This document shows positions 1 to 64,000 of a stretch of DNA of 64,000 nt, piece by piece (the stretch's first letter is position 1; each line of letters starts with the position of its first letter). The notes below the pieces were generated by a model. The model was not told the origin of the DNA, did not search any database, and saw only the letters and a list, made by a program, of their open reading frames with translations. The translations under genes were made by a program, and so were the position numbers. This DNA is from a virus, in the IMG/VR virus record IMGVR_UViG_3300017742_000001, positions 1 to 64,000 of that record; one strand, given 5' to 3'.

Positions 1-263
1 ATACAGCGTCAACAAGCGGTGATCAAGGTGCTGATGCTACAACTACACCACAAGACGATAATCCAGCAGTAAAAGACACTACAGGCGCTGAACCTTCGGC
101 CGAAGAGCCATATCAAAGACCAGACAGAACACAAGGTCAAAAGGATTATAAACCTACCCAAACGACACCGGCAGCACCGGTTAATATGGGCGACTTAGTT
201 GTAAGTATTAAGAATCTAAAACCAGAAGTTCAAGCAATTATTAAGAAAGAATTATCTGCTTAG
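1..263 (+). CDS. 3' end of a hypothetical protein (truncated by window start)
   Basis: Open frame from nt 3 (TASTSGDQGADATTTPQDDNPAV...IIKKELSA*) ending at TAG 261-263; phage-like codon usage; overlaps the opposite-strand stop. Confidence 0.7.
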   Translation, partial: TASTSGDQGADATTTPQDDNPAVKDTTGAEPSAEEPYQRPDRTQGQKDYKPTQTTPAAPVNMGDLVVSIKNLKPEVQAIIKKELSA

Positions 264-538
264 AAAAACGGCAGTTTAGTTTTTTTGGTAGTTTCTAGAT
301 TATCTTTGATAATCTCATTTATTATAGAACGTTCTTCGTAAGACATAGTCGCAAGTTCACTGTAAGAAAGACCTCTCATATACCAACACATTTTAAGAAG
401 TTCTCTCTTTAGAGTTCTCGCCTCTTTATCTAGTTTTTCGGCTTCACGCAAAATCTCAGGACGAGAAAGGGTTAAGACTTTGCTCCGAAAAAATTTGCTT
501 GATCCATTGTTAATGCAACTTCGAACTCGTGTTCGCAA
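260..538 (-). CDS. gp51-like baseplate hub/tail assembly extension, probably reached by -1 frameshift from 472..1395
   Basis: No credible start/RBS; lies in the -1 frame of the upstream gene across A AAT TTT; C-terminal LSYSELATMSYEERSII resembles gp51/chaperone-extension segments. Confidence 0.6.
   Translation of the reverse strand: MRTRVRSCINNGSSKFFRSKVLTLSRPEILREAEKLDKEARTLKRELLKMCWYMRGLSYSELATMSYEERSIINEIIKDNLETTKKTKLPFF
415..496 (-). other. Candidate -1 programmed ribosomal frameshift element
   Basis: Heptamer A AAT TTT (496-490), 6-nt spacer, 11-bp stem GCAAAGTCTTA(483-473)/TGAGATTTTGC(458-448); loop TTCTCGTC can pair with GGCGAGAA (422-415). Confidence 0.7.
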
Positions 539-1395
539 TCACCACACTTGACTTTTTTAGTTTTAAGTTCAAGTCCTTTAGCAATACCTTGTAAGTGTTC
601 ACTAAGTTTTTTGAAAATTTCTTTATCAGCATTTTGAATAAAGTCTGAAATCATCTGTTTATCATTTACTGTTCCTTGCGGAGTTGTAATAGCAGAAATA
701 CTGTGTATAACAACTGCAACAGTCATTTCAGTTAACTTAATAAAACTAGAACCAAACTTTTCAAGTTTTTCTTCTTCAGTCATAGTTTCACTATTAACGA
801 TGTTGAAGATTCTTTCTTGTTCCATTTGTTGTAATTGTTTAGATGTTACTTCTTTGTAAGTGTAAGGTTTCAAACTAAAAGTAAGGTCGCCAATTGCATA
901 CTGTTCCGGAAACTCGAAACTACTAATTCTTTCTAAGTGATCATTTAGAACGTAATCGTAATTTTGTTCTTCCTTACACTTAGGACAGTGAGTTGTAATT
1001 TCCATTTTATCACCGTAAGTTGCAATTCTAATTGCTACTAAACAAGCGTCTACATCAAGTGTAGGCATATTCCACGGCTCTTTAATTGCTGGAACACAAC
1101 TTTTAATTACTTCTGTTGTTGCTGCACCATTCATTAACGCATCTGGTGTCTTATACATTAGTTCATCTTTTGCGGTCATAGCATAGACAGGATATTGCCC
1201 ATCTGTGCTTACATCAAGTGTACCTTGTGCATACCATTTGCCTCTGCTTGGCAATCTTAGGTAAACTTTAGGTTGTCTATAATAGCCGGCTAACGGATTG
1301 ACAGGAGCCGCTGGTGCTACTGCCTCTTGGGGTGCACCACTTGTGGCAGGCTGCCCGGCAATTTCAACCTTTGGCATTTCTGTGTTTTCATCCAT
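472..1395 (-). CDS. T4 gp26-like baseplate hub assembly protein
   Basis: LPSRG, MTAKDE, LVAIRIATYG, two CxxC motifs (CPKC, CGDC), C-terminal NFF; GGAGA RBS. Confidence 0.7.
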   Translation of the reverse strand: MDENTEMPKVEIAGQPATSGAPQEAVAPAAPVNPLAGYYRQPKVYLRLPSRGKWYAQGTLDVSTDGQYPVYAMTAKDELMYKTPDALMNGAATTEVIKSCVPAIKEPWNMPTLDVDACLVAIRIATYGDKMEITTHCPKCKEEQNYDYVLNDHLERISSFEFPEQYAIGDLTFSLKPYTYKEVTSKQLQQMEQERIFNIVNSETMTEEEKLEKFGSSFIKLTEMTVAVVIHSISAITTPQGTVNDKQMISDFIQNADKEIFKKLSEHLQGIAKGLELKTKKVKCGDCEHEFEVALTMDQANFFGAKS

Positions 1396-1407
1396 ATTTT
1401 TCTCCGA

Positions 1408-1413
1408 TAAATA
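1408..1413 (+). promoter_or_regulatory. TAAATA late-promoter motif upstream of tape measure gene; opposing copies at 1427-1432 and 1440-1445 face the gp26-like gene
   Basis: Recurrent intergenic TAAATA, similar to the T4 late promoter TATAAATA. Confidence 0.55.
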
Positions 1414-1473
1414 ACATTGTTGTATATATTTACAATAAGTATTTATGTGCGCATATTTCTGGGAATATAATTA

Positions 1474-4116
1474 ATGGCCGACGTAACAGGACAAATTGGT
1501 AATGAAGAAGTAGTACTTAATAATGCTGCGACTGAAGCCACGTTAAAGCAACTGCTTGCTGCTATGACAGCTCTTGCTAAAGCGCAAGGTGTCGAAATAA
1601 AGAATGCAGCAGGACTAGACAAAGATCTAGGCAAACTAGGTAAACAAACTGAAAATGCTGTAAGAAGCGGTCGTAAATTCCAACGAACACAGGACGGAAC
1701 TACTAAGTCATCAGAAAAACTTGGTGATGCACTTGACGAGACAGCAGAAAGTACAGACAGTTGGGGGCAAGGACTTAAAGACAGTTTAACACTTGTTGGT
1801 AAAATGGGTCAACAAGTTCAAAAGGCTATTGACTTTATTGGCGGCTCGTTATCTAGTATCTCAAATATGGGAGATAGCATTACAAGTGCTACAGATACAC
1901 TAGGTAACATTCCATTAGTTGGCGATGCAATTAAGGGTGTTTATGGACCTGTTGCAGGTGCAGTAGAAACACTACAAACACAGTTCCAAGCAGCAGCATC
2001 GGTAGGTGCTAACTTTGGCGGTAACATAGCAGAATTTAGTAAAGCAGCCGGCGGCGCTGGTATGACAATGGAACAATTTGCCGGTGTTGTTCAAAAGAAT
2101 TCTGCAAATTTAATATTCTTAGCAGGTGGCACAGCAGAAGGTGCTAAACGTTTAGCCGATATGGGTAAATCCATTAGGAAGTCCAGAGTAGGCGACGAAC
2201 TAGCAAGATTAGGTTTCAGTACAGTTGACATTAATGACGGACTTGCACAGTACGGTGCTAGACTTCAACGACTAGGTAGAAACGAACAGTTAACTAACAA
2301 GCAACTAATTGCTGGAACAACAGCGTATATGAAAAACTTAGATGCTGTATCTAAGTTAACAGGTAAATCCAAAGAAGCTCTACAATCAGAACAAGACGCT
2401 AGAAATGCAGATGCACAGTTTAGGATTATGATGTCCAAACTTTCCAAAGAGGAAAGAATTGAAATGGATATGCTTATGGATGCTATTCCTGCGGCACACC
2501 AAACTGGTATTAAAGAAATCCTAGCAACAGGTACTGCAACATCTGAGGAAGGTGTCAAAGCAATGGCTTTCTTAAGAGAGTCTAGCGGCGAAGCACAGGC
2601 ACTATTTAAGAAGATCGAATCCGGTGAACAACTAGAAGCAGGCTTTGCTAGTGACTTCTATGATACCTATGCAGCAGAAGCCAAGAAGTTTGCTGAATCG
2701 CCCATTGGTGAAACATTAGGTAAATTTGACGACTCAATGAATGACTTCTACACCGCAGCAGATGATGTAGGCAAACGTGCAACAGATCTTGCTACTGTAA
2801 TAGACGACCAAAAGAAGGAACAAGAAAAACTTAAAGAAGACCTAAAGAAAGGTGTTGAAGGCGTAATTGATCCAGCATCAATTAAAACGTTCAAAGAAAA
2901 TATTGCAGAAGCAAGTACCGCATTTACCACAATGCTTGGTAGCATTGATCTTGCACCGTTAGAAAAAGTATTTAATAAAGCACTAAAAGCCGCTGAAGAT
3001 TATCTAGTACCAGCTCTTAATATGGCAGCAAACAATTTTGACAAATTTGTGATAGCCGCTGGTTTAGCAAATGGTGCACTCAAAGCACTAGAACTTGCAG
3101 CAGGCGCTGCGGCAGCAGCACAATTATTAGGCGTTGGCGCAAGAGGTTTAAAACCCGGCCCCGGCGGAGGAGCACCTTTAAAACCAGGGACACCAGGCGC
3201 TGCTGGTCCAGGCGGCGCAGTAAAAGGCGCAGCAAAAAATATGATGAAACGTGCAGGACCGTTAGGACTACTGTACGGATTGTATGAAGGGTATAGTGAT
3301 TATAGCCAAGTTGAAGCAGATCTTGACGCAGGTAATATTACTTCAGGCGAAGCGACTGTAGAAAAATCAGGAGTAGTAGGTAGTGTCACAGGAGGAACTG
3401 GTGGTGCAATGGCAGGCGCAGCAGCAGGTGCTGCAATCGGGAGTGTTGTTCCTGTTGTAGGTACACTTATTGGCGGAGTTATTGGCGGCGCATTTGGCTA
3501 TTGGGCAGGCTCAAGCGCAGGTGAAGCAATTGGCGAAACAATAGGTGAAGCACTTGTTGGTCCAGAAACTGTTAGTGATATTCAAGCCAAAATTGCAGCA
3601 GAAGAAGAACGTATTAAACGTTCTGAGGAAGGTGTAAACGAATACTGGGGTAGAGAATCAAAAGGTAGAGAAGAGTCTCTTGCTCAAATCGAACAATACA
3701 AAAAAGATCTTGCACTGATTGACGAGAACAATAGAATTGTAGAGGAAAAGAAAAGAAAAGAAGCAGAGGCTAACGGCGAAGTAGTTGTTAGTCCAGAGAA
3801 TCCTACTACAACTACTGCTGAAGAACAAAAAGCACTAGAACTAAAAGCAGAAGAAGAACGTAAAGCCAAAGAAGCAGAACTAAAGAAAAAACAAATTGAA
3901 CAAGAGAAGAAAAAATTAGAAGAAGAGAAGAAACTTAACCCAGATGGTACACCTATGTCTAGTAACACTGTTCACAAAACTCCTGATCAGTTGTTAGCAG
4001 ACTTAAATACAAGTATGAATCAACTGGTCCAAATAGCGACCACTCAAACTATGATAGCCAAAAAACAACTTGGTGTTAGTGGAGAGCAAATTGGAGATTT
4101 ATATGCTAGTGTATAA
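1474..4116 (+). CDS. Probable tail tape measure protein
   Basis: 880 aa, Ala/Gly-rich helical, glycine-zipper segment (GAAAGAAIGSVVPVVGTLIGG), charged coiled-coil C-terminus; adjacent to hub assembly genes. Confidence 0.65.
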   Translation: MADVTGQIGNEEVVLNNAATEATLKQLLAAMTALAKAQGVEIKNAAGLDKDLGKLGKQTENAVRSGRKFQRTQDGTTKSSEKLGDALDETAESTDSWGQGLKDSLTLVGKMGQQVQKAIDFIGGSLSSISNMGDSITSATDTLGNIPLVGDAIKGVYGPVAGAVETLQTQFQAAASVGANFGGNIAEFSKAAGGAGMTMEQFAGVVQKNSANLIFLAGGTAEGAKRLADMGKSIRKSRVGDELARLGFSTVDINDGLAQYGARLQRLGRNEQLTNKQLIAGTTAYMKNLDAVSKLTGKSKEALQSEQDARNADAQFRIMMSKLSKEERIEMDMLMDAIPAAHQTGIKEILATGTATSEEGVKAMAFLRESSGEAQALFKKIESGEQLEAGFASDFYDTYAAEAKKFAESPIGETLGKFDDSMNDFYTAADDVGKRATDLATVIDDQKKEQEKLKEDLKKGVEGVIDPASIKTFKENIAEASTAFTTMLGSIDLAPLEKVFNKALKAAEDYLVPALNMAANNFDKFVIAAGLANGALKALELAAGAAAAAQLLGVGARGLKPGPGGGAPLKPGTPGAAGPGGAVKGAAKNMMKRAGPLGLLYGLYEGYSDYSQVEADLDAGNITSGEATVEKSGVVGSVTGGTGGAMAGAAAGAAIGSVVPVVGTLIGGVIGGAFGYWAGSSAGEAIGETIGEALVGPETVSDIQAKIAAEEERIKRSEEGVNEYWGRESKGREESLAQIEQYKKDLALIDENNRIVEEKKRKEAEANGEVVVSPENPTTTTAEEQKALELKAEEERKAKEAELKKKQIEQEKKKLEEEKKLNPDGTPMSSNTVHKTPDQLLADLNTSMNQLVQIATTQTMIAKKQLGVSGEQIGDLYASV

Positions 4117-4126
4117 TAATAAGAAC

Positions 4127-4154
4127 TTGCTTTTCAAGCAAAAGGATGTATAAT
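4127..4154 (+). promoter_or_regulatory. Possible sigma70-type promoter of the portal gene
   Basis: TTGCTT-16 nt-TATAAT, with ATG 7 nt downstream and no SD. Confidence 0.35.
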
Positions 4155-4161
4155 ATAAGAT

Positions 4162-5868
4162 ATGAGTTGGAAAAAACACTTTACACCAGTTAACGTCGAT
4201 AATACAGGCGGAAGTTATAGCCCGATTAGCGGCGGCGGACGTCCTGGCCCCGCAAGAGCAAACTATAGTTCGTACTTGCCGGATGTATATGCGGGCGCAC
4301 CAAACCGTATTGAACGTTATATGCAGTACGATACAATGGATATGGATTCAGAAGTAAATGCTGCACTGGATATTTTAGCAGAATTTTGTACAGATAAAGA
4401 TAGAGAAAACACAACACCGTTTCACTTCCATTTTAGATCACAAGCAACTAATGTAGAAACTAGACTACTAAAAGATGCATTACAAAAATGGGTAAAACTT
4501 AATCAAATTGACAAACGAATTTTTAGAATAGTACGTAATGTATTCAAGTACGGAGACTGCTTTTTTATTAGAGATCCGGAAACACAAAAACTTTTATATG
4601 TAGATCAAACTAAAGTTACTAAAATTATTGTAAACGAATCCGACGGAAAGATTCCTGAACAGTATGTTGTAAGAGATATTAATTTTAACTTTAAAGATTT
4701 AGTAGCAACAACACCACATAACACTTCTAACACTTCACCTAGCGGAACGAGTTCATATACTTCGGGCGGCGGTTTTGGTAGAGGAATGGCAGGACAAGTT
4801 CCAACACCATCAGGCACTAGGTTTCAAAGAGAAGCAAATGAGATTGCTGTAGATGCAAAACATATGGTACACGTTTCATTATCAGAAGGATTAGATCAAA
4901 ATTATCCTTTTGGTAATTCACTTTTAGAAAGCGTGTTCAAAGTTTATAAACAAAAAGAATTACTTGAAGATGCGATTATTATCTATCGTATCCAACGTGC
5001 ACCTGAACGTAGAATCTTCTATGTTGATGTAGGTAATATGCCTGCACATATGGCTATGAGTTTTGTTGAGAAAGTTAAGAACGAAATTCAACAAAGACGT
5101 ATTCCAAGTGCAACAGGCGGCGGAACTAGTGTTATTGATGCTAGTTACAATCCTTTATCAACTAACGAAGATTACTTCTTTCCGCAAACAGCAGAAGGGC
5201 GTGGTTCTAAAGTAGAAACATTACCAGGCGGTACTAACTTAGGTGAGATTACTGACCTACGATACTTTACTAATAAACTATTCCGTGCTTTACGTATTCC
5301 AGCAAGTTACTTGCCAACAGCAATTGACGAACAAGCAAATACAGTAAGTGACGGTAAAGTGGGTACTGCTTACATTCAAGAACTACGTTTTAACAAATAC
5401 TGCGAAAGACTTCAAGCAAATATTGTAGAACCACTTGATATGGAATTTAAAATGTGGTTAAACGGATCAGGGATTAATATTGATCCTAGTATGTTTGAAC
5501 TTAAATTTAATCCACCACAAAACTTTGCTGCATATCGTCAAGCAGAACTTGACACTACTAGAGCAAATATTTTTGGTGCAATACAACAAGTTCCACACTT
5601 GTCAAAACGTTTTGCATTAAAACGTTATCTTGGTTTAACAGCAGAAGAAATTGCTGAGAACGAAAGAATGTGGAAAGAAGAAAATGCTGGTAACTTACAA
5701 CCACCTACTGATGCAGCAGGTGAGTTAAGAGGAGCAGGCATTACACCGGGTGGTATGGAAGCAGATATGGGGAACCAAACTGCAGAAGCACCTGATGAAA
5801 TGGCAGCGGCGGCTGAACCGGCAGGCGGAGAAGGAGATGCGGCAGGCGGCACAGAAACTCCTGTCTAG
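4162..5868 (+). CDS. gp20: Portal protein (T4 gp20 family)
   Basis: LLEDAIIIYRIQRAPERRIFYVDVGNMP, EDYFFP, VETLPGG, ELRFNKYCERLQ motifs. Confidence 0.95.
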   Translation: MSWKKHFTPVNVDNTGGSYSPISGGGRPGPARANYSSYLPDVYAGAPNRIERYMQYDTMDMDSEVNAALDILAEFCTDKDRENTTPFHFHFRSQATNVETRLLKDALQKWVKLNQIDKRIFRIVRNVFKYGDCFFIRDPETQKLLYVDQTKVTKIIVNESDGKIPEQYVVRDINFNFKDLVATTPHNTSNTSPSGTSSYTSGGGFGRGMAGQVPTPSGTRFQREANEIAVDAKHMVHVSLSEGLDQNYPFGNSLLESVFKVYKQKELLEDAIIIYRIQRAPERRIFYVDVGNMPAHMAMSFVEKVKNEIQQRRIPSATGGGTSVIDASYNPLSTNEDYFFPQTAEGRGSKVETLPGGTNLGEITDLRYFTNKLFRALRIPASYLPTAIDEQANTVSDGKVGTAYIQELRFNKYCERLQANIVEPLDMEFKMWLNGSGINIDPSMFELKFNPPQNFAAYRQAELDTTRANIFGAIQQVPHLSKRFALKRYLGLTAEEIAENERMWKEENAGNLQPPTDAAGELRGAGITPGGMEADMGNQTAEAPDEMAAAAEPAGGEGDAAGGTETPV

Positions 5869-5871
5869 TCA

Positions 5872-5877
5872 TAAATA
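5872..5877 (+). promoter_or_regulatory. TAAATA late promoter, 5 nt before ATG
   Basis: CATAAATAgtagtATG. Confidence 0.65.
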
Positions 5878-5882
5878 GTAGT

Positions 5883-6122
5883 ATGCTTCTAAATGAATTT
5901 TTATATTTTAACGACGAGATAAACGACTTTGCAGTTGACCGTAGATACGACAACAGCAAAGACAGTTCTGTATTGCAACGTGACGATACAAGAAAGATTA
6001 GATTAACTCTTAGACAGATTAATGAAATTAGAATGCAGGCTGAAGCGCACGCTGCCGAGAAAGAATCGGAACTAACCTTTATTAGGCAGATGTATGCAGC
6101 ACCAGTTGAACCTCAAGAGTAA
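5883..6122 (+). CDS. Small conserved-looking head-module protein
   Basis: 79 aa, MLLNEF start, DTRKIRLTLRQIN; follows the portal gene. Confidence 0.75.
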   Translation: MLLNEFLYFNDEINDFAVDRRYDNSKDSSVLQRDDTRKIRLTLRQINEIRMQAEAHAAEKESELTFIRQMYAAPVEPQE

Positions 6123-6759
6123 CCGTAAAAGATTTCAAAATGACGCTGCTTTCGTTTTAGGTAACGGAAACAGTAGACTTGCAATCGATTGTCCTAGTTT
6201 AGTAAACAAAGGTACAGTCTATGGTTGTAACGCACAATACCGTGAATTTGATCCACACTTTTTGATAGCAGTTGACGTTAAGATGGTTAACGAATTAATT
6301 GATGCTGACTATCATAAAAAAGGAACTGTTTGGACAAATCCAAATAAAGGTATTAAAGCAAAATCAAATATTAACTTATTTTCGCCACACAAAGGTTGGT
6401 CAAGCGGGCCTACAGCATTATGGTTTGCTGCTTCAAATGGGCATAAGAACGTTTACATTATTGGATTTGACTATGCAGGACTTAAAGGAAAGTTTAATAA
6501 TGTGTATGCAGATACGTTTAATTACAAGAAAAGTAGCGATGCAGCAACGTTCTTTGGTAATTGGTTAGGACAAACCGAAAAGGTAATTAAGGAGTTTAGA
6601 CATACTAAATTCTTTAGAGTTGTTGAGGATGGAGGGTTTATACCTGATAAACTAGGCCCTCAACACGGTAACTTAACTTCTATTAGTAAAGAAGAGTTTG
6701 AGAACACGTTTCCGGAAAGTATATATCAATCCCAAACGAATCAAAAAACTACCATTTAA
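6094..6759 (+). CDS. Rossmann-like protein of the DUF115/MptE-like or sialyltransferase-like glycosyltransferase group
   Basis: FVLGNGNSR, YGCNA, LIAVD, WSSGPTA, IIGFD motifs; start uncertain. Confidence 0.6.
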   Translation: MQHQLNLKSNRKRFQNDAAFVLGNGNSRLAIDCPSLVNKGTVYGCNAQYREFDPHFLIAVDVKMVNELIDADYHKKGTVWTNPNKGIKAKSNINLFSPHKGWSSGPTALWFAASNGHKNVYIIGFDYAGLKGKFNNVYADTFNYKKSSDAATFFGNWLGQTEKVIKEFRHTKFFRVVEDGGFIPDKLGPQHGNLTSISKEEFENTFPESIYQSQTNQKTTI

Positions 6760-6831
6760 CCCCATTTTTATAAGTAAAATGTAAATACATTAACAAACAG
6801 CCTTACGATAATCAATTTATAGGAGAATACA

Positions 6832-7752
6832 ATGGCAGATCAAAAAACTACATTAGAACAAATGCTTGAGCATTTGGTCAATGATAATACTGCAAAAGCA
6901 GAAGAATTATTCCACGAGTACGTGGTAACAAAATCAAGAGAAATTTACGAAAACCTTATTGAAGAAGAAATGGACGATGAGGATGTAAAAGAAGATTCAA
7001 AAGACGAAGAAGTTGATGAAGCATCAAAAGATGATGACGCTGAAGACAAAGTAGACGAAGCATCTGATAAAGATGAAGACGAAGAAGATAAAGTTGATGA
7101 ATCTACTGACGAAGAAGTTGACGAAGAATTTGAAGAAGTTGCTGTAGAAGCAGACGACGAAGATCCAATGGATGCTATGGGTGCTGATAAAGGCGACGAT
7201 TTAGAATCAGACATTACAAGTGATGACGAAGACGGCGATAAAGAGCCAGAAGAGTTATTTCAAGATTTAGATTCAATTGTTGATGAACTTCAAGCAAAAT
7301 TTGACGAAATCAAAGGCGGCGACGATATGGACGCTGGCGATGATATGGACGATAAAGAAGAAGAAATGTTTGCTCCAGAATCATCTGCAGATCCAGAAGG
7401 CGATGCTGAATTAGAAACAATGCGTGAGTATGTTGAAAAAGTAGCAGGCGGACACGGTGCTGAAGCAAAAGGCAGCGCAGAAGCAGCAGACAACAAAAAA
7501 TCAGTTGTTGATAATATGAAAAATGATATGGGCGGTACTACTGCAAACATCGCAAAAGGCGGTGAAGCAAACGGCAAAAATGACGGTGGCTTAGCAGATA
7601 TTAACGCTAAAGAAGAAAATGCTGGCAACGTTAACGTTCCAGGCGCAAAAGGTGCAACGAAGATGTCCCCTGAAAAAGGACACGGTGCAGAGAAAAAAGG
7701 CGCTGGCGAAAACGCTGATAACAAGCAATCAATTTTCCGTGGCCGTAGATAA
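6832..7752 (+). CDS. Highly acidic prohead core/scaffold-like protein
   Basis: D/E-rich with repeated VDE(A/S); AGGAG RBS; TAAATA at 6782; lies before the protease. Confidence 0.7.
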   Translation: MADQKTTLEQMLEHLVNDNTAKAEELFHEYVVTKSREIYENLIEEEMDDEDVKEDSKDEEVDEASKDDDAEDKVDEASDKDEDEEDKVDESTDEEVDEEFEEVAVEADDEDPMDAMGADKGDDLESDITSDDEDGDKEPEELFQDLDSIVDELQAKFDEIKGGDDMDAGDDMDDKEEEMFAPESSADPEGDAELETMREYVEKVAGGHGAEAKGSAEAADNKKSVVDNMKNDMGGTTANIAKGGEANGKNDGGLADINAKEENAGNVNVPGAKGATKMSPEKGHGAEKKGAGENADNKQSIFRGRR

Positions 7753-7766
7753 AGAGGGTATATAGG

Positions 7767-8393
7767 TTGAAAACTACACTAGCAGAACATCTGAGCTTCG
7801 ATCAGGCTAAAATCGTAATTGAGCGTGATGAAGGCGAGGGTAAAACATTACATTTGAGTGGCATCTGTATTCAAGGTGACATTCGTAATGCTAACCAGCG
7901 TGTTTATTCTTCGCAAGAAATTGATAGGGCTGTCAAAACGCTCAACGAACAGATTTCTGGGGGGTATTCAGTGCTTGGTGAAGTAGATCATCCTACAGAT
8001 TTAAGGATTAACCTCGACCGTGTGTCTCATATGATAACAAAAATGTGGATGGACGGTCCTAACGGTTACGGAAAACTTAAAATGCTACCAACACCGATGG
8101 GACAATTAGTTTCAACGATGTTAGAAAGCGGAGTTAAACTTGGAGTTAGCTCAAGAGGTTCAGGAGAAGTAGACGGAGGAGGCAATGTAAACGGTTTTGA
8201 AATCATTACTGTTGATGTTGTTGCACAACCAAGTGCACCGGGTGCTTATCCTACACCAGTTTATGAACACCTTATGAATGAAAAAGGTGGTTTCCAGGCG
8301 TTTAAATTAGCACAAGAAGTACAAGGCGACAAACAGGCACAAAAGTATATTGCAGAGTCCTTGAAAAGAATCATTTCAGGGTTAAATCATTAG
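7767..8393 (+). CDS. gp21: Prohead protease (T4 gp21 family)
   Basis: NANQRVY, LGEVDHP, VSHMI, LPTPMG, GVSSRGSG, DVVAQPSAPGA; TTG start. Confidence 0.93.
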   Translation: MKTTLAEHLSFDQAKIVIERDEGEGKTLHLSGICIQGDIRNANQRVYSSQEIDRAVKTLNEQISGGYSVLGEVDHPTDLRINLDRVSHMITKMWMDGPNGYGKLKMLPTPMGQLVSTMLESGVKLGVSSRGSGEVDGGGNVNGFEIITVDVVAQPSAPGAYPTPVYEHLMNEKGGFQAFKLAQEVQGDKQAQKYIAESLKRIISGLNH

Positions 8394-8404
8394 GAGAATC
8401 ACAG

Positions 8405-9502
8405 ATGTTAGATTTTGTAAAACAATTGTTTGAAAACAATGTGATTTCCGAAGAAGTCAAGTCGGAAATTGAAACCGCTTGGGAAACCGCAGTTCAAGAA
8501 AACCGTGACACAGTCGCAACTGGTTTACGTGAAGAATTTGCACAGAAGTACGAACACGATAAAACTCAAATGGCAGAAGCAGTAGAGAAGATGCTTTCAG
8601 ACAGAATTACTGCTGAATTATCTGAATTTGCTGAAGACCGCCAGGGGCTTATCGAGGCTAGAGCCAAATATGCTAAGAAGATTAAAGACGATTCCAAAGC
8701 AATGGAATCATTTGTTCTTAACAATTTGAAAACGGAACTAGACGAACTTCGTGAAGATCGTAAGTCAGCAGCGGGCAACGTTGCTAAATTAGAATCTTTT
8801 ATCGTGGATGCATTGGCGAAAGAAATCGCAGAATTCCACTCTGATAAAAAAGATCTTGCTGAAACCAAAGTAAAATTGGTACGTGATAGCAAGGTTAAAT
8901 TCGAAGCAATCAAGAAAGACTTTATTAACAGAGCTTCAACAGTAGTTGAAAACACTGTACGTAAAGGCTTGAAAGCAGAGATGGGTCAGTTAAAAGAAGA
9001 TATTGAAGCAGCTCGCAGAAACGATTTTGGTCGCAGAATTTTTGAAAGTTTCGCAAGTGAATATGCAGCAAGTCATCTAAATGAAAAATCTGAAACAGCA
9101 AAATTAATGAAAGTAGTTAATACTAAAATTATGGCTGTTGAAGAAGCAGAAGCGAAAGCAGACGCAGTTCAGAAGTTGGCTGAAAGCAAAGACGCAGAAA
9201 TAGCTCGTATGAAAGATGCTGCTCAACGTAAAGAAGTGATGAATGAACTTTTATCACCGCTTAACAGAGAAAAAGCAGAAGTTATGGGTGAACTTTTAGA
9301 ATCTGTCCAAACAGATAAACTACACGCAACATTCGACAAGTACGTATCAGCCGTAATGGAAGGTACAACTCCGAAGAAAGTGGCGTTGAACGAGGCTAAG
9401 GAAGTAACAGGCGATAAAGAAACACAGGCACACATCAACGGTCAAGAGAACAAGACCGCTGAGATATTTGACATCCGCAGACTTGCGGGACTTAAAATTT
9501 AA
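8405..9502 (+). CDS. Prohead scaffolding protein (gp22-like)
   Basis: Long coiled coil, GRRIFESFASE; between protease and capsid genes. Confidence 0.8.
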   Translation: MLDFVKQLFENNVISEEVKSEIETAWETAVQENRDTVATGLREEFAQKYEHDKTQMAEAVEKMLSDRITAELSEFAEDRQGLIEARAKYAKKIKDDSKAMESFVLNNLKTELDELREDRKSAAGNVAKLESFIVDALAKEIAEFHSDKKDLAETKVKLVRDSKVKFEAIKKDFINRASTVVENTVRKGLKAEMGQLKEDIEAARRNDFGRRIFESFASEYAASHLNEKSETAKLMKVVNTKIMAVEEAEAKADAVQKLAESKDAEIARMKDAAQRKEVMNELLSPLNREKAEVMGELLESVQTDKLHATFDKYVSAVMEGTTPKKVALNEAKEVTGDKETQAHINGQENKTAEIFDIRRLAGLKI

Positions 9503-9515
9503 GGAGATAAACAAA

Positions 9516-10688
9516 ATGTCACAATTATTAGAGTCACGCTGGTCGGAAACCAAAGACGCTCTTTTAGAAGGGTTAAATGGTAACAAGCGTTCTGTAATGG
9601 AGGCAACTCTCGAAAATACCCGTAAGTATTTGTCAGAGAGTGCTACAGCAGGCGCCACTTCCGCTGGCAACGTTGCAACACTAAATCGTGTGATCCTACC
9701 GGTGATCAGACGTGTAATGCCAACAGTCATTGCAAATGAACTTGTTGGTGTACAACCAATGACCGGCCCAGTTGGCCAAATCCACACATTACGTGTAAGA
9801 TATGCTGACGACTTCTCTTCTGCATCTGGTACAGGTGCTACAGCAGGAGAAGAGGCACTAAGCCCATTCAAGATTGCTGAAGGTTATTCAGGTAACGACG
9901 ATATTAAAGCAGGTTCAACTGCTTCATTAGAAGGCGCTGCAGGTAACAGACTTTCAATTCAAATCTTGAAACAAACTGTAGAAGCAAAAACTCGTAAGTT
10001 ATCAGCTCGCTGGACTTTTGAGGCTGCTCAAGATGCTCAAGCACAACAAGGTATTGATGTTGAAGCAGAAATTATGGCTGCGTTAGCGCAGGAAATTACT
10101 GCTGAGATCGACCAAGAAGTAATTACTTCTTTATCAACACTTGCTGGCACAGCAGCACTAACATACGACCAAGGCGCAGTATCAGGTACTGCTACTTTCG
10201 TTGGTGACGAACACGCAGCACTTGCTGTTCAAATCAACAGAGTTAGCAACTTGATTGCACAGCGTACACGTCGTGGTGCTGGTAACTGGGCTGTTGTATC
10301 ACCAACTGTATTAACATTATTACAGTCTGCTACAACTTCAGCATTTGCTAGAACTACAGAAGGTACATTTGAAGCACCAACAAACACTAAGTTTGTAGGA
10401 ACTTTAAACAGTGCTATGAAAGTATATGTAAACGGCTATGCTACATCAGACGATGTACTTGTTGGTTACAAAGGATCTTCAGAATCAGATGCGGCAGCGT
10501 TTTATTGCCCATACATTCCTTTAATGTCATCTGGTGTTGTACTTGATCCAGGTACTTTTGAGCCAGTAGTTTCGTTTATGACAAGATATGGTTATGTAGA
10601 GTTAACAAACACTGCATCATCTCTTGGTAATGCGGCTGACTACTTGGGTAAAGTTGCTGTAACATCAGCAAACTTACGTTTTGCGTAA
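9516..10688 (+). CDS. gp23: Major capsid protein (T4 gp23 family)
   Basis: VGVQPMTGPVGQI, VEAKTRKLSARWTFEAAQD, EITAEIDQE, FYCPYIPL, FMTRYG; start set to ATG 9516 after AAGGAG. Confidence 0.96.
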   Translation: MSQLLESRWSETKDALLEGLNGNKRSVMEATLENTRKYLSESATAGATSAGNVATLNRVILPVIRRVMPTVIANELVGVQPMTGPVGQIHTLRVRYADDFSSASGTGATAGEEALSPFKIAEGYSGNDDIKAGSTASLEGAAGNRLSIQILKQTVEAKTRKLSARWTFEAAQDAQAQQGIDVEAEIMAALAQEITAEIDQEVITSLSTLAGTAALTYDQGAVSGTATFVGDEHAALAVQINRVSNLIAQRTRRGAGNWAVVSPTVLTLLQSATTSAFARTTEGTFEAPTNTKFVGTLNSAMKVYVNGYATSDDVLVGYKGSSESDAAAFYCPYIPLMSSGVVLDPGTFEPVVSFMTRYGYVELTNTASSLGNAADYLGKVAVTSANLRFA

Positions 10689-10711
10689 GCCAATACTTTA
10701 GAGTATTTAGG

Positions 10712-10741
10712 AAGGGCGGACTTTATGTTCGCCCTTTTTTT
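10712..10741 (+). terminator. Intrinsic terminator after capsid gene
   Basis: AAGGGCGGAC-TTTAT-GTTCGCCCTT followed by a T run. Confidence 0.85.
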
Positions 10742-10772
10742 ATGACTTGATTTTCTAATAGTAAATAGCAGT

Positions 10773-11045
10773 ATGGAAAAGATAAAAACTTATGAAGATT
10801 TTCCTAAACTTAGAGAGCAACTTAAAAAGTGGCGGAAACGCTTTCCTATGTTTGCTCACGATGTTAAAGCCTTTGATGCTATGTTAGAAAAGCATATGAA
10901 AGAGCATATGGAATACTTTATTAAGTACAAACAATCAAGACGAGAAAGTTGTTTGATTAAAGCACAAGAAGAATTAGATCACATTAATCGCATAATCACT
11001 GCTATTAGTAAAGTTGAACTTATGGCTTTATTATCTAAAGGATAA
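10773..11045 (+). CDS. Hypothetical helical protein
   Basis: 90 aa ORF preceded by GTAAATAgcagtATG. Confidence 0.7.
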   Translation: MEKIKTYEDFPKLREQLKKWRKRFPMFAHDVKAFDAMLEKHMKEHMEYFIKYKQSRRESCLIKAQEELDHINRIITAISKVELMALLSKG

Positions 11046-11053
11046 ATACTTGT

Positions 11054-11124
11054 GTCAGATAGCGAGCCGCAAGGCGGACTTATGCTGCACCACAGCGTAG
11101 CTCATAGAACGGGCATAGGACTAC
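11054..11124 (+). ncRNA. Candidate structured 5' leader RNA
   Basis: GC-rich intergenic stretch with GCC-GCAA-GGC, TATGCTG-CACCA-CAGCGTA and GCTC-ATAGAAC-GGGC hairpins; starts 6 nt after TAAATA (11043-11048). Confidence 0.5.
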
Positions 11125-11143
11125 TTTTTATAGGAGAAAACAA

Positions 11144-11593
11144 ATGGGAAGACCACTAAACAAAAGATTGATGGGACAGCCTACAGCAAGCGGTTCTGAA
11201 ATCAAAGTAAACTTTCATAACGACACAGCAGTTAAAGAAGGTTATATCGTAAAGCAAAAAGGTTCAAAGAAATTTGTATGCGAAGAAATTGAAACAGCAG
11301 GCGAATATACTTGTGTACTAACAACTGGTAAATTGCCAGCAGCATTAGTAGCAGGCGAAATGTCTATTTCTTTTAAAATGGACGACAGTGAAACTTACAC
11401 AGTAAGTAAAATTGCTGGAAAGAAAGCAACACTATCAGCACCAAGTGCAACTGGTTCAAACGCATATGACGGTTTGACTGTTCCTTGGAACTTTGCAACT
11501 AGTACTTCAGATGGCGCGGCTCAGGTTGAAGAAGCAGGTGATGATAACACATTAACTGGTACTGATGACGACGACTTCACAGAAGACGCTTAA
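11144..11593 (+). CDS. Putative virion structural protein
   Basis: 149 aa, AGGAG RBS, GYIVKQKGSKKF motif. Confidence 0.7.
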   Translation: MGRPLNKRLMGQPTASGSEIKVNFHNDTAVKEGYIVKQKGSKKFVCEEIETAGEYTCVLTTGKLPAALVAGEMSISFKMDDSETYTVSKIAGKKATLSAPSATGSNAYDGLTVPWNFATSTSDGAAQVEEAGDDNTLTGTDDDDFTEDA

Positions 11594-11605
11594 GGATAAC
11601 TGAGA

Positions 11606-11968
11606 ATGGAACCACCAATTAATGTATTTTGGGATTTCTTAAAAAATCTAAAAGACTTGGTTGTTTCAGTTAAAATTGAAAGTGCTAAGACGTGCAATAA
11701 CGGTAGCGTCTTAGCACAACTTTCAAACTCAGAGTTTAAGGTAGAAGATAAAGAAGGCAATGTAGGCATTTGTAAACTTGTTCAAAAAGAAACAAGTGAA
11801 TTAGAAGATAATGAAATGTCATTATCTGCACTAATTTTAGATTCAGGTGCTTGGATTTTTATAAAAGAAATTGTTGATAATGTAATGAAAGATTTTAAAG
11901 ATAGATACTATAATTGGGAAGTTGACAATGATTCGTCTCAACTGTTAGTATTACTAAAGGGAATATAG
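11606..11968 (+). CDS. Hypothetical protein, distant paralogue of 11144..11593
   Basis: Shared pattern Q..s..F...d..G....C.L.......L...EMS. Confidence 0.6.
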   Translation: MEPPINVFWDFLKNLKDLVVSVKIESAKTCNNGSVLAQLSNSEFKVEDKEGNVGICKLVQKETSELEDNEMSLSALILDSGAWIFIKEIVDNVMKDFKDRYYNWEVDNDSSQLLVLLKGI

Positions 11969-12940
11969 ATGGCACAGTTTCTACAAACTAACGGTGATTA
12001 CACCATTAAAACATACGAAGGCGGTATCATTACTTTAGATACAGGACCAAGAATTGGTCAAATTAAAGTAACTGGTAACCTTGTTGTTGAAGGTGATACA
12101 CTTACAGTTAGTGCAGAAAACTTAGATGTACAAGATAACATCATCAGATTAAACGTTGGTGAGACAGGTGCAGGTGTATCATTAAGATATTCAGGTTTAG
12201 AAATTGATAGAGGTACATCAAACCCTGTATCATTTTTCTATGATGAAAACGATGACAGTTTTAATATTGCAGTAGGTACAGTTGAAGGCGGTTCAGTAAA
12301 CTATTCTACTGCTGCATTAAGACTAAGAAAAATTTTAACTGACTCAGATACTGATGCAGGAGACTTAACACTAATCGGAACAGGAAGTGGTGTTGTAAAA
12401 GTTGAAGGCACTACTAATTACGAACAACAAATTACTGACGATGATGATATTCCAAACAAAAAATATGTAGATGATTCAATTAGAGATAATCCAACATTCC
12501 AAATTATTGATGATAACTCAAGAGTTATTATTAGTGAAAAAAATGTTGTTGGCTCGCTACAATATTTAGAAGATGAAACTGGTTACAGTACATTTGGAGA
12601 AAGTGGAGTATCGGTTTTAGTTGACGGTATTCTAAATACACAATTTTTTACAAATAGAACAGTTATTCAAGATATTGAAATCTTAGGAAATGAGATCACA
12701 AACAATGATACAAACGCAAACGTGTATGTTAAAACACAAGGAACAGGTAAATTACAAACTAACTATGCAGTTGAACTAGAAGAAATTTCTGTTTCGCCTG
12801 CCTTTGTAAACGGCTCAACTATTATACACGCTGCTACTCCAGGTATTGGTGGATCAGGTGTTGTGTTTGTAGGATCCAACGGTGTAAGTGACGAATTGAT
12901 AAGTAAAAACAAAGCATTACTTTTAAGTATGCTATTTTAG
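11969..12940 (+). CDS. Virion structural protein (fibre/baseplate-like)
   Basis: VTGNLVVEGDT, DNIIRLN, GLEIDRG, IPNKKYVD fibre-type motifs. Confidence 0.7.
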   Translation: MAQFLQTNGDYTIKTYEGGIITLDTGPRIGQIKVTGNLVVEGDTLTVSAENLDVQDNIIRLNVGETGAGVSLRYSGLEIDRGTSNPVSFFYDENDDSFNIAVGTVEGGSVNYSTAALRLRKILTDSDTDAGDLTLIGTGSGVVKVEGTTNYEQQITDDDDIPNKKYVDDSIRDNPTFQIIDDNSRVIISEKNVVGSLQYLEDETGYSTFGESGVSVLVDGILNTQFFTNRTVIQDIEILGNEITNNDTNANVYVKTQGTGKLQTNYAVELEEISVSPAFVNGSTIIHAATPGIGGSGVVFVGSNGVSDELISKNKALLLSMLF

Positions 12941-12949
12941 GACAAAGAA

Positions 12950-13327
12950 ATGATAAACAATGCAATAAGTACATCAACAGACGTAACAGTTCCAGTAAAA
13001 GTATTTACAAGTACTAATACAGGTGCTCCAATTGGAGGCTCAGTTTCAGGACAGCGTAATGCTATTACTACAATGTCGTTATGTAATACAGGTACACTTG
13101 ATATTACTGACGAATCAGTTAATACAGTTGTTGCAACTATTCATATTGTTCCTAACGGTGATTCACCGGGTGCTGCAAATACTGTTGTAAGTAGAGTAAC
13201 AGTACCAGCAGGAGAAACAGTATTTTTTAGTGATGAAAAATTTGTTTTAGATGCAGGGGACGAAGTTTGGGTAGCAACTAGTAGTGCAAGTTTACTTGCT
13301 GTAACAATTAGTACGTTACCTGTATAA
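12950..13327 (+). CDS. Small beta-sandwich structural protein
   Basis: LCN...VPAGETV pattern shared with 16454 and 30314. Confidence 0.65.
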   Translation: MINNAISTSTDVTVPVKVFTSTNTGAPIGGSVSGQRNAITTMSLCNTGTLDITDESVNTVVATIHIVPNGDSPGAANTVVSRVTVPAGETVFFSDEKFVLDAGDEVWVATSSASLLAVTISTLPV

Positions 13328-13336
13328 GGATAGATA

Positions 13337-13864
13337 ATGAAGTTTTTAAAAGCACAAAACACATCGAGATATAGTCCAAGTGATAACACAATTAGTGTTA
13401 ACCCGTACGGACGAGTCGTGATGGATTCAAATGGCGCTTTACTAATGCCTAAAGGCACAACTGCACAAAGACCTCAAGTGTCTGGTGTAAGACAACCTAC
13501 TGATGCTAATGGTTCTATTCGTTATAATACAGACACAAACGAAATAGAAGGATATGTTGGAAACAACTGGGAAACAATTAGAGCAGCAGGCGCAAGTGCA
13601 ATTAGTGTTGAATCTTTTGGCCCTGGCGATGCTGTCGAAACAGTATTTGGTACTTTAGCAAATATTCCTGCAAGCGCAAACAATATTATTGTACTTGTAG
13701 AAAACGTAATGCAGATTCCTACAACTAACTTTACACTTGAACAAAGTGCAAGCGGAAGTTTATCAGGACCTGGTGCACCATATGCAGATGGATGGTATCT
13801 AAAATTTACTAGCCCAGTACCTTACAGTAAAAATATTACAGTATTTTTTGGATTTGCAAACTAA
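13337..13864 (+). CDS. Virion structural protein
   Basis: PKGTTAQRP...GSIRYNTDTNEIEGY...W fibre motif; VLVENVMQIP. Confidence 0.7.
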   Translation: MKFLKAQNTSRYSPSDNTISVNPYGRVVMDSNGALLMPKGTTAQRPQVSGVRQPTDANGSIRYNTDTNEIEGYVGNNWETIRAAGASAISVESFGPGDAVETVFGTLANIPASANNIIVLVENVMQIPTTNFTLEQSASGSLSGPGAPYADGWYLKFTSPVPYSKNITVFFGFAN

Positions 13865-13874
13865 GGAGAAGTAA

Positions 13875-15266
13875 ATGGCTCAATTAGGGCGAATTGGCGG
13901 ACACTTACTAGACTCTACTCTTACAAGAGAAGGGGTTGACCTTGCATTTAAAAATACTACATTTGACGCAACTCCTATTTTACAACTTGATGTTGAAAAT
14001 GGTCTTGTAGGTATTAAGACTGATGCACCACTATATGAATTAGACATAAGAACAGATGTAAAAACTACTAATTCATCTGTAACACAATTTGCAAAAATAG
14101 ACGGCGTTACTGTAAACGCAGATCAAGCAAAGTTTTCTACAATAAACGGACCACTTACTATTATGCTAGATGGTGGTATGGGTACTATTGTAATGGAACG
14201 TATGCGTACAGATGATTTACAATTTACAGATAATGTCATTAGTAGTAACAATTCATCTACAGCAGTAGAAATTAGAGCAAACGGATCAGGTATACTTGAT
14301 GTACAGTCTGCAGGTAACTTTATAGGCGACCTAACTGTAACAGGAAGTGTTAATGTAGACGGCGATCTTACAAAATATTCAAATATAATTTTAGGTGATG
14401 AACTTTATAATCCAGATACTCCCGGCGGAGATACAATTGAAATTATCCCAGACTTTTCACAAAGTATTATTCCAGGTGACGACAATAGTTATGATTTTGG
14501 TACCGGTAATATTGTTGACAGTACTGTAAGAAGATGGAACAGTATGCACACACCAGACTTAACAAACGTAGGTACAAATAGACCTAACGCAGTTAAAGTT
14601 AGTGACCAGATGTGGTTAAATGGAGTCACTAACCAATTGTTTGGTTTACAATCCGATGACGATTTTTTACTTTCACCTGATACAGGATTGACACATATCG
14701 AAGGATATGATATTACAGGTAATGACTTTACAAATATGTCAAATACTGAACCTGTAAAACTACGTAACACAGGTATTGGTTATGTAAGATTTATGGGTAC
14801 AAATGCATTTAAGATTCCAGCAGGTGACAATAGCACTAGACCTAGTGTGCCAGAAATTGGCGATACAAGATGGAATACAGACGGACAGCGTTTAGAGTGT
14901 TTTGCCGGACAAGTTGAAGCAGTTACCGTAGTAAGTAGTAATATTGCAGGTTTAATTGATCAAATTGTTAACAGTGGAACTACATCTACAAATGGTGCAG
15001 GCACTGATTTTGAATGTAGATTTTCAATTTTATCAGGTGTCATAACTTTAGAAATTACCAATCAGGGTATCGGCTATATTGCTGGTAATTCCATTAGTAT
15101 TTCAGGAGCAGTTTTCCTTGGAGGCGCAGATGGCGTCAACGATATTACCCTTACAGTAGGCACTCAAACTACTGCAGGATATAGAGTAGCAACAGGTGGC
15201 GGCGCTGAAGTAGACATAAGTCTAATGGAAGATTTAGGTAACGAATACAGCCTTATACTAGGCTAA
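13875..15266 (+). CDS. Virion structural (fibre-like) protein
   Basis: GRIGGHLL N-terminus shared with 15382; IPAGDNSTRP...GDTRWNT motif. Confidence 0.7.
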   Translation: MAQLGRIGGHLLDSTLTREGVDLAFKNTTFDATPILQLDVENGLVGIKTDAPLYELDIRTDVKTTNSSVTQFAKIDGVTVNADQAKFSTINGPLTIMLDGGMGTIVMERMRTDDLQFTDNVISSNNSSTAVEIRANGSGILDVQSAGNFIGDLTVTGSVNVDGDLTKYSNIILGDELYNPDTPGGDTIEIIPDFSQSIIPGDDNSYDFGTGNIVDSTVRRWNSMHTPDLTNVGTNRPNAVKVSDQMWLNGVTNQLFGLQSDDDFLLSPDTGLTHIEGYDITGNDFTNMSNTEPVKLRNTGIGYVRFMGTNAFKIPAGDNSTRPSVPEIGDTRWNTDGQRLECFAGQVEAVTVVSSNIAGLIDQIVNSGTTSTNGAGTDFECRFSILSGVITLEITNQGIGYIAGNSISISGAVFLGGADGVNDITLTVGTQTTAGYRVATGGGAEVDISLMEDLGNEYSLILG

Positions 15267-15291
15267 ATTTTCCTTTTGGCTAAATACTATT

Positions 15292-15365
15292 GTTAACGAA
15301 GACCAACGTTAACCTTTTACTGTGGTCAACTCGCAATGTAATGTAGTTGGTGGGACAGGATCCCC
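15292..15365 (+). ncRNA. Candidate pseudoknotted 5' leader RNA
   Basis: GTTAACG-AAGACCAA-CGTTAAC hairpin with loop GACCA complementary to TGGTC (15323-15327); CAACT/AGTTG and GGGA/TCCC stems; starts 6 nt after TAAATA (15281-15286). Confidence 0.5.
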
Positions 15366-15381
15366 GTGTTAAGGAGAGCAA

Positions 15382-16449
15382 ATGGCAATAGGTCGTATAA
15401 GTGGGCCGCTCTTGAAAGCAAATCTGGTTAGAGATAACGTAGATTTATCTTTCAGAAATGGAGCAACAGACCCTGATATTTTGTATATTGATGTAAACAA
15501 TGCTCGCATTGGTGTCAACAACTCATCTCCGCAAACTGACTTAGATGTTAGTGGAACAACACGTACAACAACACTTAGAGTAGACAATCAACTAGATATC
15601 GGTAATTTACACATTACTGGTAATACTATTTCAAGTGATCTTAATACAATTAATTTTGCGCCGTCAGGCGATGATCCTGTTGTTTATAACAGTAAACTAC
15701 AAGTAGATGACTTTGAAATTTCAGGCAATACTATCCAAACTATTGTATCTAATTCTAATGTAGAAATTAGACCAAACGGAGCAGGTATACTTGAAGTACA
15801 TTCAAACACATTAATTAACGGAGACGTAGACATCACTGGTAATTTATCAGTAGACGGTGATGTAACTATTGCAGGTAATATAGTATTTGGTGATTCAATT
15901 ACTGATTCGATTACTATTAATGCTGCAATTAAAAGTAATTTAATTCCAGAACAAGATGTTACATTTGATTTAGGTAGTCCTTCATTTAGATGGAGATCAA
16001 TGTACGTTAATGATGTGTATGCAGATACACTAAATGTTCCTACATTAGACGTAGGAAATTTAATGTTTCGCGATAATGAGATAACTACTACTACAGGATT
16101 AGACTTACACATTGACGGTAATGGAGCCGGCGGTGTAAGATTAGGTAATATTAAAATAACTGACAATGTTATTGAAAACGTTTCTAATAACGCAATTACA
16201 CAGTTTTTGCAAACAGGAACAGGTTATTTTAAAATTGATACAAACAACGGCTTTGTTCCTCCAAGAGGTACAAATGCTGAAAGACCAACTGCATACGCAG
16301 TACTTGGAATGACAAGATACAATACTAATTCTAAATCATTAGAGATTTGGGATGGTACTGCTTGGAGTTCACCAGCAGGTGCTTCAGGTGCTGTATCAGA
16401 AATTGTAGCAAATGATATTGCAGCATCGTTTGCATTAATGTTAGGATAA
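15382..16449 (+). CDS. Virion structural (fibre-like) protein, paralogue of 13875
   Basis: GRISGPLLKANL, RIGVNNSSP, PRGTNAERP...GMTRYNT. Confidence 0.72.
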   Translation: MAIGRISGPLLKANLVRDNVDLSFRNGATDPDILYIDVNNARIGVNNSSPQTDLDVSGTTRTTTLRVDNQLDIGNLHITGNTISSDLNTINFAPSGDDPVVYNSKLQVDDFEISGNTIQTIVSNSNVEIRPNGAGILEVHSNTLINGDVDITGNLSVDGDVTIAGNIVFGDSITDSITINAAIKSNLIPEQDVTFDLGSPSFRWRSMYVNDVYADTLNVPTLDVGNLMFRDNEITTTTGLDLHIDGNGAGGVRLGNIKITDNVIENVSNNAITQFLQTGTGYFKIDTNNGFVPPRGTNAERPTAYAVLGMTRYNTNSKSLEIWDGTAWSSPAGASGAVSEIVANDIAASFALMLG

Positions 16450-16453
16450 AAAT

Positions 16454-16786
16454 ATGCCAACAGTATTTAAAAACGCAGTAATAAACAACGTAGGCACAGA
16501 ACCAGTAGATGTGTTGCAAATTCCAGAAGGAGTTAGAGCAACTGTTGTAGGATGTAATTTAGCGAATACATCGGATTACGATACTGTTGTTGTTAATGTC
16601 TATGTTATTGATGAGAATTCTACGCAAGGTAATTATGTACGATCAGTACCTATACCTCCAGCGTCGAGTGCAAAGGTTGTGACGCAAGGCGAAAGATTAA
16701 TTTTGCCAGCCACAGCAGGTTTAAGAATAGAGTCCGACACTGAGGACAGTGTCGATGTAGTAATAAGTTACGTAGAGATATCGTAG
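16454..16786 (+). CDS. Small beta-sandwich structural protein
   Basis: FKNA...VVGCNLAN...SVDVVISYVEI. Confidence 0.68.
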   Translation: MPTVFKNAVINNVGTEPVDVLQIPEGVRATVVGCNLANTSDYDTVVVNVYVIDENSTQGNYVRSVPIPPASSAKVVTQGERLILPATAGLRIESDTEDSVDVVISYVEIS

Positions 16787-16795
16787 GAGAAGATT

Positions 16796-17164
16796 ATGCC
16801 GAGCCCATATTATTTTGGACAATCACCAGATGAATCATTAGGCGATAGCCCTAGATATTTTTATGCTATCAGAAGAAACGCAGACGGCGAACTGTTTTTA
16901 TTAAGAAGCGATCAATTGAAAGATAAAGACTCAATTGATATCAACTTGCCTGGACCGCCTGAGCAAACATTTGAAGACTTTGAACCAGGGATTGATTATT
17001 TTGAAGGGATTGCTGATGACCACGAGCCGAACTTTGCAAATATGAAATACCCGCAGTACAAATGGGATCAAAGAAGTATATTATATTACGTGGACGATGA
17101 AGGTATGTTAGTGCAAAGAGTAAACCAGGATTACACTTTCCCTGCAAATCTTTCAGGCGATTAG
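16796..17164 (+). CDS. Hypothetical structural protein
   Basis: 122 aa, AGGAG RBS, YYVDDEGMLVQRVN. Confidence 0.68.
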   Translation: MPSPYYFGQSPDESLGDSPRYFYAIRRNADGELFLLRSDQLKDKDSIDINLPGPPEQTFEDFEPGIDYFEGIADDHEPNFANMKYPQYKWDQRSILYYVDDEGMLVQRVNQDYTFPANLSGD

Positions 17165-17173
17165 GAATAAGTT

Positions 17174-20100
17174 ATGGCAGAGTTTAAAATAAGTAGAATT
17201 AGGTATACGTGGAAAAACACGTGGCAAGGTGCAACACAATACAATAAAGATGATATTGTATCTTACAATGGTAGTTCATACATTGCTATCAGAGCGCACA
17301 CGTCAAGTCCATCGTTTAACACAGATCAAATCTTTACACCACCGGGTGAAACACTACCAACTCCGGCGTGGATTGCACATACACAAGGTCAAAACTGGCG
17401 CAGTGACTGGGCAGCAACTACAGATTATTATCCAGGCGATATCGTAAGATATGGTGGATACTTATGGATCAACACTACTGCTTATACTTCAACTAGCGAT
17501 TTCGATACTAATATTTCTAATTGGGCAATCTATGCAACAACAATTGATTGGGACGGTGCTTGGGCTGCAGGTACAAAGTACGGTATTGGCGATTTAGTCA
17601 AATATGGTCCAACAGTATACAAATGTATTACTGGACACACAGCAGCAGCCACTGCAACAGATGGTTTAGAACTTGATCAAGCAAAATGGGCAGTGTACTC
17701 ACAACTTAAAGGATATGTTGGCGACTGGGTAGACGGTTACAGATACAAATATAACGAACTAGTAAGTTACGGTGGTAGTTTACTACGTGTAACTGTTGGT
17801 CATACTGCAACAACAAACTTAGTAGATTCATACTTTGCATTAGACGTACCAGGCGGCACATCAAAAGGCACTTGGGTACTAGAAGATTATTATGCAATCG
17901 GCGATGTTGTTATGCACGGTGGTTACGTTTACCAAGCATTAACAAATCATATTGGACAAGTACCAAGCGATTCAATTTATCAAACAGGTGACAATACAAT
18001 TCACTGGGCTATTATTTCAAAAGGAAAAAGATTAGTTGGTGACTGGACTGCAAACAACACATACAAAAGTGGTGATGTTGTAAGACGTGGCGGTTATACA
18101 TATGTTGCATTATTAGACACAACATCAGATGGCAGTTCATTAGATTATTTAGATGCAGGTAACTGGGAAATTGTTGTTACAGGACAATCATTTAAAAATG
18201 CTTGGACAGAAACTGTAACATATGCAGTTGGAGATGTTGTTACTTACAAAGGTAGTGCATATAAATGTAACTTTGAACACGTAGCATCAAATGTAGATGG
18301 CGCACAAAACTTTCCAGGAGATAACGGCGAAGGTTATGAATATTGGGATACATTATTAGAAGGTTCGAGTCAAGCAGGATTAGTTAATCCTGGTGATTTA
18401 CTATCGTTTGGTCTTGCTAGATCAAATGTTGGAGACGGGTCTACTTTAGGCTCAACTAATATTCCAAAAGGTACTGAAGGTAATATCTTAACTGTACAAA
18501 ATGATGATACAGCAACTTACGAACAGTATGGAAAAATAGCAAAAATTATTCACGTTGATCCTATTAAAGGTATTGACGATACTGTCGATCCAGATGCAGG
18601 TATTGATATTCAAAAACCTGTTAAAACAATTAGATTTGCATTAGAAATTGCAGACGACGGTGAAGACAATAACAAAACTGTTCAACTATCAACAGGTAAG
18701 TTTGAAGAGATTTTACCACTTATTGTTCCTAAGAAAACAGTTGTATTAGGTGACGAACTTCGTTCAAGTTTAGTAAGACCAGCAACAGCATCCTTAACAA
18801 GTGCTGATACTCCATTTAAAGATCTTATAATTACACGTCTGAAACAAGTTGTTAGACAGATGATATTAAATCAAACTGTTACTAAAACTGCAGGCAACGC
18901 TTTAAGCCAAGTATTTGTTGTTGATAGAGAAATATCAGGCGGCGGTGTTGGTGTTGAAGGAGAAATTATTACTGACACACCAATTTTTGGTACGACAGCA
19001 ACAGCAGATAGAGTTGATGCAGTACTAAATGATTTTATTGCATATTACACATATGCAGTTGCGGGAACAGGTGATGCACCTGCTAAGTACGGTGAAAATA
19101 ATGCATCAACTGACGAAGCAATTATAAATTCAAGAAGAGTTTTAGAAGCAAACAAGTTATTCCTTTCAGCAGAAGTCCGAGCATATATGGCAGCAATTTA
19201 TCCTGAATATGTACAGCCAAGCGATTTAGGTTACGACATTGAAAGATACGTAATTGCTATTAATTGGGACCTACTATATGTTTCTAATTACAAAACACAA
19301 CTAGAAGCAGTTTACTACTCAAACAAAATTAACGGAAGTGCATTAACTGATATGTTCCGTGTTAGAGATACTTGTGGTGTTAGAAACTTATCTATCAAAG
19401 GTTTAACTGGTTCACTTAATCCGCCAAACGTTTTTGAACAGTATCAAAGACCTACTGGTCCATCTTGTATATCACTTGATCCAGGTTGGGGACCAGCACA
19501 CGAAGAATGTTGGATCTTTAATAGATCACCTTACATTCAAAACGTAACTAACCAAGGCGATAACTGTACAGGACAGAAAATTGATGGATCACTACACAAT
19601 GGCGGTAACAAATCTATTGTATCAAATGACTTTACACAAGTACTAAGTGATGGTATTGGTGCTCACGTTCTTAATAACGGTAGAGCAGAACTTGTATCAG
19701 TGTTTACATATTATTGTCAAGTAGGATATCTTGCAGAAAACGGCGGAGTTATTAGAGCAACTAATGGTAACAACTCATACGGATTTATCGGTGCATTAGC
19801 AGACGGAACAGATCCAACGGAAGTTCCTATACTTGCAAAGATTGATACACAAAGTAACCAAGCATCTGTACAACGTGCATTTGCTGGAGAAGTTAATGAC
19901 GAAATTTTAGCAATTGAATTTTTACACTGTGGACAAAATTATACATCAGCAGATTATACATTTATTGGTTCAGGTGCAGATGTAGAAGTTAAACAAGAAG
20001 AATATAGAGACGATGCTTTATTTGAAGCAAGAATTGTTACAGGCGAGGCATCAGCAGCAGCAGGTGGCGGCGGATTTACACTTATTGGTAACAACGCACA

Positions 20101-22711
20101 GTCTGGTAACGAAACAAGTATTCAAATTGCTACACAGGATGATAACGAAGAAGCAAACTTATTAGGTTTAAGAATTATTATTACATCAGGTCCTGGAACA
20201 GGACAGTATGGTGAAGTAAAAGCATATAATTCTTTAACAAAACAATTACAAGTTAAAAAAGAAACAACAGGTGAAGATGGTTGGGATCATATTATTCCTG
20301 GCACACCACCAGTTAGTTTAATTACAACTACTTCTTCATACTTGTTTGAACCAAGGGTAGTGTTTGATGCACCGCCATTTGCTTCAGCAGTAGTAAATTT
20401 AACAGCAGGTACAACTTGGGGTGACATAGAATTTGGTGGAACAAGAAAGAACTTTACCAATGTAGTAGGTGACCCAGGCAACGGAACAACAGTTGATATT
20501 ATTCCTGCTACAGCAACATTTAATGTTTTAAAAGAAGGTAAGGATTATACTGTAACACTTAACCAAGGTGGAGCAGGATATACTGTTGGCGATGTAATTG
20601 TGTTAGAAGGTGACGCATTAATTGGAAATAGTGATAACAATATTACACTTACTGTAACAAGTATTTCAAACGATAGTACAAATAGTATTGTTACGTTTAA
20701 AACAGAAGGTAAAGCAGCAAGCGGTAGATACGTTGCAGTTGCAAACACAGGCGCTACAGTAAACTGGTCCGATGATGGCACAAACTGGAACGCTTCAAAC
20801 TTACCAAGTTCAGGTAATTGGAAAACACTGGCTACAGGCAATAACAGATTTGTAACAATTAAACAACAAAGTAATGAAGTTGCTGTCTCCGAAGATGGTG
20901 AAACTTGGATTGCAGCCACATTACCTATTAGCTCAGACTGGTCAGACATTGCATTCGGCAACGGCATATTTGTTGCAGTTTCTAAAGAAGGCGGGTATGC
21001 TGCATTTAGTGAAACAGGAACAACTTGGACACTTGCAAATATTCCAGCAGGCGGTGACTCAACATTTGATCAATGGAATAATGTAGCATTTGGTGCAAAC
21101 AGATTTGTAGCAGTAGCACAATCACAAAACATTGCAGCACACGGTGAATACAATGGTTCAACAATTGTTTGGACAACAGTGATAATGGACGTGATTGCTG
21201 ATAGTTCACAAAAAGATTGGTTTAAATTAGCATATGGTAATAACAGATTCGTAGCAATTGCTCCAGGAGGCGAAATTGCTTACAGTTATGACAGAGGAAC
21301 AACGTGGCGCGGCGCAATGATGCCAACACCAGATGGTTCCACAATACTTGACTGGAACGATATGAAATACGGACAAGGATTGTTTGTTGCTACTGTAGAT
21401 ACAGGCGGCAAAGAAATTTCAGGCGCACCTACACTAGGACCTGTAGATTACATTTATCAATCAGAAGATGGAATTTATTGGACTAAGAAAACTGTTGTAG
21501 CAGAAGGCAACTGGGGTAAACTTGCATTTGGTAATCCAGATGTAACATTAGGTGACGGTGGCGATAATAGAAAAGGCCATTGGGTAATTCTTAACCAAGA
21601 TGTAACAACATCACACTTGTTAGTTACAACTGGTAGAGCACCATTTGGTAGAGCAAACGTGCTTGCAGGTAGAATTGCATCAGTTAACTTAATTGATCCT
21701 GGTAGCGGATATCCTGCAGCAGGACCTACGTACACTGTAGTTGATCCTAACAACACAGGCGAACTTGTACTTGATACTACAAGAATTGCTGATAGAGTAT
21801 TAGCACAGCCAAGTTGGATTAACAGAGGTACACAATACAAAACATCAACTACTACAGTATCAATAATTGGTGATGGTTTTGCAGATATTACTCCGGTAGG
21901 TAAATTCTTAACAGTTAAAGATATGCCTAGAGTAATTGGCCCAGGTGCGCAGTTAAGAATAACTGACAATCCTGAGCTTTACACAGTTGTTGCAATTGAA
22001 AACGAAGGGCAACAAGATGACGGGAACTTCGTGTTAAGATTCCGTGTAACGCCTGACTTAAAGATCGAAAATGATATTGTTAATAATACAGTTGTAACAC
22101 TTAATACACGATATAGTCAGTGTCGTATTACAGGACACGATTATTTGGACGTTGGTACAGGTAATTTTGCAGATACGAACTACCCTAGTTTGTATACAAG
22201 AACTTATCTATCATATCCAGAAAACGAAGTACAAGAATTTAACGGTGGTAGAGTGTTCTACGCAAGTACTGACCAATCAGGTAACTTTAGATGTGGTGAA
22301 TTATTTGCAGTTGAACAAGCAACTGGTATCGTAACAATTAGTGCAGACTTCTTTGATCTTAATGGTCTATCAGAACTTGCACTAGGCGGAATTAGAGTTG
22401 GTGGTACAGGAACAGTTATTAGAGAATTTAGTACTGATCCTTTATTTACAGCAGACTCAAACAATATTGTTCCAACGCAACGAGCAATTAAAGCGTACTT
22501 GACTAACAGATTAAATGTTGGTGGTGCAGACTTGTTAACAGCGAGCTTCATTGCAGGTACGGTTAAGATAGGACCAAATCTTATTGGCAACTCGGCAAAC
22601 TTAACAGTTCAAGTTCCGGTTGTTATGGATTTCAAAGGCGAAAAGGCTGGCATTCAAGGCAGTATGTTAGCCCAAACAATGTTCTTTAGATCATTTAAGA
22701 ATAGAGAATAA
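17174..22711 (+). CDS. Giant virion structural protein (paralogue A)
   Basis: N-terminal W-x5-Y-x2-GD-x-V-x-YGG repeats (carbohydrate-binding-like), RSPYIQN beta-helix-like core, propeller-like repeats (IAFGNGIFVAV), GHDYLDVGTG...STDQSGNFR C-terminus. Confidence 0.8.
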   Translation: MAEFKISRIRYTWKNTWQGATQYNKDDIVSYNGSSYIAIRAHTSSPSFNTDQIFTPPGETLPTPAWIAHTQGQNWRSDWAATTDYYPGDIVRYGGYLWINTTAYTSTSDFDTNISNWAIYATTIDWDGAWAAGTKYGIGDLVKYGPTVYKCITGHTAAATATDGLELDQAKWAVYSQLKGYVGDWVDGYRYKYNELVSYGGSLLRVTVGHTATTNLVDSYFALDVPGGTSKGTWVLEDYYAIGDVVMHGGYVYQALTNHIGQVPSDSIYQTGDNTIHWAIISKGKRLVGDWTANNTYKSGDVVRRGGYTYVALLDTTSDGSSLDYLDAGNWEIVVTGQSFKNAWTETVTYAVGDVVTYKGSAYKCNFEHVASNVDGAQNFPGDNGEGYEYWDTLLEGSSQAGLVNPGDLLSFGLARSNVGDGSTLGSTNIPKGTEGNILTVQNDDTATYEQYGKIAKIIHVDPIKGIDDTVDPDAGIDIQKPVKTIRFALEIADDGEDNNKTVQLSTGKFEEILPLIVPKKTVVLGDELRSSLVRPATASLTSADTPFKDLIITRLKQVVRQMILNQTVTKTAGNALSQVFVVDREISGGGVGVEGEIITDTPIFGTTATADRVDAVLNDFIAYYTYAVAGTGDAPAKYGENNASTDEAIINSRRVLEANKLFLSAEVRAYMAAIYPEYVQPSDLGYDIERYVIAINWDLLYVSNYKTQLEAVYYSNKINGSALTDMFRVRDTCGVRNLSIKGLTGSLNPPNVFEQYQRPTGPSCISLDPGWGPAHEECWIFNRSPYIQNVTNQGDNCTGQKIDGSLHNGGNKSIVSNDFTQVLSDGIGAHVLNNGRAELVSVFTYYCQVGYLAENGGVIRATNGNNSYGFIGALADGTDPTEVPILAKIDTQSNQASVQRAFAGEVNDEILAIEFLHCGQNYTSADYTFIGSGADVEVKQEEYRDDALFEARIVTGEASAAAGGGGFTLIGNNAQSGNETSIQIATQDDNEEANLLGLRIIITSGPGTGQYGEVKAYNSLTKQLQVKKETTGEDGWDHIIPGTPPVSLITTTSSYLFEPRVVFDAPPFASAVVNLTAGTTWGDIEFGGTRKNFTNVVGDPGNGTTVDIIPATATFNVLKEGKDYTVTLNQGGAGYTVGDVIVLEGDALIGNSDNNITLTVTSISNDSTNSIVTFKTEGKAASGRYVAVANTGATVNWSDDGTNWNASNLPSSGNWKTLATGNNRFVTIKQQSNEVAVSEDGETWIAATLPISSDWSDIAFGNGIFVAVSKEGGYAAFSETGTTWTLANIPAGGDSTFDQWNNVAFGANRFVAVAQSQNIAAHGEYNGSTIVWTTVIMDVIADSSQKDWFKLAYGNNRFVAIAPGGEIAYSYDRGTTWRGAMMPTPDGSTILDWNDMKYGQGLFVATVDTGGKEISGAPTLGPVDYIYQSEDGIYWTKKTVVAEGNWGKLAFGNPDVTLGDGGDNRKGHWVILNQDVTTSHLLVTTGRAPFGRANVLAGRIASVNLIDPGSGYPAAGPTYTVVDPNNTGELVLDTTRIADRVLAQPSWINRGTQYKTSTTTVSIIGDGFADITPVGKFLTVKDMPRVIGPGAQLRITDNPELYTVVAIENEGQQDDGNFVLRFRVTPDLKIENDIVNNTVVTLNTRYSQCRITGHDYLDVGTGNFADTNYPSLYTRTYLSYPENEVQEFNGGRVFYASTDQSGNFRCGELFAVEQATGIVTISADFFDLNGLSELALGGIRVGGTGTVIREFSTDPLFTADSNNIVPTQRAIKAYLTNRLNVGGADLLTASFIAGTVKIGPNLIGNSANLTVQVPVVMDFKGEKAGIQGSMLAQTMFFRSFKNRE

Positions 22712-22713
22712 CA

Positions 22714-22719
22714 TAAATA
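22714..22719 (+). promoter_or_regulatory. TAAATA late promoter
   Basis: CATAAATA in the 30-nt gap before the 2516-aa gene. Confidence 0.55.
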
Positions 22720-22741
22720 TATGTACACTACGGAGTAGATA

Positions 22742-25700
22742 ATGGCAGAGTTTAAACTAGGTAGAATTAGATTTGTATGGAAAGGGGACTGGGCAGGTTC
22801 CACGACATACTACAAAGATGATGTAATCAAGTACGGAGGACGTACTTACATCTGTGCAGTTGGTCATACCGCCAACAGCGATTTTTATGCAGACTTAAAT
22901 ATTGTTCCAAGTAAATGGAATCAAATGACAGATGGTCAATCCTGGAAAGGGGATTGGACAATTGCAACAGATTATGTAATTAATGATGTTGTAAAATATG
23001 GTGGTAATTTGTATATTGCAAATGCTGCACACACATCTGCCGCAACAACTGCCCTTGGACTTGAGGACGATTCTTCAAGTTGGACAACTTATGCAGAAGG
23101 CTTAGACTGGAAAGGAAACTGGACAGTTAGCACTCGTTATAAGTTAAATGATCTAGTTAAATATGGTGGAAACACATATATCTGCTCAACTGGACATACA
23201 TCTGCCGCACTTACTGCCGACGGTTTAGAACAAGATATTGGTAACTGGAACAATTATAATGATGGTATTGATTATAAAGGTGACTGGGTTACTGGTACAA
23301 GATATAAAGAATATGATGTAGTAAAATTTGGTGGCAACCTTTACATTGTAAAAGCAGGACAACACCACACAGCATCAGCAGCATTTGCTACAGATACTGC
23401 TAAATGGGATTCTTTTGTTGAAGGCTTTAAATTTGAAAATGCTTATTCAGCAAGTACAGAATATAAAGTTGGTGACGTAGTATTATACGGTGGTAATTCG
23501 TATGTTGCTAAAACAATTAGCACAGGACAAACACCTCCTGTAAGTACTAGTGACTGGGCATTATTTGCAGAAGGCTTTGCATATGAAAATGCTTGGGCAA
23601 TCGGTACAAGTTATAAAATCGGCGAAGTAATTACTCTTAACGGTTATACGTACAGAGCTGTACAAGATAGTCCTGCAATTGCAGTGACCGTAACAGCAAC
23701 TGATAACGGATCCAACGAGTTTACAACAGCAGATACTACAGGATTAATTGCTAATCAAGTAATTCAATTTAGTGGTACAACATTTGGTAACGTATTCCCA
23801 GGCGGAACGTACTATGTGAAAACTGTAGACTCAGGAACAACATTTACAATTTCAACAACATTAGGAGGATCAGCATTTACTCCTACAACAGCAACTGGAT
23901 CTATGACAGCAACAGGTGCTGCTCACCCAACAAACACAACTTACTGGAATAAACTTAACGAAGGTATTAGTTGGCAAGGTAATTGGGCTGATGACCGAGA
24001 GTATGAAGTTGGTGATGCAGTAAAATTAGGCGACAACGCATTTATTTGTGTACAGAAACACCGTTCAGAAGGTGACACTGACTCAACTATTGGCGGAGAA
24101 GGCGGCGGTGCTGCTAACTCAAGACCAGATTTAGACGCTACAGGTAGTTATTGGAACCAGTTAATTACAGGTTCTGAAACAAGTGTATTAACTACAAAAG
24201 GTGATTTAGTATACTTTGGTGGTTCTGGTGTAACTAGACTTCCAATTGGAGCAGAAGGCGAAGTACTACGTGCTGGCGCAGAGTACCCAGAATGGGCATT
24301 ACTTGGCCAAAGCGATTATGTTTATTGGGTTGGCGAACACGGACAAGATAAACCTTATCCTTTAGCAGGTGGAACAGTTGATAAGCCATTTGCAAGTGTA
24401 CGTTATGCAGCTCATCAAATTGATAATGGTGCATTTAATCCTAATACAAAAGATTTATTAAGAAAGAATAGACACTTCATTCAAAGAGAAACTCAAGAAT
24501 GGATTGACTATCAAATAGAATACTTTACAAATACAGCACCAGATGCTACAAGCATTTGGTATAACTTTACATATGATGATGCTAAGTGTGAAAGAGACAC
24601 AGGCTTCCTTGTTGACGCACTAGTTTATGACCTTGGTAATGGTGGTAATGTTAAGTCAAGAGGTGCTGCTAACAGTTATGTTGGAGCATTAAGCGAGTCA
24701 GAAACTGAAGCAAATCCACTTTTAGGTAGTCAAAAAGATCAGCACATTGCTGCATTTAACTATATGCTTACAGTTGTAGGACACGTTTTTGCACAAACAG
24801 ATCCAGCAGTAAATTATCAAACTACAAACGGTGATAATTCAACTTCAATCGTTGCACAACACAAAGATGCTACAATTGCAGCAGAAGCAGGCGTTTTAAC
24901 AAAAGCAACTGCACTTATTACTATTGTATTGAACGCACTTGAAGATGAAGATGCTTCAAGAGTACCTGCTAGATATATGCCTAATTCACTTATTAAAGTT
25001 AAGACAGGTACATATACTGAAGTAGGACCAATTATGGTTCCAGAAAACACTTGTGTAATTGGTGAAGAAGTACGTTCTACAACAGTTACAATGGATTTAG
25101 GAACAACAAACAAGACAGATGCAAAATATAGTATTGAAACATATGCACACTTAAACGATGTAGTACAAAAAATCGTTACTGGTGCTACTGTAACTGCTAC
25201 AACAGGTAATGCTGAAACACAAAGCATTGCAGTACCATTTGGTGATACACCTGAAGCAGCAAGAGTTGACAGACTAATGGGTGCATTGCTACACAACACT
25301 GACTTTAGAGTTGGTAATTTTGCACACAGTTTCAGAACAGATCCAACAGGTTACAATATTGGTTACTTAACTGGATACGGAAATGCAAGATCACAAATTG
25401 TAGAAAACAAAGAATACTTACGAGAAGAAGTTACAGCATTTATTACTGCTGAATACCCAGCATTAAAGTATAGCAGAACAAAATGTAAGCAAGACGTAGG
25501 TTATTTGATTGACTCGCTAACATATGATATGACATATGGTGGTAACAGTCAAGCAATTAGAGCAGGGTTATCATACTATGACGGCCCAGGTGGACCATAC
25601 GCCGGTAACTTTGGTGCAGATTCCAATGAACCAACTGCGACTGTAGCAGCATATCAATTTATGCGTGATCATTTAGCAACTATTGTACTAAATCAAACTG

Positions 25701-28700
25701 CTACATCAAGACAATCTACAGTAGCACAGTTTAAATTTGGCACAGCAGCATCTACAGCAGCAAAAGATAGAGTTATTGAGTTGATGAATATTATCATCGA
25801 CTTAATTAGTGCTGGCGCAACAACAGGTGCACCAAATGTAACTATAAACAGCATTTCTTCAAATGTAATTACAACTTCAGCAGCACACGGATTAAGTGTA
25901 GGAGACTCGTTTACACCAAGAACAACTGCTAACGGTTTAACAGCAGATCAAAAATATTGGGTTGAAAGTACTCCAGCAGCAGCAACGCTGACTGTTTCTA
26001 CAGTGTTTAACGGAAGCGCAGCAACATTAAGTAATGGTAGCGGTTTAACAATCATTGCAGATGTTGTACAAGAACCAGCAGCAACAAATGCTGTTTCAAC
26101 TACCACTGCATTAATTACAGCAGCACAGAATGTTGATGCCGCACAAGAAACAATGGTTACTGCAATGAGTAATTTCTTAGCAGCAACATATCCAAGTTTA
26201 ACATATAACACTGATAAGTGTAAGCGTGATGCTAGATTAATTTCAGAAGCAGTAATGTTCGACTTTATGTTTAACAGTAATCACAAAACACTTAAAGCAG
26301 CATACGCTTACTTAAGAAGTACTGCAAGTGATGTATATGATAAAGGTCAAAAGACAGCAACTATTGCTGCATTTGATTTTATAAAAGATTATATGGATAG
26401 TGTTGCAGGTGACGCAACAGCAAAAGCACGTATTGAAACATTGATGGAAGATTTACTTGATGTTATTTACAGTGGATCAACTGAAGGTAGTAGATGTGTA
26501 TCAGATGAAAGAAATGTACATCACGCTGCTACACAGATTTTAAGAAACAAAGACTTTATTGTTGCAGAATCAACAGCATACATTGCAAATACTTACAAAG
26601 AAACTGTTACAGCAACAACAGCATCAGACAACAGTATTACAATTGGTAGTACAAGTTGGCTACAGAGAAACACAGCGATTGAATTCTCAGGAACTATTGT
26701 TGGTGCTCCAGCACTTGCTGATCAGTCAGATGGTATTTTAGAAGGTGTAACTTACTATGTACAAAACATTTTAAGTGCAACTAAGTTTACTATTTCAAAT
26801 GAAAGAAATGGTACTGCTAGAGTAATGGTAGATGACACAGGTTCAGCAACTGTTAAGTTAGTATACAACAGTGCATCTTGTGAAAGAGATATTGGCGAAG
26901 TATTAGAAGCATTATTCTACGATATTTCATATCCAGGTAACTACAAAACATTGCTATGTGCAAGATACTATGGTAATGGAGTAGTTGGATCACACGAAGA
27001 AGATTTATACTACCTACGTAACGGTACAGGTATTAGAAACCAAACATTAAAAGGTATGAATGGTGACTTACTTGCTCCGAATAGTTTTGGAACAAGTCGT
27101 GTATCAGGTGGTGCTTACTGTTCATTAGATCCAGGTTGGGGTCCAGAAGATTACAGAGTATGGATTACAGAACGTTCTCCATATGTACAAAACAACACAA
27201 CGTTTGGTAATGCCGGCATTGGTCAGAAAATTGATGGCGCACTACACAACGGTGGTAACGATTCGATTGTATCCAACGACTTTACACAGGTTATATCCGA
27301 CGGTATCGGTGCTTGGGTAGCAAACAATGGTAGAGCAGAGCTTGTATCAGTGTTTACTTACTACTCACACATTGGTTACTTGTCAACTGAAGGTGGAAGA
27401 ATTAGAGGTACAAACGGTAACAACTCATACGGTGACTTTGGTTCAGTAGCAGAAGGATTTGATGCTACAGAAACACCACAAACTGCTATCATAGATAACA
27501 AATTCCAGTATGAAGCAACAGTTAAAGATGTTACAACAGATAATGCAGAAGAAGTTTACGCATTTGAATTTGAAAATGCTGGTATTGACTACGAAGAAGG
27601 CGAGTTCCTAATTTCAGGTGCTGGTACAGGTGCGTTTGCAATCGTTGACGAATTTAGAGATAATGCTGTACACAGTGTATTCTTACAAGATAACGTAGAC
27701 GATAGTTCTAACGCTCCGGAAGTAGTTGGTAACTTTGGTGGATTTGGTTACATAAGTAATGCAAATACTGCACAGGGTGGTAACACAAGTGCAATTACAC
27801 TTGCAGCAACTGATGCAGAGATTAGTTCAGCATATGTTGGAATGAAAGTTTATGTAACAGGCGGTTCAGGTGTTGGACAGTTTGGTGTTATTAGTACGTA
27901 CAATGCAGGTACAAAACTTGCAAACGTTGTAAGAGAAAGCGATGGCGCAAGCGGTTGGGATCATATTGTTGCAGGAACAACTATTGTTGCACCAGATGCA
28001 TCGTCAACATATATTGTTGAGCCAAGACTAACATTTACTGCTCCAGGATTTAGTTCCGAAGGCGGCACATTGTCATCATCAGGTACTTGGACAGCAGCAG
28101 AGTTTATTGAAACTGCTGATGTTTACTTACCGACAGCAACAGGCGGCAACGGTACAGGTGCAGCATTCCAAGTTATTAGAAACGGTTGGAAATATACAGT
28201 ATCTGTAGTAAGCGGTGGTACAGGCTACACTAGACTTGATAATTTAGCAATTACAGGTTCACAACTAGGTGGTACAGATGGTACTAACGACATTACAATT
28301 ACAGCAACAGCAATTAATAGTACAACAGGCGAAATCCTAGAAGTTGATACAACTGGCTTTGGACAAGCAGGTGCATTTTTTGCAGCAAAAACAGGAAGCA
28401 CAGCAGCCACAAGAAGTATTGACGGCAAAACTTGGGGTGCAGCGACATTACCGAGTGCATCTAACTGGACAGCATTAGCAGCAGGAAAAATTGATGATGG
28501 ATCATCAGTTGGTAAAGTTGCTAGAATAGTTGCAGTTGCGTCAGGAACATCAAATGCTGCTTACTCAGCAGACGGTAGTACTTGGACAGCAACTAGTTTG
28601 CCAGCAAGTGCAACTTGGATTGACGTAACATACGATAATTACAACCAAAGATTTGTAGCAATTGCAAGTGATAGTGTAACTGTAGCGATATCATTAGACG

Positions 28701-30292
28701 GTGAAGTTTGGGATACTACAGGTACATTAAACAGCACAGGCTTTACTGCTATTACAGCAGGACAAAGTATATTAGTTGCTGTTAAATCAGGCACAACAAC
28801 TGCTGCTTACAGTATAGACGGCGGAGTTAATTGGATTGATGTAACAACTTTACCAGCAGCAAGTGCTTGGTCAAGTGTAGCATTTGGACAAAACCACTTT
28901 ATTGCAACAGCAACTGACAGTAGTGCAATTGCATACAGTATTGATAAAGGTGCTACTTGGACTACAAAAGATATTAGTTCACCAGACTCAACAACACCAG
29001 CAGGATTGCAAAGAATTGCATACGGCCAAGGCCAGTTTATGATTACTGCATACAAAGCAGGTGAAGATGGCGAAGGTTATACTTATGTTGCAATGTCACA
29101 AGATGGTTATAACTTTACTTGGGAAGGTGTTGGATCTGGAGAGGTTACATCAAACGGATTTAACGCTGTAGCATTTGGTACATATCAGCGTAACGGTTAT
29201 TGGGTAGTTATTGATACAGACGCATCAGATAGCGTACAAAGAATTAGTGCAGGCGCAACAACAAAAGCAAGACCTGGAGTTGCACAGAACAAAATCTTTG
29301 AAGTACGTATCACAGAACCAGGTTCAGGATATGAAACTGTACCTACAATGACTATTACTGATCCAAGTGAAATTTACCCAGTACCGTTCGAAGTTAGAAC
29401 AGGAAGCGGTGTACTTGCTACTCCATCATTTAGAAGTAGAGGTACAGGATACGTTTCAGCAAGTGCTGACTTAGTAGGTGGTAATGGTTATGCAGAGTTT
29501 AGTCAAAGCGGAAACTTTATTGCAATTAGACAATTAAGTGCTCGTCCGCCAACAGGATCAAACATTGTATTTGGACACTTACCAAATGAAACATTCAAGT
29601 TGGTTAACATTGTTACACTACTTGGAGCAAATGATGGCGCATTAACTTGTTTCTTACAGATATCACCAGAAATGAAAGTTATTAATGTTCCAGCAGACGG
29701 CGTAAGTGTTACAACAAGAATTAGATACTCACAGGTACGTTTAACAGGACACGATTTCTTAGATATTGGTACTGGATCGTTTACAGAAACAAACTATCCA
29801 AACAATCCTTTACAAGATCCTGTACAACTACAAGAAACTAGAGAACGTAATGGAGGTAGAGTGTTCTTCACTGCTACTGACCAAGACGGTAACTTTAGAG
29901 TTGGTGACTTGTTTAGTATTGAACAATCAACTGGTGTTGCAACATTGAATGCAGATGCATTTAACATTGCAGGACTACAAGAACTATCACTGGGTGAAGT
30001 TACACTAGGTGGCGGATCAGCAAGTATTGACGAATTTAGTACAGATCCGTTCTTTACAGCAGACAGTGACAATGTAGTACCAACGCAGAGAGCGATCAAA
30101 GCGTACATTAGTTCACAAATTGGTGGTGGTGGTGCATCACTTAACGTAAATAGTGTTACAGCAGGTTTTATATATATTGCTGCTGATGCTATAACAACTA
30201 CAACACAACAGGCTATTAATGTTGATGCAAATATGAACTTTAAAGGCGGTGTGCGTGGTTTACCAGTAGCGTGGAGTTACTTCTTAACATAA
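22742..30292 (+). CDS. Giant virion structural protein (paralogue B) with globin/phycobiliprotein-like helical repeats
   Basis: Same architecture as 17174 (MAEFKLGRIRF, SLDPGWGP, RSPYVQN, GRAELVSVFTYY) plus four (K/S)Cx(R/Q)D repeats. Confidence 0.8.
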   Translation: MAEFKLGRIRFVWKGDWAGSTTYYKDDVIKYGGRTYICAVGHTANSDFYADLNIVPSKWNQMTDGQSWKGDWTIATDYVINDVVKYGGNLYIANAAHTSAATTALGLEDDSSSWTTYAEGLDWKGNWTVSTRYKLNDLVKYGGNTYICSTGHTSAALTADGLEQDIGNWNNYNDGIDYKGDWVTGTRYKEYDVVKFGGNLYIVKAGQHHTASAAFATDTAKWDSFVEGFKFENAYSASTEYKVGDVVLYGGNSYVAKTISTGQTPPVSTSDWALFAEGFAYENAWAIGTSYKIGEVITLNGYTYRAVQDSPAIAVTVTATDNGSNEFTTADTTGLIANQVIQFSGTTFGNVFPGGTYYVKTVDSGTTFTISTTLGGSAFTPTTATGSMTATGAAHPTNTTYWNKLNEGISWQGNWADDREYEVGDAVKLGDNAFICVQKHRSEGDTDSTIGGEGGGAANSRPDLDATGSYWNQLITGSETSVLTTKGDLVYFGGSGVTRLPIGAEGEVLRAGAEYPEWALLGQSDYVYWVGEHGQDKPYPLAGGTVDKPFASVRYAAHQIDNGAFNPNTKDLLRKNRHFIQRETQEWIDYQIEYFTNTAPDATSIWYNFTYDDAKCERDTGFLVDALVYDLGNGGNVKSRGAANSYVGALSESETEANPLLGSQKDQHIAAFNYMLTVVGHVFAQTDPAVNYQTTNGDNSTSIVAQHKDATIAAEAGVLTKATALITIVLNALEDEDASRVPARYMPNSLIKVKTGTYTEVGPIMVPENTCVIGEEVRSTTVTMDLGTTNKTDAKYSIETYAHLNDVVQKIVTGATVTATTGNAETQSIAVPFGDTPEAARVDRLMGALLHNTDFRVGNFAHSFRTDPTGYNIGYLTGYGNARSQIVENKEYLREEVTAFITAEYPALKYSRTKCKQDVGYLIDSLTYDMTYGGNSQAIRAGLSYYDGPGGPYAGNFGADSNEPTATVAAYQFMRDHLATIVLNQTATSRQSTVAQFKFGTAASTAAKDRVIELMNIIIDLISAGATTGAPNVTINSISSNVITTSAAHGLSVGDSFTPRTTANGLTADQKYWVESTPAAATLTVSTVFNGSAATLSNGSGLTIIADVVQEPAATNAVSTTTALITAAQNVDAAQETMVTAMSNFLAATYPSLTYNTDKCKRDARLISEAVMFDFMFNSNHKTLKAAYAYLRSTASDVYDKGQKTATIAAFDFIKDYMDSVAGDATAKARIETLMEDLLDVIYSGSTEGSRCVSDERNVHHAATQILRNKDFIVAESTAYIANTYKETVTATTASDNSITIGSTSWLQRNTAIEFSGTIVGAPALADQSDGILEGVTYYVQNILSATKFTISNERNGTARVMVDDTGSATVKLVYNSASCERDIGEVLEALFYDISYPGNYKTLLCARYYGNGVVGSHEEDLYYLRNGTGIRNQTLKGMNGDLLAPNSFGTSRVSGGAYCSLDPGWGPEDYRVWITERSPYVQNNTTFGNAGIGQKIDGALHNGGNDSIVSNDFTQVISDGIGAWVANNGRAELVSVFTYYSHIGYLSTEGGRIRGTNGNNSYGDFGSVAEGFDATETPQTAIIDNKFQYEATVKDVTTDNAEEVYAFEFENAGIDYEEGEFLISGAGTGAFAIVDEFRDNAVHSVFLQDNVDDSSNAPEVVGNFGGFGYISNANTAQGGNTSAITLAATDAEISSAYVGMKVYVTGGSGVGQFGVISTYNAGTKLANVVRESDGASGWDHIVAGTTIVAPDASSTYIVEPRLTFTAPGFSSEGGTLSSSGTWTAAEFIETADVYLPTATGGNGTGAAFQVIRNGWKYTVSVVSGGTGYTRLDNLAITGSQLGGTDGTNDITITATAINSTTGEILEVDTTGFGQAGAFFAAKTGSTAATRSIDGKTWGAATLPSASNWTALAAGKIDDGSSVGKVARIVAVASGTSNAAYSADGSTWTATSLPASATWIDVTYDNYNQRFVAIASDSVTVAISLDGEVWDTTGTLNSTGFTAITAGQSILVAVKSGTTTAAYSIDGGVNWIDVTTLPAASAWSSVAFGQNHFIATATDSSAIAYSIDKGATWTTKDISSPDSTTPAGLQRIAYGQGQFMITAYKAGEDGEGYTYVAMSQDGYNFTWEGVGSGEVTSNGFNAVAFGTYQRNGYWVVIDTDASDSVQRISAGATTKARPGVAQNKIFEVRITEPGSGYETVPTMTITDPSEIYPVPFEVRTGSGVLATPSFRSRGTGYVSASADLVGGNGYAEFSQSGNFIAIRQLSARPPTGSNIVFGHLPNETFKLVNIVTLLGANDGALTCFLQISPEMKVINVPADGVSVTTRIRYSQVRLTGHDFLDIGTGSFTETNYPNNPLQDPVQLQETRERNGGRVFFTATDQDGNFRVGDLFSIEQSTGVATLNADAFNIAGLQELSLGEVTLGGGSASIDEFSTDPFFTADSDNVVPTQRAIKAYISSQIGGGGASLNVNSVTAGFIYIAADAITTTTQQAINVDANMNFKGGVRGLPVAWSYFLT

Positions 30293-30313
30293 ACATAATG
30301 GAGAAAATGTAAA

Positions 30314-30634
30314 ATGGCAACAGGAAGATTAGGAACAGCAGATCTAGCAGCGGTTACAGATACTACTCTGTACACTGTTCCGGCAGATACTTTTAGTGTA
30401 TTAACGCTATCGGTATGTAATAGAAATGCTAGTTCAGCAAAGATTAGAGTGGCAGTGTCCGCAAGTGCAACACCGGCAAATGATGAATTTATTGAATTTG
30501 ATTCAGAATTAGTTGGTAATTCAGTTATTGAGCGTACAGGTATTGTAATGGACGCTACAAAAATTTTAGTTGTACGTTCTGACACAATTAACGTCAGTGC
30601 AGTAGCATACGGCATTGAAACAGCAACGATATAA
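30314..30634 (+). CDS. Small beta-sandwich structural protein
   Basis: LYTVPA...SVCNR...IERTGIV...AYGIE. Confidence 0.72.
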   Translation: MATGRLGTADLAAVTDTTLYTVPADTFSVLTLSVCNRNASSAKIRVAVSASATPANDEFIEFDSELVGNSVIERTGIVMDATKILVVRSDTINVSAVAYGIETATI

Positions 30635-30649
30635 CGAGGAGAGATAAAG

Positions 30650-30991
30650 ATGGGAAGAGAAGTAAAAGCAAATCCAAGAGGAGTTGTGCCTCCCTCACTC
30701 TTCGCTCAGGAAGCGATTAATGCTAGTCGATCAATTGAATCAAACAAAATTTATTTTGTTGATACTTCAACAGGCGTAGCAACATTAGACTTACCAAATA
30801 ACCCTTTTGTAGGGGACATCATTAAGATTTTTGATGTAAATGGATCGTTTCAAACAAACAACTTAACAGTTGATCCTGGGTCACATAAGATTATGCGTAA
30901 TGCAGATACTATGACAGTGAGTACAGAGGGTGCAGCGTTTACATTAGTTTATTCAGGTTCGGCCAGTGGCTGGCTTGTAGAGGCGATTTAA
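30650..30991 (+). CDS. Tail-fibre-associated domain protein
   Basis: VDTSTGVATLDLP..P.VGD.I.IFD..G.F..NNLTV motif of T4-like fibre proteins. Confidence 0.65.
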   Translation: MGREVKANPRGVVPPSLFAQEAINASRSIESNKIYFVDTSTGVATLDLPNNPFVGDIIKIFDVNGSFQTNNLTVDPGSHKIMRNADTMTVSTEGAAFTLVYSGSASGWLVEAI

Positions 30992-31006
30992 TAGGAGAAT
31001 TTGTAA

Positions 31007-31918
31007 ATGCCATTTAATTATAACAGTGTTAAGAAGATAACAAATGACGGTATTGTTGATGCATCATTAACAGGTGATGACTTTGCAAGTGGTGCTGTTA
31101 ACGCAGCAGCAGTAGCAGCAGGTGACATCACAGGTGATAAAATCAATGCAGCAAACATTACTTCTGGTAAAATTAACGATGCAAGTATAACCGAAACTGC
31201 TATTGCAGACGGTGCAGTTAGTTTATCAGGAAGCATACCGACCGGTACACTACCTGTTGCCAACGGTGGTACAGCATTAACTTCTACTGCCGCTGATAGA
31301 ACTTTGATGGTAAACAATTCAGGTAATGCACTTGAATGGGGCTTTAGTGGTCTTATTCAATGTAATGTGTACACAGGAAACAGTACTTGGACAAAACCAG
31401 CAGGCTGTACTAGAGCTAGAGTACAAGTAGTTGGTGGCGGAGCAGGTGGGTCTGGACACGGAGAAGCAGGCGGAGCCGGCGGCTATTCAGAAGAAATAGT
31501 TGATGTAACTGGCGTAAGTACAGTGAGTATAACAATTGGCGGCAACGGCGGCGGTGTAAACTATCACAACCAAGCAGGTAATGGAGGAACATCAAGTTTT
31601 GGTCCTTATCTATCAGCAAGTGGCGGTGAAGGAGCAAGGCGTGTTGGCGGACACACAGGTGGACGACCAGGTATTGGATCAAGTGGTAATATTAATATGT
31701 ACGGAGGCGGTGGCGCAGGTCACACGCACCACGGCGGAGGCCACGGAGGTACAAGTTACTTCGGTGGAGGAAACATTGGGGTACACGACAGTAGCCCACA
31801 ACCATCACAGCGTGAAGGCCAAGCAGCACCCGGAAGTGGTGGTGTTGGTGCACCACAAGCACGTAGAAGAGGTGCAAGTGGTAAATCCGGTATGGTAGTT
31901 GTTTGGAGTTTAAGATAA
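31007..31918 (+). CDS. Fibre protein with Gly/His-rich tip domain (paralogue 1)
   Basis: 10-residue shaft repeats, LPVANGGT, WTKPAG...VVGGG, polyglycine tracts. Confidence 0.72.
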   Translation: MPFNYNSVKKITNDGIVDASLTGDDFASGAVNAAAVAAGDITGDKINAANITSGKINDASITETAIADGAVSLSGSIPTGTLPVANGGTALTSTAADRTLMVNNSGNALEWGFSGLIQCNVYTGNSTWTKPAGCTRARVQVVGGGAGGSGHGEAGGAGGYSEEIVDVTGVSTVSITIGGNGGGVNYHNQAGNGGTSSFGPYLSASGGEGARRVGGHTGGRPGIGSSGNINMYGGGGAGHTHHGGGHGGTSYFGGGNIGVHDSSPQPSQREGQAAPGSGGVGAPQARRRGASGKSGMVVVWSLR

Positions 31919-32832
31919 TGGCATTTAATTACGAAGGATTACAAAAAATTACAGGCGAAGGCCTAGTTGATACAACTATTGTTTTAAATGATATTGTAAA
32001 TACAACACTAGATACTCCAAAATTTGACACTGGAGCAATTACAAACGCTAAACTTGCTAATAGTAGTATTCCATCAGGCGATGTTGCAGATGGTGCAATT
32101 ACATCAAGTAAGTTAGGTAGTAACAGTATTGACTTAGCAGGTGCTAAAGTAGGCGGAGCCCTTTCAGGAAGTAAAGGTGGTACTGGATTAGCATATGCTG
32201 GCGGTGACGCTAGAAGAAATATTAGAACAGATGCTAGTGGTAACCCAACTACAGGTTTAACAGGATTAAATGCTTGTAGAGTTTATACAAGTAACACTAC
32301 TTGGACAAAACCAACGAACGTAACAAGAATTAGAGTACAAGTAATCGGCGGCGGAGGTGGCGGAACAGGCCACGGAGAAGCAGGCGGATCAGGTGGATAC
32401 TCAGAAGAATATTTAGATGTCACTGGTGTTAGTAGTGTAAGTATTTCCATTGGCGGTGGTGGAGGTGGTGTAAACTACCATAACAGTGCTGGTAATGGCG
32501 GAACAACATCATTTGGACCGTATTTAAGTGCGTCAGGCGGTGAAGGTGCTAGGCGAGTAGGTGGACACTCAGGTGGACGCCCAGGCATTGGTTCAGGCGG
32601 TAACTTAAACATTTACGGCGGAGGTGGCGCAGGCCATACACACCACGGTGGTGGTGGTGGAGGCAACGGCTATTTTGGTGGCGGAAATATTGGTGTTCAC
32701 GATAGTGGCCCACAACCATCACAACGTGAAGGACAAGCAGCAAATGGATCAGGCGGCACAGGCGCTCCTAGAGGTAGAAGACGAGGCGGCTCAGGACGTA
32801 CTGGAATGGTAGTGGTTTGGGAGTACAAATAA
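31918..32832 (+). CDS. Fibre protein with Gly/His-rich tip domain (paralogue 2)
   Basis: Start moved to the ATG in the TAATG overlap (MAFNYEGL); tip domain nearly identical to neighbours. Confidence 0.72.
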   Translation: MAFNYEGLQKITGEGLVDTTIVLNDIVNTTLDTPKFDTGAITNAKLANSSIPSGDVADGAITSSKLGSNSIDLAGAKVGGALSGSKGGTGLAYAGGDARRNIRTDASGNPTTGLTGLNACRVYTSNTTWTKPTNVTRIRVQVIGGGGGGTGHGEAGGSGGYSEEYLDVTGVSSVSISIGGGGGGVNYHNSAGNGGTTSFGPYLSASGGEGARRVGGHSGGRPGIGSGGNLNIYGGGGAGHTHHGGGGGGNGYFGGGNIGVHDSGPQPSQREGQAANGSGGTGAPRGRRRGGSGRTGMVVVWEYK

Positions 32833-32833
32833 T

Positions 32834-33751
32834 ATGGCAATAAGTTACGAAGGATTAAAGAAATTAACAGGTGCTGGTATTGTTGACGGTACTATCGGTT
32901 CCGCTGACATTGGTTCAGGACAAGTTAACAGAGATAAAATTATTGATGGTTCAATTGATACAGATCAAATTGCAGACGGTGCAGTAACAGGTGGTAAAAT
33001 TGATCCAACAGCAGGATTAGTAGCAGCAAAATTTGCAGCAGGAGCAGTAGATTTAACAGGTGCAGCAGTAACAGGCTCACTAGCACCATCAAAAGGTGGT
33101 ACAGGTAAATCTAGTTTAGGTGCTGCAAACCAAGTTTTAAAAATTAATGATGCAGGTGATGGGTTTGATTACACTTATGGAGACTTAGTAAGTGTAAACT
33201 ATTATACAAGTAACACTACTTGGAACAGACCAGCAGGCGTTCAAAAAATTAGAGTACAGATCTGCGGAGCAGGCGGTGGCGGAACAGGTCACGGCGAATC
33301 CGGAGGCGCTGGCGGTTATGCAGAAGAAGTTATTGATGTAACAGGCATTTCATCAGTTTCCGTTACACTTAACGGTGGAGGTGGTGGTGTAAACTATCAC
33401 AACTCAGCGGGAAATGGAGGTTCAAGCAGTTTTGGTCCTTATCTATCAGCAAGTGGTGGAGAAGGTGCAAGACGTGTTGGTGGTCACTCAGGTGGACGAC
33501 CAGGCGTTGGATCAGGCGGAAATCTAAACCAGTATGGAGGCGGAGGACGCGGACATACACACCACGGTGGTGGTTTAGGAGGAAGTTCATATTTTGGTGG
33601 TTCTAGTATTGGTGTTCACGATAGTGGACCGCAACCATCACAACGTGAAGGACAAGCATCACCAGGTAGTGGTGGTGTTGGTGCACCTCGTGGTAGAAGA
33701 CGAGGCGGAACGGGCCGAACAGGCATCTGTATAGTATGGAACTACAAATAG
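32834..33751 (+). CDS. Fibre protein with Gly/His-rich tip domain (paralogue 3)
   Basis: Same architecture; SFGPYLSASGGEGARRVGGH identical in all three. Confidence 0.72.
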   Translation: MAISYEGLKKLTGAGIVDGTIGSADIGSGQVNRDKIIDGSIDTDQIADGAVTGGKIDPTAGLVAAKFAAGAVDLTGAAVTGSLAPSKGGTGKSSLGAANQVLKINDAGDGFDYTYGDLVSVNYYTSNTTWNRPAGVQKIRVQICGAGGGGTGHGESGGAGGYAEEVIDVTGISSVSVTLNGGGGGVNYHNSAGNGGSSSFGPYLSASGGEGARRVGGHSGGRPGVGSGGNLNQYGGGGRGHTHHGGGLGGSSYFGGSSIGVHDSGPQPSQREGQASPGSGGVGAPRGRRRGGTGRTGICIVWNYK

Positions 33752-33763
33752 GAGTAATAAATT

Positions 33764-34225
33764 ATGGCTAAAAGTGTATTAGTAGATTTCCAAGGTGGTA
33801 TTCAACATATCTGCGAGCCGGGCGACGAATTCGAAGTTTTCGAGGGCCCAGACGCAAAAGTTAGATGGACAACTTGTGCATCCGATGATGTTAATGATTC
33901 TTGGGTTTTACATAACGGTGTATGGGAACAAAATGTCCAAGCACCACCATCGTATACTGTTTTAAGAAGAAACGCATACGGTGAAATCGGTGAACAACTA
34001 GATATGTTGTTTAAAGATATGCAAAATGGAACAACAAATTGGCAAGATCATATTGCAGCAGTGAAAAACACTGTACCAGGACCAAGCAGTGACGAAGCAA
34101 GAGAAATGAGAGCTTCTCGTGTTGTTATTAATTGGGGTACAGAAGATTCACCTGCGTGGACAGATAATGTTAATAGAGAAGTACCAAATTTAGTTAAAAA
34201 CGTAGGAAAACTTACGTCAGACTAA
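33764..34225 (+). CDS. Putative tail fibre assembly/chaperone protein
   Basis: RRNAYGEIGEQLDML...WQDHIAAVK motif typical of genes following fibre genes. Confidence 0.55.
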   Translation: MAKSVLVDFQGGIQHICEPGDEFEVFEGPDAKVRWTTCASDDVNDSWVLHNGVWEQNVQAPPSYTVLRRNAYGEIGEQLDMLFKDMQNGTTNWQDHIAAVKNTVPGPSSDEAREMRASRVVINWGTEDSPAWTDNVNREVPNLVKNVGKLTSD

Positions 34226-34269
34226 ATCACTAATAAAGTACAGGGAACTGTATCTAAATAAGTAATAAT

Positions 34270-34869
34270 ATGCTATTAGATATGTTCCCTGTTCGTACCT
34301 ATACAACAGAAATAAAATTAGAAGAAAGTGATAAGTCTAAAATTAATGACTTTTTGCTTACTTTATTTGATTCTGTAAATGATTCTAATCACGCATTAGA
34401 AGCCGGCGGCAAAAGTACACATAGTGTAAACAAAGAATTACACAATGAAGAATTATTTTTACCTCTAGTAACAAAAATATACCAGAACCTTTTACATTAC
34501 TGGAATGAAGCAGGGTTTAGTCCTGGATGCCGTCCTAAGATAGTATCTATGTGGGCAAACATACATAACAAAGATGATTATACAGTAGAACATTCTCATA
34601 CCACACACGTACTAGCAGGATGTTACTATTTAAAATTTAATAGCGATGCAGGTAGTATTGTATTTGTTAATCCTAACGAATATGCTCAACATTATTATCC
34701 ATACTCAGAAGCAGGAAAAGTTAACGATATGCATTACACAGTACACGGTGCTGAAGATAAATTAATACTCTTTCCTGCACACGTTAAACACTACACAGAA
34801 GTAAATAACTCAAATGATGTTAGAATTAGCATTAACTTTAATGTAGATCAAGAGGCAATTGATGATTAA
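34270..34869 (+). CDS. 2OG-Fe(II) oxygenase-like protein (HxH type, TIGR02466-like)
   Basis: MWAN, EHSH, GCYY, LFPAHVKHY, RISINFN. Confidence 0.85.
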   Translation: MLLDMFPVRTYTTEIKLEESDKSKINDFLLTLFDSVNDSNHALEAGGKSTHSVNKELHNEELFLPLVTKIYQNLLHYWNEAGFSPGCRPKIVSMWANIHNKDDYTVEHSHTTHVLAGCYYLKFNSDAGSIVFVNPNEYAQHYYPYSEAGKVNDMHYTVHGAEDKLILFPAHVKHYTEVNNSNDVRISINFNVDQEAIDD

Positions 34870-36319
34870 TAATGTAACAATAGTAGGCGGCGGCACAGCA
34901 GGTTTAACTACTGCACTTATTCTACGTGCTGCATATCCTGATATGCAAATACAACTAATACGTTCCGATACTATCGATATTGTTGGAGTAGGAGAAGGCA
35001 CTACTGAGCATTGGAGAGATTTTTTAGAATTTGTAAAAATTAATCCTGCAGATTTTTTTATACACTGCGGCAGTACATTCAAACACGGAATTTATTTTAA
35101 GAATTGGAATGGTGACGGCAAAGATTATTTGCATAATGTTCCTTCATATCTTATTGAAGAAAGCAGAATAGGTCATCCTAATGTACTACACAAACTGATT
35201 GTAGAAAACGAAAAACAAATAGATATGTTTGATGAATTTATTGTTAATTCGCAACACTATCAACCTGTATTAGAGAGTACAAATCAATATCACTTTGACA
35301 CATTTAAATTAAATGAATTTTTAAATGACTTGTGTAGCAAACGTAGAATCAACATTATTGTTGATACAATTAAATCTGTTGAAGCACTTGGCACTATACA
35401 AAAACTACACGGCGAAAAAAACATTTACGAAAGTGACTTTTATATTGATGCAACAGGATTTGCTAAAGTAGTACACAGTAAAGTAGGTAGTGATTGGAAA
35501 GATTGTACAGAGTATTTGCCAATGAATAGTGCAATTACATTTCCTACTAAACTAGATGATAAGTTTCCTGCTTATACTGCTGCTACAGCATTAAGTTCTG
35601 GGTGGGTGTGGCAAATACCTACACAAGAAAGATACGGCAACGGTTATGTATATTGCGATGATTTTATTACTGAAGATCAAGCAATAGAAGAAGTAACAAA
35701 ATACTACGGACACGATCTAGATATACGTAAAAAGTTTAAATTTGGTGCAGGATATTTACGTAATGTGTGGAACAAAAACTGTCTAGCAGTTGGGCTTAGT
35801 GCAAGTTTTATTGAGCCTTTAGAAGCCACTAACATTGGAACAGCCATACAACAAGCATTAGCCTTTGTTAATCATCTAGGGCTTTACGACCCAAATAGAG
35901 ATGTTGTACAAGATAGTTATAACAAAAAATTTGAAAAAGTTTTTCAGAATACTGTAGACTTTGTACAGTTGCACTACTTTACTAAAAGAAAAGATTCTGA
36001 GTTTTGGAAAAACAGCCACAACATTAAGAAGACAGATTTTAATGAAGCAACATTAGAACTGTACAAAAAGCAAATACCGTTATGGACTGACTTTGCACAC
36101 CCATATGTATTGTTTAATAACTTTAATTGGATAATGGTATTAACAGGATTGGGTATAATTGATAGACAATCATATTTAGATCAATGGGAACAACTGCCAT
36201 ATGAAACAAAGACAGAAGCAGATATTAAACTAGATGTATATTATAGTAGAGAGGCTGCTGTATTAGGACATTGGGAAGCAATTAACTACATTAAGGAGAT
36301 ACATAATGGCGCAAATTAA
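34862..36319 (+). CDS. Flavin-dependent (tryptophan halogenase family) halogenase 1
   Basis: GGGTAG, VGEGT, TFKHGI (catalytic Lys position), YHFD, GWVWQIP, FIEPLEAT. Confidence 0.92.
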   Translation: MINNVTIVGGGTAGLTTALILRAAYPDMQIQLIRSDTIDIVGVGEGTTEHWRDFLEFVKINPADFFIHCGSTFKHGIYFKNWNGDGKDYLHNVPSYLIEESRIGHPNVLHKLIVENEKQIDMFDEFIVNSQHYQPVLESTNQYHFDTFKLNEFLNDLCSKRRINIIVDTIKSVEALGTIQKLHGEKNIYESDFYIDATGFAKVVHSKVGSDWKDCTEYLPMNSAITFPTKLDDKFPAYTAATALSSGWVWQIPTQERYGNGYVYCDDFITEDQAIEEVTKYYGHDLDIRKKFKFGAGYLRNVWNKNCLAVGLSASFIEPLEATNIGTAIQQALAFVNHLGLYDPNRDVVQDSYNKKFEKVFQNTVDFVQLHYFTKRKDSEFWKNSHNIKKTDFNEATLELYKKQIPLWTDFAHPYVLFNNFNWIMVLTGLGIIDRQSYLDQWEQLPYETKTEADIKLDVYYSREAAVLGHWEAINYIKEIHNGAN

Positions 36320-37895
36320 AAAGATTTGTATCGTTGGCGGAGGTAGTGCAGGCTGGATGACAGCAGCAATGCTTTCAAAAAAATTAAAAAATATAGAACT
36401 TAGTCTAGTTGAATCACCTAAAGTCTCAACTGTAGGTGTAGGAGAATCTACACTAGGGCATATTAATAGATATTTGGATATGCTTGAATTGAAAGATAGT
36501 GACTGGATGGCAGAGTGTAATGCAACTTACAAGACTAGTATTAGATTCACAGACTTTAAAGAAAAAGACGGAACTAGTTTTCAATATCCTTTTGGAACAA
36601 TGCCTTTTGATCACACATCAAACGGAATAATGGATTACTTTTGGCATCAAGCATATACTGAAAATGAATATGATCATAGTGAGTTTGCAAGTTGGGCGTT
36701 GAATCAAACTATTATGACTGATCAAAATAAGTTGTATGACAACGCAGATGAAAGACAACAAATTAGAGGATTTGATTTCCACCTTAATACAGCATACCAT
36801 ATGGATGCAGAAAAATTTGGTCAATATTTAAAAAATAATATTGCTCTTCCTAATGGTACAAAACATTTCTGGGATACTGTTAAAGATGTAAAACAAGATG
36901 AAAATGGAAATATTATTGAACTAATAGGAGAAGAACAATCTCACTTTGCAGATTTATATATTGACTGTACTGGATTTACAAAATTATTAATTGAAAAAAT
37001 AATGAAAACTAAATTTGTAAGTTTCGGTGATGTATTAATGAATGATCGTGCAATGGCAACTCGTATTCCTTACAACGATAAAGAAAATGAAATGCACAGT
37101 TTTACAGATTGTACTGCTATTGAAAACGGTTGGGTATGGGATATTCCTTTATATCATAGACGTGGTACAGGATATGTACACAGTAGCAAATTTGTTGATT
37201 GGGATCAAGCAGAAGTAGAATTTAAAAACTATCTAAGCAAAAGATTAAAACCAGAACAAATAGAAAAATTAGAATTTAACAGAATTAATATCAGACACGG
37301 TGTACAAGACACTCCTTGGAAAGGAAACGTATGTGCTATAGGATTAGCATTAGGGTTTGTTGAGCCTTTAGAAAGCACAGGACTGCTTACAACGCACGAA
37401 AACATTATACGCTTAGTAGGAACACTCACACGTAGAAACGGACTTGTAAATAATATGGATGTTGAAGGATGGAATTCAGCAGCAAGGTTTGAACTTGATA
37501 ACTTCAAACAATTTGTAAGTATGCACTATGGTTTAAGTGGCCGTAGAGATACTCCTTATTGGAAGCACGTAACTGATACTGTAAATTACATTCCTAATCC
37601 TGACGAAGCGTGGGATAATTGTGTACAAGATTACAACTATAGAATGAACACACGTCTACATCTAGACGGAGATACTAATGACGGAAAATATTTTATCCTA
37701 GCAGGTATGGGATACAATCCTATTAGTAAAGCACACGCAGATATGGAAGCATTTAGATATCCAGGCTTGCCAAGTATTTGGAAAGCAGCAATGAATAAAC
37801 ACGAAAAACATAAACAAGACGTTTTAGAATTATGTAAAACATTACCAACGCATTATCAATATTTGAAAGGTAAGTTCTATGACGGAAAAGAATAG
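36306..37895 (+). CDS. Flavin-dependent halogenase 2
   Basis: GGGSAGW, VGEST, ATYKTSI, AYHMDA, DCTGF, GWVWDIP, FVEPLESTG. Confidence 0.93.
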   Translation: MAQIKKICIVGGGSAGWMTAAMLSKKLKNIELSLVESPKVSTVGVGESTLGHINRYLDMLELKDSDWMAECNATYKTSIRFTDFKEKDGTSFQYPFGTMPFDHTSNGIMDYFWHQAYTENEYDHSEFASWALNQTIMTDQNKLYDNADERQQIRGFDFHLNTAYHMDAEKFGQYLKNNIALPNGTKHFWDTVKDVKQDENGNIIELIGEEQSHFADLYIDCTGFTKLLIEKIMKTKFVSFGDVLMNDRAMATRIPYNDKENEMHSFTDCTAIENGWVWDIPLYHRRGTGYVHSSKFVDWDQAEVEFKNYLSKRLKPEQIEKLEFNRINIRHGVQDTPWKGNVCAIGLALGFVEPLESTGLLTTHENIIRLVGTLTRRNGLVNNMDVEGWNSAARFELDNFKQFVSMHYGLSGRRDTPYWKHVTDTVNYIPNPDEAWDNCVQDYNYRMNTRLHLDGDTNDGKYFILAGMGYNPISKAHADMEAFRYPGLPSIWKAAMNKHEKHKQDVLELCKTLPTHYQYLKGKFYDGKE

Positions 37896-39381
37896 TGTTA
37901 GTGCAGTAATACTAGGCGGCGGCACAGCAGGCTGGCTAGCAGCACTATTTGTAAAACACTATTGGCCTAGTATTGATTTGACTGTTGTTGAAGATCCAAC
38001 TAAGCCACCTATCATTGCAGGAGAGTCAGGAGGATTTGCACTTTCTCAAATGTATGATACAATAGGTATTCCGTTTAATGATTGGGCAAAAGCAGTAGGT
38101 GCAACTCCGAAACTAGGCGGCAAGTTTGTTGGCTGGAATGGAAAAGACTCTGTATTTTGGCACAGTCTTATTACACATCATTACTATGATGCGTGGGGCA
38201 AACGTTTTCCTAGTTTAGAAGAACGTTATTACTTTTTACGTATGCTTGTAGGTATGGATGTAGAAATTGCTGACGTTGTTCCTACAGGACATTTATTAAA
38301 AAATAATAAAGTACCATTCGATGACTACGGATCAATTGTAGAAAAAATATTTCCTATGTGGCACTTTGATAGTCGTGCTAATGCTGCATATCTAAAAGAG
38401 AAAGGATTGCAACGTGGTATAACTCTTGTTGAAGGAACTTACATTGCAAGTGAAAAAGATAATCTAGGTAAAATTAAAAGTATTAAATTATCAAATGATA
38501 TTACATTACCTGCAACTTGGTTTTTTGATTGCAGTGGATTTGCTAGATTACTTCTTGAAAAAGAAATGAACGCTACGTCAGTAGATCAGTCTGCATATTT
38601 TCCTGCTTGTGCAGTATTGCCTTGGTGGGACAAACCTTGCTATAATACAGCAACACTTGCAACTACAATGGATGCAGGTTGGACTTGGAAAATAGGATTA
38701 AAAGAAAGAACTGGACAGGGTTATTTGTATGATCCTAATCATCTTACAAAAGATCAAGCACTAGACGAAATTAGAAACAAGTTTGGTAAGCATATAGAAC
38801 CAGTAGCAAATTTACAGTTTACGCCAAGCATAATGAAACAGAGCCAATTAAAAAATGTAATTGGAGTAGGTTTAAGTACAGGTTTTATGGAACCGCTTGA
38901 AGCAAACGGAACAGGAATTATTGTTGATCAATTATTAACTTTATTACAAACTTGGAATCCAACGCAGTATAACAAGTTAAATGAAGATCAATTTAACAGT
39001 AGTGTATACCATCAATATTTAGGAATACGTGACTTTTTATCCTTACATTACAGAGGTAAAGGTAACGGTTCTCAATTTTGGAAAGAACAATCTAATCCAA
39101 ATAATGTACCAGATACACTACAAGAGAGACTTTTAGAATTTGAAAGGTTTTTTGCAACAGGACATATGGACTATACAAAATATCTTAATGGATTTAGTTT
39201 TGAAAGTTGGATAACAGTGATACAGGGAATGAGTCTTTGTAATAGTAAAGCCATATCTGTTGGTGATAAGCACCAACTGATCGATAATTACTATAAAGAG
39301 ACGGTAGAGCCCTTTGATCACATTTATAGAAGGTGTATAAAAATAGAAAAATGGATAGAAAAAACTTCGAATATAAAGTAA
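37879..39381 (+). CDS. Flavin-dependent halogenase 3
   Basis: GGGTAGW, ATPKLG, WHFD, DCSGF, GWTWKIG, FMEPLEANG. Confidence 0.9.
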   Translation: MTEKNSVSAVILGGGTAGWLAALFVKHYWPSIDLTVVEDPTKPPIIAGESGGFALSQMYDTIGIPFNDWAKAVGATPKLGGKFVGWNGKDSVFWHSLITHHYYDAWGKRFPSLEERYYFLRMLVGMDVEIADVVPTGHLLKNNKVPFDDYGSIVEKIFPMWHFDSRANAAYLKEKGLQRGITLVEGTYIASEKDNLGKIKSIKLSNDITLPATWFFDCSGFARLLLEKEMNATSVDQSAYFPACAVLPWWDKPCYNTATLATTMDAGWTWKIGLKERTGQGYLYDPNHLTKDQALDEIRNKFGKHIEPVANLQFTPSIMKQSQLKNVIGVGLSTGFMEPLEANGTGIIVDQLLTLLQTWNPTQYNKLNEDQFNSSVYHQYLGIRDFLSLHYRGKGNGSQFWKEQSNPNNVPDTLQERLLEFERFFATGHMDYTKYLNGFSFESWITVIQGMSLCNSKAISVGDKHQLIDNYYKETVEPFDHIYRRCIKIEKWIEKTSNIK

Positions 39382-40004
39382 AAGAATATTCTATGTCTAA
39401 TTTTCCTGATAGGAAAATTTTTGTTTACGATGACGTTTTGCCGTATTCAGTAAGGACAGGTATTTACGAAATGTGCAGCAAGTCGTTGTACAAATTAAAT
39501 GGTACAGATAACGGTGTTTTAGAAAACTCACAACATATTTCAGTTGTATCGACCTGGCAAGTAGATGATTTCAAGGCTACTCAGTTGCTAGAAAATTTAC
39601 CCCAAGAAGTTATAGAACGACATAATATGTATTACAAGTTTCATCATAACACTATGATTAACTTATGTACTCCACACGATAGATTTCATACGCATATTGA
39701 CAACGACTCCAATGGATGGACAATGGTTTATTATGCAAACTTGCAATGGAACATTGAATGGGGCGGAGATACTTGCTTCTTAAACGAAGAAGGTACTGAA
39801 TTTGAACACGTATGTTCATATAGACCCGGTCGTTTAGTTCTATTCCATCCGCAGATTCCGCATATGATTCGACCTCCAACACAACTTGCTTCTGAACACG
39901 GCCAATTCTTTAGATTTTCATTAGCAACAAAATTTGTTCCTGCGTTAGGTGAAGCAAGAGTGTTAGCAGATGGAATGAAGGACGCTAGTCTAGGCGGAGG
40001 ATAA
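39333..40004 (+). CDS. 2OG-Fe(II) oxygenase (prolyl-hydroxylase-like, HxD)
   Basis: HTHID, YYANLQWNIEWGGDT, PGRLVLF, IPH, RFSLA; true start may be 39351 or 39393. Confidence 0.85.
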   Translation: MYKNRKMDRKNFEYKVKEYSMSNFPDRKIFVYDDVLPYSVRTGIYEMCSKSLYKLNGTDNGVLENSQHISVVSTWQVDDFKATQLLENLPQEVIERHNMYYKFHHNTMINLCTPHDRFHTHIDNDSNGWTMVYYANLQWNIEWGGDTCFLNEEGTEFEHVCSYRPGRLVLFHPQIPHMIRPPTQLASEHGQFFRFSLATKFVPALGEARVLADGMKDASLGGG

Positions 40005-40005
40005 T

Positions 40006-41163
40006 ATGAAAGTTGCAGTTATAGGTATCGGCACTGCCGGACTTCAAACACTAGCATACTTTATGAACACACTAGATGATGACATTGAAGTATACAGCAT
40101 ACACGATCCTGAACAAAAAATTCTAGGTATTGGAGAAAGTACAACAACATTTCTACCTCACATATTAGCACAGGCTTGTGATTTTAGAATGTTAGATGAC
40201 GGTCCTGCCTTAGACGCTACAACTAAACACGGTGTAAAATATAAAAACTGGAGAGACAACGATTTCCACAATCAGTTTATACCTCCTTATCACGCTATAC
40301 ACTTTAACAACTTTAAATTAAGCGAACTAGTATTAGGACGATTGAGAAACAAAAAAGGTTTCTTTGAAATACACGGTGCAATTGAATCTATTAAACAAAC
40401 AGATACACACGTAAATTTACTTATTGATGGTACTGAACATAAGTTTGATTATATTATTGACTGTATGGGATATCCAGATGATTATTCTGATTATGAATTA
40501 AAAGATGATCTTCCTGTTAACCACGCTATAGTAAATGCTATAGACAAACCAGGTGATTGGAATTATACATATCATCAGGCAACTAGAAACGGTTGGATGT
40601 TTGGTATACCTTTAGCAACAAGACAAGGTTGGGGATATCTATTTAATGATAAAATTACCAGCGTCGAAGAAGCAAAAGAAGATATGCAAACACTGTTTGA
40701 TGATCCTATCCAAGTAAGAGATTTTAGTTGGAAAAACTACTATAAGAAAAATACTATAGATGGCAGAATTATTAGCAATGGTAATAGAGCATTATTTTTT
40801 GAACCATTAGAAGCATTAAGTGGTTCGTATTATGAAGCAGTAGCAATTGAGGCTGCAAATGTAATTATGGGCGATAGTACAGCAGACGTAGCAAATGCTT
40901 CGTTGCGTCATACTGCTGAAGTATATTGTGCATTTATTTACTTTGTATATCACGGCGGAAGTACATTTGATAGCGAGTTCTGGAAAATAACAGTTGACAA
41001 AACAACAAAAGCATTGCATAATAGTGATGTGTTTCAGAATGTAAAAAGTATGATGCAAGTATTAAAAACAAACGGTGTTGATGACCCAAGAATTATTTTT
41101 AAACCATTAAGTATAGAACTTTGGTCATTAGTTGATAAAAAGATGGGATATAATTACTTCTAA
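40006..41163 (+). CDS. Short flavin-dependent halogenase-like protein 4
   Basis: GIGTAG, IGEST, ATTKHG, HFNN, GWMFGIP, FFEPLEA; only 385 aa. Confidence 0.85.
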   Translation: MKVAVIGIGTAGLQTLAYFMNTLDDDIEVYSIHDPEQKILGIGESTTTFLPHILAQACDFRMLDDGPALDATTKHGVKYKNWRDNDFHNQFIPPYHAIHFNNFKLSELVLGRLRNKKGFFEIHGAIESIKQTDTHVNLLIDGTEHKFDYIIDCMGYPDDYSDYELKDDLPVNHAIVNAIDKPGDWNYTYHQATRNGWMFGIPLATRQGWGYLFNDKITSVEEAKEDMQTLFDDPIQVRDFSWKNYYKKNTIDGRIISNGNRALFFEPLEALSGSYYEAVAIEAANVIMGDSTADVANASLRHTAEVYCAFIYFVYHGGSTFDSEFWKITVDKTTKALHNSDVFQNVKSMMQVLKTNGVDDPRIIFKPLSIELWSLVDKKMGYNYF

Positions 41164-41759
41164 TGGAATATCAAATTGTAGATAATGTAATACCAAAAGT
41201 ATATCAAGACGATATTGAAGATTTACTTTTAGGTAATAATAGTTTTCCTTGGTACTATGTTGCTGACGTAACACTTACTGCTGACAAAATTAAAAGATAC
41301 AACACTAGAGCAATTTGTCCTGCATTTAATCACGTGTTTTATGAAGATGTAAATGACAATAACGATGCTTGGTGGCCTTTTATTAAGCCGTTAGTTTATA
41401 TGGCGTGTGATAAAATTAATGTTGATGTGGAGCACGTTTATCAAGCACGTTCTTTTTTACAATTACCTATTAGTAAAAATGTGCCAAGTAATCATCCACA
41501 TATCGACTTGCAGTTTGATCATTTAGTATGCTTGTATTATGTAGTTGATAATGAAGCACCAACTACATTATATAAACAAACACGGCACGATACACAATCT
41601 GCAAATATGGAAGATGTAGAATGGGAACCATTAGTTACTTGTCAACCTAAAAAAGGAAGAGCATTATTCTTTAACGGCAAATACTATCATTCAAGTTCTA
41701 GTCCAAATCAATCATCTAGAGCAATTATTAATTTTGATGTAATAGGAAATACACAATGA
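41163..41759 (+). CDS. 2OG-Fe(II) oxygenase (HxD)
   Basis: FPWYY, HPHID, LYYV, PKKGR..F.G..YHSS, RAIINF. Confidence 0.85.
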   Translation: MEYQIVDNVIPKVYQDDIEDLLLGNNSFPWYYVADVTLTADKIKRYNTRAICPAFNHVFYEDVNDNNDAWWPFIKPLVYMACDKINVDVEHVYQARSFLQLPISKNVPSNHPHIDLQFDHLVCLYYVVDNEAPTTLYKQTRHDTQSANMEDVEWEPLVTCQPKKGRALFFNGKYYHSSSSPNQSSRAIINFDVIGNTQ

Positions 41760-42337
41760 TAGAAAATTATTTTGGTATTCCTGTTAAGTTAGTTGATACT
41801 GATAACCAAGATGTTATCAATGAGGCTGTACAAGTTGCAGAAACACAAAGAAGTAATACAACTAATCCTTGGTCAAGCGATATACAAAGCACATTTAAGT
41901 TTGATGAATATATAAATGTATTAAAAGATCAATGTCCGCTTTTAAGCAAACACATTTATAAACATATACATCAGTATCTAGCAGAACTAGCAGTTGATCC
42001 TCCATACACACTTGTAAACTTAGACGAATCGTGGTATAATTATAGCCAGCCGGGTATGTGGCAAGAGTTTCATATGCATCCAGAAAGCGATATAAGTGGA
42101 ATATTTTATGTAACTGCTCCTAAAGATAGTGGCAACATAATGTTTAATCCGCCAGCAAGTGCATACAACTTTCATAAACTAACACACAGAGCAAAAAATA
42201 TGCAGCCTAATATTTGGTTTGAACCTATTGTAGGACGATTGTTGTTATGGCCTTCATATTTAGAACATATGGTTGTAAAAAACAAAAGCAATGAAGAAAG
42301 AATTAGCATTGCATTTAATGTAAAGTTGATAAACTAA
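41756..42337 (+). CDS. 2OG-Fe(II) oxygenase-like protein (HxH type)
   Basis: SWYN, EFHMH, SGIFY, WPSYLEH, RISIAFN. Confidence 0.85.
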   Translation: MIENYFGIPVKLVDTDNQDVINEAVQVAETQRSNTTNPWSSDIQSTFKFDEYINVLKDQCPLLSKHIYKHIHQYLAELAVDPPYTLVNLDESWYNYSQPGMWQEFHMHPESDISGIFYVTAPKDSGNIMFNPPASAYNFHKLTHRAKNMQPNIWFEPIVGRLLLWPSYLEHMVVKNKSNEERISIAFNVKLIN

Positions 42338-42978
42338 TGACAGATCATATTGAAGTAGTACCTATTTTTCCAACACCTGTATACTTTGCTATTTGCGAAG
42401 ATGAAATACAGCAATGCATTAACTATATGGAAAACGCTCCAATTGATGTTGAAAAGGATCAACAAACAATTAAAGAGTATGGTACAATAAGTCAAGACAA
42501 TTATATTCTAAATCGTGAAGAAATGACTCCGTTAAGAAACTGGATTATGAAGCAGGTTAACAACTATGCTGAAAATGTACTTGCTTGGAACTTTAATAAA
42601 ATTGACTTAACTATGAGTTGGGTATCGATAAAAGAAAAAGGTCAGCGACACAAGTATCATATTCATCCTAACAGTTTAATTTCCGGAGTGTTTTACTGGG
42701 AAGAAAGCGAGATAGAACCTATCAGTTTTTTACGTCCTAGAAAATTTAACAACTTTGAAATAGATCGTAATGAAGATATTGATGCACCGTATGCATTTGA
42801 TACGCATTCATTCACTCCAAGAAAACATACACTTGTACTATTTCCTAGTGAGCTTCAACATAGTGTGGGAAAAATAAAGCAAGACCTTCCGAGAAAGAGT
42901 CTTGCTTTTAATACTTTTATCTTTGAAAAGATTGGAAGACCTGACAGCCTTACTGAATTAGATCTTAGTAAAAACTAG
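42337..42978 (+). CDS. 2OG-Fe(II) oxygenase-like protein (HxH type)
   Basis: FPTPVY, YHIHPNS.ISGVFY, FPSELQH, RKSLAFN. Confidence 0.85.
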   Translation: MTDHIEVVPIFPTPVYFAICEDEIQQCINYMENAPIDVEKDQQTIKEYGTISQDNYILNREEMTPLRNWIMKQVNNYAENVLAWNFNKIDLTMSWVSIKEKGQRHKYHIHPNSLISGVFYWEESEIEPISFLRPRKFNNFEIDRNEDIDAPYAFDTHSFTPRKHTLVLFPSELQHSVGKIKQDLPRKSLAFNTFIFEKIGRPDSLTELDLSKN

Positions 42979-43154
42979 TAGTTATTAGCACTATCTAATT
43001 CGTCTTCAGTAAGAATATCGCCGACCATTACTGGAGCGCCGCCATCCTTGACTAATGCTATCTGTCTATCTTCAGTGTTGTACAAAAACATTGCATAATC
43101 ATATGCTTTATAATATTTGTCGAAAGTTTTTCCTTCAACTGTAAATGTTGCCAT
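42975..43154 (-). CDS. 59-aa hypothetical protein (not in ORF track)
   Basis: AAGGAG RBS then MATFTVEGKTFDKYYKAYDYAMFLYNTEDRQIALVKDGGAPVMVGDILTEDELDSANNY*; fills the gap between convergent genes. Confidence 0.7.
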   Translation of the reverse strand: MATFTVEGKTFDKYYKAYDYAMFLYNTEDRQIALVKDGGAPVMVGDILTEDELDSANNY

Positions 43155-43188
43155 AGTAACAAGTCTCCTTAATACGTCTGTTATATGT

Positions 43189-43803
43189 TTATTTATTCAA
43201 TTTAGCCCAATTAAAGTGGTTTTCTTTTCCTAGCGTGTTGGGCATAATATTTACCGCTACTGTATAACGTTCAGAAACAGCGTTAAAATTAGCAGCACTA
43301 CGGTGGTTTATGTAGGATGGAAATAGAACTACATTATCTTGCTCTGGTCTAATTGCTATTTCAGGGCAATTGTAGTTTGTAAACTTGTCTACTTCGGTTT
43401 GTAAACTAAGTTGCAGTGGATTCTTAGTAGTTTGGAATAGTGTAGGGCCTGTTCCTTCGTCTGCTTTAAGATAGTAGACTGCTGAAATAAGTGAATTAGA
43501 ATGCCAGTGCCAGTCAATACTTCCGCCATCGGGCATCTTGTTAAGCCACGCTTGTGTGATATACATACCGTCGTGCTTATATCCTAGTTCTGTCCAATAG
43601 TGTTCAGCCTTTCTTACAATCCAATTTAGTAGTGGTTGCCATTCGGCAACTTCTTGTAGATTAGTTTGACTTTGATCAAAATCGCCTAAGCCGTTGTTGT
43701 CAGTTTTCCACTCTATACTGTTCATTAAACTATCGATATCAAGTTTAATGTCAGTGTTAGTTGCTAAGCCAATGCCTTCTGGAAATATTGACCTAATTTT
43801 CAT
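43189..43803 (-). CDS. 2OG-Fe(II) oxygenase-like protein (HxH type)
   Basis: AWLN, WHWHSNS.ISAVYY, FPSYINH, RYTVAVN. Confidence 0.85.
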   Translation of the reverse strand: MKIRSIFPEGIGLATNTDIKLDIDSLMNSIEWKTDNNGLGDFDQSQTNLQEVAEWQPLLNWIVRKAEHYWTELGYKHDGMYITQAWLNKMPDGGSIDWHWHSNSLISAVYYLKADEGTGPTLFQTTKNPLQLSLQTEVDKFTNYNCPEIAIRPEQDNVVLFPSYINHRSAANFNAVSERYTVAVNIMPNTLGKENHFNWAKLNK

Positions 43804-44057
43804 TAGTCAGCAACGGCGATATCAGTAATTGCATCCCAACCAACAATATAACGTTGATGAGTTTCAAGATCAATAACTTCAGCAAGTCTCTTTTCTTTAT
43901 CTCTCTGTAAGATCTGACCTTTACCTGAAATCAATGCTTTTGGAATCACTTCATCTGATTGTGATAACAATGGCATTGTATTAGGATCAATCTCTGCTTC
44001 ATACATACAGAAGTAATTTACTCCGGGTTCCAATGTTTCTACTGTAATAATACTCAT
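43803..44057 (-). CDS. Hypothetical protein
   Basis: 84 aa, translationally coupled to neighbours. Confidence 0.65.
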   Translation of the reverse strand: MSIITVETLEPGVNYFCMYEAEIDPNTMPLLSQSDEVIPKALISGKGQILQRDKEKRLAEVIDLETHQRYIVGWDAITDIAVAD

Positions 44058-44786
44058 TTACTTTTTCTCCTTTTTAACTATTCGTTGGTGCTCTTTGTAG
44101 CCATTTTTAAATTTGCCGGCCCACCACAAATAACTTTGGTTAGTTATATTATATAGCCGGTCTTTGTACTCAGACACTTTATGTTTGATTACATTTCTTT
44201 GCACAGGAATAAACATACAAAGAGGTGTTCCCCTTTCAATAATATATTCTCCATAGTCAAAGAATGCCATCTGCTGAGAACATTCGTGATGTATGTCAGA
44301 CCAAAACGAGCCTGGTAATACTTCGAATCTTTTATCGTAATGAAACAACATTGGTAGTTGTAACACTGACCATCCTTTAGGAGTTTTTAGTCTCCACGGA
44401 CTTATTGCTTTCAATACCATACTATACTTGTCAGGATCAGGCAAATGATTTGCAAATTGTAAATCGCCGTGATTAGTAAATTCAAATCTTTCATCTGCTG
44501 ATTCTACACTGTATGTTCTATCTTTATTAATAGTAATTTTAAAATCTGTCCACATTCTTAATACATATGCTTGCTTCCAAAATTCAGCATATGCAGGACA
44601 TTGTTTTGCAGTTTCTACTCTACCATTTGCCCCAAAATTAGTATATACATCTCTTGCAGTCGTTGGCATTTCTTTAAACCAATCCGGTATACATTGTGTA
44701 GCAGGAACCGGCGGAGCAGTATGTTCTAGTCCTTTCTCTATAGACCAGAATTCAATAGTTGGTTGAGTTTTTTGAAACCACTTCAT
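44058..44786 (-). CDS. Hypothetical beta-rich protein (possible dUTPase-like fold), paralogue of 44783
   Basis: PDWFK, TAKQCP, SPWRLKTPKGWS, IERGTPL. Confidence 0.7.
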   Translation of the reverse strand: MKWFQKTQPTIEFWSIEKGLEHTAPPVPATQCIPDWFKEMPTTARDVYTNFGANGRVETAKQCPAYAEFWKQAYVLRMWTDFKITINKDRTYSVESADERFEFTNHGDLQFANHLPDPDKYSMVLKAISPWRLKTPKGWSVLQLPMLFHYDKRFEVLPGSFWSDIHHECSQQMAFFDYGEYIIERGTPLCMFIPVQRNVIKHKVSEYKDRLYNITNQSYLWWAGKFKNGYKEHQRIVKKEKK

Positions 44787-45511
44787 TTATTTTCTTGCTT
44801 TTTAATGATAGTTTGATGTTCTTTATATCCGCCTGCAAATTTACCAGAAAACCAATAATATTGTTTTTCTTCTAGACGTTTTAATTCATCGTCCATTTCT
44901 CTAACTTCAAGAGTTATTTTTTCTCTTTTTATTGGAACGTACATTGCTAAAGGCGTGCCTCGTGGAATCATATATTCACCATATTCCTTAAATGCCATTT
45001 GCGGGTTTACTTCGTAATGTATATCAGCACTCATTACACCAGGAAGTACTTCAAATCTTTTATCAAAATGATAGTGTAAAGGCAATTGCATTAAATCATA
45101 ACCTTTAGGTGTTACCATTCTCCAAGGACTGTTTGCTTTTAATACCATTGCATATTCACGAGTGTCTAAATGATCTAAAAACTGATTATCTAAATGATTT
45201 GTAAAACTAAAAAGTTTTTCAGGAGTTTTAACTTCCCAAGTAGTATCTTCATTTATTTTAATCCACAGATCGCACCATAGATATAAAACAACGCCTGACT
45301 TATAATAATCTACAAACGCAGGACACTTTTTTGCTGTACCTGGGTGTCCGCTCCATTGTTCCATAATTTCTTTAGGCATTTTTTTAAACCAATCAGGTAT
45401 TGCTGCTGTTGCAAGTTTTGGAGGGTAGATTGTTTCTAGCCCTCGTACAGTTGTATAGCAGGTTACTAATGGTTGTTTCTTTTTAAATTTGTTTTTAAGC
45501 CAGTTAATCAT
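44783..45511 (-). CDS. Hypothetical beta-rich protein, paralogue of 44058
   Basis: PDWFK, TAKKCP, SPWRMVTPKGY, IPRGTPL. Confidence 0.7.
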   Translation of the reverse strand: MINWLKNKFKKKQPLVTCYTTVRGLETIYPPKLATAAIPDWFKKMPKEIMEQWSGHPGTAKKCPAFVDYYKSGVVLYLWCDLWIKINEDTTWEVKTPEKLFSFTNHLDNQFLDHLDTREYAMVLKANSPWRMVTPKGYDLMQLPLHYHFDKRFEVLPGVMSADIHYEVNPQMAFKEYGEYMIPRGTPLAMYVPIKREKITLEVREMDDELKRLEEKQYYWFSGKFAGGYKEHQTIIKKQENK

Positions 45512-46100
45512 ATTGTTCCGTTGTAAAATTAAAAGTTAGCACACATCTTGAATAACCACTAGTAGGCTTTTTACTTGAATGATAATGTTTACCATTAAAA
45601 ATAAACATCTTTCCTTTTTTAGGTGTTGATGTAGTTAAAACTGTATAGTTGTCACTTGGTTGTGTTTCGTTATAAACACTAGTGTCGCCATCGCTATCAT
45701 TTACATAATACAATCCAGTCCAGTGAGGACAGAAAAAATCTAAATGAGGCTCATCGCCGCCATCTACAGGCTCAGCATTATCGACCATACTATCACTAGC
45801 ATTGCTTGGTACAAGCAAACCACAACGCAGTCTCAGCAACTTTCCTAAATCCTTGCCCAATACATCTCCCATCATATACCAAATAGGTAGTAACAACTGT
45901 AAATGATTACTTGCAGTTGATCCTTTTGGTAAATCAGGACCGTCATTTAGTGCAAGATGTGTGAATCCTAAACTGTATGTATTAGTATTATTATAGTGTT
46001 CGTGATTAGCAAACCACGGAAACTCCGTACTATACATTAGGCTTTCTACTTCATCTTGATAGGCCTTAGGAAGTGCGTTTTCGACTGTAATATGTTCCAT
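45504..46100 (-). CDS. 2OG-Fe(II) oxygenase (HxD)
   Basis: FPWF, PHLD, LYYVNDSDGDT, PKKGK..F.G..YHSS; start reassigned to ATG 46100, 5 nt after TAAATA. Confidence 0.85.
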   Translation of the reverse strand: MEHITVENALPKAYQDEVESLMYSTEFPWFANHEHYNNTNTYSLGFTHLALNDGPDLPKGSTASNHLQLLLPIWYMMGDVLGKDLGKLLRLRCGLLVPSNASDSMVDNAEPVDGGDEPHLDFFCPHWTGLYYVNDSDGDTSVYNETQPSDNYTVLTTSTPKKGKMFIFNGKHYHSSKKPTSGYSRCVLTFNFTTEQYD

Positions 46101-46105
46101 AAAAC

Positions 46106-46157
46106 TATTTATGGTGCTTTTTCGCATAGACACGTTATCTTGGCAGTCGGATAAATA
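46106..46157. promoter_or_regulatory. Divergent pair of TAAATA late promoters
   Basis: Minus-strand TAAATA 46111-46106 and plus-strand TAAATA 46152-46157. Confidence 0.6.
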
Positions 46158-46186
46158 CTATACAACAAGACGGATCAGAGAGAAAT

Positions 46187-47281
46187 ATGGCAAGATTACC
46201 AATTATTAATAACCTTAGAGTAGTGCCAAGAGATACCGATTTTCTTGATAGAAAGTTGGGTTTACGCGGTGAAATTTTCTATGATAACGACAAAAAGACT
46301 TTACGCCTGTATGATGCACAAACAGTAGGCGGAATGGAACTTGTAAAAGAAGATTTATCAAACGTAACTAATGCTATATTTGCTGCAAAAGCATTAACAG
46401 CAGGTGTAGGTGGCGGCGGAAGCGGCAGTATCGAAGTAAGTGATAGTGCGCCCACTGAGCCAGAAGAAGGAACAATTTGGTTTGATAGTTCAACAGCAAG
46501 ATTATATGTATATGTTAATGACGGAAATAGCGCACAATGGATTCAACCAGCAGTACCAGCATCACAAAGTGGTGGCGGTGGCGTATCTAGTTGGGGAGAC
46601 TTACAAGATAAGCCTACAACATTAGGCGGGTATGGCATTACTGATGCTGTTCCTAAAACAGGTGCAACTATAACAGGTGCAATTGATGCTCCTACAGTAG
46701 CCGCACACGGATTAAGATTTTTATATCCAACAATAAGCGACTTCCCAGATGCAACTACGTATCACGGAGCAGTTGCACACAGTCACGCAGATGGCGCATT
46801 ATATTTTGCACACGCTGGCGGATGGGTCGAACTTGCAAACAAAACAATATTAACAACATACGCAACTACTACAGCACTTAACACTGCTACATCAAACGCT
46901 TCCAATTGGGACTCGGCATTTGGTTGGGGTGATCATTCTGTTGCTGGATACTTAACAACAGAATCTGATACACTTGATACAATTACTGGTAGAGGCGCAA
47001 CGACAACAAACACAATTACCGTCGGCGGATTGAATACATCTACGTTTAGTGACACTGGTATTGGAGCAACTGCAATTAATAGTTCGTCAGCAGTAACAAT
47101 TACTACTGTAGACGGCGCAAGATTTGCAGGTGGTCCTGTAAGACTGCCATCGATGGACGATACTGCACGTAATGCTTTAACTGCTGTGAACGGTGATATA
47201 ATTTATAATACAACTTCCAATAAGATAGAGGGTTATCAAAATGGTGGTTGGATTGAATTAGACACTGGCGCGGCAGCATAA
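46187..47281 (+). CDS. Virion structural (fibre-like) protein
   Basis: GEIFYD...LRLYD, P.EG.IWFDS, KPTTLGGYGITD, GDIIYNTT..KIEGY motifs. Confidence 0.7.
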   Translation: MARLPIINNLRVVPRDTDFLDRKLGLRGEIFYDNDKKTLRLYDAQTVGGMELVKEDLSNVTNAIFAAKALTAGVGGGGSGSIEVSDSAPTEPEEGTIWFDSSTARLYVYVNDGNSAQWIQPAVPASQSGGGGVSSWGDLQDKPTTLGGYGITDAVPKTGATITGAIDAPTVAAHGLRFLYPTISDFPDATTYHGAVAHSHADGALYFAHAGGWVELANKTILTTYATTTALNTATSNASNWDSAFGWGDHSVAGYLTTESDTLDTITGRGATTTNTITVGGLNTSTFSDTGIGATAINSSSAVTITTVDGARFAGGPVRLPSMDDTARNALTAVNGDIIYNTTSNKIEGYQNGGWIELDTGAAA

Positions 47282-50200
47282 TGAGTGAAAGAGAATACGT
47301 AGTAGTTGTTAACAAAGGTGTTAACTTAACAGAACTAGAAGCAGAACTAACAGCAAGTTCTGGATCAGGACCTATTCCAGATAGATCAGTACCAGTTGCC
47401 GATGCAAGAATTGGGTCAACTAGAATGACTCACTTTATGCTTACTGCTGATGAAGCAACTGAATTAATGAAAGACGATAGAGTATTGTCTGTAGAAATTC
47501 CAGTTGGGGAAAGGACAGATATACAAATTGGTCATCACTTAACACAAGGCGGATCAAACTTTAGAAGATCTACTGTACATTCAAATACAGATATCAACTG
47601 GGGCCTAGTACGATGTGCCGGCACATCAAATGCAATGTATCAAAACAATGTTGCACCTTCCAACGATTATATAACTGGGCTTGGCGGCAACGGAGTTGAT
47701 GTTGTAATACAAGATAGTGGTATTCAAGCAGACCATCCAGATTTCTTTGATAGAAATGGTACTACAAGAGTACAACAAATTAATTGGTATACTGCTAGTG
47801 GAATAGCAGGAACGCAGGATTCAAATTTTTACGAAGATTATGATGGACACGGTACGCACTGTGCAAGTATTGCAGCAGGTTTGAAATACGGCTGGGCAAA
47901 AGCAGCAAACATTTATGCACAAAAATTAGCAGGACTAGAAGGAACAGGCGATCCTGGTAATGGTATTTCAATAGGTAATGCATTTGATGCAATTAGATTA
48001 TGGCACAATGCAAAAACAAATGGTCGTCCTACAGTAGTTAATATGAGTTGGGGATACAGCACAAACATAACTACAGATCCATCTAGCGGAAATTATCGAG
48101 GTTCTGCTTGGGTTTGGAATCCAGGTGAATTTGTAGAAGGGTATGATTCAAGAGATGGCTTGTTTAGTTCTACAGGTGTAGTTGACAAACTATTTGGTGG
48201 CGGCGCATATACAATTATGCCTAATCGTGTTACATCTGTTGACGCTGAAATAGATGATATGATTGCAGCAGGAATACACGTAGTAATTGCAGCAGGAAAC
48301 AATATATTTAAACACGATGTTCCAGCCGGAGATGATTACAATAATACAGTAGTGTTTAGTGGCACAACTTATAACTATCATAGAGGTAGTTCACCTCATA
48401 GTGATGATGCAGGCTGCTTTGAAGTAGGTAATATAGACTACCATACTGAAGAATTGATTGGTGGTACAGGAACAGACATCATTACAGATTCTAGCACACG
48501 AGGACCTGCAATTAATATGTTAGCACCGGGTCAAGAAATTATGGCTGCAACAAGTACAACTAATAGATTTACAGATTTTAATTATCCAGAAAATACCAAT
48601 TTTAAAATTACAGCGATTGGCGGAACAAGTATGGCGGCACCTCAAGTAGCAGGTGTTATTGCACAGCATTTAGAAGTATTTCCTGAAATAACTCCTGCAC
48701 AAATGCAAACAAGAATTACAAATGATGCAGTATCAGATGTAATTTACACAACTAATAACGACACAGATTATAATGCTTACCCAAATAGTTTAATGGGTAC
48801 TCCTAACAAAATGTTATATAGCAGATATAATCAGCAACCTTTGTCATTTACAGGATTTGCGATGACAACAGGAGCATCAAGTGCTACTTACGCATTGGCA
48901 GCGGATGTAACAAATGTAAATGAAGGTGGTACAGTTACATTTACTTTAACCACAACTGGTTTACCGGACGGCACAGCAGTTTCTTATGCAATTAGTGGGA
49001 TACAATCAGGTGATTTAAGTTCAGGATCAACATCGGGAGCATTCACTGTTACAAGTAATACTGCAACAGCAGCATTTACACTTGCAAACGATCTTACAAC
49101 TGAAGGTGCAGAAACACTAACTTTATCATTGCTTAACGGTCAAGGCTCGCAAGCAGTTACAGTTAATGATACTAGTGTTACACCACCAGCAGCAACTTAT
49201 ACACTAAGTTCAGATGTAACAAATGTAAATGAAGGTGGTACAGTTACATTTACATTAACAACTACACAAATTCCAGATGCAACAAATATTCCTTATACAA
49301 TTACAGGAGTAACTAGTGCTGACATAGGCGGTGAATCACTGACAGGAAACTTTACAATTACTTCTGGTACTGGAGATGTAGCAATTACGTTTGCAGAAGA
49401 CAGTACAACAGAAGGTGCTGAAACTATTAGATTGAGTTTGGATAACGGTGTAGACTTCCACGATGTTACAGTTAATGACACAAGTCAAGCACCAGTTACA
49501 CCAGATCCAACATACACATTATCTGGTCCTTTAAGCGCAAACGAAGGCGATACATTTACAGTAACTTTAACTACAACTAACGTAGAAGACGCTACAGAGG
49601 TCGCATATAGCGTTACAGGCACCATTAATAGTGACTTTACAAGTGGAACTACACTAGGTAACTTTGTAGTAAACAACAATACTGCACAAGTAAGTTGGAC
49701 ACTTGCAGCGGATCTAAGTACAGAAGGCACAGAGGCTATGCTTGTAAGTTTGGATAACGGCGAAGATACACACACTATTAGTATTCAAGATACAAGTAGA
49801 ACTATAGTGTATACAAATCTAATTAATGATGCAACAGGCGGTACTATTCAGGAAGGGCAAAGTGTTACATTTACTCTAACAGGTACTAATATTCCTGACG
49901 GTACAACAGTTCCGTATACAGTAACAGGTATTACAAATCCACAAGACACGGATGATGCCTTATCAGGAAACTTTACAATGGCCAGTGGCACAGATAGTGT
50001 TACTATTACTCTTAACGAAGATGTTACAACTGAAGGTGCAGAAACACTTACATTTACACTAGGTGCTACAGATAGTCTTGGAACTGCAACAGGTGCATTA
50101 AGTCAAAATATTACAATTCAAGATACTTCAGTTACATTTATTCCAGATTATACAATTACAGTAGAGCATAGCGGAAACAATTATTTGTTGAGCGGTACTG

Positions 50201-50469
50201 ATAGAAGTGCGTCATTTGCAAGTGCATCACAGCCTGCATTAACATTTAATACAGGAGATAAAGTACAGTTTGTAGTCAATTCTGATACTGCAAGCGCACA
50301 CCCATTCTACATAAAAACTTCACAAGGTAGTGGGCTAGGTAATCAAGTATCAGACGTTTCTGGGCAAGGAACAGGCCAACTAAATTGGACTATTGCTAGT
50401 ACAGGAACTTACTATTATCAGTGTAGTATACACGGTGGTATGAATAATACAATTACTGTAAACACATAA
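47281..50469 (+). CDS. Subtilisin-family (S8) serine protease with Calx-beta/Ig-like repeats and C-terminal cupredoxin-like domain
   Basis: Catalytic triad motifs VIQDSG, HGTHCAS, GTSMAAP; AAGN oxyanion motif; four NEG..TFTLT repeats; HPF...YYYQCSIHGGM. Confidence 0.88.
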   Translation: MSEREYVVVVNKGVNLTELEAELTASSGSGPIPDRSVPVADARIGSTRMTHFMLTADEATELMKDDRVLSVEIPVGERTDIQIGHHLTQGGSNFRRSTVHSNTDINWGLVRCAGTSNAMYQNNVAPSNDYITGLGGNGVDVVIQDSGIQADHPDFFDRNGTTRVQQINWYTASGIAGTQDSNFYEDYDGHGTHCASIAAGLKYGWAKAANIYAQKLAGLEGTGDPGNGISIGNAFDAIRLWHNAKTNGRPTVVNMSWGYSTNITTDPSSGNYRGSAWVWNPGEFVEGYDSRDGLFSSTGVVDKLFGGGAYTIMPNRVTSVDAEIDDMIAAGIHVVIAAGNNIFKHDVPAGDDYNNTVVFSGTTYNYHRGSSPHSDDAGCFEVGNIDYHTEELIGGTGTDIITDSSTRGPAINMLAPGQEIMAATSTTNRFTDFNYPENTNFKITAIGGTSMAAPQVAGVIAQHLEVFPEITPAQMQTRITNDAVSDVIYTTNNDTDYNAYPNSLMGTPNKMLYSRYNQQPLSFTGFAMTTGASSATYALAADVTNVNEGGTVTFTLTTTGLPDGTAVSYAISGIQSGDLSSGSTSGAFTVTSNTATAAFTLANDLTTEGAETLTLSLLNGQGSQAVTVNDTSVTPPAATYTLSSDVTNVNEGGTVTFTLTTTQIPDATNIPYTITGVTSADIGGESLTGNFTITSGTGDVAITFAEDSTTEGAETIRLSLDNGVDFHDVTVNDTSQAPVTPDPTYTLSGPLSANEGDTFTVTLTTTNVEDATEVAYSVTGTINSDFTSGTTLGNFVVNNNTAQVSWTLAADLSTEGTEAMLVSLDNGEDTHTISIQDTSRTIVYTNLINDATGGTIQEGQSVTFTLTGTNIPDGTTVPYTVTGITNPQDTDDALSGNFTMASGTDSVTITLNEDVTTEGAETLTFTLGATDSLGTATGALSQNITIQDTSVTFIPDYTITVEHSGNNYLLSGTDRSASFASASQPALTFNTGDKVQFVVNSDTASAHPFYIKTSQGSGLGNQVSDVSGQGTGQLNWTIASTGTYYYQCSIHGGMNNTITVNT
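48904..49253 (+). repeat. 41-nt exact direct repeat within Ig-like repeats
   Basis: GATGTAACAAATGTAAATGAAGGTGGTACAGTTACATTTAC at 48904-48944 and 49213-49253. Confidence 0.85.
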
Positions 50470-50490
50470 ATACATACGAGGTAACAATAT

Positions 50491-51357
50491 ATGGCTATTA
50501 ATTTTCCAAACACACCAACGCTAGATGACACATTCACTGACGGCGAAACATCGTGGCAATGGAACGGTACAACTTGGAACTTAGTGACAAGCACAGCCAG
50601 TGTTACTCCTAATACGTTTCAAACTATTACTGTAGCAGGACAGGATAACGTTGTAGCAAGTTCTGGATCAGATACACTTACAATTGTGCAAGGATCTAAT
50701 ATAACACTAACTACTGATGCAACAGGCAAGTCTCTAACTATCGAAGGTCAAGCAGGTGGAGGCGGCGGAGATGTAAATCAAAACGCATTCAGTAATATTG
50801 TAGTATCGGGCGCAACTACTGTAGCAGCAGACGCAGTTTCAGATTCATTAAATTTAGTTGCAGGTTCTGGTATTTCATTATCAACAAACGGTACCGACAG
50901 TGTTACAATTACATCAACTGCTGGTGCGCCAACCTTTGGTACACTTTCAGATGTACAAAATGCAAGTTTAAATTTAGGTTCAATATACTTACCTGCAATG
51001 ACTAGACTTGTAGTAACCAATAACGGATTAAGTTCTTATAGATTTGATCAATATGGTACTGCTGATAATCCAACAGTTTATGCTATTAATGGCACAACAA
51101 TTGCATTTGATTTACAAGCAGGCGGTTCACATCCATTTGAAATACAAGATCCAATTGGTAATGCTTATACAGGTGCTGGCTTAGTACACGTTGCAAGCGA
51201 CGGAACAGTTACTACTGGCTCAGGTGCAAACAGTAAGGTAGGCGGTATTATGTATTGGAAGATTCCGCAAAGTATATCAGGCGGTTATAGATATCAATGT
51301 ACAAACCACTCTGCTATGGTCGGAAGTTTGTTTATTAAAGATATTGCTTCAATCTAA
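50491..51357 (+). CDS. Structural protein with C-terminal cupredoxin-like motif
   Basis: MAINFP..P, WQWNGTTW, duplicated NxFxxI.V.G repeats, HPFEI...YQCTNHSAM. Confidence 0.72.
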   Translation: MAINFPNTPTLDDTFTDGETSWQWNGTTWNLVTSTASVTPNTFQTITVAGQDNVVASSGSDTLTIVQGSNITLTTDATGKSLTIEGQAGGGGGDVNQNAFSNIVVSGATTVAADAVSDSLNLVAGSGISLSTNGTDSVTITSTAGAPTFGTLSDVQNASLNLGSIYLPAMTRLVVTNNGLSSYRFDQYGTADNPTVYAINGTTIAFDLQAGGSHPFEIQDPIGNAYTGAGLVHVASDGTVTTGSGANSKVGGIMYWKIPQSISGGYRYQCTNHSAMVGSLFIKDIASI

Positions 51358-51614
51358 AAATTTTTAGTTAAATCTTCAATCTGTTTTCTAATACTAGAAA
51401 TAATATCTCTAGTGTCATCTTGATTAAACTTTTTAGCAGTTTCAGAATTCATTAATAGTTGTTCGTGCCATCTATCTAGTTCCTGCACTTCGCCCTCTAG
51501 TTGTCTAAGTAAATTTGTAGACTTTAATTTTGCGTCACCATCAGGCATTTTATTAATTCGCTCTTGAAACGTTTTCTTTTCTTGCAAATATCTTGGATTA
51601 TCTTTAAGAAGCAT
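51354..51614 (-). CDS. Hypothetical helical protein
   Basis: 86 aa coiled-coil-like ORF coupled to upstream gene. Confidence 0.6.
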   Translation of the reverse strand: MLLKDNPRYLQEKKTFQERINKMPDGDAKLKSTNLLRQLEGEVQELDRWHEQLLMNSETAKKFNQDDTRDIISSIRKQIEDLTKNF

Positions 51615-51984
51615 TTTCTAACTCCAATACAGTTTCTATCTTGGTTCTTATTAAACTATTATTTAAAGTATTTCTCAAACCATTGTGTATATTCTTGGGT
51701 AATGTATCTAATGTTGCCCAGCAAAACGTATCAACTACTGTTGGCATAAATTCGTAATCTACTAAACAGATATAGGTACTATATTCAAATCCTTTATCTT
51801 TTGATAGATACAATTCAATAGGTAAAATTCTACCTTCTGAAAAGTCTGTCATTGCTTGTTTACTATCGTCGAAAAGTGTTTTGTTTCTAGCAAAGGTAGG
51901 AACAGTCCACTTTTCTTTTTCAAGAATAAGCAGTATTCGCTTCTCTATTTTAGATAAAAATAAAAGTCCGGCACGTTTTTGCAT
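51604..51984 (-). CDS. Possible degenerate NUDIX-fold protein
   Basis: AGLLFLS...RILL, F.Y.TY.C.V..EF.P, W..LD.LP..H pattern but no Nudix box. Confidence 0.45.
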   Translation of the reverse strand: MQKRAGLLFLSKIEKRILLILEKEKWTVPTFARNKTLFDDSKQAMTDFSEGRILPIELYLSKDKGFEYSTYICLVDYEFMPTVVDTFCWATLDTLPKNIHNGLRNTLNNSLIRTKIETVLELENAS

Positions 51985-51992
51985 ACTATTAA

Positions 51993-53447
51993 TTATGCAG
52001 GATCAGGATCGAGTCTCCAATATCCTGGTGAGTATTCGCCTTCGAATGATTTTAACCATTGAATACCGTCCCACTTGTATTGGATTCCTGTTCTAATGTT
52101 TGTTACATATGTTGTATCGCTTGCCGTAGCAGTGTCAAACACATTTACCCAACTTGATCCGTCCCATTCTACAATATTGTTTTCTAATAATTGATATGAC
52201 GATTGACTAGAACCGTCAGTGCCTTTCCAAGCATCTGGACTTACACTGTCTGGATCGCCTACACTTTCTAATAAAAGATATCTAGTTCCAACAGGTATAT
52301 TTGCTACTCCGTTCCATTTATCTATAGGATTAAATGTAGTTGGATTTACAATAGCATCTATAGATGTACGTTGAGCTGGTGCTCTAGAACCATCAATAAT
52401 TGTGTTACCTGGAATAGTATCTTGGTCAAATGTAACTAATAGTATTTTAGGATCAGTTGGATGTATTGCAAAAGTTGCTGCCATTTCTGTGTTATTAGGC
52501 TGCTTGAAATAGATTACACTGTTTGCATTAAAGTTACCTAAACGTGTAAGTATTGCATTCCAATCATACTGTTTATTATTAGCAACGCTTTCTTTTTCGC
52601 CAAGACCTACGCTTTCAATTGCTGCATATGGATCAATAATTGTTAGTTCGTAATCGTATGGTTGATTGTTATTAGCCTTAAACAGTAATACAGGAAATCT
52701 TGGATTTACATAAACTGTATTGCTACCGTTACCGTTATAAACAAGTGAACTAATGTTTTTAACGTCACCCTCTTCAGTAAATATGTTTGCAATAATACTT
52801 CTAATAACACCTAGTTTTTTAACTTTAACTGGTGGAGAAATCCAAATTGGAATTGTAAAATCTAAACTACAAATATCAATATCTGAATCTGTACCTGCAG
52901 GAATTGATCTTGAACTAAAGTTTGTATTATCTAAATATACAACACTTAAACTTGTCCAATCAATATAATTATCTGTTGTTTGTATTTCTAGCGCAGGGTT
53001 AAACAGCACTAGTATCTGTTCTAGTAATTGTAATTTTTGATCAGTGTTACTAGTCCATATATCTGCTTTCATAGTTAGTGTATATGGAGTAGGCATCAAT
53101 CTTTCTACAGTTACATTTTTACCTTGCTCGCCTGTATATTCTCTAGTACCATCATCTTGTTCAGAATATCTACGTTCTCTAATATTAACTTTACTTGTAA
53201 ATGTAGGATCAGAAAGTCTACTCGGATCAGTTTGTAAATTTGTAACATAACAAGCCATACGTGGAACTGTAGGCATTTTGTTTTCAGAGTTTTCTCTAAT
53301 AATATTTGATACTTGACGAGTTAGATCACCATACATCACTGGAACAGTTTGTTGCTTGCCGTCACCTGCTTCGTATTTGAAGCCGATAAACACACGCATA
53401 AACTGTGTAATATATCTTCTAATTTGTCCGTCGTAGAAAAAATCCAT
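51993..53447 (-). CDS. Tail terminator/sheath stabiliser (T4 gp15-like) with C-terminal extension
   Basis: FFYD.QIRRY, VPVMYG, PTPY.L...DIW, QLLEQIL.LFNP. Confidence 0.7.
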   Translation of the reverse strand: MDFFYDGQIRRYITQFMRVFIGFKYEAGDGKQQTVPVMYGDLTRQVSNIIRENSENKMPTVPRMACYVTNLQTDPSRLSDPTFTSKVNIRERRYSEQDDGTREYTGEQGKNVTVERLMPTPYTLTMKADIWTSNTDQKLQLLEQILVLFNPALEIQTTDNYIDWTSLSVVYLDNTNFSSRSIPAGTDSDIDICSLDFTIPIWISPPVKVKKLGVIRSIIANIFTEEGDVKNISSLVYNGNGSNTVYVNPRFPVLLFKANNNQPYDYELTIIDPYAAIESVGLGEKESVANNKQYDWNAILTRLGNFNANSVIYFKQPNNTEMAATFAIHPTDPKILLVTFDQDTIPGNTIIDGSRAPAQRTSIDAIVNPTTFNPIDKWNGVANIPVGTRYLLLESVGDPDSVSPDAWKGTDGSSQSSYQLLENNIVEWDGSSWVNVFDTATASDTTYVTNIRTGIQYKWDGIQWLKSFEGEYSPGYWRLDPDPA

Positions 53448-53626
53448 TACTTGTTTGCCTTGTTAAATTTATTTGTGAATGCTGTGTCGTCACCTTTGGC
53501 TGCTGCTGCCCTACGCTTTTGAATTTTTAGTGAAATAGGTTCTTCTTCCTTTTCAGGAGGTCTTCTTTTTACAGTATGTTTCTTTGGTCTGCTAGTTGCA
53601 AATCCTAAAATTTCATCAATACGCAT
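53447..53626 (-). CDS. 59-aa basic hypothetical protein (not in ORF track)
   Basis: MRIDEILGFATSRPKKHTVKRRPPEKEEEP...NKANK*; TAATG overlaps at both ends. Confidence 0.72.
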   Translation of the reverse strand: MRIDEILGFATSRPKKHTVKRRPPEKEEEPISLKIQKRRAAAAKGDDTAFTNKFNKANK

Positions 53627-54999
53627 TATTCATCTGCCTTTGGTTTTAGTGCTTTAGAAAGACTTTGTTTTTCCTTAACAGTCTTGCCATCAATAACTTG
53701 TTGGTTTGTGTTATTAATAAATGTTGATTTAAGTCCTTTATTTTCTCTAGCATCGTGTCCAGCAAAGTCTTTACCTGCTGCTACATCACTTGGTCCTAAG
53801 TTACTCATTGTCATTCTCACATCATCTTCAACTTTACCCCATCTTCCTTTCTTGAAGATGAAAAGCCTTGTTGGTTTGTAATCTGTTCGTAAGTGGAATT
53901 GTCCTTCTCCAGGATTCATAGGAAATGCAATGCCTTGTGTAAATGGAGCACCGTTAGGCGGTATTCCATCTCCTACTAAGTATCCTTTATATCCTGACAT
54001 CTCAGCATTTGCATTAACCATATCAGCAGTGTAACTTGTGAATACTTCTTCACCATTGTCATCATATACAGGATTGCCGTTTGCATCTGTTGACGGTATT
54101 AGTAGTTGTGTATCGTCTGCTGTTACTAGTTCTGCATTACCAACTTCATCACGCTGTAATGTATAAAATTTAGTTGTGTCATAACCACTTTGTGGAGCAT
54201 CTGCTTCTGCTTGATCAAGAACTGCACCTGTAATTTGCATTTCTTTTTCGTATGTAGACATAATATCTTTAAGTGTATCTGCAAGTTTCCAAGCGCCACC
54301 TGGAGGAGAATCAGTAGTTTCTGATAATGCTTCGTATTTCTCACCATTGTAAGAAACTATATCTCCAGGAAAGTAAGTTGAATTAGTATTGTATTCGCCT
54401 TTGTTATTTTCTTCACCTGCAACGGCATCTAAAATATCTTTAAATTCTTGTGAGTCTACTAGCGGTTTACATTTTGCTCTGTATAAATGAGGATACCAAG
54501 TTACAGAAAATCCTTCTGCTGCTCTGTTAACATCTTCAATTACATAAAATCTTTTAAGTGCATAATTTAAATCATTTAATGCATATTCGTCTTGTAAGTG
54601 AGGTAATTCAATAACATCACCTGCTATAATTTTTCTGCCTAGTTTTTCAACTGTGTCATTAATATGGAATGTAACAAATAATGTATCATTTTGTAAAAAC
54701 AAACCAAACTGACTAAGATTAAAATCTACATCATTTACATTGTATACTCCACGTAACTGATATACATCAGGATCATATTTACGATCTCTGTTTTCAAGAA
54801 ACAACATATCTTGTATATTTGTAGGATCGTCTGTACTGTACTTAGGTGTAGTAGGAGTTTCTTCTCTACTGCTGCCTGGTCCCAGATATCGGTGAACAAG
54901 CACATCGGTTCCGCCTACCTGAAACATTTCCCAGGCAGTTTTATCAATAAATCTGTAATCGTTTCCCTTCTCGGGACGGTATAAACTCAGTCTTGGCAT
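53626..54999 (-). CDS. Neck/head-closure protein (T4 gp14-like)
   Basis: LFLENRDRKYD, LSQFGLF, GDVIELPHL; divergent from the gp13-like gene. Confidence 0.65.
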   Translation of the reverse strand: MPRLSLYRPEKGNDYRFIDKTAWEMFQVGGTDVLVHRYLGPGSSREETPTTPKYSTDDPTNIQDMLFLENRDRKYDPDVYQLRGVYNVNDVDFNLSQFGLFLQNDTLFVTFHINDTVEKLGRKIIAGDVIELPHLQDEYALNDLNYALKRFYVIEDVNRAAEGFSVTWYPHLYRAKCKPLVDSQEFKDILDAVAGEENNKGEYNTNSTYFPGDIVSYNGEKYEALSETTDSPPGGAWKLADTLKDIMSTYEKEMQITGAVLDQAEADAPQSGYDTTKFYTLQRDEVGNAELVTADDTQLLIPSTDANGNPVYDDNGEEVFTSYTADMVNANAEMSGYKGYLVGDGIPPNGAPFTQGIAFPMNPGEGQFHLRTDYKPTRLFIFKKGRWGKVEDDVRMTMSNLGPSDVAAGKDFAGHDARENKGLKSTFINNTNQQVIDGKTVKEKQSLSKALKPKADE

Positions 55000-55043
55000 A
55001 GTATATGTATTTACCTAATCCGTCTCAAGGCATAAATACTTAT

Positions 55044-55802
55044 ATGAGCCAGATAGACAACGCAAAACAAGAAGTATTTGATTACGTAAAAGCAATGCTC
55101 GGCGACGGTATGATCGACGTCGAACTAGATCCCGTTCATTACGAAACAGGATTAAAACGTGCGCTGGGAGTTTTTAGACAGCGTTCTGATAACGCAGTTG
55201 AAGAAAGTTATATTACACTTACACTTGAAAGTGAAAAGAATGATTATATTTTACCTGATGAAATACAGCAAGTAAGACAAATTTTTAGACGTTCAGTTGG
55301 TTCACGTACAGGTAACGGAACAGGCGGTACAGTATTTGAACCGTTCAACTTAGCATACACTAATACATATTTGTTAAGTTCAACCAATATGGGCGGACTT
55401 GCAACATACGAATTATTTGCAGGTTATCAAGAAATGGTAGGTAAAATGTTTGGTTCATTTATCAACTTTACTTGGAATCCGCAAAGTAAGAAACTAATTA
55501 TTATGCAACGTCCTAGAGGAGAAGAACAAGTACTTCTTTGGTGTTACAATAATAAACCTGATTACACAATCATTAATGATCAATATGCAGGACAGTGGGT
55601 TAAAGATTATACACTTGCTAATTGCAAAGTAATGCTAGGACAAGCAAGAGAAAAATTTGCTAGTATCGCAGGTCCACAAGGCGGAACTGCACTTAACGGT
55701 GCTAGTATTAAACAAGAAGGCTTTCAGGATATTGAAAGGCTGACAGCAGAATTGGTAACACTAGTACCAGGTGGCCAAGGGTACTATTGGATTAACGGAT
55801 AA
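55044..55802 (+). CDS. Neck protein / head-tail adaptor (T4 gp13-like)
   Basis: LG..MIDVEL, WVKDY.LA..K..LG..R.KF, GG.ALNG; start reassigned to ATG 5 nt after TAAATA (55033-55038). Confidence 0.82.
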   Translation: MSQIDNAKQEVFDYVKAMLGDGMIDVELDPVHYETGLKRALGVFRQRSDNAVEESYITLTLESEKNDYILPDEIQQVRQIFRRSVGSRTGNGTGGTVFEPFNLAYTNTYLLSSTNMGGLATYELFAGYQEMVGKMFGSFINFTWNPQSKKLIIMQRPRGEEQVLLWCYNNKPDYTIINDQYAGQWVKDYTLANCKVMLGQAREKFASIAGPQGGTALNGASIKQEGFQDIERLTAELVTLVPGGQGYYWING

Positions 55803-56140
55803 TGAAAGCAACAGAATTTATATCAGAAGAGTACGAACAGTTTTATACAGAAACTGCAAAAATGGTTTGGGGACGAACTACAGGTACTGCAAAAGGTGGA
55901 AAGACCAAACTGCGTTTCCGTTGTTCAAGTGGACCTAGAGCAGGTAGACAAGTTAGTCATCCATCCAAATGCCATCAGCAGTATAATGTTGCCAAAGCAC
56001 AAAAAATGAAGACGACCAGAGCAAGAACTGGTCCTACAGCAGTACGTAGACAGCAACGTACTAAGTCTATTAACACAGCAAGTGTGTTAGCACGTAAACT
56101 TAATACGGGCAAACCAGGCCAGCCAAGACCGTATATTTAG
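55802..56140 (+). CDS. Basic hypothetical protein with capsid-targeting-like N-terminus
   Basis: MKATEFISEE; K/R-rich; RCSSGPR.GR.V...C. Confidence 0.7.
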   Translation: MKATEFISEEYEQFYTETAKMVWGRTTGTAKGGKTKLRFRCSSGPRAGRQVSHPSKCHQQYNVAKAQKMKTTRARTGPTAVRRQQRTKSINTASVLARKLNTGKPGQPRPYI

Positions 56141-56142
56141 AC

Positions 56143-56170
56143 TTGACAATCCTACAGATGATGCTATAAT
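56143..56170 (+). promoter_or_regulatory. Sigma70-type early/middle promoter
   Basis: TTGACA-16 nt-TATAAT with TGn extension, before AGGAG RBS. Confidence 0.75.
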
Positions 56171-56198
56171 GTTTAGTATTACTTAGGAGATATCATTT

Positions 56199-56822
56199 AT
56201 GATTATAGGCATTTGCGGTTTTATTGGCTGCGGCAAAGACACAGTAGCAGATTATCTAACAAACGATCACGGCTTTCGTAGAGAAAGTTTTGCAGGAACA
56301 CTGAAAGATGCAGTGGCTCATATTTTTGGGTGGAATAGAGAAATGCTAGAAGGTAGATCTAAAGAAGCTCGTGAATGGCGTGAGCAAATAGATCCGTGGT
56401 GGGCAGAACGGTTAGATATGCCAACACTAACTCCAAGATGGGTGTTACAATATTGGGGTACAGAAGTTGCTAGAAAAGCATTCCACGATGATATTTGGGT
56501 AGCAAGTTTAGAAAATAAACTGCGTAACAGTACAGATGATGTTGTTATTAGCGACTGTAGATTTCCTAATGAAGTTGATGTGATCCATAAAGCAGGCGGA
56601 AAAGTTGTTTGGGTAAAACGTGGAGATTTGCCTAGTTGGTATACAAATGCACAACAAGCAAATGAAGGATCAAACTATCATATCAATGAGATGAAAGTGC
56701 AAAAAATACATCCTAGCGAATGGGCGTGGATTAATAGTAAGTTTGATGCTGTAGTTGAAAATAACGGATCTATTGATCAGTTGTATGCGCAAGTAGAAAA
56801 TCTACTAGTAGTCAGCCACTAA
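56199..56822 (+). CDS. Deoxynucleoside monophosphate kinase (T4 gp1-like)
   Basis: IIGICG..G.GKDT P-loop, FA..LKD, TPR..LQ..GTE, ISDCRFPNE, HPSE. Confidence 0.92.
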   Translation: MIIGICGFIGCGKDTVADYLTNDHGFRRESFAGTLKDAVAHIFGWNREMLEGRSKEAREWREQIDPWWAERLDMPTLTPRWVLQYWGTEVARKAFHDDIWVASLENKLRNSTDDVVISDCRFPNEVDVIHKAGGKVVWVKRGDLPSWYTNAQQANEGSNYHINEMKVQKIHPSEWAWINSKFDAVVENNGSIDQLYAQVENLLVVSH

Positions 56823-57140
56823 GTCACCCTGTTTCCAGCGTATATTCTCTTTAGATAATACGCTCCTACAATTAGCACATACAGTTTTAAGATTTTGCGG
56901 TCTACAATTGTCAAGGTTTTCATCTACGTGAAATACTCTGAATACTTCCTTGTGCTGTGATTTGAATCCGCATTTATCGCACTGTTTTTTAATTTTGTAA
57001 CCTGCACGTTGCCATCTAGGCACACCGTGATACAGACCGTGTTTACTGCAACCTTCACACAAACTTCTGTAGTATGTCTTTCCTTGCTTCTTATAGTTTA
57101 CTGCACGGGGTCTTAATCCGCACTTACATAGTGGTCTCAT
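56805..57140 (-). CDS. Zinc-finger/HNH-like protein
   Basis: CKC, CEGC, CDKC, HVDENLDNC...NLKTVCANC; start at 57140, 5 nt after TAAATA. Confidence 0.7.
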   Translation of the reverse strand: MRPLCKCGLRPRAVNYKKQGKTYYRSLCEGCSKHGLYHGVPRWQRAGYKIKKQCDKCGFKSQHKEVFRVFHVDENLDNCRPQNLKTVCANCRSVLSKENIRWKQGDLVADY

Positions 57141-57271
57141 ACATATATTTACACCTTTTCGACCCCTTTTTATATAGGTATAAACAGCACTTTTTATCCG
57201 ATCCAACTAAATACATTAGTAATACAGATTAGGTATAACAATATACTTTTACATTACCAGGAGAAACAGGA

Positions 57272-60200
57272 ATGGCACTACAATCACCAGGCGTTGAAGT
57301 AACCGTAATAGATGAGAGTTTTTACACCCCCGCTGAACCGGGTACTACTCCTCTTATCGTGGTTGCAACAGCCCAAGATAAAATTAACGCTGCTGGCACG
57401 GGAACTGCTTCAGCGACAACAGCCGCAAATGCTGGAAAAGCATTTAAGGTTACATCACAGAAAGAATTAGTAGATCTTTTTGGAGTTCCAAACTTTGAAA
57501 AGACAGCAAGTAATACACCAATTCACGGAAGCGAATTGAACGAATATGGTTTGTTAGCAGCATATTCATTGCTAGGCGTAAGTAACGCAGCATTTATTAC
57601 ACGAGCTAACGTAGACTTAGGTCAACTTGAAGGATCAGCAGATGCGCCGGGAGCGAATCCAAATGATGGTACTTGGTGGGTTGATACTAGGGGTACAACT
57701 TGGGGTATCCAGGAATGGAATGGCGCTGCAATAACAACAACAGGCGGCCAAAAGTTTACTAACAAAACTCCAATTGTATTAACTGATACAGATACAACTA
57801 AAATTGATTCCGGTACAGGATTACCTAAAGGTTCAGTAGGTGCTATCGGAGATTATGCAATCGTTTTTGAAACAGTAGACGGTTCAGGATCATTTACTGC
57901 AAGCAAAGAAACAGCAAGAGTGTATTACAAATCCGCTGGTAATGGTGTTTCTCCAACAGCAGGTACTTGGGTACTTGTTGGTAGCAATGATTGGACTGCA
58001 AGTCACCCAACAATTACAGGTGGCACATTTACTGCATCAAGTGGTAAGTTTAGCATCAACAGTACAGACTTTGAAGTAACTGGTACACTTGACGATTTGG
58101 TAACATCAATTAACAGTCAAATTAGCAGATCACAAGGTATCTATGCTAGAAACGTAAGCGGTAAACTTTACCTTTACGCACAAGGCAAAGAACAAGATGC
58201 TAACAACGCAGACAGTACTTTAACACAAGCAATTATTATTGATGATGCAAGTACAAGTCCAGCAGTTAACTTTAGCGACCTTGGTATTGCAAAAAATACA
58301 TACTATGCACCCGCAATTCGTCAAAGCGCACACACAAGTGTTCCACAATGGAAAACACTTGATAGTGCTCCAAGACCAACAGGCAGTGTATGGATTAAAA
58401 CAACTGAGCCAAACAATGGTGCAAGATGGAGAGTTTATAACTGGTCATCTGCAACAACAACTTGGAATGCAGTTAACAGTCCAATTTATGACAACGGACA
58501 CACTGCGTTATATTGGTTAGACAGAAGCGGCGGCGGTGCTAACATTGCTACTGACGCAATTTTTGTACAATCAAATGCTAACGAACATAGTGGATTTGAT
58601 GCTACTCCTTCAACTGCAACATTTAGAATGTGGCGCAGAGCAGGAACAGGCAACACTACTATTAAGTCAGCAGCAGTAACAGCGTTAACATTTACAGCAG
58701 GTACAAACACATTTGAACTTGCAGAAAGTGTAAAAGGAAGTGCAAGTTTAGCAACAGCAGTAAGTGTATCATTTACAGCAACAGGTGCTACAACAGATGC
58801 AGATTTACTTGCAGATGCAGTTAACAGTGCAGGCTTTGTAAACATTGAAGCAGCAGTAACTACTGACAACGAAGTAGAAATTTTCCATAAACTAGGCGGT
58901 GACTTTAGAATGACTGACGGTGCAAATACACCGGTAGCATTGGCTTACACAGCATACAACATTGATACTTTAGCAGGAACAGCAAACTTATATGCTGCAC
59001 CAGCAGGAAGCAGCGATGACTTTGTAGCAAGTAACTGGCAGCCATTAGCAGCAAGTAACTTTAAAGCAGGTGCTGATAATCCAGAAAATGAACCAGCAGA
59101 CGGACAACTTTGGTACAACCCAGAGTTTAGTGAAGTTGATATTATGGTACACAATGGTACTACTTGGGTAGGATACCAAAGTGTATACAGTACAGCATCA
59201 CCAGCAGGTCCAATTGTTTCAGCAACTGAGCCAAGTGCAACTACTGGACAAAGCGATGGTACTGCACTAGTAGACGGTGATCTTTGGATTAGCACAGCAG
59301 ATTTAGAGAACTTCCCAACTATTTACAGATGGAACGGAACTACACTGGCTTGGACACAGATTGATAAAACTGACCAAACTTCAGAAGAAGGTGTACTGTT
59401 TGCAGATGCACGTTTTGGTTTAGCAGGTGCTACTGGTAATACAGCAGCCGATATCAAAGACTTACTAACAAGCAACTACTTAGATCCAGATGCTCCAGAT
59501 CCTGCACTTTATCCGCAGGGAATGTTGTTATGGAACTTACGTAGAAGCGGTGGAAATGTTAAGAAGTACAACAACAACTACATTGACACAACTGCTGATA
59601 ATGAAAGATTTAACAACAGTGAATCAATGACAGGGTACGCAACAGACAGATGGACTACTGAATCAGGCAACCAAGAAGACGGTAGCGGATCATTTGGTAG
59701 AAAAGCACAGCGTATGGTTGTTACACAAGCATTGAAATCTGCAATTGACACAAGTGATGAGATTAGAGACGAAGAAAGACGTAACTTTAACTTAATTGCT
59801 TGTCCAGGTTACACAGAAACAATGAGCAATCTTGTTAACTTAAACATTGACAGAGGCTTAACAGCATTTGTAGTTGGTGACACACCATTTAGATTACCAG
59901 CAGATGCTACATCACTTACAAACTATGGTTCTAATGCAGAACTAGTTGTAGATAACAACGATAACGGTATTGTTACATACGATGAGTATATGGCAGTATT
60001 TTATCCAAATGGATTTACAACAGACTTAGGTGGAGCAAACGCAGTTGTTCCTAGCTCACATATGATGCTAAGAACTATTGCACTAAGCGATCAAGTATCG
60101 TTTCCGTGGTTTGCACCAGCAGGTACAAGACGCGGTGGAATCAGCAACGCTACAGCAGTAGGATATATTGATGCAGCAACTGGTGAATTCCAAACAGTTG

Positions 60201-60631
60201 CACTTAACGAAGGACAGCGTGATACGTTATATGATCAAAAGATTAACCCAATTACATTCTTTAATGGTGTTGGTTTAGTTAACTACGGTCAGAAGACAAG
60301 AGGCAGAAATGCTTCTGCGCTAGACAGAATTAACGTTGCAAGATTGGTAGTATACTTACGTAGCCAACTTAATAAACTGGCCCGTCCGTATATATTTGAA
60401 CCAAATGATAAAATCACTAGAGACGAAGTCAAACAAGCAGTAGAAAGTTTACTACTTGAGTTAGTTGGCTTAAGAGCTCTTTATGATTTCGCTGTTGTTT
60501 GTGATGAGACTAACAATACGCCAAGCAGAATTGATAGAAATGAACTATATGTTGATATTGCTATTGAACCTGTTAAGGCAATTGAGTTTATTTACATTCC
60601 ATTGCGTGTCAAGAACACAGGAGAAATATAA
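57272..60631 (+). CDS. gp18: Tail sheath protein (gp18 family) with large insertion
   Basis: SPGVEV.VIDES, PWFAPAG.RRG, INPI, ALDRINVARL, FEPND, V.CDETNN, P.KAIEFIYI. Confidence 0.93.
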   Translation: MALQSPGVEVTVIDESFYTPAEPGTTPLIVVATAQDKINAAGTGTASATTAANAGKAFKVTSQKELVDLFGVPNFEKTASNTPIHGSELNEYGLLAAYSLLGVSNAAFITRANVDLGQLEGSADAPGANPNDGTWWVDTRGTTWGIQEWNGAAITTTGGQKFTNKTPIVLTDTDTTKIDSGTGLPKGSVGAIGDYAIVFETVDGSGSFTASKETARVYYKSAGNGVSPTAGTWVLVGSNDWTASHPTITGGTFTASSGKFSINSTDFEVTGTLDDLVTSINSQISRSQGIYARNVSGKLYLYAQGKEQDANNADSTLTQAIIIDDASTSPAVNFSDLGIAKNTYYAPAIRQSAHTSVPQWKTLDSAPRPTGSVWIKTTEPNNGARWRVYNWSSATTTWNAVNSPIYDNGHTALYWLDRSGGGANIATDAIFVQSNANEHSGFDATPSTATFRMWRRAGTGNTTIKSAAVTALTFTAGTNTFELAESVKGSASLATAVSVSFTATGATTDADLLADAVNSAGFVNIEAAVTTDNEVEIFHKLGGDFRMTDGANTPVALAYTAYNIDTLAGTANLYAAPAGSSDDFVASNWQPLAASNFKAGADNPENEPADGQLWYNPEFSEVDIMVHNGTTWVGYQSVYSTASPAGPIVSATEPSATTGQSDGTALVDGDLWISTADLENFPTIYRWNGTTLAWTQIDKTDQTSEEGVLFADARFGLAGATGNTAADIKDLLTSNYLDPDAPDPALYPQGMLLWNLRRSGGNVKKYNNNYIDTTADNERFNNSESMTGYATDRWTTESGNQEDGSGSFGRKAQRMVVTQALKSAIDTSDEIRDEERRNFNLIACPGYTETMSNLVNLNIDRGLTAFVVGDTPFRLPADATSLTNYGSNAELVVDNNDNGIVTYDEYMAVFYPNGFTTDLGGANAVVPSSHMMLRTIALSDQVSFPWFAPAGTRRGGISNATAVGYIDAATGEFQTVALNEGQRDTLYDQKINPITFFNGVGLVNYGQKTRGRNASALDRINVARLVVYLRSQLNKLARPYIFEPNDKITRDEVKQAVESLLLELVGLRALYDFAVVCDETNNTPSRIDRNELYVDIAIEPVKAIEFIYIPLRVKNTGEI

Positions 60632-61275
60632 TGCCTATTACATCACTTAATAACTTTGGGGTACCTACAGACGCAGGCAACCAAGTGCTCTTGATGCCAA
60701 AATTAAAGTATCGCTTCCGCGTTACTTTACTTGGATTCGGAGTAAATGCTGCCACTGAACTTACTAAGCAAGTAGTTGATGTTTCAAGACCAAAAGTTGG
60801 TTTTGAAGAAATGCCGTTAGACGTATACAACTCAAAAGTATACCTAGCAGGTAAGTATACATTTGAAACATTAGCACTTAACTTACGTGACGATGCGACA
60901 GGTGAAGTACAAAAACTTGTCGGTCAACAGGTTCAGAAACAGTTCGACTTTGTTGAACAGGCTTCTGCAAGATCTGGTATTGATTACAAATTTACAACAA
61001 AAATTGAAGTATTAGACGGTGGTAACGAAAATAACGCAGCAGGCGTTAACGTACTAGAAACACAAAATATGTACGGTTGTTTCCTAACTAACGTTGATTA
61101 CGGCGATGCAAACTATGCTACTAATGAAGCGATGCAAGTTGCACTAACTATACGCTTTGATAATATGGTACAATGGGGTGCAGGCGAACAAGGTGTTGGT
61201 GTTGGTATTGGTGCTACTGTCGAAAGAACACTCGGCAACACTACTACTGGTGCTACTACAGCCGCTGGCGCTTAA
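60631..61275 (+). CDS. gp19: Tail tube protein (gp19-like)
   Basis: Directly after sheath; PKLKYRFRV, V.RP, YLAGK, GCF...V.YG..Y, I.FD. Confidence 0.85.
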   Translation: MPITSLNNFGVPTDAGNQVLLMPKLKYRFRVTLLGFGVNAATELTKQVVDVSRPKVGFEEMPLDVYNSKVYLAGKYTFETLALNLRDDATGEVQKLVGQQVQKQFDFVEQASARSGIDYKFTTKIEVLDGGNENNAAGVNVLETQNMYGCFLTNVDYGDANYATNEAMQVALTIRFDNMVQWGAGEQGVGVGIGATVERTLGNTTTGATTAAGA

Positions 61276-61297
61276 TACTAGTTTTAATAAAACCATT

Positions 61298-61328
61298 AAA
61301 AGCCCGGATTTATTTCCGGGCTTTTTTT
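61298..61328 (+). terminator. Intrinsic (possibly bidirectional) terminator
   Basis: AAAAGCCCGGA-TTTATT-TCCGGGCTTTTTTT. Confidence 0.88.
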
Positions 61329-61344
61329 ATGGCTAAATAATAGT

Positions 61345-62460
61345 ATGGCCAACAAATTTACTAGATTTCTTACAGACGTATTCACAGGATTATCAAATCC
61401 TAAAGGTAGAGTAGCGAACTATACACACGCTACTAGATTGTTTATTGATGACAATATGCGTCTGTCACCTAAACACAAATATAATTATTATGTTAGAGTT
61501 GAGCTAGATTCATCTGCACACAAAGCACCTAACTTTACTGCTAAACACGCAGAAGAAGTTGGACTGCTTGTTAAGAATATTAACTTACCAAGTTTTAAAT
61601 TTGATACCGAAGTTCTTAATCAGTATAATAGAAAGAAAATTATCTATAAGATGATTAATTATGATCCTGTACAGTTTACATTTCACGATGATAATCAAGG
61701 TGTAGTAAACGCACTTTGGGCATTGTACTATGGTTACTATGTTGCAGATAGAAACTTGCCAAATGCTGCATATGACTTTAACCATTATCGTGTTACTGAT
61801 ACTAATATGGACCAATATAGATATGGTCTAGATAATAATATTACAACACCATTGTTTAAGAGTGTACAAATTTACACAATGGGACGCAGAAGATTTATCG
61901 GTTACGAATTAATTAATCCAAGGATTACTTCTTGGCAACACGGTGATTACGATTATATGGCAGGCAGTGAACCTGCAGAAAGTACAATGCAATTACAGTA
62001 CGAAGGTGTACGTTATTCAGCAGGAACTGTAAGTGAAGGTTCACCGAAAGGCTTTGCTACATTACATTATGATACTACACCTGGTCCTTTACAAATGGGC
62101 GGTGGCGGAGTAAGTAACTTACTCGGCGGCGGCGGAGTACTAGACGGACTAGAATCAGTCTTTGGTGCAGTTGGTGACGGTAGTGCATTTAGTTCACCAC
62201 AAGGTTTCTTAAGTACAGCAGTAAGTGCAATTAACACTTACAAGAATGCAAAAGGATTAAGCAAAGATAGTATTCTACAAGAAGGTATTAATATTTTAAC
62301 TAGTCCAGCAGGACAACAAACTGTTGCTAACACTATTAACGGAGTTGTTGGTGCAGTGTTTCCTAAAAATAGAAACACAACCGGTGAAACTAAAGCAACA
62401 CCTAAAAAGGTTATTGGTAATACCGGAGAAGGAAGACAAGATAGGTTTGATAGGGCATAG
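61345..62460 (+). CDS. Tube-fold baseplate/tail-tube initiator (gp48/gp54-like)
   Basis: LVK.I.LP, NQYNRK, Y.PV..TFHDD, L.NP.ITSW, L.YE tube-like motifs. Confidence 0.62.
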   Translation: MANKFTRFLTDVFTGLSNPKGRVANYTHATRLFIDDNMRLSPKHKYNYYVRVELDSSAHKAPNFTAKHAEEVGLLVKNINLPSFKFDTEVLNQYNRKKIIYKMINYDPVQFTFHDDNQGVVNALWALYYGYYVADRNLPNAAYDFNHYRVTDTNMDQYRYGLDNNITTPLFKSVQIYTMGRRRFIGYELINPRITSWQHGDYDYMAGSEPAESTMQLQYEGVRYSAGTVSEGSPKGFATLHYDTTPGPLQMGGGGVSNLLGGGGVLDGLESVFGAVGDGSAFSSPQGFLSTAVSAINTYKNAKGLSKDSILQEGINILTSPAGQQTVANTINGVVGAVFPKNRNTTGETKATPKKVIGNTGEGRQDRFDRA

Positions 62461-62462
62461 AT

Positions 62463-62840
62463 ATGGCAGGCGAAGTACAAACAAATTTACCAGCAAAAGT
62501 AATACAAGATAGTGGTGCAAGAACTAAACTATTTTTTGACACATATGGAAAAGAACCTTTATCGTATAAAGTTCCAGACATTGATGCTGCAATAAACTTT
62601 TTTAGAAAAAAAGGTTTCAGCGATCCTGCTGCAAACTTATCAGCAGCCGTGTTACTTAAACAGGCAAAACTTGAAAACATTTCAATTAATGAAATCTTAG
62701 ATACAGTAAATGCATTAAATGAATTACAAGTATCAGCATTAGTAGGCGAGATTATGAATAATCATAGACCGTCAACATCGACACTAGGATACAAACAACC
62801 TGCACCTGATGTAAGTAAAGAACGTAATGTGGTTGTGTAA
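62463..62840 (+). CDS. Hypothetical protein
   Basis: 125 aa, FF.K.GF...AA, N..R..TS.LGY. Confidence 0.7.
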   Translation: MAGEVQTNLPAKVIQDSGARTKLFFDTYGKEPLSYKVPDIDAAINFFRKKGFSDPAANLSAAVLLKQAKLENISINEILDTVNALNELQVSALVGEIMNNHRPSTSTLGYKQPAPDVSKERNVVV

Positions 62841-63281
62841 ATGGCAAAGTTTGCACAGGGTCGTTACACTGTAAAAAATCCAGAGAAGTACGTAGGTACA
62901 AAAAGTCCATTAGCACGAAGTAGTTGGGAAACTGTCTTTATGCGTATGTTAGATGAACATCCAAGTGTAGCAAAATGGGCAAGTGAAAGTATTAAGATAC
63001 CGTATCAAGATCCACTTACAGGAAAGTATTCCGTTTATGTTCCTGATTTTTTTATTGTTTATAACGATAAGAATGGTAAGCAACACGCAGAGGTAATAGA
63101 AGTAAAACCTCAGAATCAAACGTTACGTGAGAAGGTAGGCAAAAGTAGATTCAATCAAGAGCAATATATTAAAAATATGGCTAAATGGGAGGCTGCTGCT
63201 GCTTGGTGTAAACAAAAACGTGTTAGATTCCGCATCGTTAGTGAAGAAGAAATATTTCACCAAGGTGGCAAGCGTAAATAA
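62841..63281 (+). CDS. Head completion nuclease (T4 gp4-like, TnsA-like PD-(D/E)xK)
   Basis: KNPEKYVG, RSSWE, WASE, Y.PDF, IEVKP, N.AKW.AA. Confidence 0.88.
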   Translation: MAKFAQGRYTVKNPEKYVGTKSPLARSSWETVFMRMLDEHPSVAKWASESIKIPYQDPLTGKYSVYVPDFFIVYNDKNGKQHAEVIEVKPQNQTLREKVGKSRFNQEQYIKNMAKWEAAAAWCKQKRVRFRIVSEEEIFHQGGKRK

Positions 63282-63307
63282 ATACTATTATAAAATGGTA
63301 GAATAAA

Positions 63308-63820
63308 ATGACCAAGAAGTTAGAAGAATTATTTAATATGGAAGATCAAAAAGTTGCAGAAGAACAAATTGCAACTGAAGAACCACTTGTGGAAAGCAAA
63401 GCAATTGATCCAGAAGTAGCACAAGAAGAAATTAAAAGTGTGGATGCTTCTTATAAAGCAATATCACAAGTAACACAAGATTTACCACAGATGCGTGAAC
63501 TAGACTCAATGGGTGAAGGTGAGTTAGATCATTTAGCAACTAAAGCAGAACAAGCATATGACGATCTAATGGATTTGGGTATGAATGTAGAAGTACGTTA
63601 CAGCGGACGTATATTTGAAGTAGCAGGTAGTATGTTAAAGAATGCTATTGATGCAAAAACCGCTAAAGTAGATAAAAAACTTAAAGCAGTTGATTTACAA
63701 CTGAAAAAACTTAAAATTGATCGCGATTCACCGGAAGATCCTAATGAATTAGTGGATGGAACCGGATATGTTATGCTAGATCGCAATGAATTAATTAGGA
63801 AATTAGGCGGAAAGGAATAA
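63308..63820 (+). CDS. Probable terminase small subunit (gp16-like)
   Basis: RIFEVAGSMLK...DLQ.KK and C-terminal RNELIRKL resemble T4-like gp16 helices. Confidence 0.5.
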   Translation: MTKKLEELFNMEDQKVAEEQIATEEPLVESKAIDPEVAQEEIKSVDASYKAISQVTQDLPQMRELDSMGEGELDHLATKAEQAYDDLMDLGMNVEVRYSGRIFEVAGSMLKNAIDAKTAKVDKKLKAVDLQLKKLKIDRDSPEDPNELVDGTGYVMLDRNELIRKLGGKE

Positions 63821-63828
63821 ATAGTAAT

Positions 63829-64000
63829 ATGAAGACGTTTAAAGAATATCTCACAGAGAGCAAAAAAGTATACAGTATTAAGGTAAAGGTTGCTGGAGAG
63901 CTACCTGAAGGCTTTGCTGATGAATTAAAGTCGAGACTTGACAACAGAAGTGTTGTTGAATTTACGCAGTTGAAAACTACACCAGTTACTGAAACACCGC
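63829..64000 (+). CDS. 5' part of a protein with capsid-targeting-like N-terminus (truncated by window end)
   Basis: TAAATAgtaatATG then MKTFKEYLTESKKVYSIKVKVAGELPEG..., open to the window end. Confidence 0.75.
   Translation, partial: MKTFKEYLTESKKVYSIKVKVAGELPEGFADELKSRLDNRSVVEFTQLKTTPVTETP

What the first reader, a model, noticed from the sequence alone, without database searches (positions are those of the whole stretch)
34255..46111. Late-expressed tailoring cassette of four halogenases and seven 2OG-Fe(II) oxygenases inside the fibre genes: candidate virion-modification system
Seen: two translationally coupled arms (34270-42978 on +, 46100-42975 on -) converge. Each is headed by the TAAATA late motif, and the cassette is flanked on both sides by fibre-like genes. 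All four halogenases keep GxGxxG, the TxK lysine and FxEPLE. Four oxygenases are HxH type and three are HxD type. No scaffold-building enzyme (NRPS/PKS) or flavin reductase is present in the window. Established: single viral halogenases (VirX1) and multiple 2OG oxygenases occur in marine T4-like phages, with unknown natural substrates. Inference: timing and position point to post-translational halogenation/hydroxylation of virion fibres (Trp/Tyr/His/Pro) rather than host metabolism, which would be an undescribed virion-tailoring pathway.
Basis: partly seen in the sequence, partly recalled or inferred. Interest (0 to 1): 0.85.

Follow-up and report, generated by a model that had tools for sequence, protein, structure and literature searches.

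The report
Halogenase-oxygenase island beside phage fibre tips
An uncultured marine jumbo phage carries four halogenase and seven iron-oxygenase genes right behind its tail-fibre tip genes. This is an enlarged copy of a gene cluster described in cyanophage Syn9 in 2010, and its target, possibly the fibre tips themselves, is still unknown.

Summary
At 34270-46100 there are four flavin-dependent halogenases, seven Fe(II)/2-oxoglutarate oxygenases (four HxH, three HxD), two dUTPase-fold proteins and two small conserved ORFs. They lie in two tightly packed convergent arms between fibre-type genes.

This kind of island is already known. Iyer et al. 2010 (PMC2938197) described the Syn9 cluster of 10 dioxygenases, 2 halogenases and a dUTPase-fold Cys protein. 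The same gene order is annotated in S-RIM44 and Sf-FP1. This scan has also reported similar islands in at least 76 other genomes.

What this analysis adds:
- The host phage is a ~350-kb jumbo myovirus. Its portal is 49% identical to PA5oct and only 31-34% to Syn9 and S-RIM44, so it is not a T4-like cyanophage.
- The VirX1-type halogenase stays next to a trio of glycine-rich fibre-tip proteins and a gp40-like protein, despite deep divergence and rearrangements.
- The minus arm starts with the same TAAATA-N5-ATG arrangement as structural genes.

The fibre-tailoring reading is plausible but unproven. Lone halogenases occur elsewhere in phage genomes, VirX1 accepts small molecules in vitro, and late timing is only inferred. 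Verdict: a new member of a known kind, of moderate interest.

The parts
31007..33751 (+). Three tandem glycine-rich fibre-tip paralogues (GLY1-3; 303, 309 and 305 aa), the candidate substrates
   Evidence: Pfam Gly_rich_2. They match the C-terminal ends of tail-fibre PHROGs 863, 21412 and 6202. They are homologous to Syn9 gp38 and S-RIM44 097-099. Clade-specific Tyr, His and Glu residues are conserved.
33764..34225 (+). gp40-like 153-aa protein; its C-terminal helical domain is shared with small proteins that follow fibre tips in other phages
   Evidence: 44% identical to Syn9 gp40. phrog_1787. Among cultured phages the hits that include the N-terminal domain are adjacent to a listed halogenase match, except the weak S-T4 hit. 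Short forms follow GLY genes in halogenase-less phages. The fold model is of low confidence.
34254..34260 (+). CTAAATA, a weak late-type motif 9 nt before the first gene of the plus arm
   Evidence: One mismatch to the cyanophage NATAAATA consensus (PMC2984593).
34270..34869 (+). 2OG-Fe(II) oxygenase, PF13759 type, HxH
   Evidence: Pfam 61.5 bits; phrog_81; HSH motif.
34862..36319 (+). Flavin-dependent halogenase 1 (485 aa from the ATG)
   Evidence: Pfam 313 bits. All motifs present, including GWVWQIP. Falls in a clade together with halogenases of loci L016 and L055.
36306..37895 (+). Flavin-dependent halogenase 2, VirX1 type (529 aa)
   Evidence: PDB 6qgm VirX1, E 2e-137 over the full length. 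Sits in a 100/100 clade with Syn9 gp42.
37879..39381 (+). Flavin-dependent halogenase 3 (500 aa), with WxWxIP degenerate
   Evidence: Pfam 262 bits; GWTWKIG; orthologues in L016 and L055.
39333..40004 (+). 2OG-Fe(II) oxygenase, prolyl-hydroxylase-like PF13640, HxD; start codon uncertain
   Evidence: Pfam 30.4 bits; HID motif; phrog_274.
40006..41163 (+). Short flavin-dependent halogenase 4 (385 aa), lacking the C-terminal module
   Evidence: Pfam 91.5 bits in two stretches. Motifs GIGTAG, TTK and FFEPLE. Its length is conserved in L013, L015 and L016.
41163..41759 (+). 2OG-Fe(II) oxygenase of the phrog_274 family (mislabelled 'endonuclease V' in databases), HxD
   Evidence: phrog_274 E 2e-30; invariant H113, D115, H176 and R186.
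41756..42337 (+). 2OG-Fe(II) oxygenase, PF13759, HxH
   Evidence: Pfam 89.5 bits; HMH motif.
42337..42978 (+). 2OG-Fe(II) oxygenase, PF13759, HxH; last gene of the plus arm
   Evidence: Pfam 67.3 bits; HIH motif.
42975..43154 (-). Conserved 59-aa protein with its own ATAAATA (43190-43196) and an AAGGAG ribosome-binding site; last gene of the minus arm
   Evidence: 46-52% identical in L015 and L016. No family match.
43189..43803 (-). 2OG-Fe(II) oxygenase, PF13759, HxH
   Evidence: Pfam 64 bits; HWH motif.
43803..44057 (-). Conserved 84-aa protein of unknown function
   Evidence: 44-49% identical in L015 and L016. No Pfam or PHROG match.
44058..45511 (-). Two 242-aa paralogues with a dUTPase-like fold and an invariant Cys (Syn9 gp43 family, phrog_7084)
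   Evidence: phrog_7084 E 1e-42 and 3e-47. Homologous to Syn9 gp43 and S-RIM44 103. AlphaFold pLDDT 85. The listed Foldseek PDB hits are all dUTPases, with the best E 3e-4. Invariant C62, D80, G184 and P186.
45504..46100 (-). 2OG-Fe(II) oxygenase, phrog_274 family, HxD; first gene of the minus arm (true start ATG 46100)
   Evidence: phrog_274 E 4e-32. Aligns with its paralogue from MEH.... Invariant HxD...H...R.
46098..46112 (-). ATAAATA-N5-ATG late-type start of the minus arm
   Evidence: TAAATA-N5-ATG occurs 9 times against 1.9 expected, and also heads structural genes at 55044 and 61345.
46151..47281 (+). ATAAATA promoter-like motif and a 364-aa fibre-like gene diverging from the minus arm
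   Evidence: phrog_9729 tail fibre, E 2e-32.

Best explanation
This is an enlarged Syn9-type dioxygenase-halogenase island attached to the fibre-tip module of an uncultured ~350-kb marine jumbo myovirus. Eleven apparently active tailoring enzymes and two dUTPase-fold proteins are probably made together with the structural proteins. The enzymes are four flavin-dependent halogenases of four old clades and seven Fe/2OG oxygenases of three families.

The phage encodes no scaffold-building enzyme and no flavin reductase. The enzymes must therefore use host FADH2, 2-oxoglutarate, Fe(II), O2 and seawater halide, and must act on something already present in the infected cell. I think the most likely substrates are ribosomally made phage proteins. 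The first candidates are the three glycine-rich fibre-tip proteins encoded just upstream. The gp40-like protein and the small co-encoded ORFs are second candidates. These would be hydroxylated, and halogenated on Tyr, His or Trp, before or during fibre assembly.

Shown: gene content, catalytic motifs, tight packing, synteny and its conservation. Inferred: late timing, protein substrate and chemistry.
For: Catalytic residues are intact in all 11 enzymes.

The whole architecture is conserved in phages whose halogenase 2 is only 56-60% identical (L015, L016).

The order GLYx3, gp40, VirX1-type halogenase holds in all GLY-anchored close relatives with enough downstream sequence. It is also present in Syn9, S-RIM44 and Sf-FP1. 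It survives rearrangements: the halogenase sits between GLY and gp40 in L022, L023, L025, L029 and L080, and the island is inverted in L040, L054, L059 and L062.

The module is shared by lineages whose portals are only 31-34% identical, while GLY, gp40 and halogenase 2 are about 44% identical.

GLY proteins match the C-terminal tips of fibre families.

Halogenase-linked GLY tips conserve Y186, Y201, H216, H239 and H260, which halogenase-less GLY proteins lack.

The minus arm uses TAAATA-N5-ATG like structural genes. Syn9 has ATAAATA 27 nt before gp40.

No flavin reductase or adenylation enzyme was found in the 92-kb record, in complete Syn9, in a 99%-complete relative or in a 71%-complete jumbo relative. 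NRPS condensation, PKS ketosynthase and Fre-type reductase domains were searched only in the 92-kb record and are absent there.

VirX1 has a large, open active site and accepts bulky substrates (PMC8407142). A 2OG oxygenase was detected in a cyanophage virion proteome (PMC12801897).
Against: No modified virion protein has ever been reported.

VirX1 works on free small aromatics in vitro (PMC8407142).

Halogenases of the same family sit elsewhere in other phages: in the replication module of S-B64, between the terminase genes of HTVC008M, and in 10 of 31 well-flanked loci with neither oxygenases nor fibre-tip genes nearby.

The stretch just before the neck gene gp13 holds unrelated accessory genes in S-SSM7 and oxygenase genes in HTVC008M. 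It may therefore be a general insertion spot, and the linkage could be inherited position rather than shared function.

The GLY-gp40 pair exists without halogenases in distant phages.

The GLY residue pattern is confounded by clade and also fits a metal site.

The plus arm has only a weak motif at odd spacing.
Confidence: 0.4

Rival explanations
1. Small-molecule tailoring, as proposed by Iyer et al. 2010. The island converts a free host metabolite (Trp, an indole, another amino acid or a pigment precursor) into a halogenated, poly-hydroxylated compound during infection. Such a compound could act as an antibiotic, a grazing deterrent or a signal.
For: This reading was proposed for the Syn9 cluster by analogy with the cephamycin and bleomycin pathways, where several distinct dioxygenases act in series (PMC2938197). 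VirX1 turns over small aromatics with a Km of about 28 uM (PMC8407142). Lone halogenases lie away from fibre genes. The enzymes come from several old, unrelated clades, as in assembled pathways. Bacterial homologues sit with TonB receptors and NRPS genes.
Against: No scaffold or precursor enzyme was found even in complete genomes. Expression alongside structural genes is late for a metabolite that would have to benefit the infection. This reading does not explain why the VirX1-type halogenase keeps its place beside GLY and gp40 through rearrangements and across deep lineages. No halogenated metabolite of infected picocyanobacteria has been reported in the papers read.
Confidence: 0.3
2. Tailoring of host rather than phage macromolecules. 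The enzymes would modify host envelope or ribosomal proteins, or cell-surface receptors. The effect could be to block superinfection, help lysis or remodel translation.
For: Relatives of these oxygenase families hydroxylate ribosomal and other proteins; Syn9 gp49 is a MINA/No66-type enzyme. The island needs only host-supplied substrates.
Against: No signal peptides or targeting domains were looked for or seen. The JmjC member is absent here. This reading gives no reason for the fibre-tip linkage.
Confidence: 0.12
3. Metabolic or nucleic-acid roles suggested in the older cyanophage literature. The oxygenases would drain 2-oxoglutarate to manipulate NtcA and nitrogen status, or would repair or modify DNA. 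On this view the halogenases are unrelated passengers.
For: Sullivan et al. 2010 and Weigele et al. 2007, as quoted in PMC3037559. The dUTPase-like fold hints at nucleotide binding. The families are often annotated as 'DNA endonuclease V'.
Against: The endonuclease V label is an annotation error for a 2OG oxygenase family that keeps HxD...H...R. No AlkB or TET/JBP family hit was found. This reading does not explain four halogenases, or the conserved pairing of halogenase with oxygenase and with the dUTPase-fold protein.
Confidence: 0.06
4. Hitch-hiking accessory island with no common pathway. Genes accumulated in a permissive insertion spot next to the fibre genes and travel with them when host-range cassettes are exchanged.
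For: The stretch before gp13 also holds carbamoyltransferase and heptose genes in S-SSM7. Gene number and order of the oxygenases vary widely among loci. The island's GC content is 33-35%, against 41-46% in the flanking fibre genes.
Against: The full 16-gene architecture is kept at 56-60% protein identity. Genes overlap as in an operon. The same families recur together in different orders and even in bacteria.
Confidence: 0.12

Closest known systems
Syn9 gp40-gp54 dioxygenase-halogenase neighbourhood (Iyer, Abhiman, de Souza and Aravind 2010, NAR, PMC2938197); also annotated in S-RIM44 and Sf-FP1
   Same: A tandem array of distantly related 2OG oxygenases, Trp-halogenase-type enzymes and a dUTPase-fold protein with a conserved Cys. 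It directly follows glycine-rich fibre-region genes and a gp40-like gene.
   Different: This island has four halogenases instead of one or two, and two dUTPase-fold paralogues. It has no JmjC/MINA member. It forms two convergent arms instead of one co-directional run. It lies in a PA5oct-related jumbo phage rather than a Kyanoviridae cyanophage.
VirX1, the flavin-dependent halogenase of cyanophage Syn10 (PDB 6qgm; Gkotsi et al. 2019, as reviewed in PMC8407142)
   Same: Halogenase 2 aligns over its full length at E 2e-137, keeps K79 and the Glu of EPLES, and sits in the same tree clade as Syn9 gp42.
   Different: Identity is only about 44%. Halide preference and substrate are untested. The other three halogenases belong to other clades.
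Peptide and protein tailoring systems: RiPP Trp halogenases such as MibH (recalled, not tested here), collagen prolyl and lysyl hydroxylases, and the bacterial operons pairing beta-hydroxylase-type 2OG oxygenases with tail-collar or glycine-rich proteins that Iyer et al. predicted
   Same: Tailoring enzymes are encoded next to a ribosomally made, glycine-rich candidate substrate, and no scaffold synthetase is present.
   Different: No leader peptide or recognition element has been identified. The candidate substrate is a folded virion fibre tip. No experimental precedent for a halogenated virion protein was found in the papers searched.

Membership tests
Flavin-dependent (Trp-type) halogenase, PF04820 | Profile match above the curated cut-off | tested here: met
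   313, 355, 262 and 91.5 bits against a cut-off of 21.
Flavin-dependent (Trp-type) halogenase, PF04820 | GxGxxG flavin-binding motif, the catalytic Lys (PrnA K79 equivalent) and the Glu of the xEPLE motif | tested here: met
   Present and aligned in all four. Aligned to VirX1 for halogenase 2. Invariant K76, E353 and E356 across 23 VirX1-type sequences.
Flavin-dependent (Trp-type) halogenase, PF04820 | WxWxIP motif, thought to block mono-oxygenase chemistry | tested here: inconclusive
   Intact in halogenases 1 and 2. Degenerate in 3 (GWTWKIG) and 4 (GWMFGIP).
Flavin-dependent (Trp-type) halogenase, PF04820 | Halogenating activity with reduced flavin | not testable with these tools
   No flavin reductase gene in the record or in relatives. 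A host enzyme would be needed.
Fe(II)/2-oxoglutarate oxygenase superfamily | HxD/E...H metal triad plus a basic residue for the 2OG carboxylate | tested here: met
   HxD...H...R is invariant in the phrog_274 family. An HxD motif (HID) is present in the 39333 gene; its distal His and basic residue were not examined. PF13759 members have HxH...H...R instead, as does the whole family, including PDB 3bvc and 2rg4.
Fe(II)/2-oxoglutarate oxygenase superfamily | Double-stranded beta-helix fold | not tested
   No structure was predicted for the oxygenases. Membership rests on profile matches.
Fe/2OG halogenases (SyrB2 type) | HxA/G in place of HxD/E | tested here: not met
   All seven have HxD or HxH.
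Syn9-type dioxygenase-halogenase neighbourhood (Iyer et al. 2010) | Several dioxygenases of different families in tandem with one or more Trp-type halogenases | tested here: met
   Three oxygenase families and four halogenase clades.
Syn9-type dioxygenase-halogenase neighbourhood (Iyer et al. 2010) | dUTPase-fold protein with a conserved cysteine | tested here: met
   Homologous to Syn9 gp43. dUTPase fold. Invariant C62.
Syn9-type dioxygenase-halogenase neighbourhood (Iyer et al. 2010) | JmjC/MINA-type dioxygenase (Syn9 gp49) | tested here: not met
   No window protein matches gp49. This member is optional in other loci.
Syn9-type dioxygenase-halogenase neighbourhood (Iyer et al. 2010) | Position directly after the glycine-rich fibre-region genes and the gp40 homologue | tested here: met
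RiPP-like peptide tailoring cluster | Short precursor with a leader and core, and a recognition element in the enzymes | tested here: inconclusive
   Two small conserved ORFs (59 and 84 aa) exist. No leader/core pattern or known family was found.

The most novel reading that the evidence does not exclude
Virion fibre tips of this phage and of Syn9-type cyanophages are covalently halogenated (I, Br or Cl on Tyr, His or Trp) and hydroxylated by the phage's own late enzymes. That would make the glycine-rich tip proteins the long-sought natural substrate of VirX1-type viral halogenases, and the first chemically tailored receptor-binding surface on a virus particle.
Probability: 0.3. Interest if true: 0.85.

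Novelty: new member of a known kind. Interest (0 to 1): 0.45.

Why it matters
The natural substrate of viral flavin-dependent halogenases such as VirX1, and of the many 2OG oxygenases in marine phage genomes, has been unknown since these genes were first reported in cyanophage genomes.

This locus does not solve that, but it sharpens the question. The VirX1-type enzyme travels with a defined trio of fibre-tip proteins and a gp40-like protein across very different phage lineages. No lineage supplies a scaffold enzyme.

This gives a cheap, decisive experiment on phages that are already in culture. If the tips are modified, it would be a new way for phages to tune adsorption, stability or metal binding, and a new class of protein halogenation. 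If they are not, the small-molecule model gains ground and infected-cell metabolomics becomes the route.

Tried and rejected
- Megablast of the island against cultured phages found no match.
- Complex prediction with halogenase 2 and the gp40-like protein gave no verdict (score 0.03). This is not evidence either way.
- The gp40-like fold model has pTM 0.44, and Foldseek against the PDB gave nothing below E 1.
- A GLY protein against PDB sequences gave nothing. A GLY tblastn against phages was crippled by low-complexity masking.
- The phrog_274 profile against the PDB gave no real hit.
- The sigma-70 promoter and terminator scan of the island was not above shuffles, so it gives no sign of early promoters or of a terminator between the arms.
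- Doron et al. 2016 (Syn9 transcriptome) and Gkotsi et al. 2019 (VirX1) are not held. Published timing of Syn9 gp40-gp54 therefore could not be read.
- Metatranscriptome contigs of relatives (90-99% identical) cover parts of the fibre genes and of the island. They are contigs from RNA libraries that may contain DNA, so they show neither transcription for certain nor timing. The uncovered parts mean nothing.
- I considered SyrB2-type Fe/2OG halogenases for the oxygenases and rejected the idea (HxD or HxH, not HxA/G).
- I considered that the 242-aa proteins were the JmjC member (Syn9 gp49) and rejected it by BLAST. They belong to the gp43 family.

Full report
WHAT IS THERE

ORF listing and profile searches show sixteen tightly packed genes between 34270 and 46100.

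The plus arm (34270-42978) holds, in order:
- a PF13759 oxygenase;
- three full-length Trp-type flavin-dependent halogenases (34862, 36306, 37879);
- a prolyl-hydroxylase-like PF13640 oxygenase (39333);
- a short 385-aa halogenase (40006);
- a phrog_274 oxygenase (41163);
- two more PF13759 oxygenases (41756, 42337).

The minus arm (46100-42975) holds:
- a phrog_274 oxygenase;
- two 242-aa paralogues of phrog_7084;
- an 84-aa ORF;
- a PF13759 oxygenase;
- after a 34-nt gap, a 59-aa ORF.

Neighbouring genes overlap by 1-17 nt or are 0-1 nt apart. The exceptions are the 39333 gene, whose start is uncertain, and the 34-nt gap before the 59-aa ORF. The two arms end on overlapping stop codons (42975-42978).

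All four halogenases have GxGxxG, the aligned lysine and xEPLE. Four oxygenases are HxH and three are HxD. Two qualifications apply. WxWxIP is degenerate in halogenases 3 and 4. HxH is simply the family signature of PF13759: H106, H108, H171 and R182 are invariant in 19 sequences, and the nearest solved structures, 3bvc and 2rg4, are uncharacterised.

THE UNNAMED PARTS

The two 242-aa proteins are homologues of Syn9 gp43. They fold with pLDDT 85 into a beta barrel, and the listed PDB matches are all dUTPases. They keep an invariant Cys. [quoted passage not shown] The 84-aa and 59-aa ORFs are real genes, 44-52% identical in two related phages, but match no family.

PROMOTERS AND TIMING

The hexamer TAAATA is too common to mean much: it occurs 60 times in the window. 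The heptamer ATAAATA is the core of the cyanophage late consensus NATAAATA (PMC2984593). It is depleted, at 12 against 26 expected, and lies almost only just upstream of gene starts.

The minus arm has ATAAATA 5 nt before ATG 46100. The arrangement TAAATA-N5-ATG occurs 9 times against 1.9 expected; none of 100 shuffles reached 9. It also heads the gp13-like gene (ATG 55044) and a tail-tube paralogue (ATG 61345). The minus arm therefore shares its start architecture with structural genes. A second ATAAATA and an AAGGAG ribosome-binding site precede the 59-aa ORF.

The plus arm has only CTAAATA, at N9 spacing. With no terminator-like site after the gp40-like gene, it may simply be read through from the fibre-tip genes. 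In Syn9, ATAAATA lies 27 nt before gp40. Late expression is thus a reasonable inference, not a result. The Syn9 transcriptome paper could not be read.

SURROUNDINGS AND THE PHAGE

Upstream lie two giant fibre proteins (1845 and 2516 aa), two small fibre fragments, and three glycine-rich paralogues. The paralogues match the C-terminal tips of tail-fibre families. A 153-aa protein, 44% identical to Syn9 gp40, follows them. Downstream lie a fibre-like 364-aa gene, a 1062-aa protein and a baseplate/fibre-connector-like protein, then tail sheath stabiliser, neck, sheath and tube genes.

The portal protein is 49-50% identical to those of the jumbo phages PA5oct and Phosso, but only 31-34% to Syn9 and S-RIM44. 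The record is estimated to be 26% complete at 92 kb. This is therefore a ~350-kb jumbo myovirus, not a T4-like cyanophage. Near-identical DNA is present in marine metagenomes of at least seven studies from 2018 to 2024.

IS IT KNOWN?

Yes, as a kind. Iyer, Abhiman, de Souza and Aravind (2010, PMC2938197) described the Syn9 cluster of ten tandem dioxygenases, two Trp halogenases and the dUTPase-fold protein. They called it unprecedented and proposed synthesis of halogenated secondary metabolites.

The annotated genomes of Syn9, S-RIM44 and Sf-FP1 show the same order: giant structural protein, glycine-rich paralogues (three in S-RIM44 and Sf-FP1; gp38 and gp39 in Syn9), a gp40-like gene, one or two halogenases, a gp43-like gene, and a run of oxygenases. 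In S-RIM44 and Sf-FP1 the run ends at the neck gene. This scan has also reported similar islands in at least 76 other genomes. The present copy is larger than Syn9's in halogenases, lacks the JmjC member, and is split into two convergent arms.

SYNTENY SURVEYS

Two surveys were run, one anchored on the halogenase and one on the glycine-rich (GLY) protein.

Halogenase-anchored survey (80 IMG/VR loci):
- The full 16-gene architecture recurs in L013 (98% identical), L015 and L016/L030 (halogenase 2 at 56-60% identity).
- Of 31 loci with at least 5 kb on both sides, 18 carry GLY and/or gp40 genes, 19 carry oxygenases, and 10 carry neither.
- Clusters with two or more halogenases are linked to GLY or gp40 in 11 of 13 cases.
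- The link survives rearrangement. The halogenase lies between GLY and gp40 in five loci. The island is inverted relative to the fibre genes in another group. Minimal forms keep only GLY, gp40, one unknown ~410-450-aa gene, sometimes one oxygenase, and the halogenase.

GLY-anchored survey (55 loci):
- Every close relative with enough downstream sequence shows GLYx3, gp40, halogenase, gp43-like gene and oxygenases.
- Distant GLY proteins in other phage types are followed by a short gp40-like protein (C-terminal domain only) and no halogenase.

GLY plus gp40 is therefore an older fibre pair, and the enzymes were added to it. Among cultured phages, the gp40 hits that include the N-terminal domain lie adjacent to a listed halogenase match, apart from a weak hit in S-T4.

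A tree of the halogenases shows four old clades. Halogenases 1 and 3 have orthologues in L016 and in a related jumbo phage (L055, whose portal is 68% identical). Halogenase 2 falls in the VirX1/Syn9 gp42 clade (100/100), apart from the L055-type clade. So the VirX1-type gene has either been exchanged with cyanophages or retained differentially.

EVIDENCE AGAINST A FIBRE-SPECIFIC ROLE

S-B64 has its halogenase in the replication module. HTVC008M has one between the terminase genes, paired with an oxygenase. In S-SSM7 the island region also holds carbamoyltransferases and heptose-pathway genes. The stretch before gp13 therefore looks like a general spot for accessory genes. VirX1 halogenates small and bulky aromatics in vitro with I > Br > Cl, and its natural substrate is unknown (PMC8407142).

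WHAT COULD THE SUBSTRATE BE?

No flavin reductase or adenylation enzyme was found in the 92-kb record, in complete Syn9, in a 99%-complete relative or in a 71%-complete jumbo relative. NRPS condensation, PKS ketosynthase and Fre-type reductase domains were searched only in the 92-kb record and are also absent. The substrate must therefore be something the infected cell already contains: a ribosomal protein or peptide, or a free metabolite.

In 108 non-redundant halogenase-linked GLY tips, E153, E162, Y186, Y201, H216, H239 and H260 (GLY1 numbering) are 85-99% conserved. They are essentially absent from 14 halogenase-less GLY proteins. This fits target residues, but it equally fits a metal site, and it is confounded by clade. 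A complex prediction for halogenase 2 with the gp40-like protein gave no verdict.

VERDICT

Position, probable timing, the absence of scaffold enzymes and a robust link to fibre-tip genes make phage-protein tailoring my preferred explanation, at about 0.4. The published small-molecule model remains a strong rival at about 0.3, and nothing here shows a modified virion.

The island is a new, enlarged member of a known and recurrent kind. Its value lies in pointing to a simple mass-spectrometry experiment on cultured carriers.

Noticed in passing
window 4162-5868 and 9468-10688: The portal is 49-50% identical to those of the jumbo phages PA5oct and Phosso, but only 31-34% to Syn9 and S-RIM44. The major capsid protein is 83% identical to that of a 270-kb contig (L055). 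The window belongs to a ~350-kb marine jumbo myovirus, not a Kyanoviridae cyanophage.
   Followed up: partly
window 4004, 5872, 10762, 55033, 61334, 63818 (+); 18151, 46111, 57151 (-): TAAATA-N5-ATG occurs 9 times against 1.9 expected. This fixed spacing would give leaderless or near-leaderless late transcripts, and it heads several structural genes.
   Followed up: partly
window 31007-33751: The three fibre-tip paralogues differ in their N-terminal repeat shafts but keep a nearly identical Gly-rich C-terminal domain. Within it, Glu, Tyr and His positions are conserved specifically in the halogenase-linked clade. This could be a metal site or a set of modification sites.
   Followed up: partly
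window 47281-50469 and 50491-51357: A 1062-aa protein matches a phage 'protease' family (phrog_3677) and, at its end, a baseplate/fibre-connector family (phrog_677). The next gene (288 aa) also matches phrog_677.
   Followed up: no
window 56199-56822: A deoxynucleoside monophosphate kinase gene sits among the neck, sheath and tube genes.
   Followed up: no
window 30084 and 46563: One metatranscriptome contig joins these two places, skipping 16.5 kb (the whole fibre-tip and enzyme block), with 29 other letters in between. Only 21 letters lie on the shorter side, so it may be a repeat artefact or a relative that lacks the block.
   Followed up: no
L018-L021, L031, L032, L035, L072 (IMG/VR loci): Minimal versions of the module carry an unidentified ~410-450-aa gene between the gp40-like gene and the halogenase. 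This gene is absent from the window.
   Followed up: no
L010 (S-SSM7) and L011 (HTVC008M): A phrog_274-type or PhyH-type oxygenase directly precedes and overlaps the halogenase in both phages. This mirrors the adjacent pair at 40006-41759 in the window, where the order is reversed: the halogenase comes first.
   Followed up: partly
window 34000-46000: The island has 33-35% GC, against 41-46% in the flanking fibre genes and about 38% for the window as a whole.
   Followed up: no
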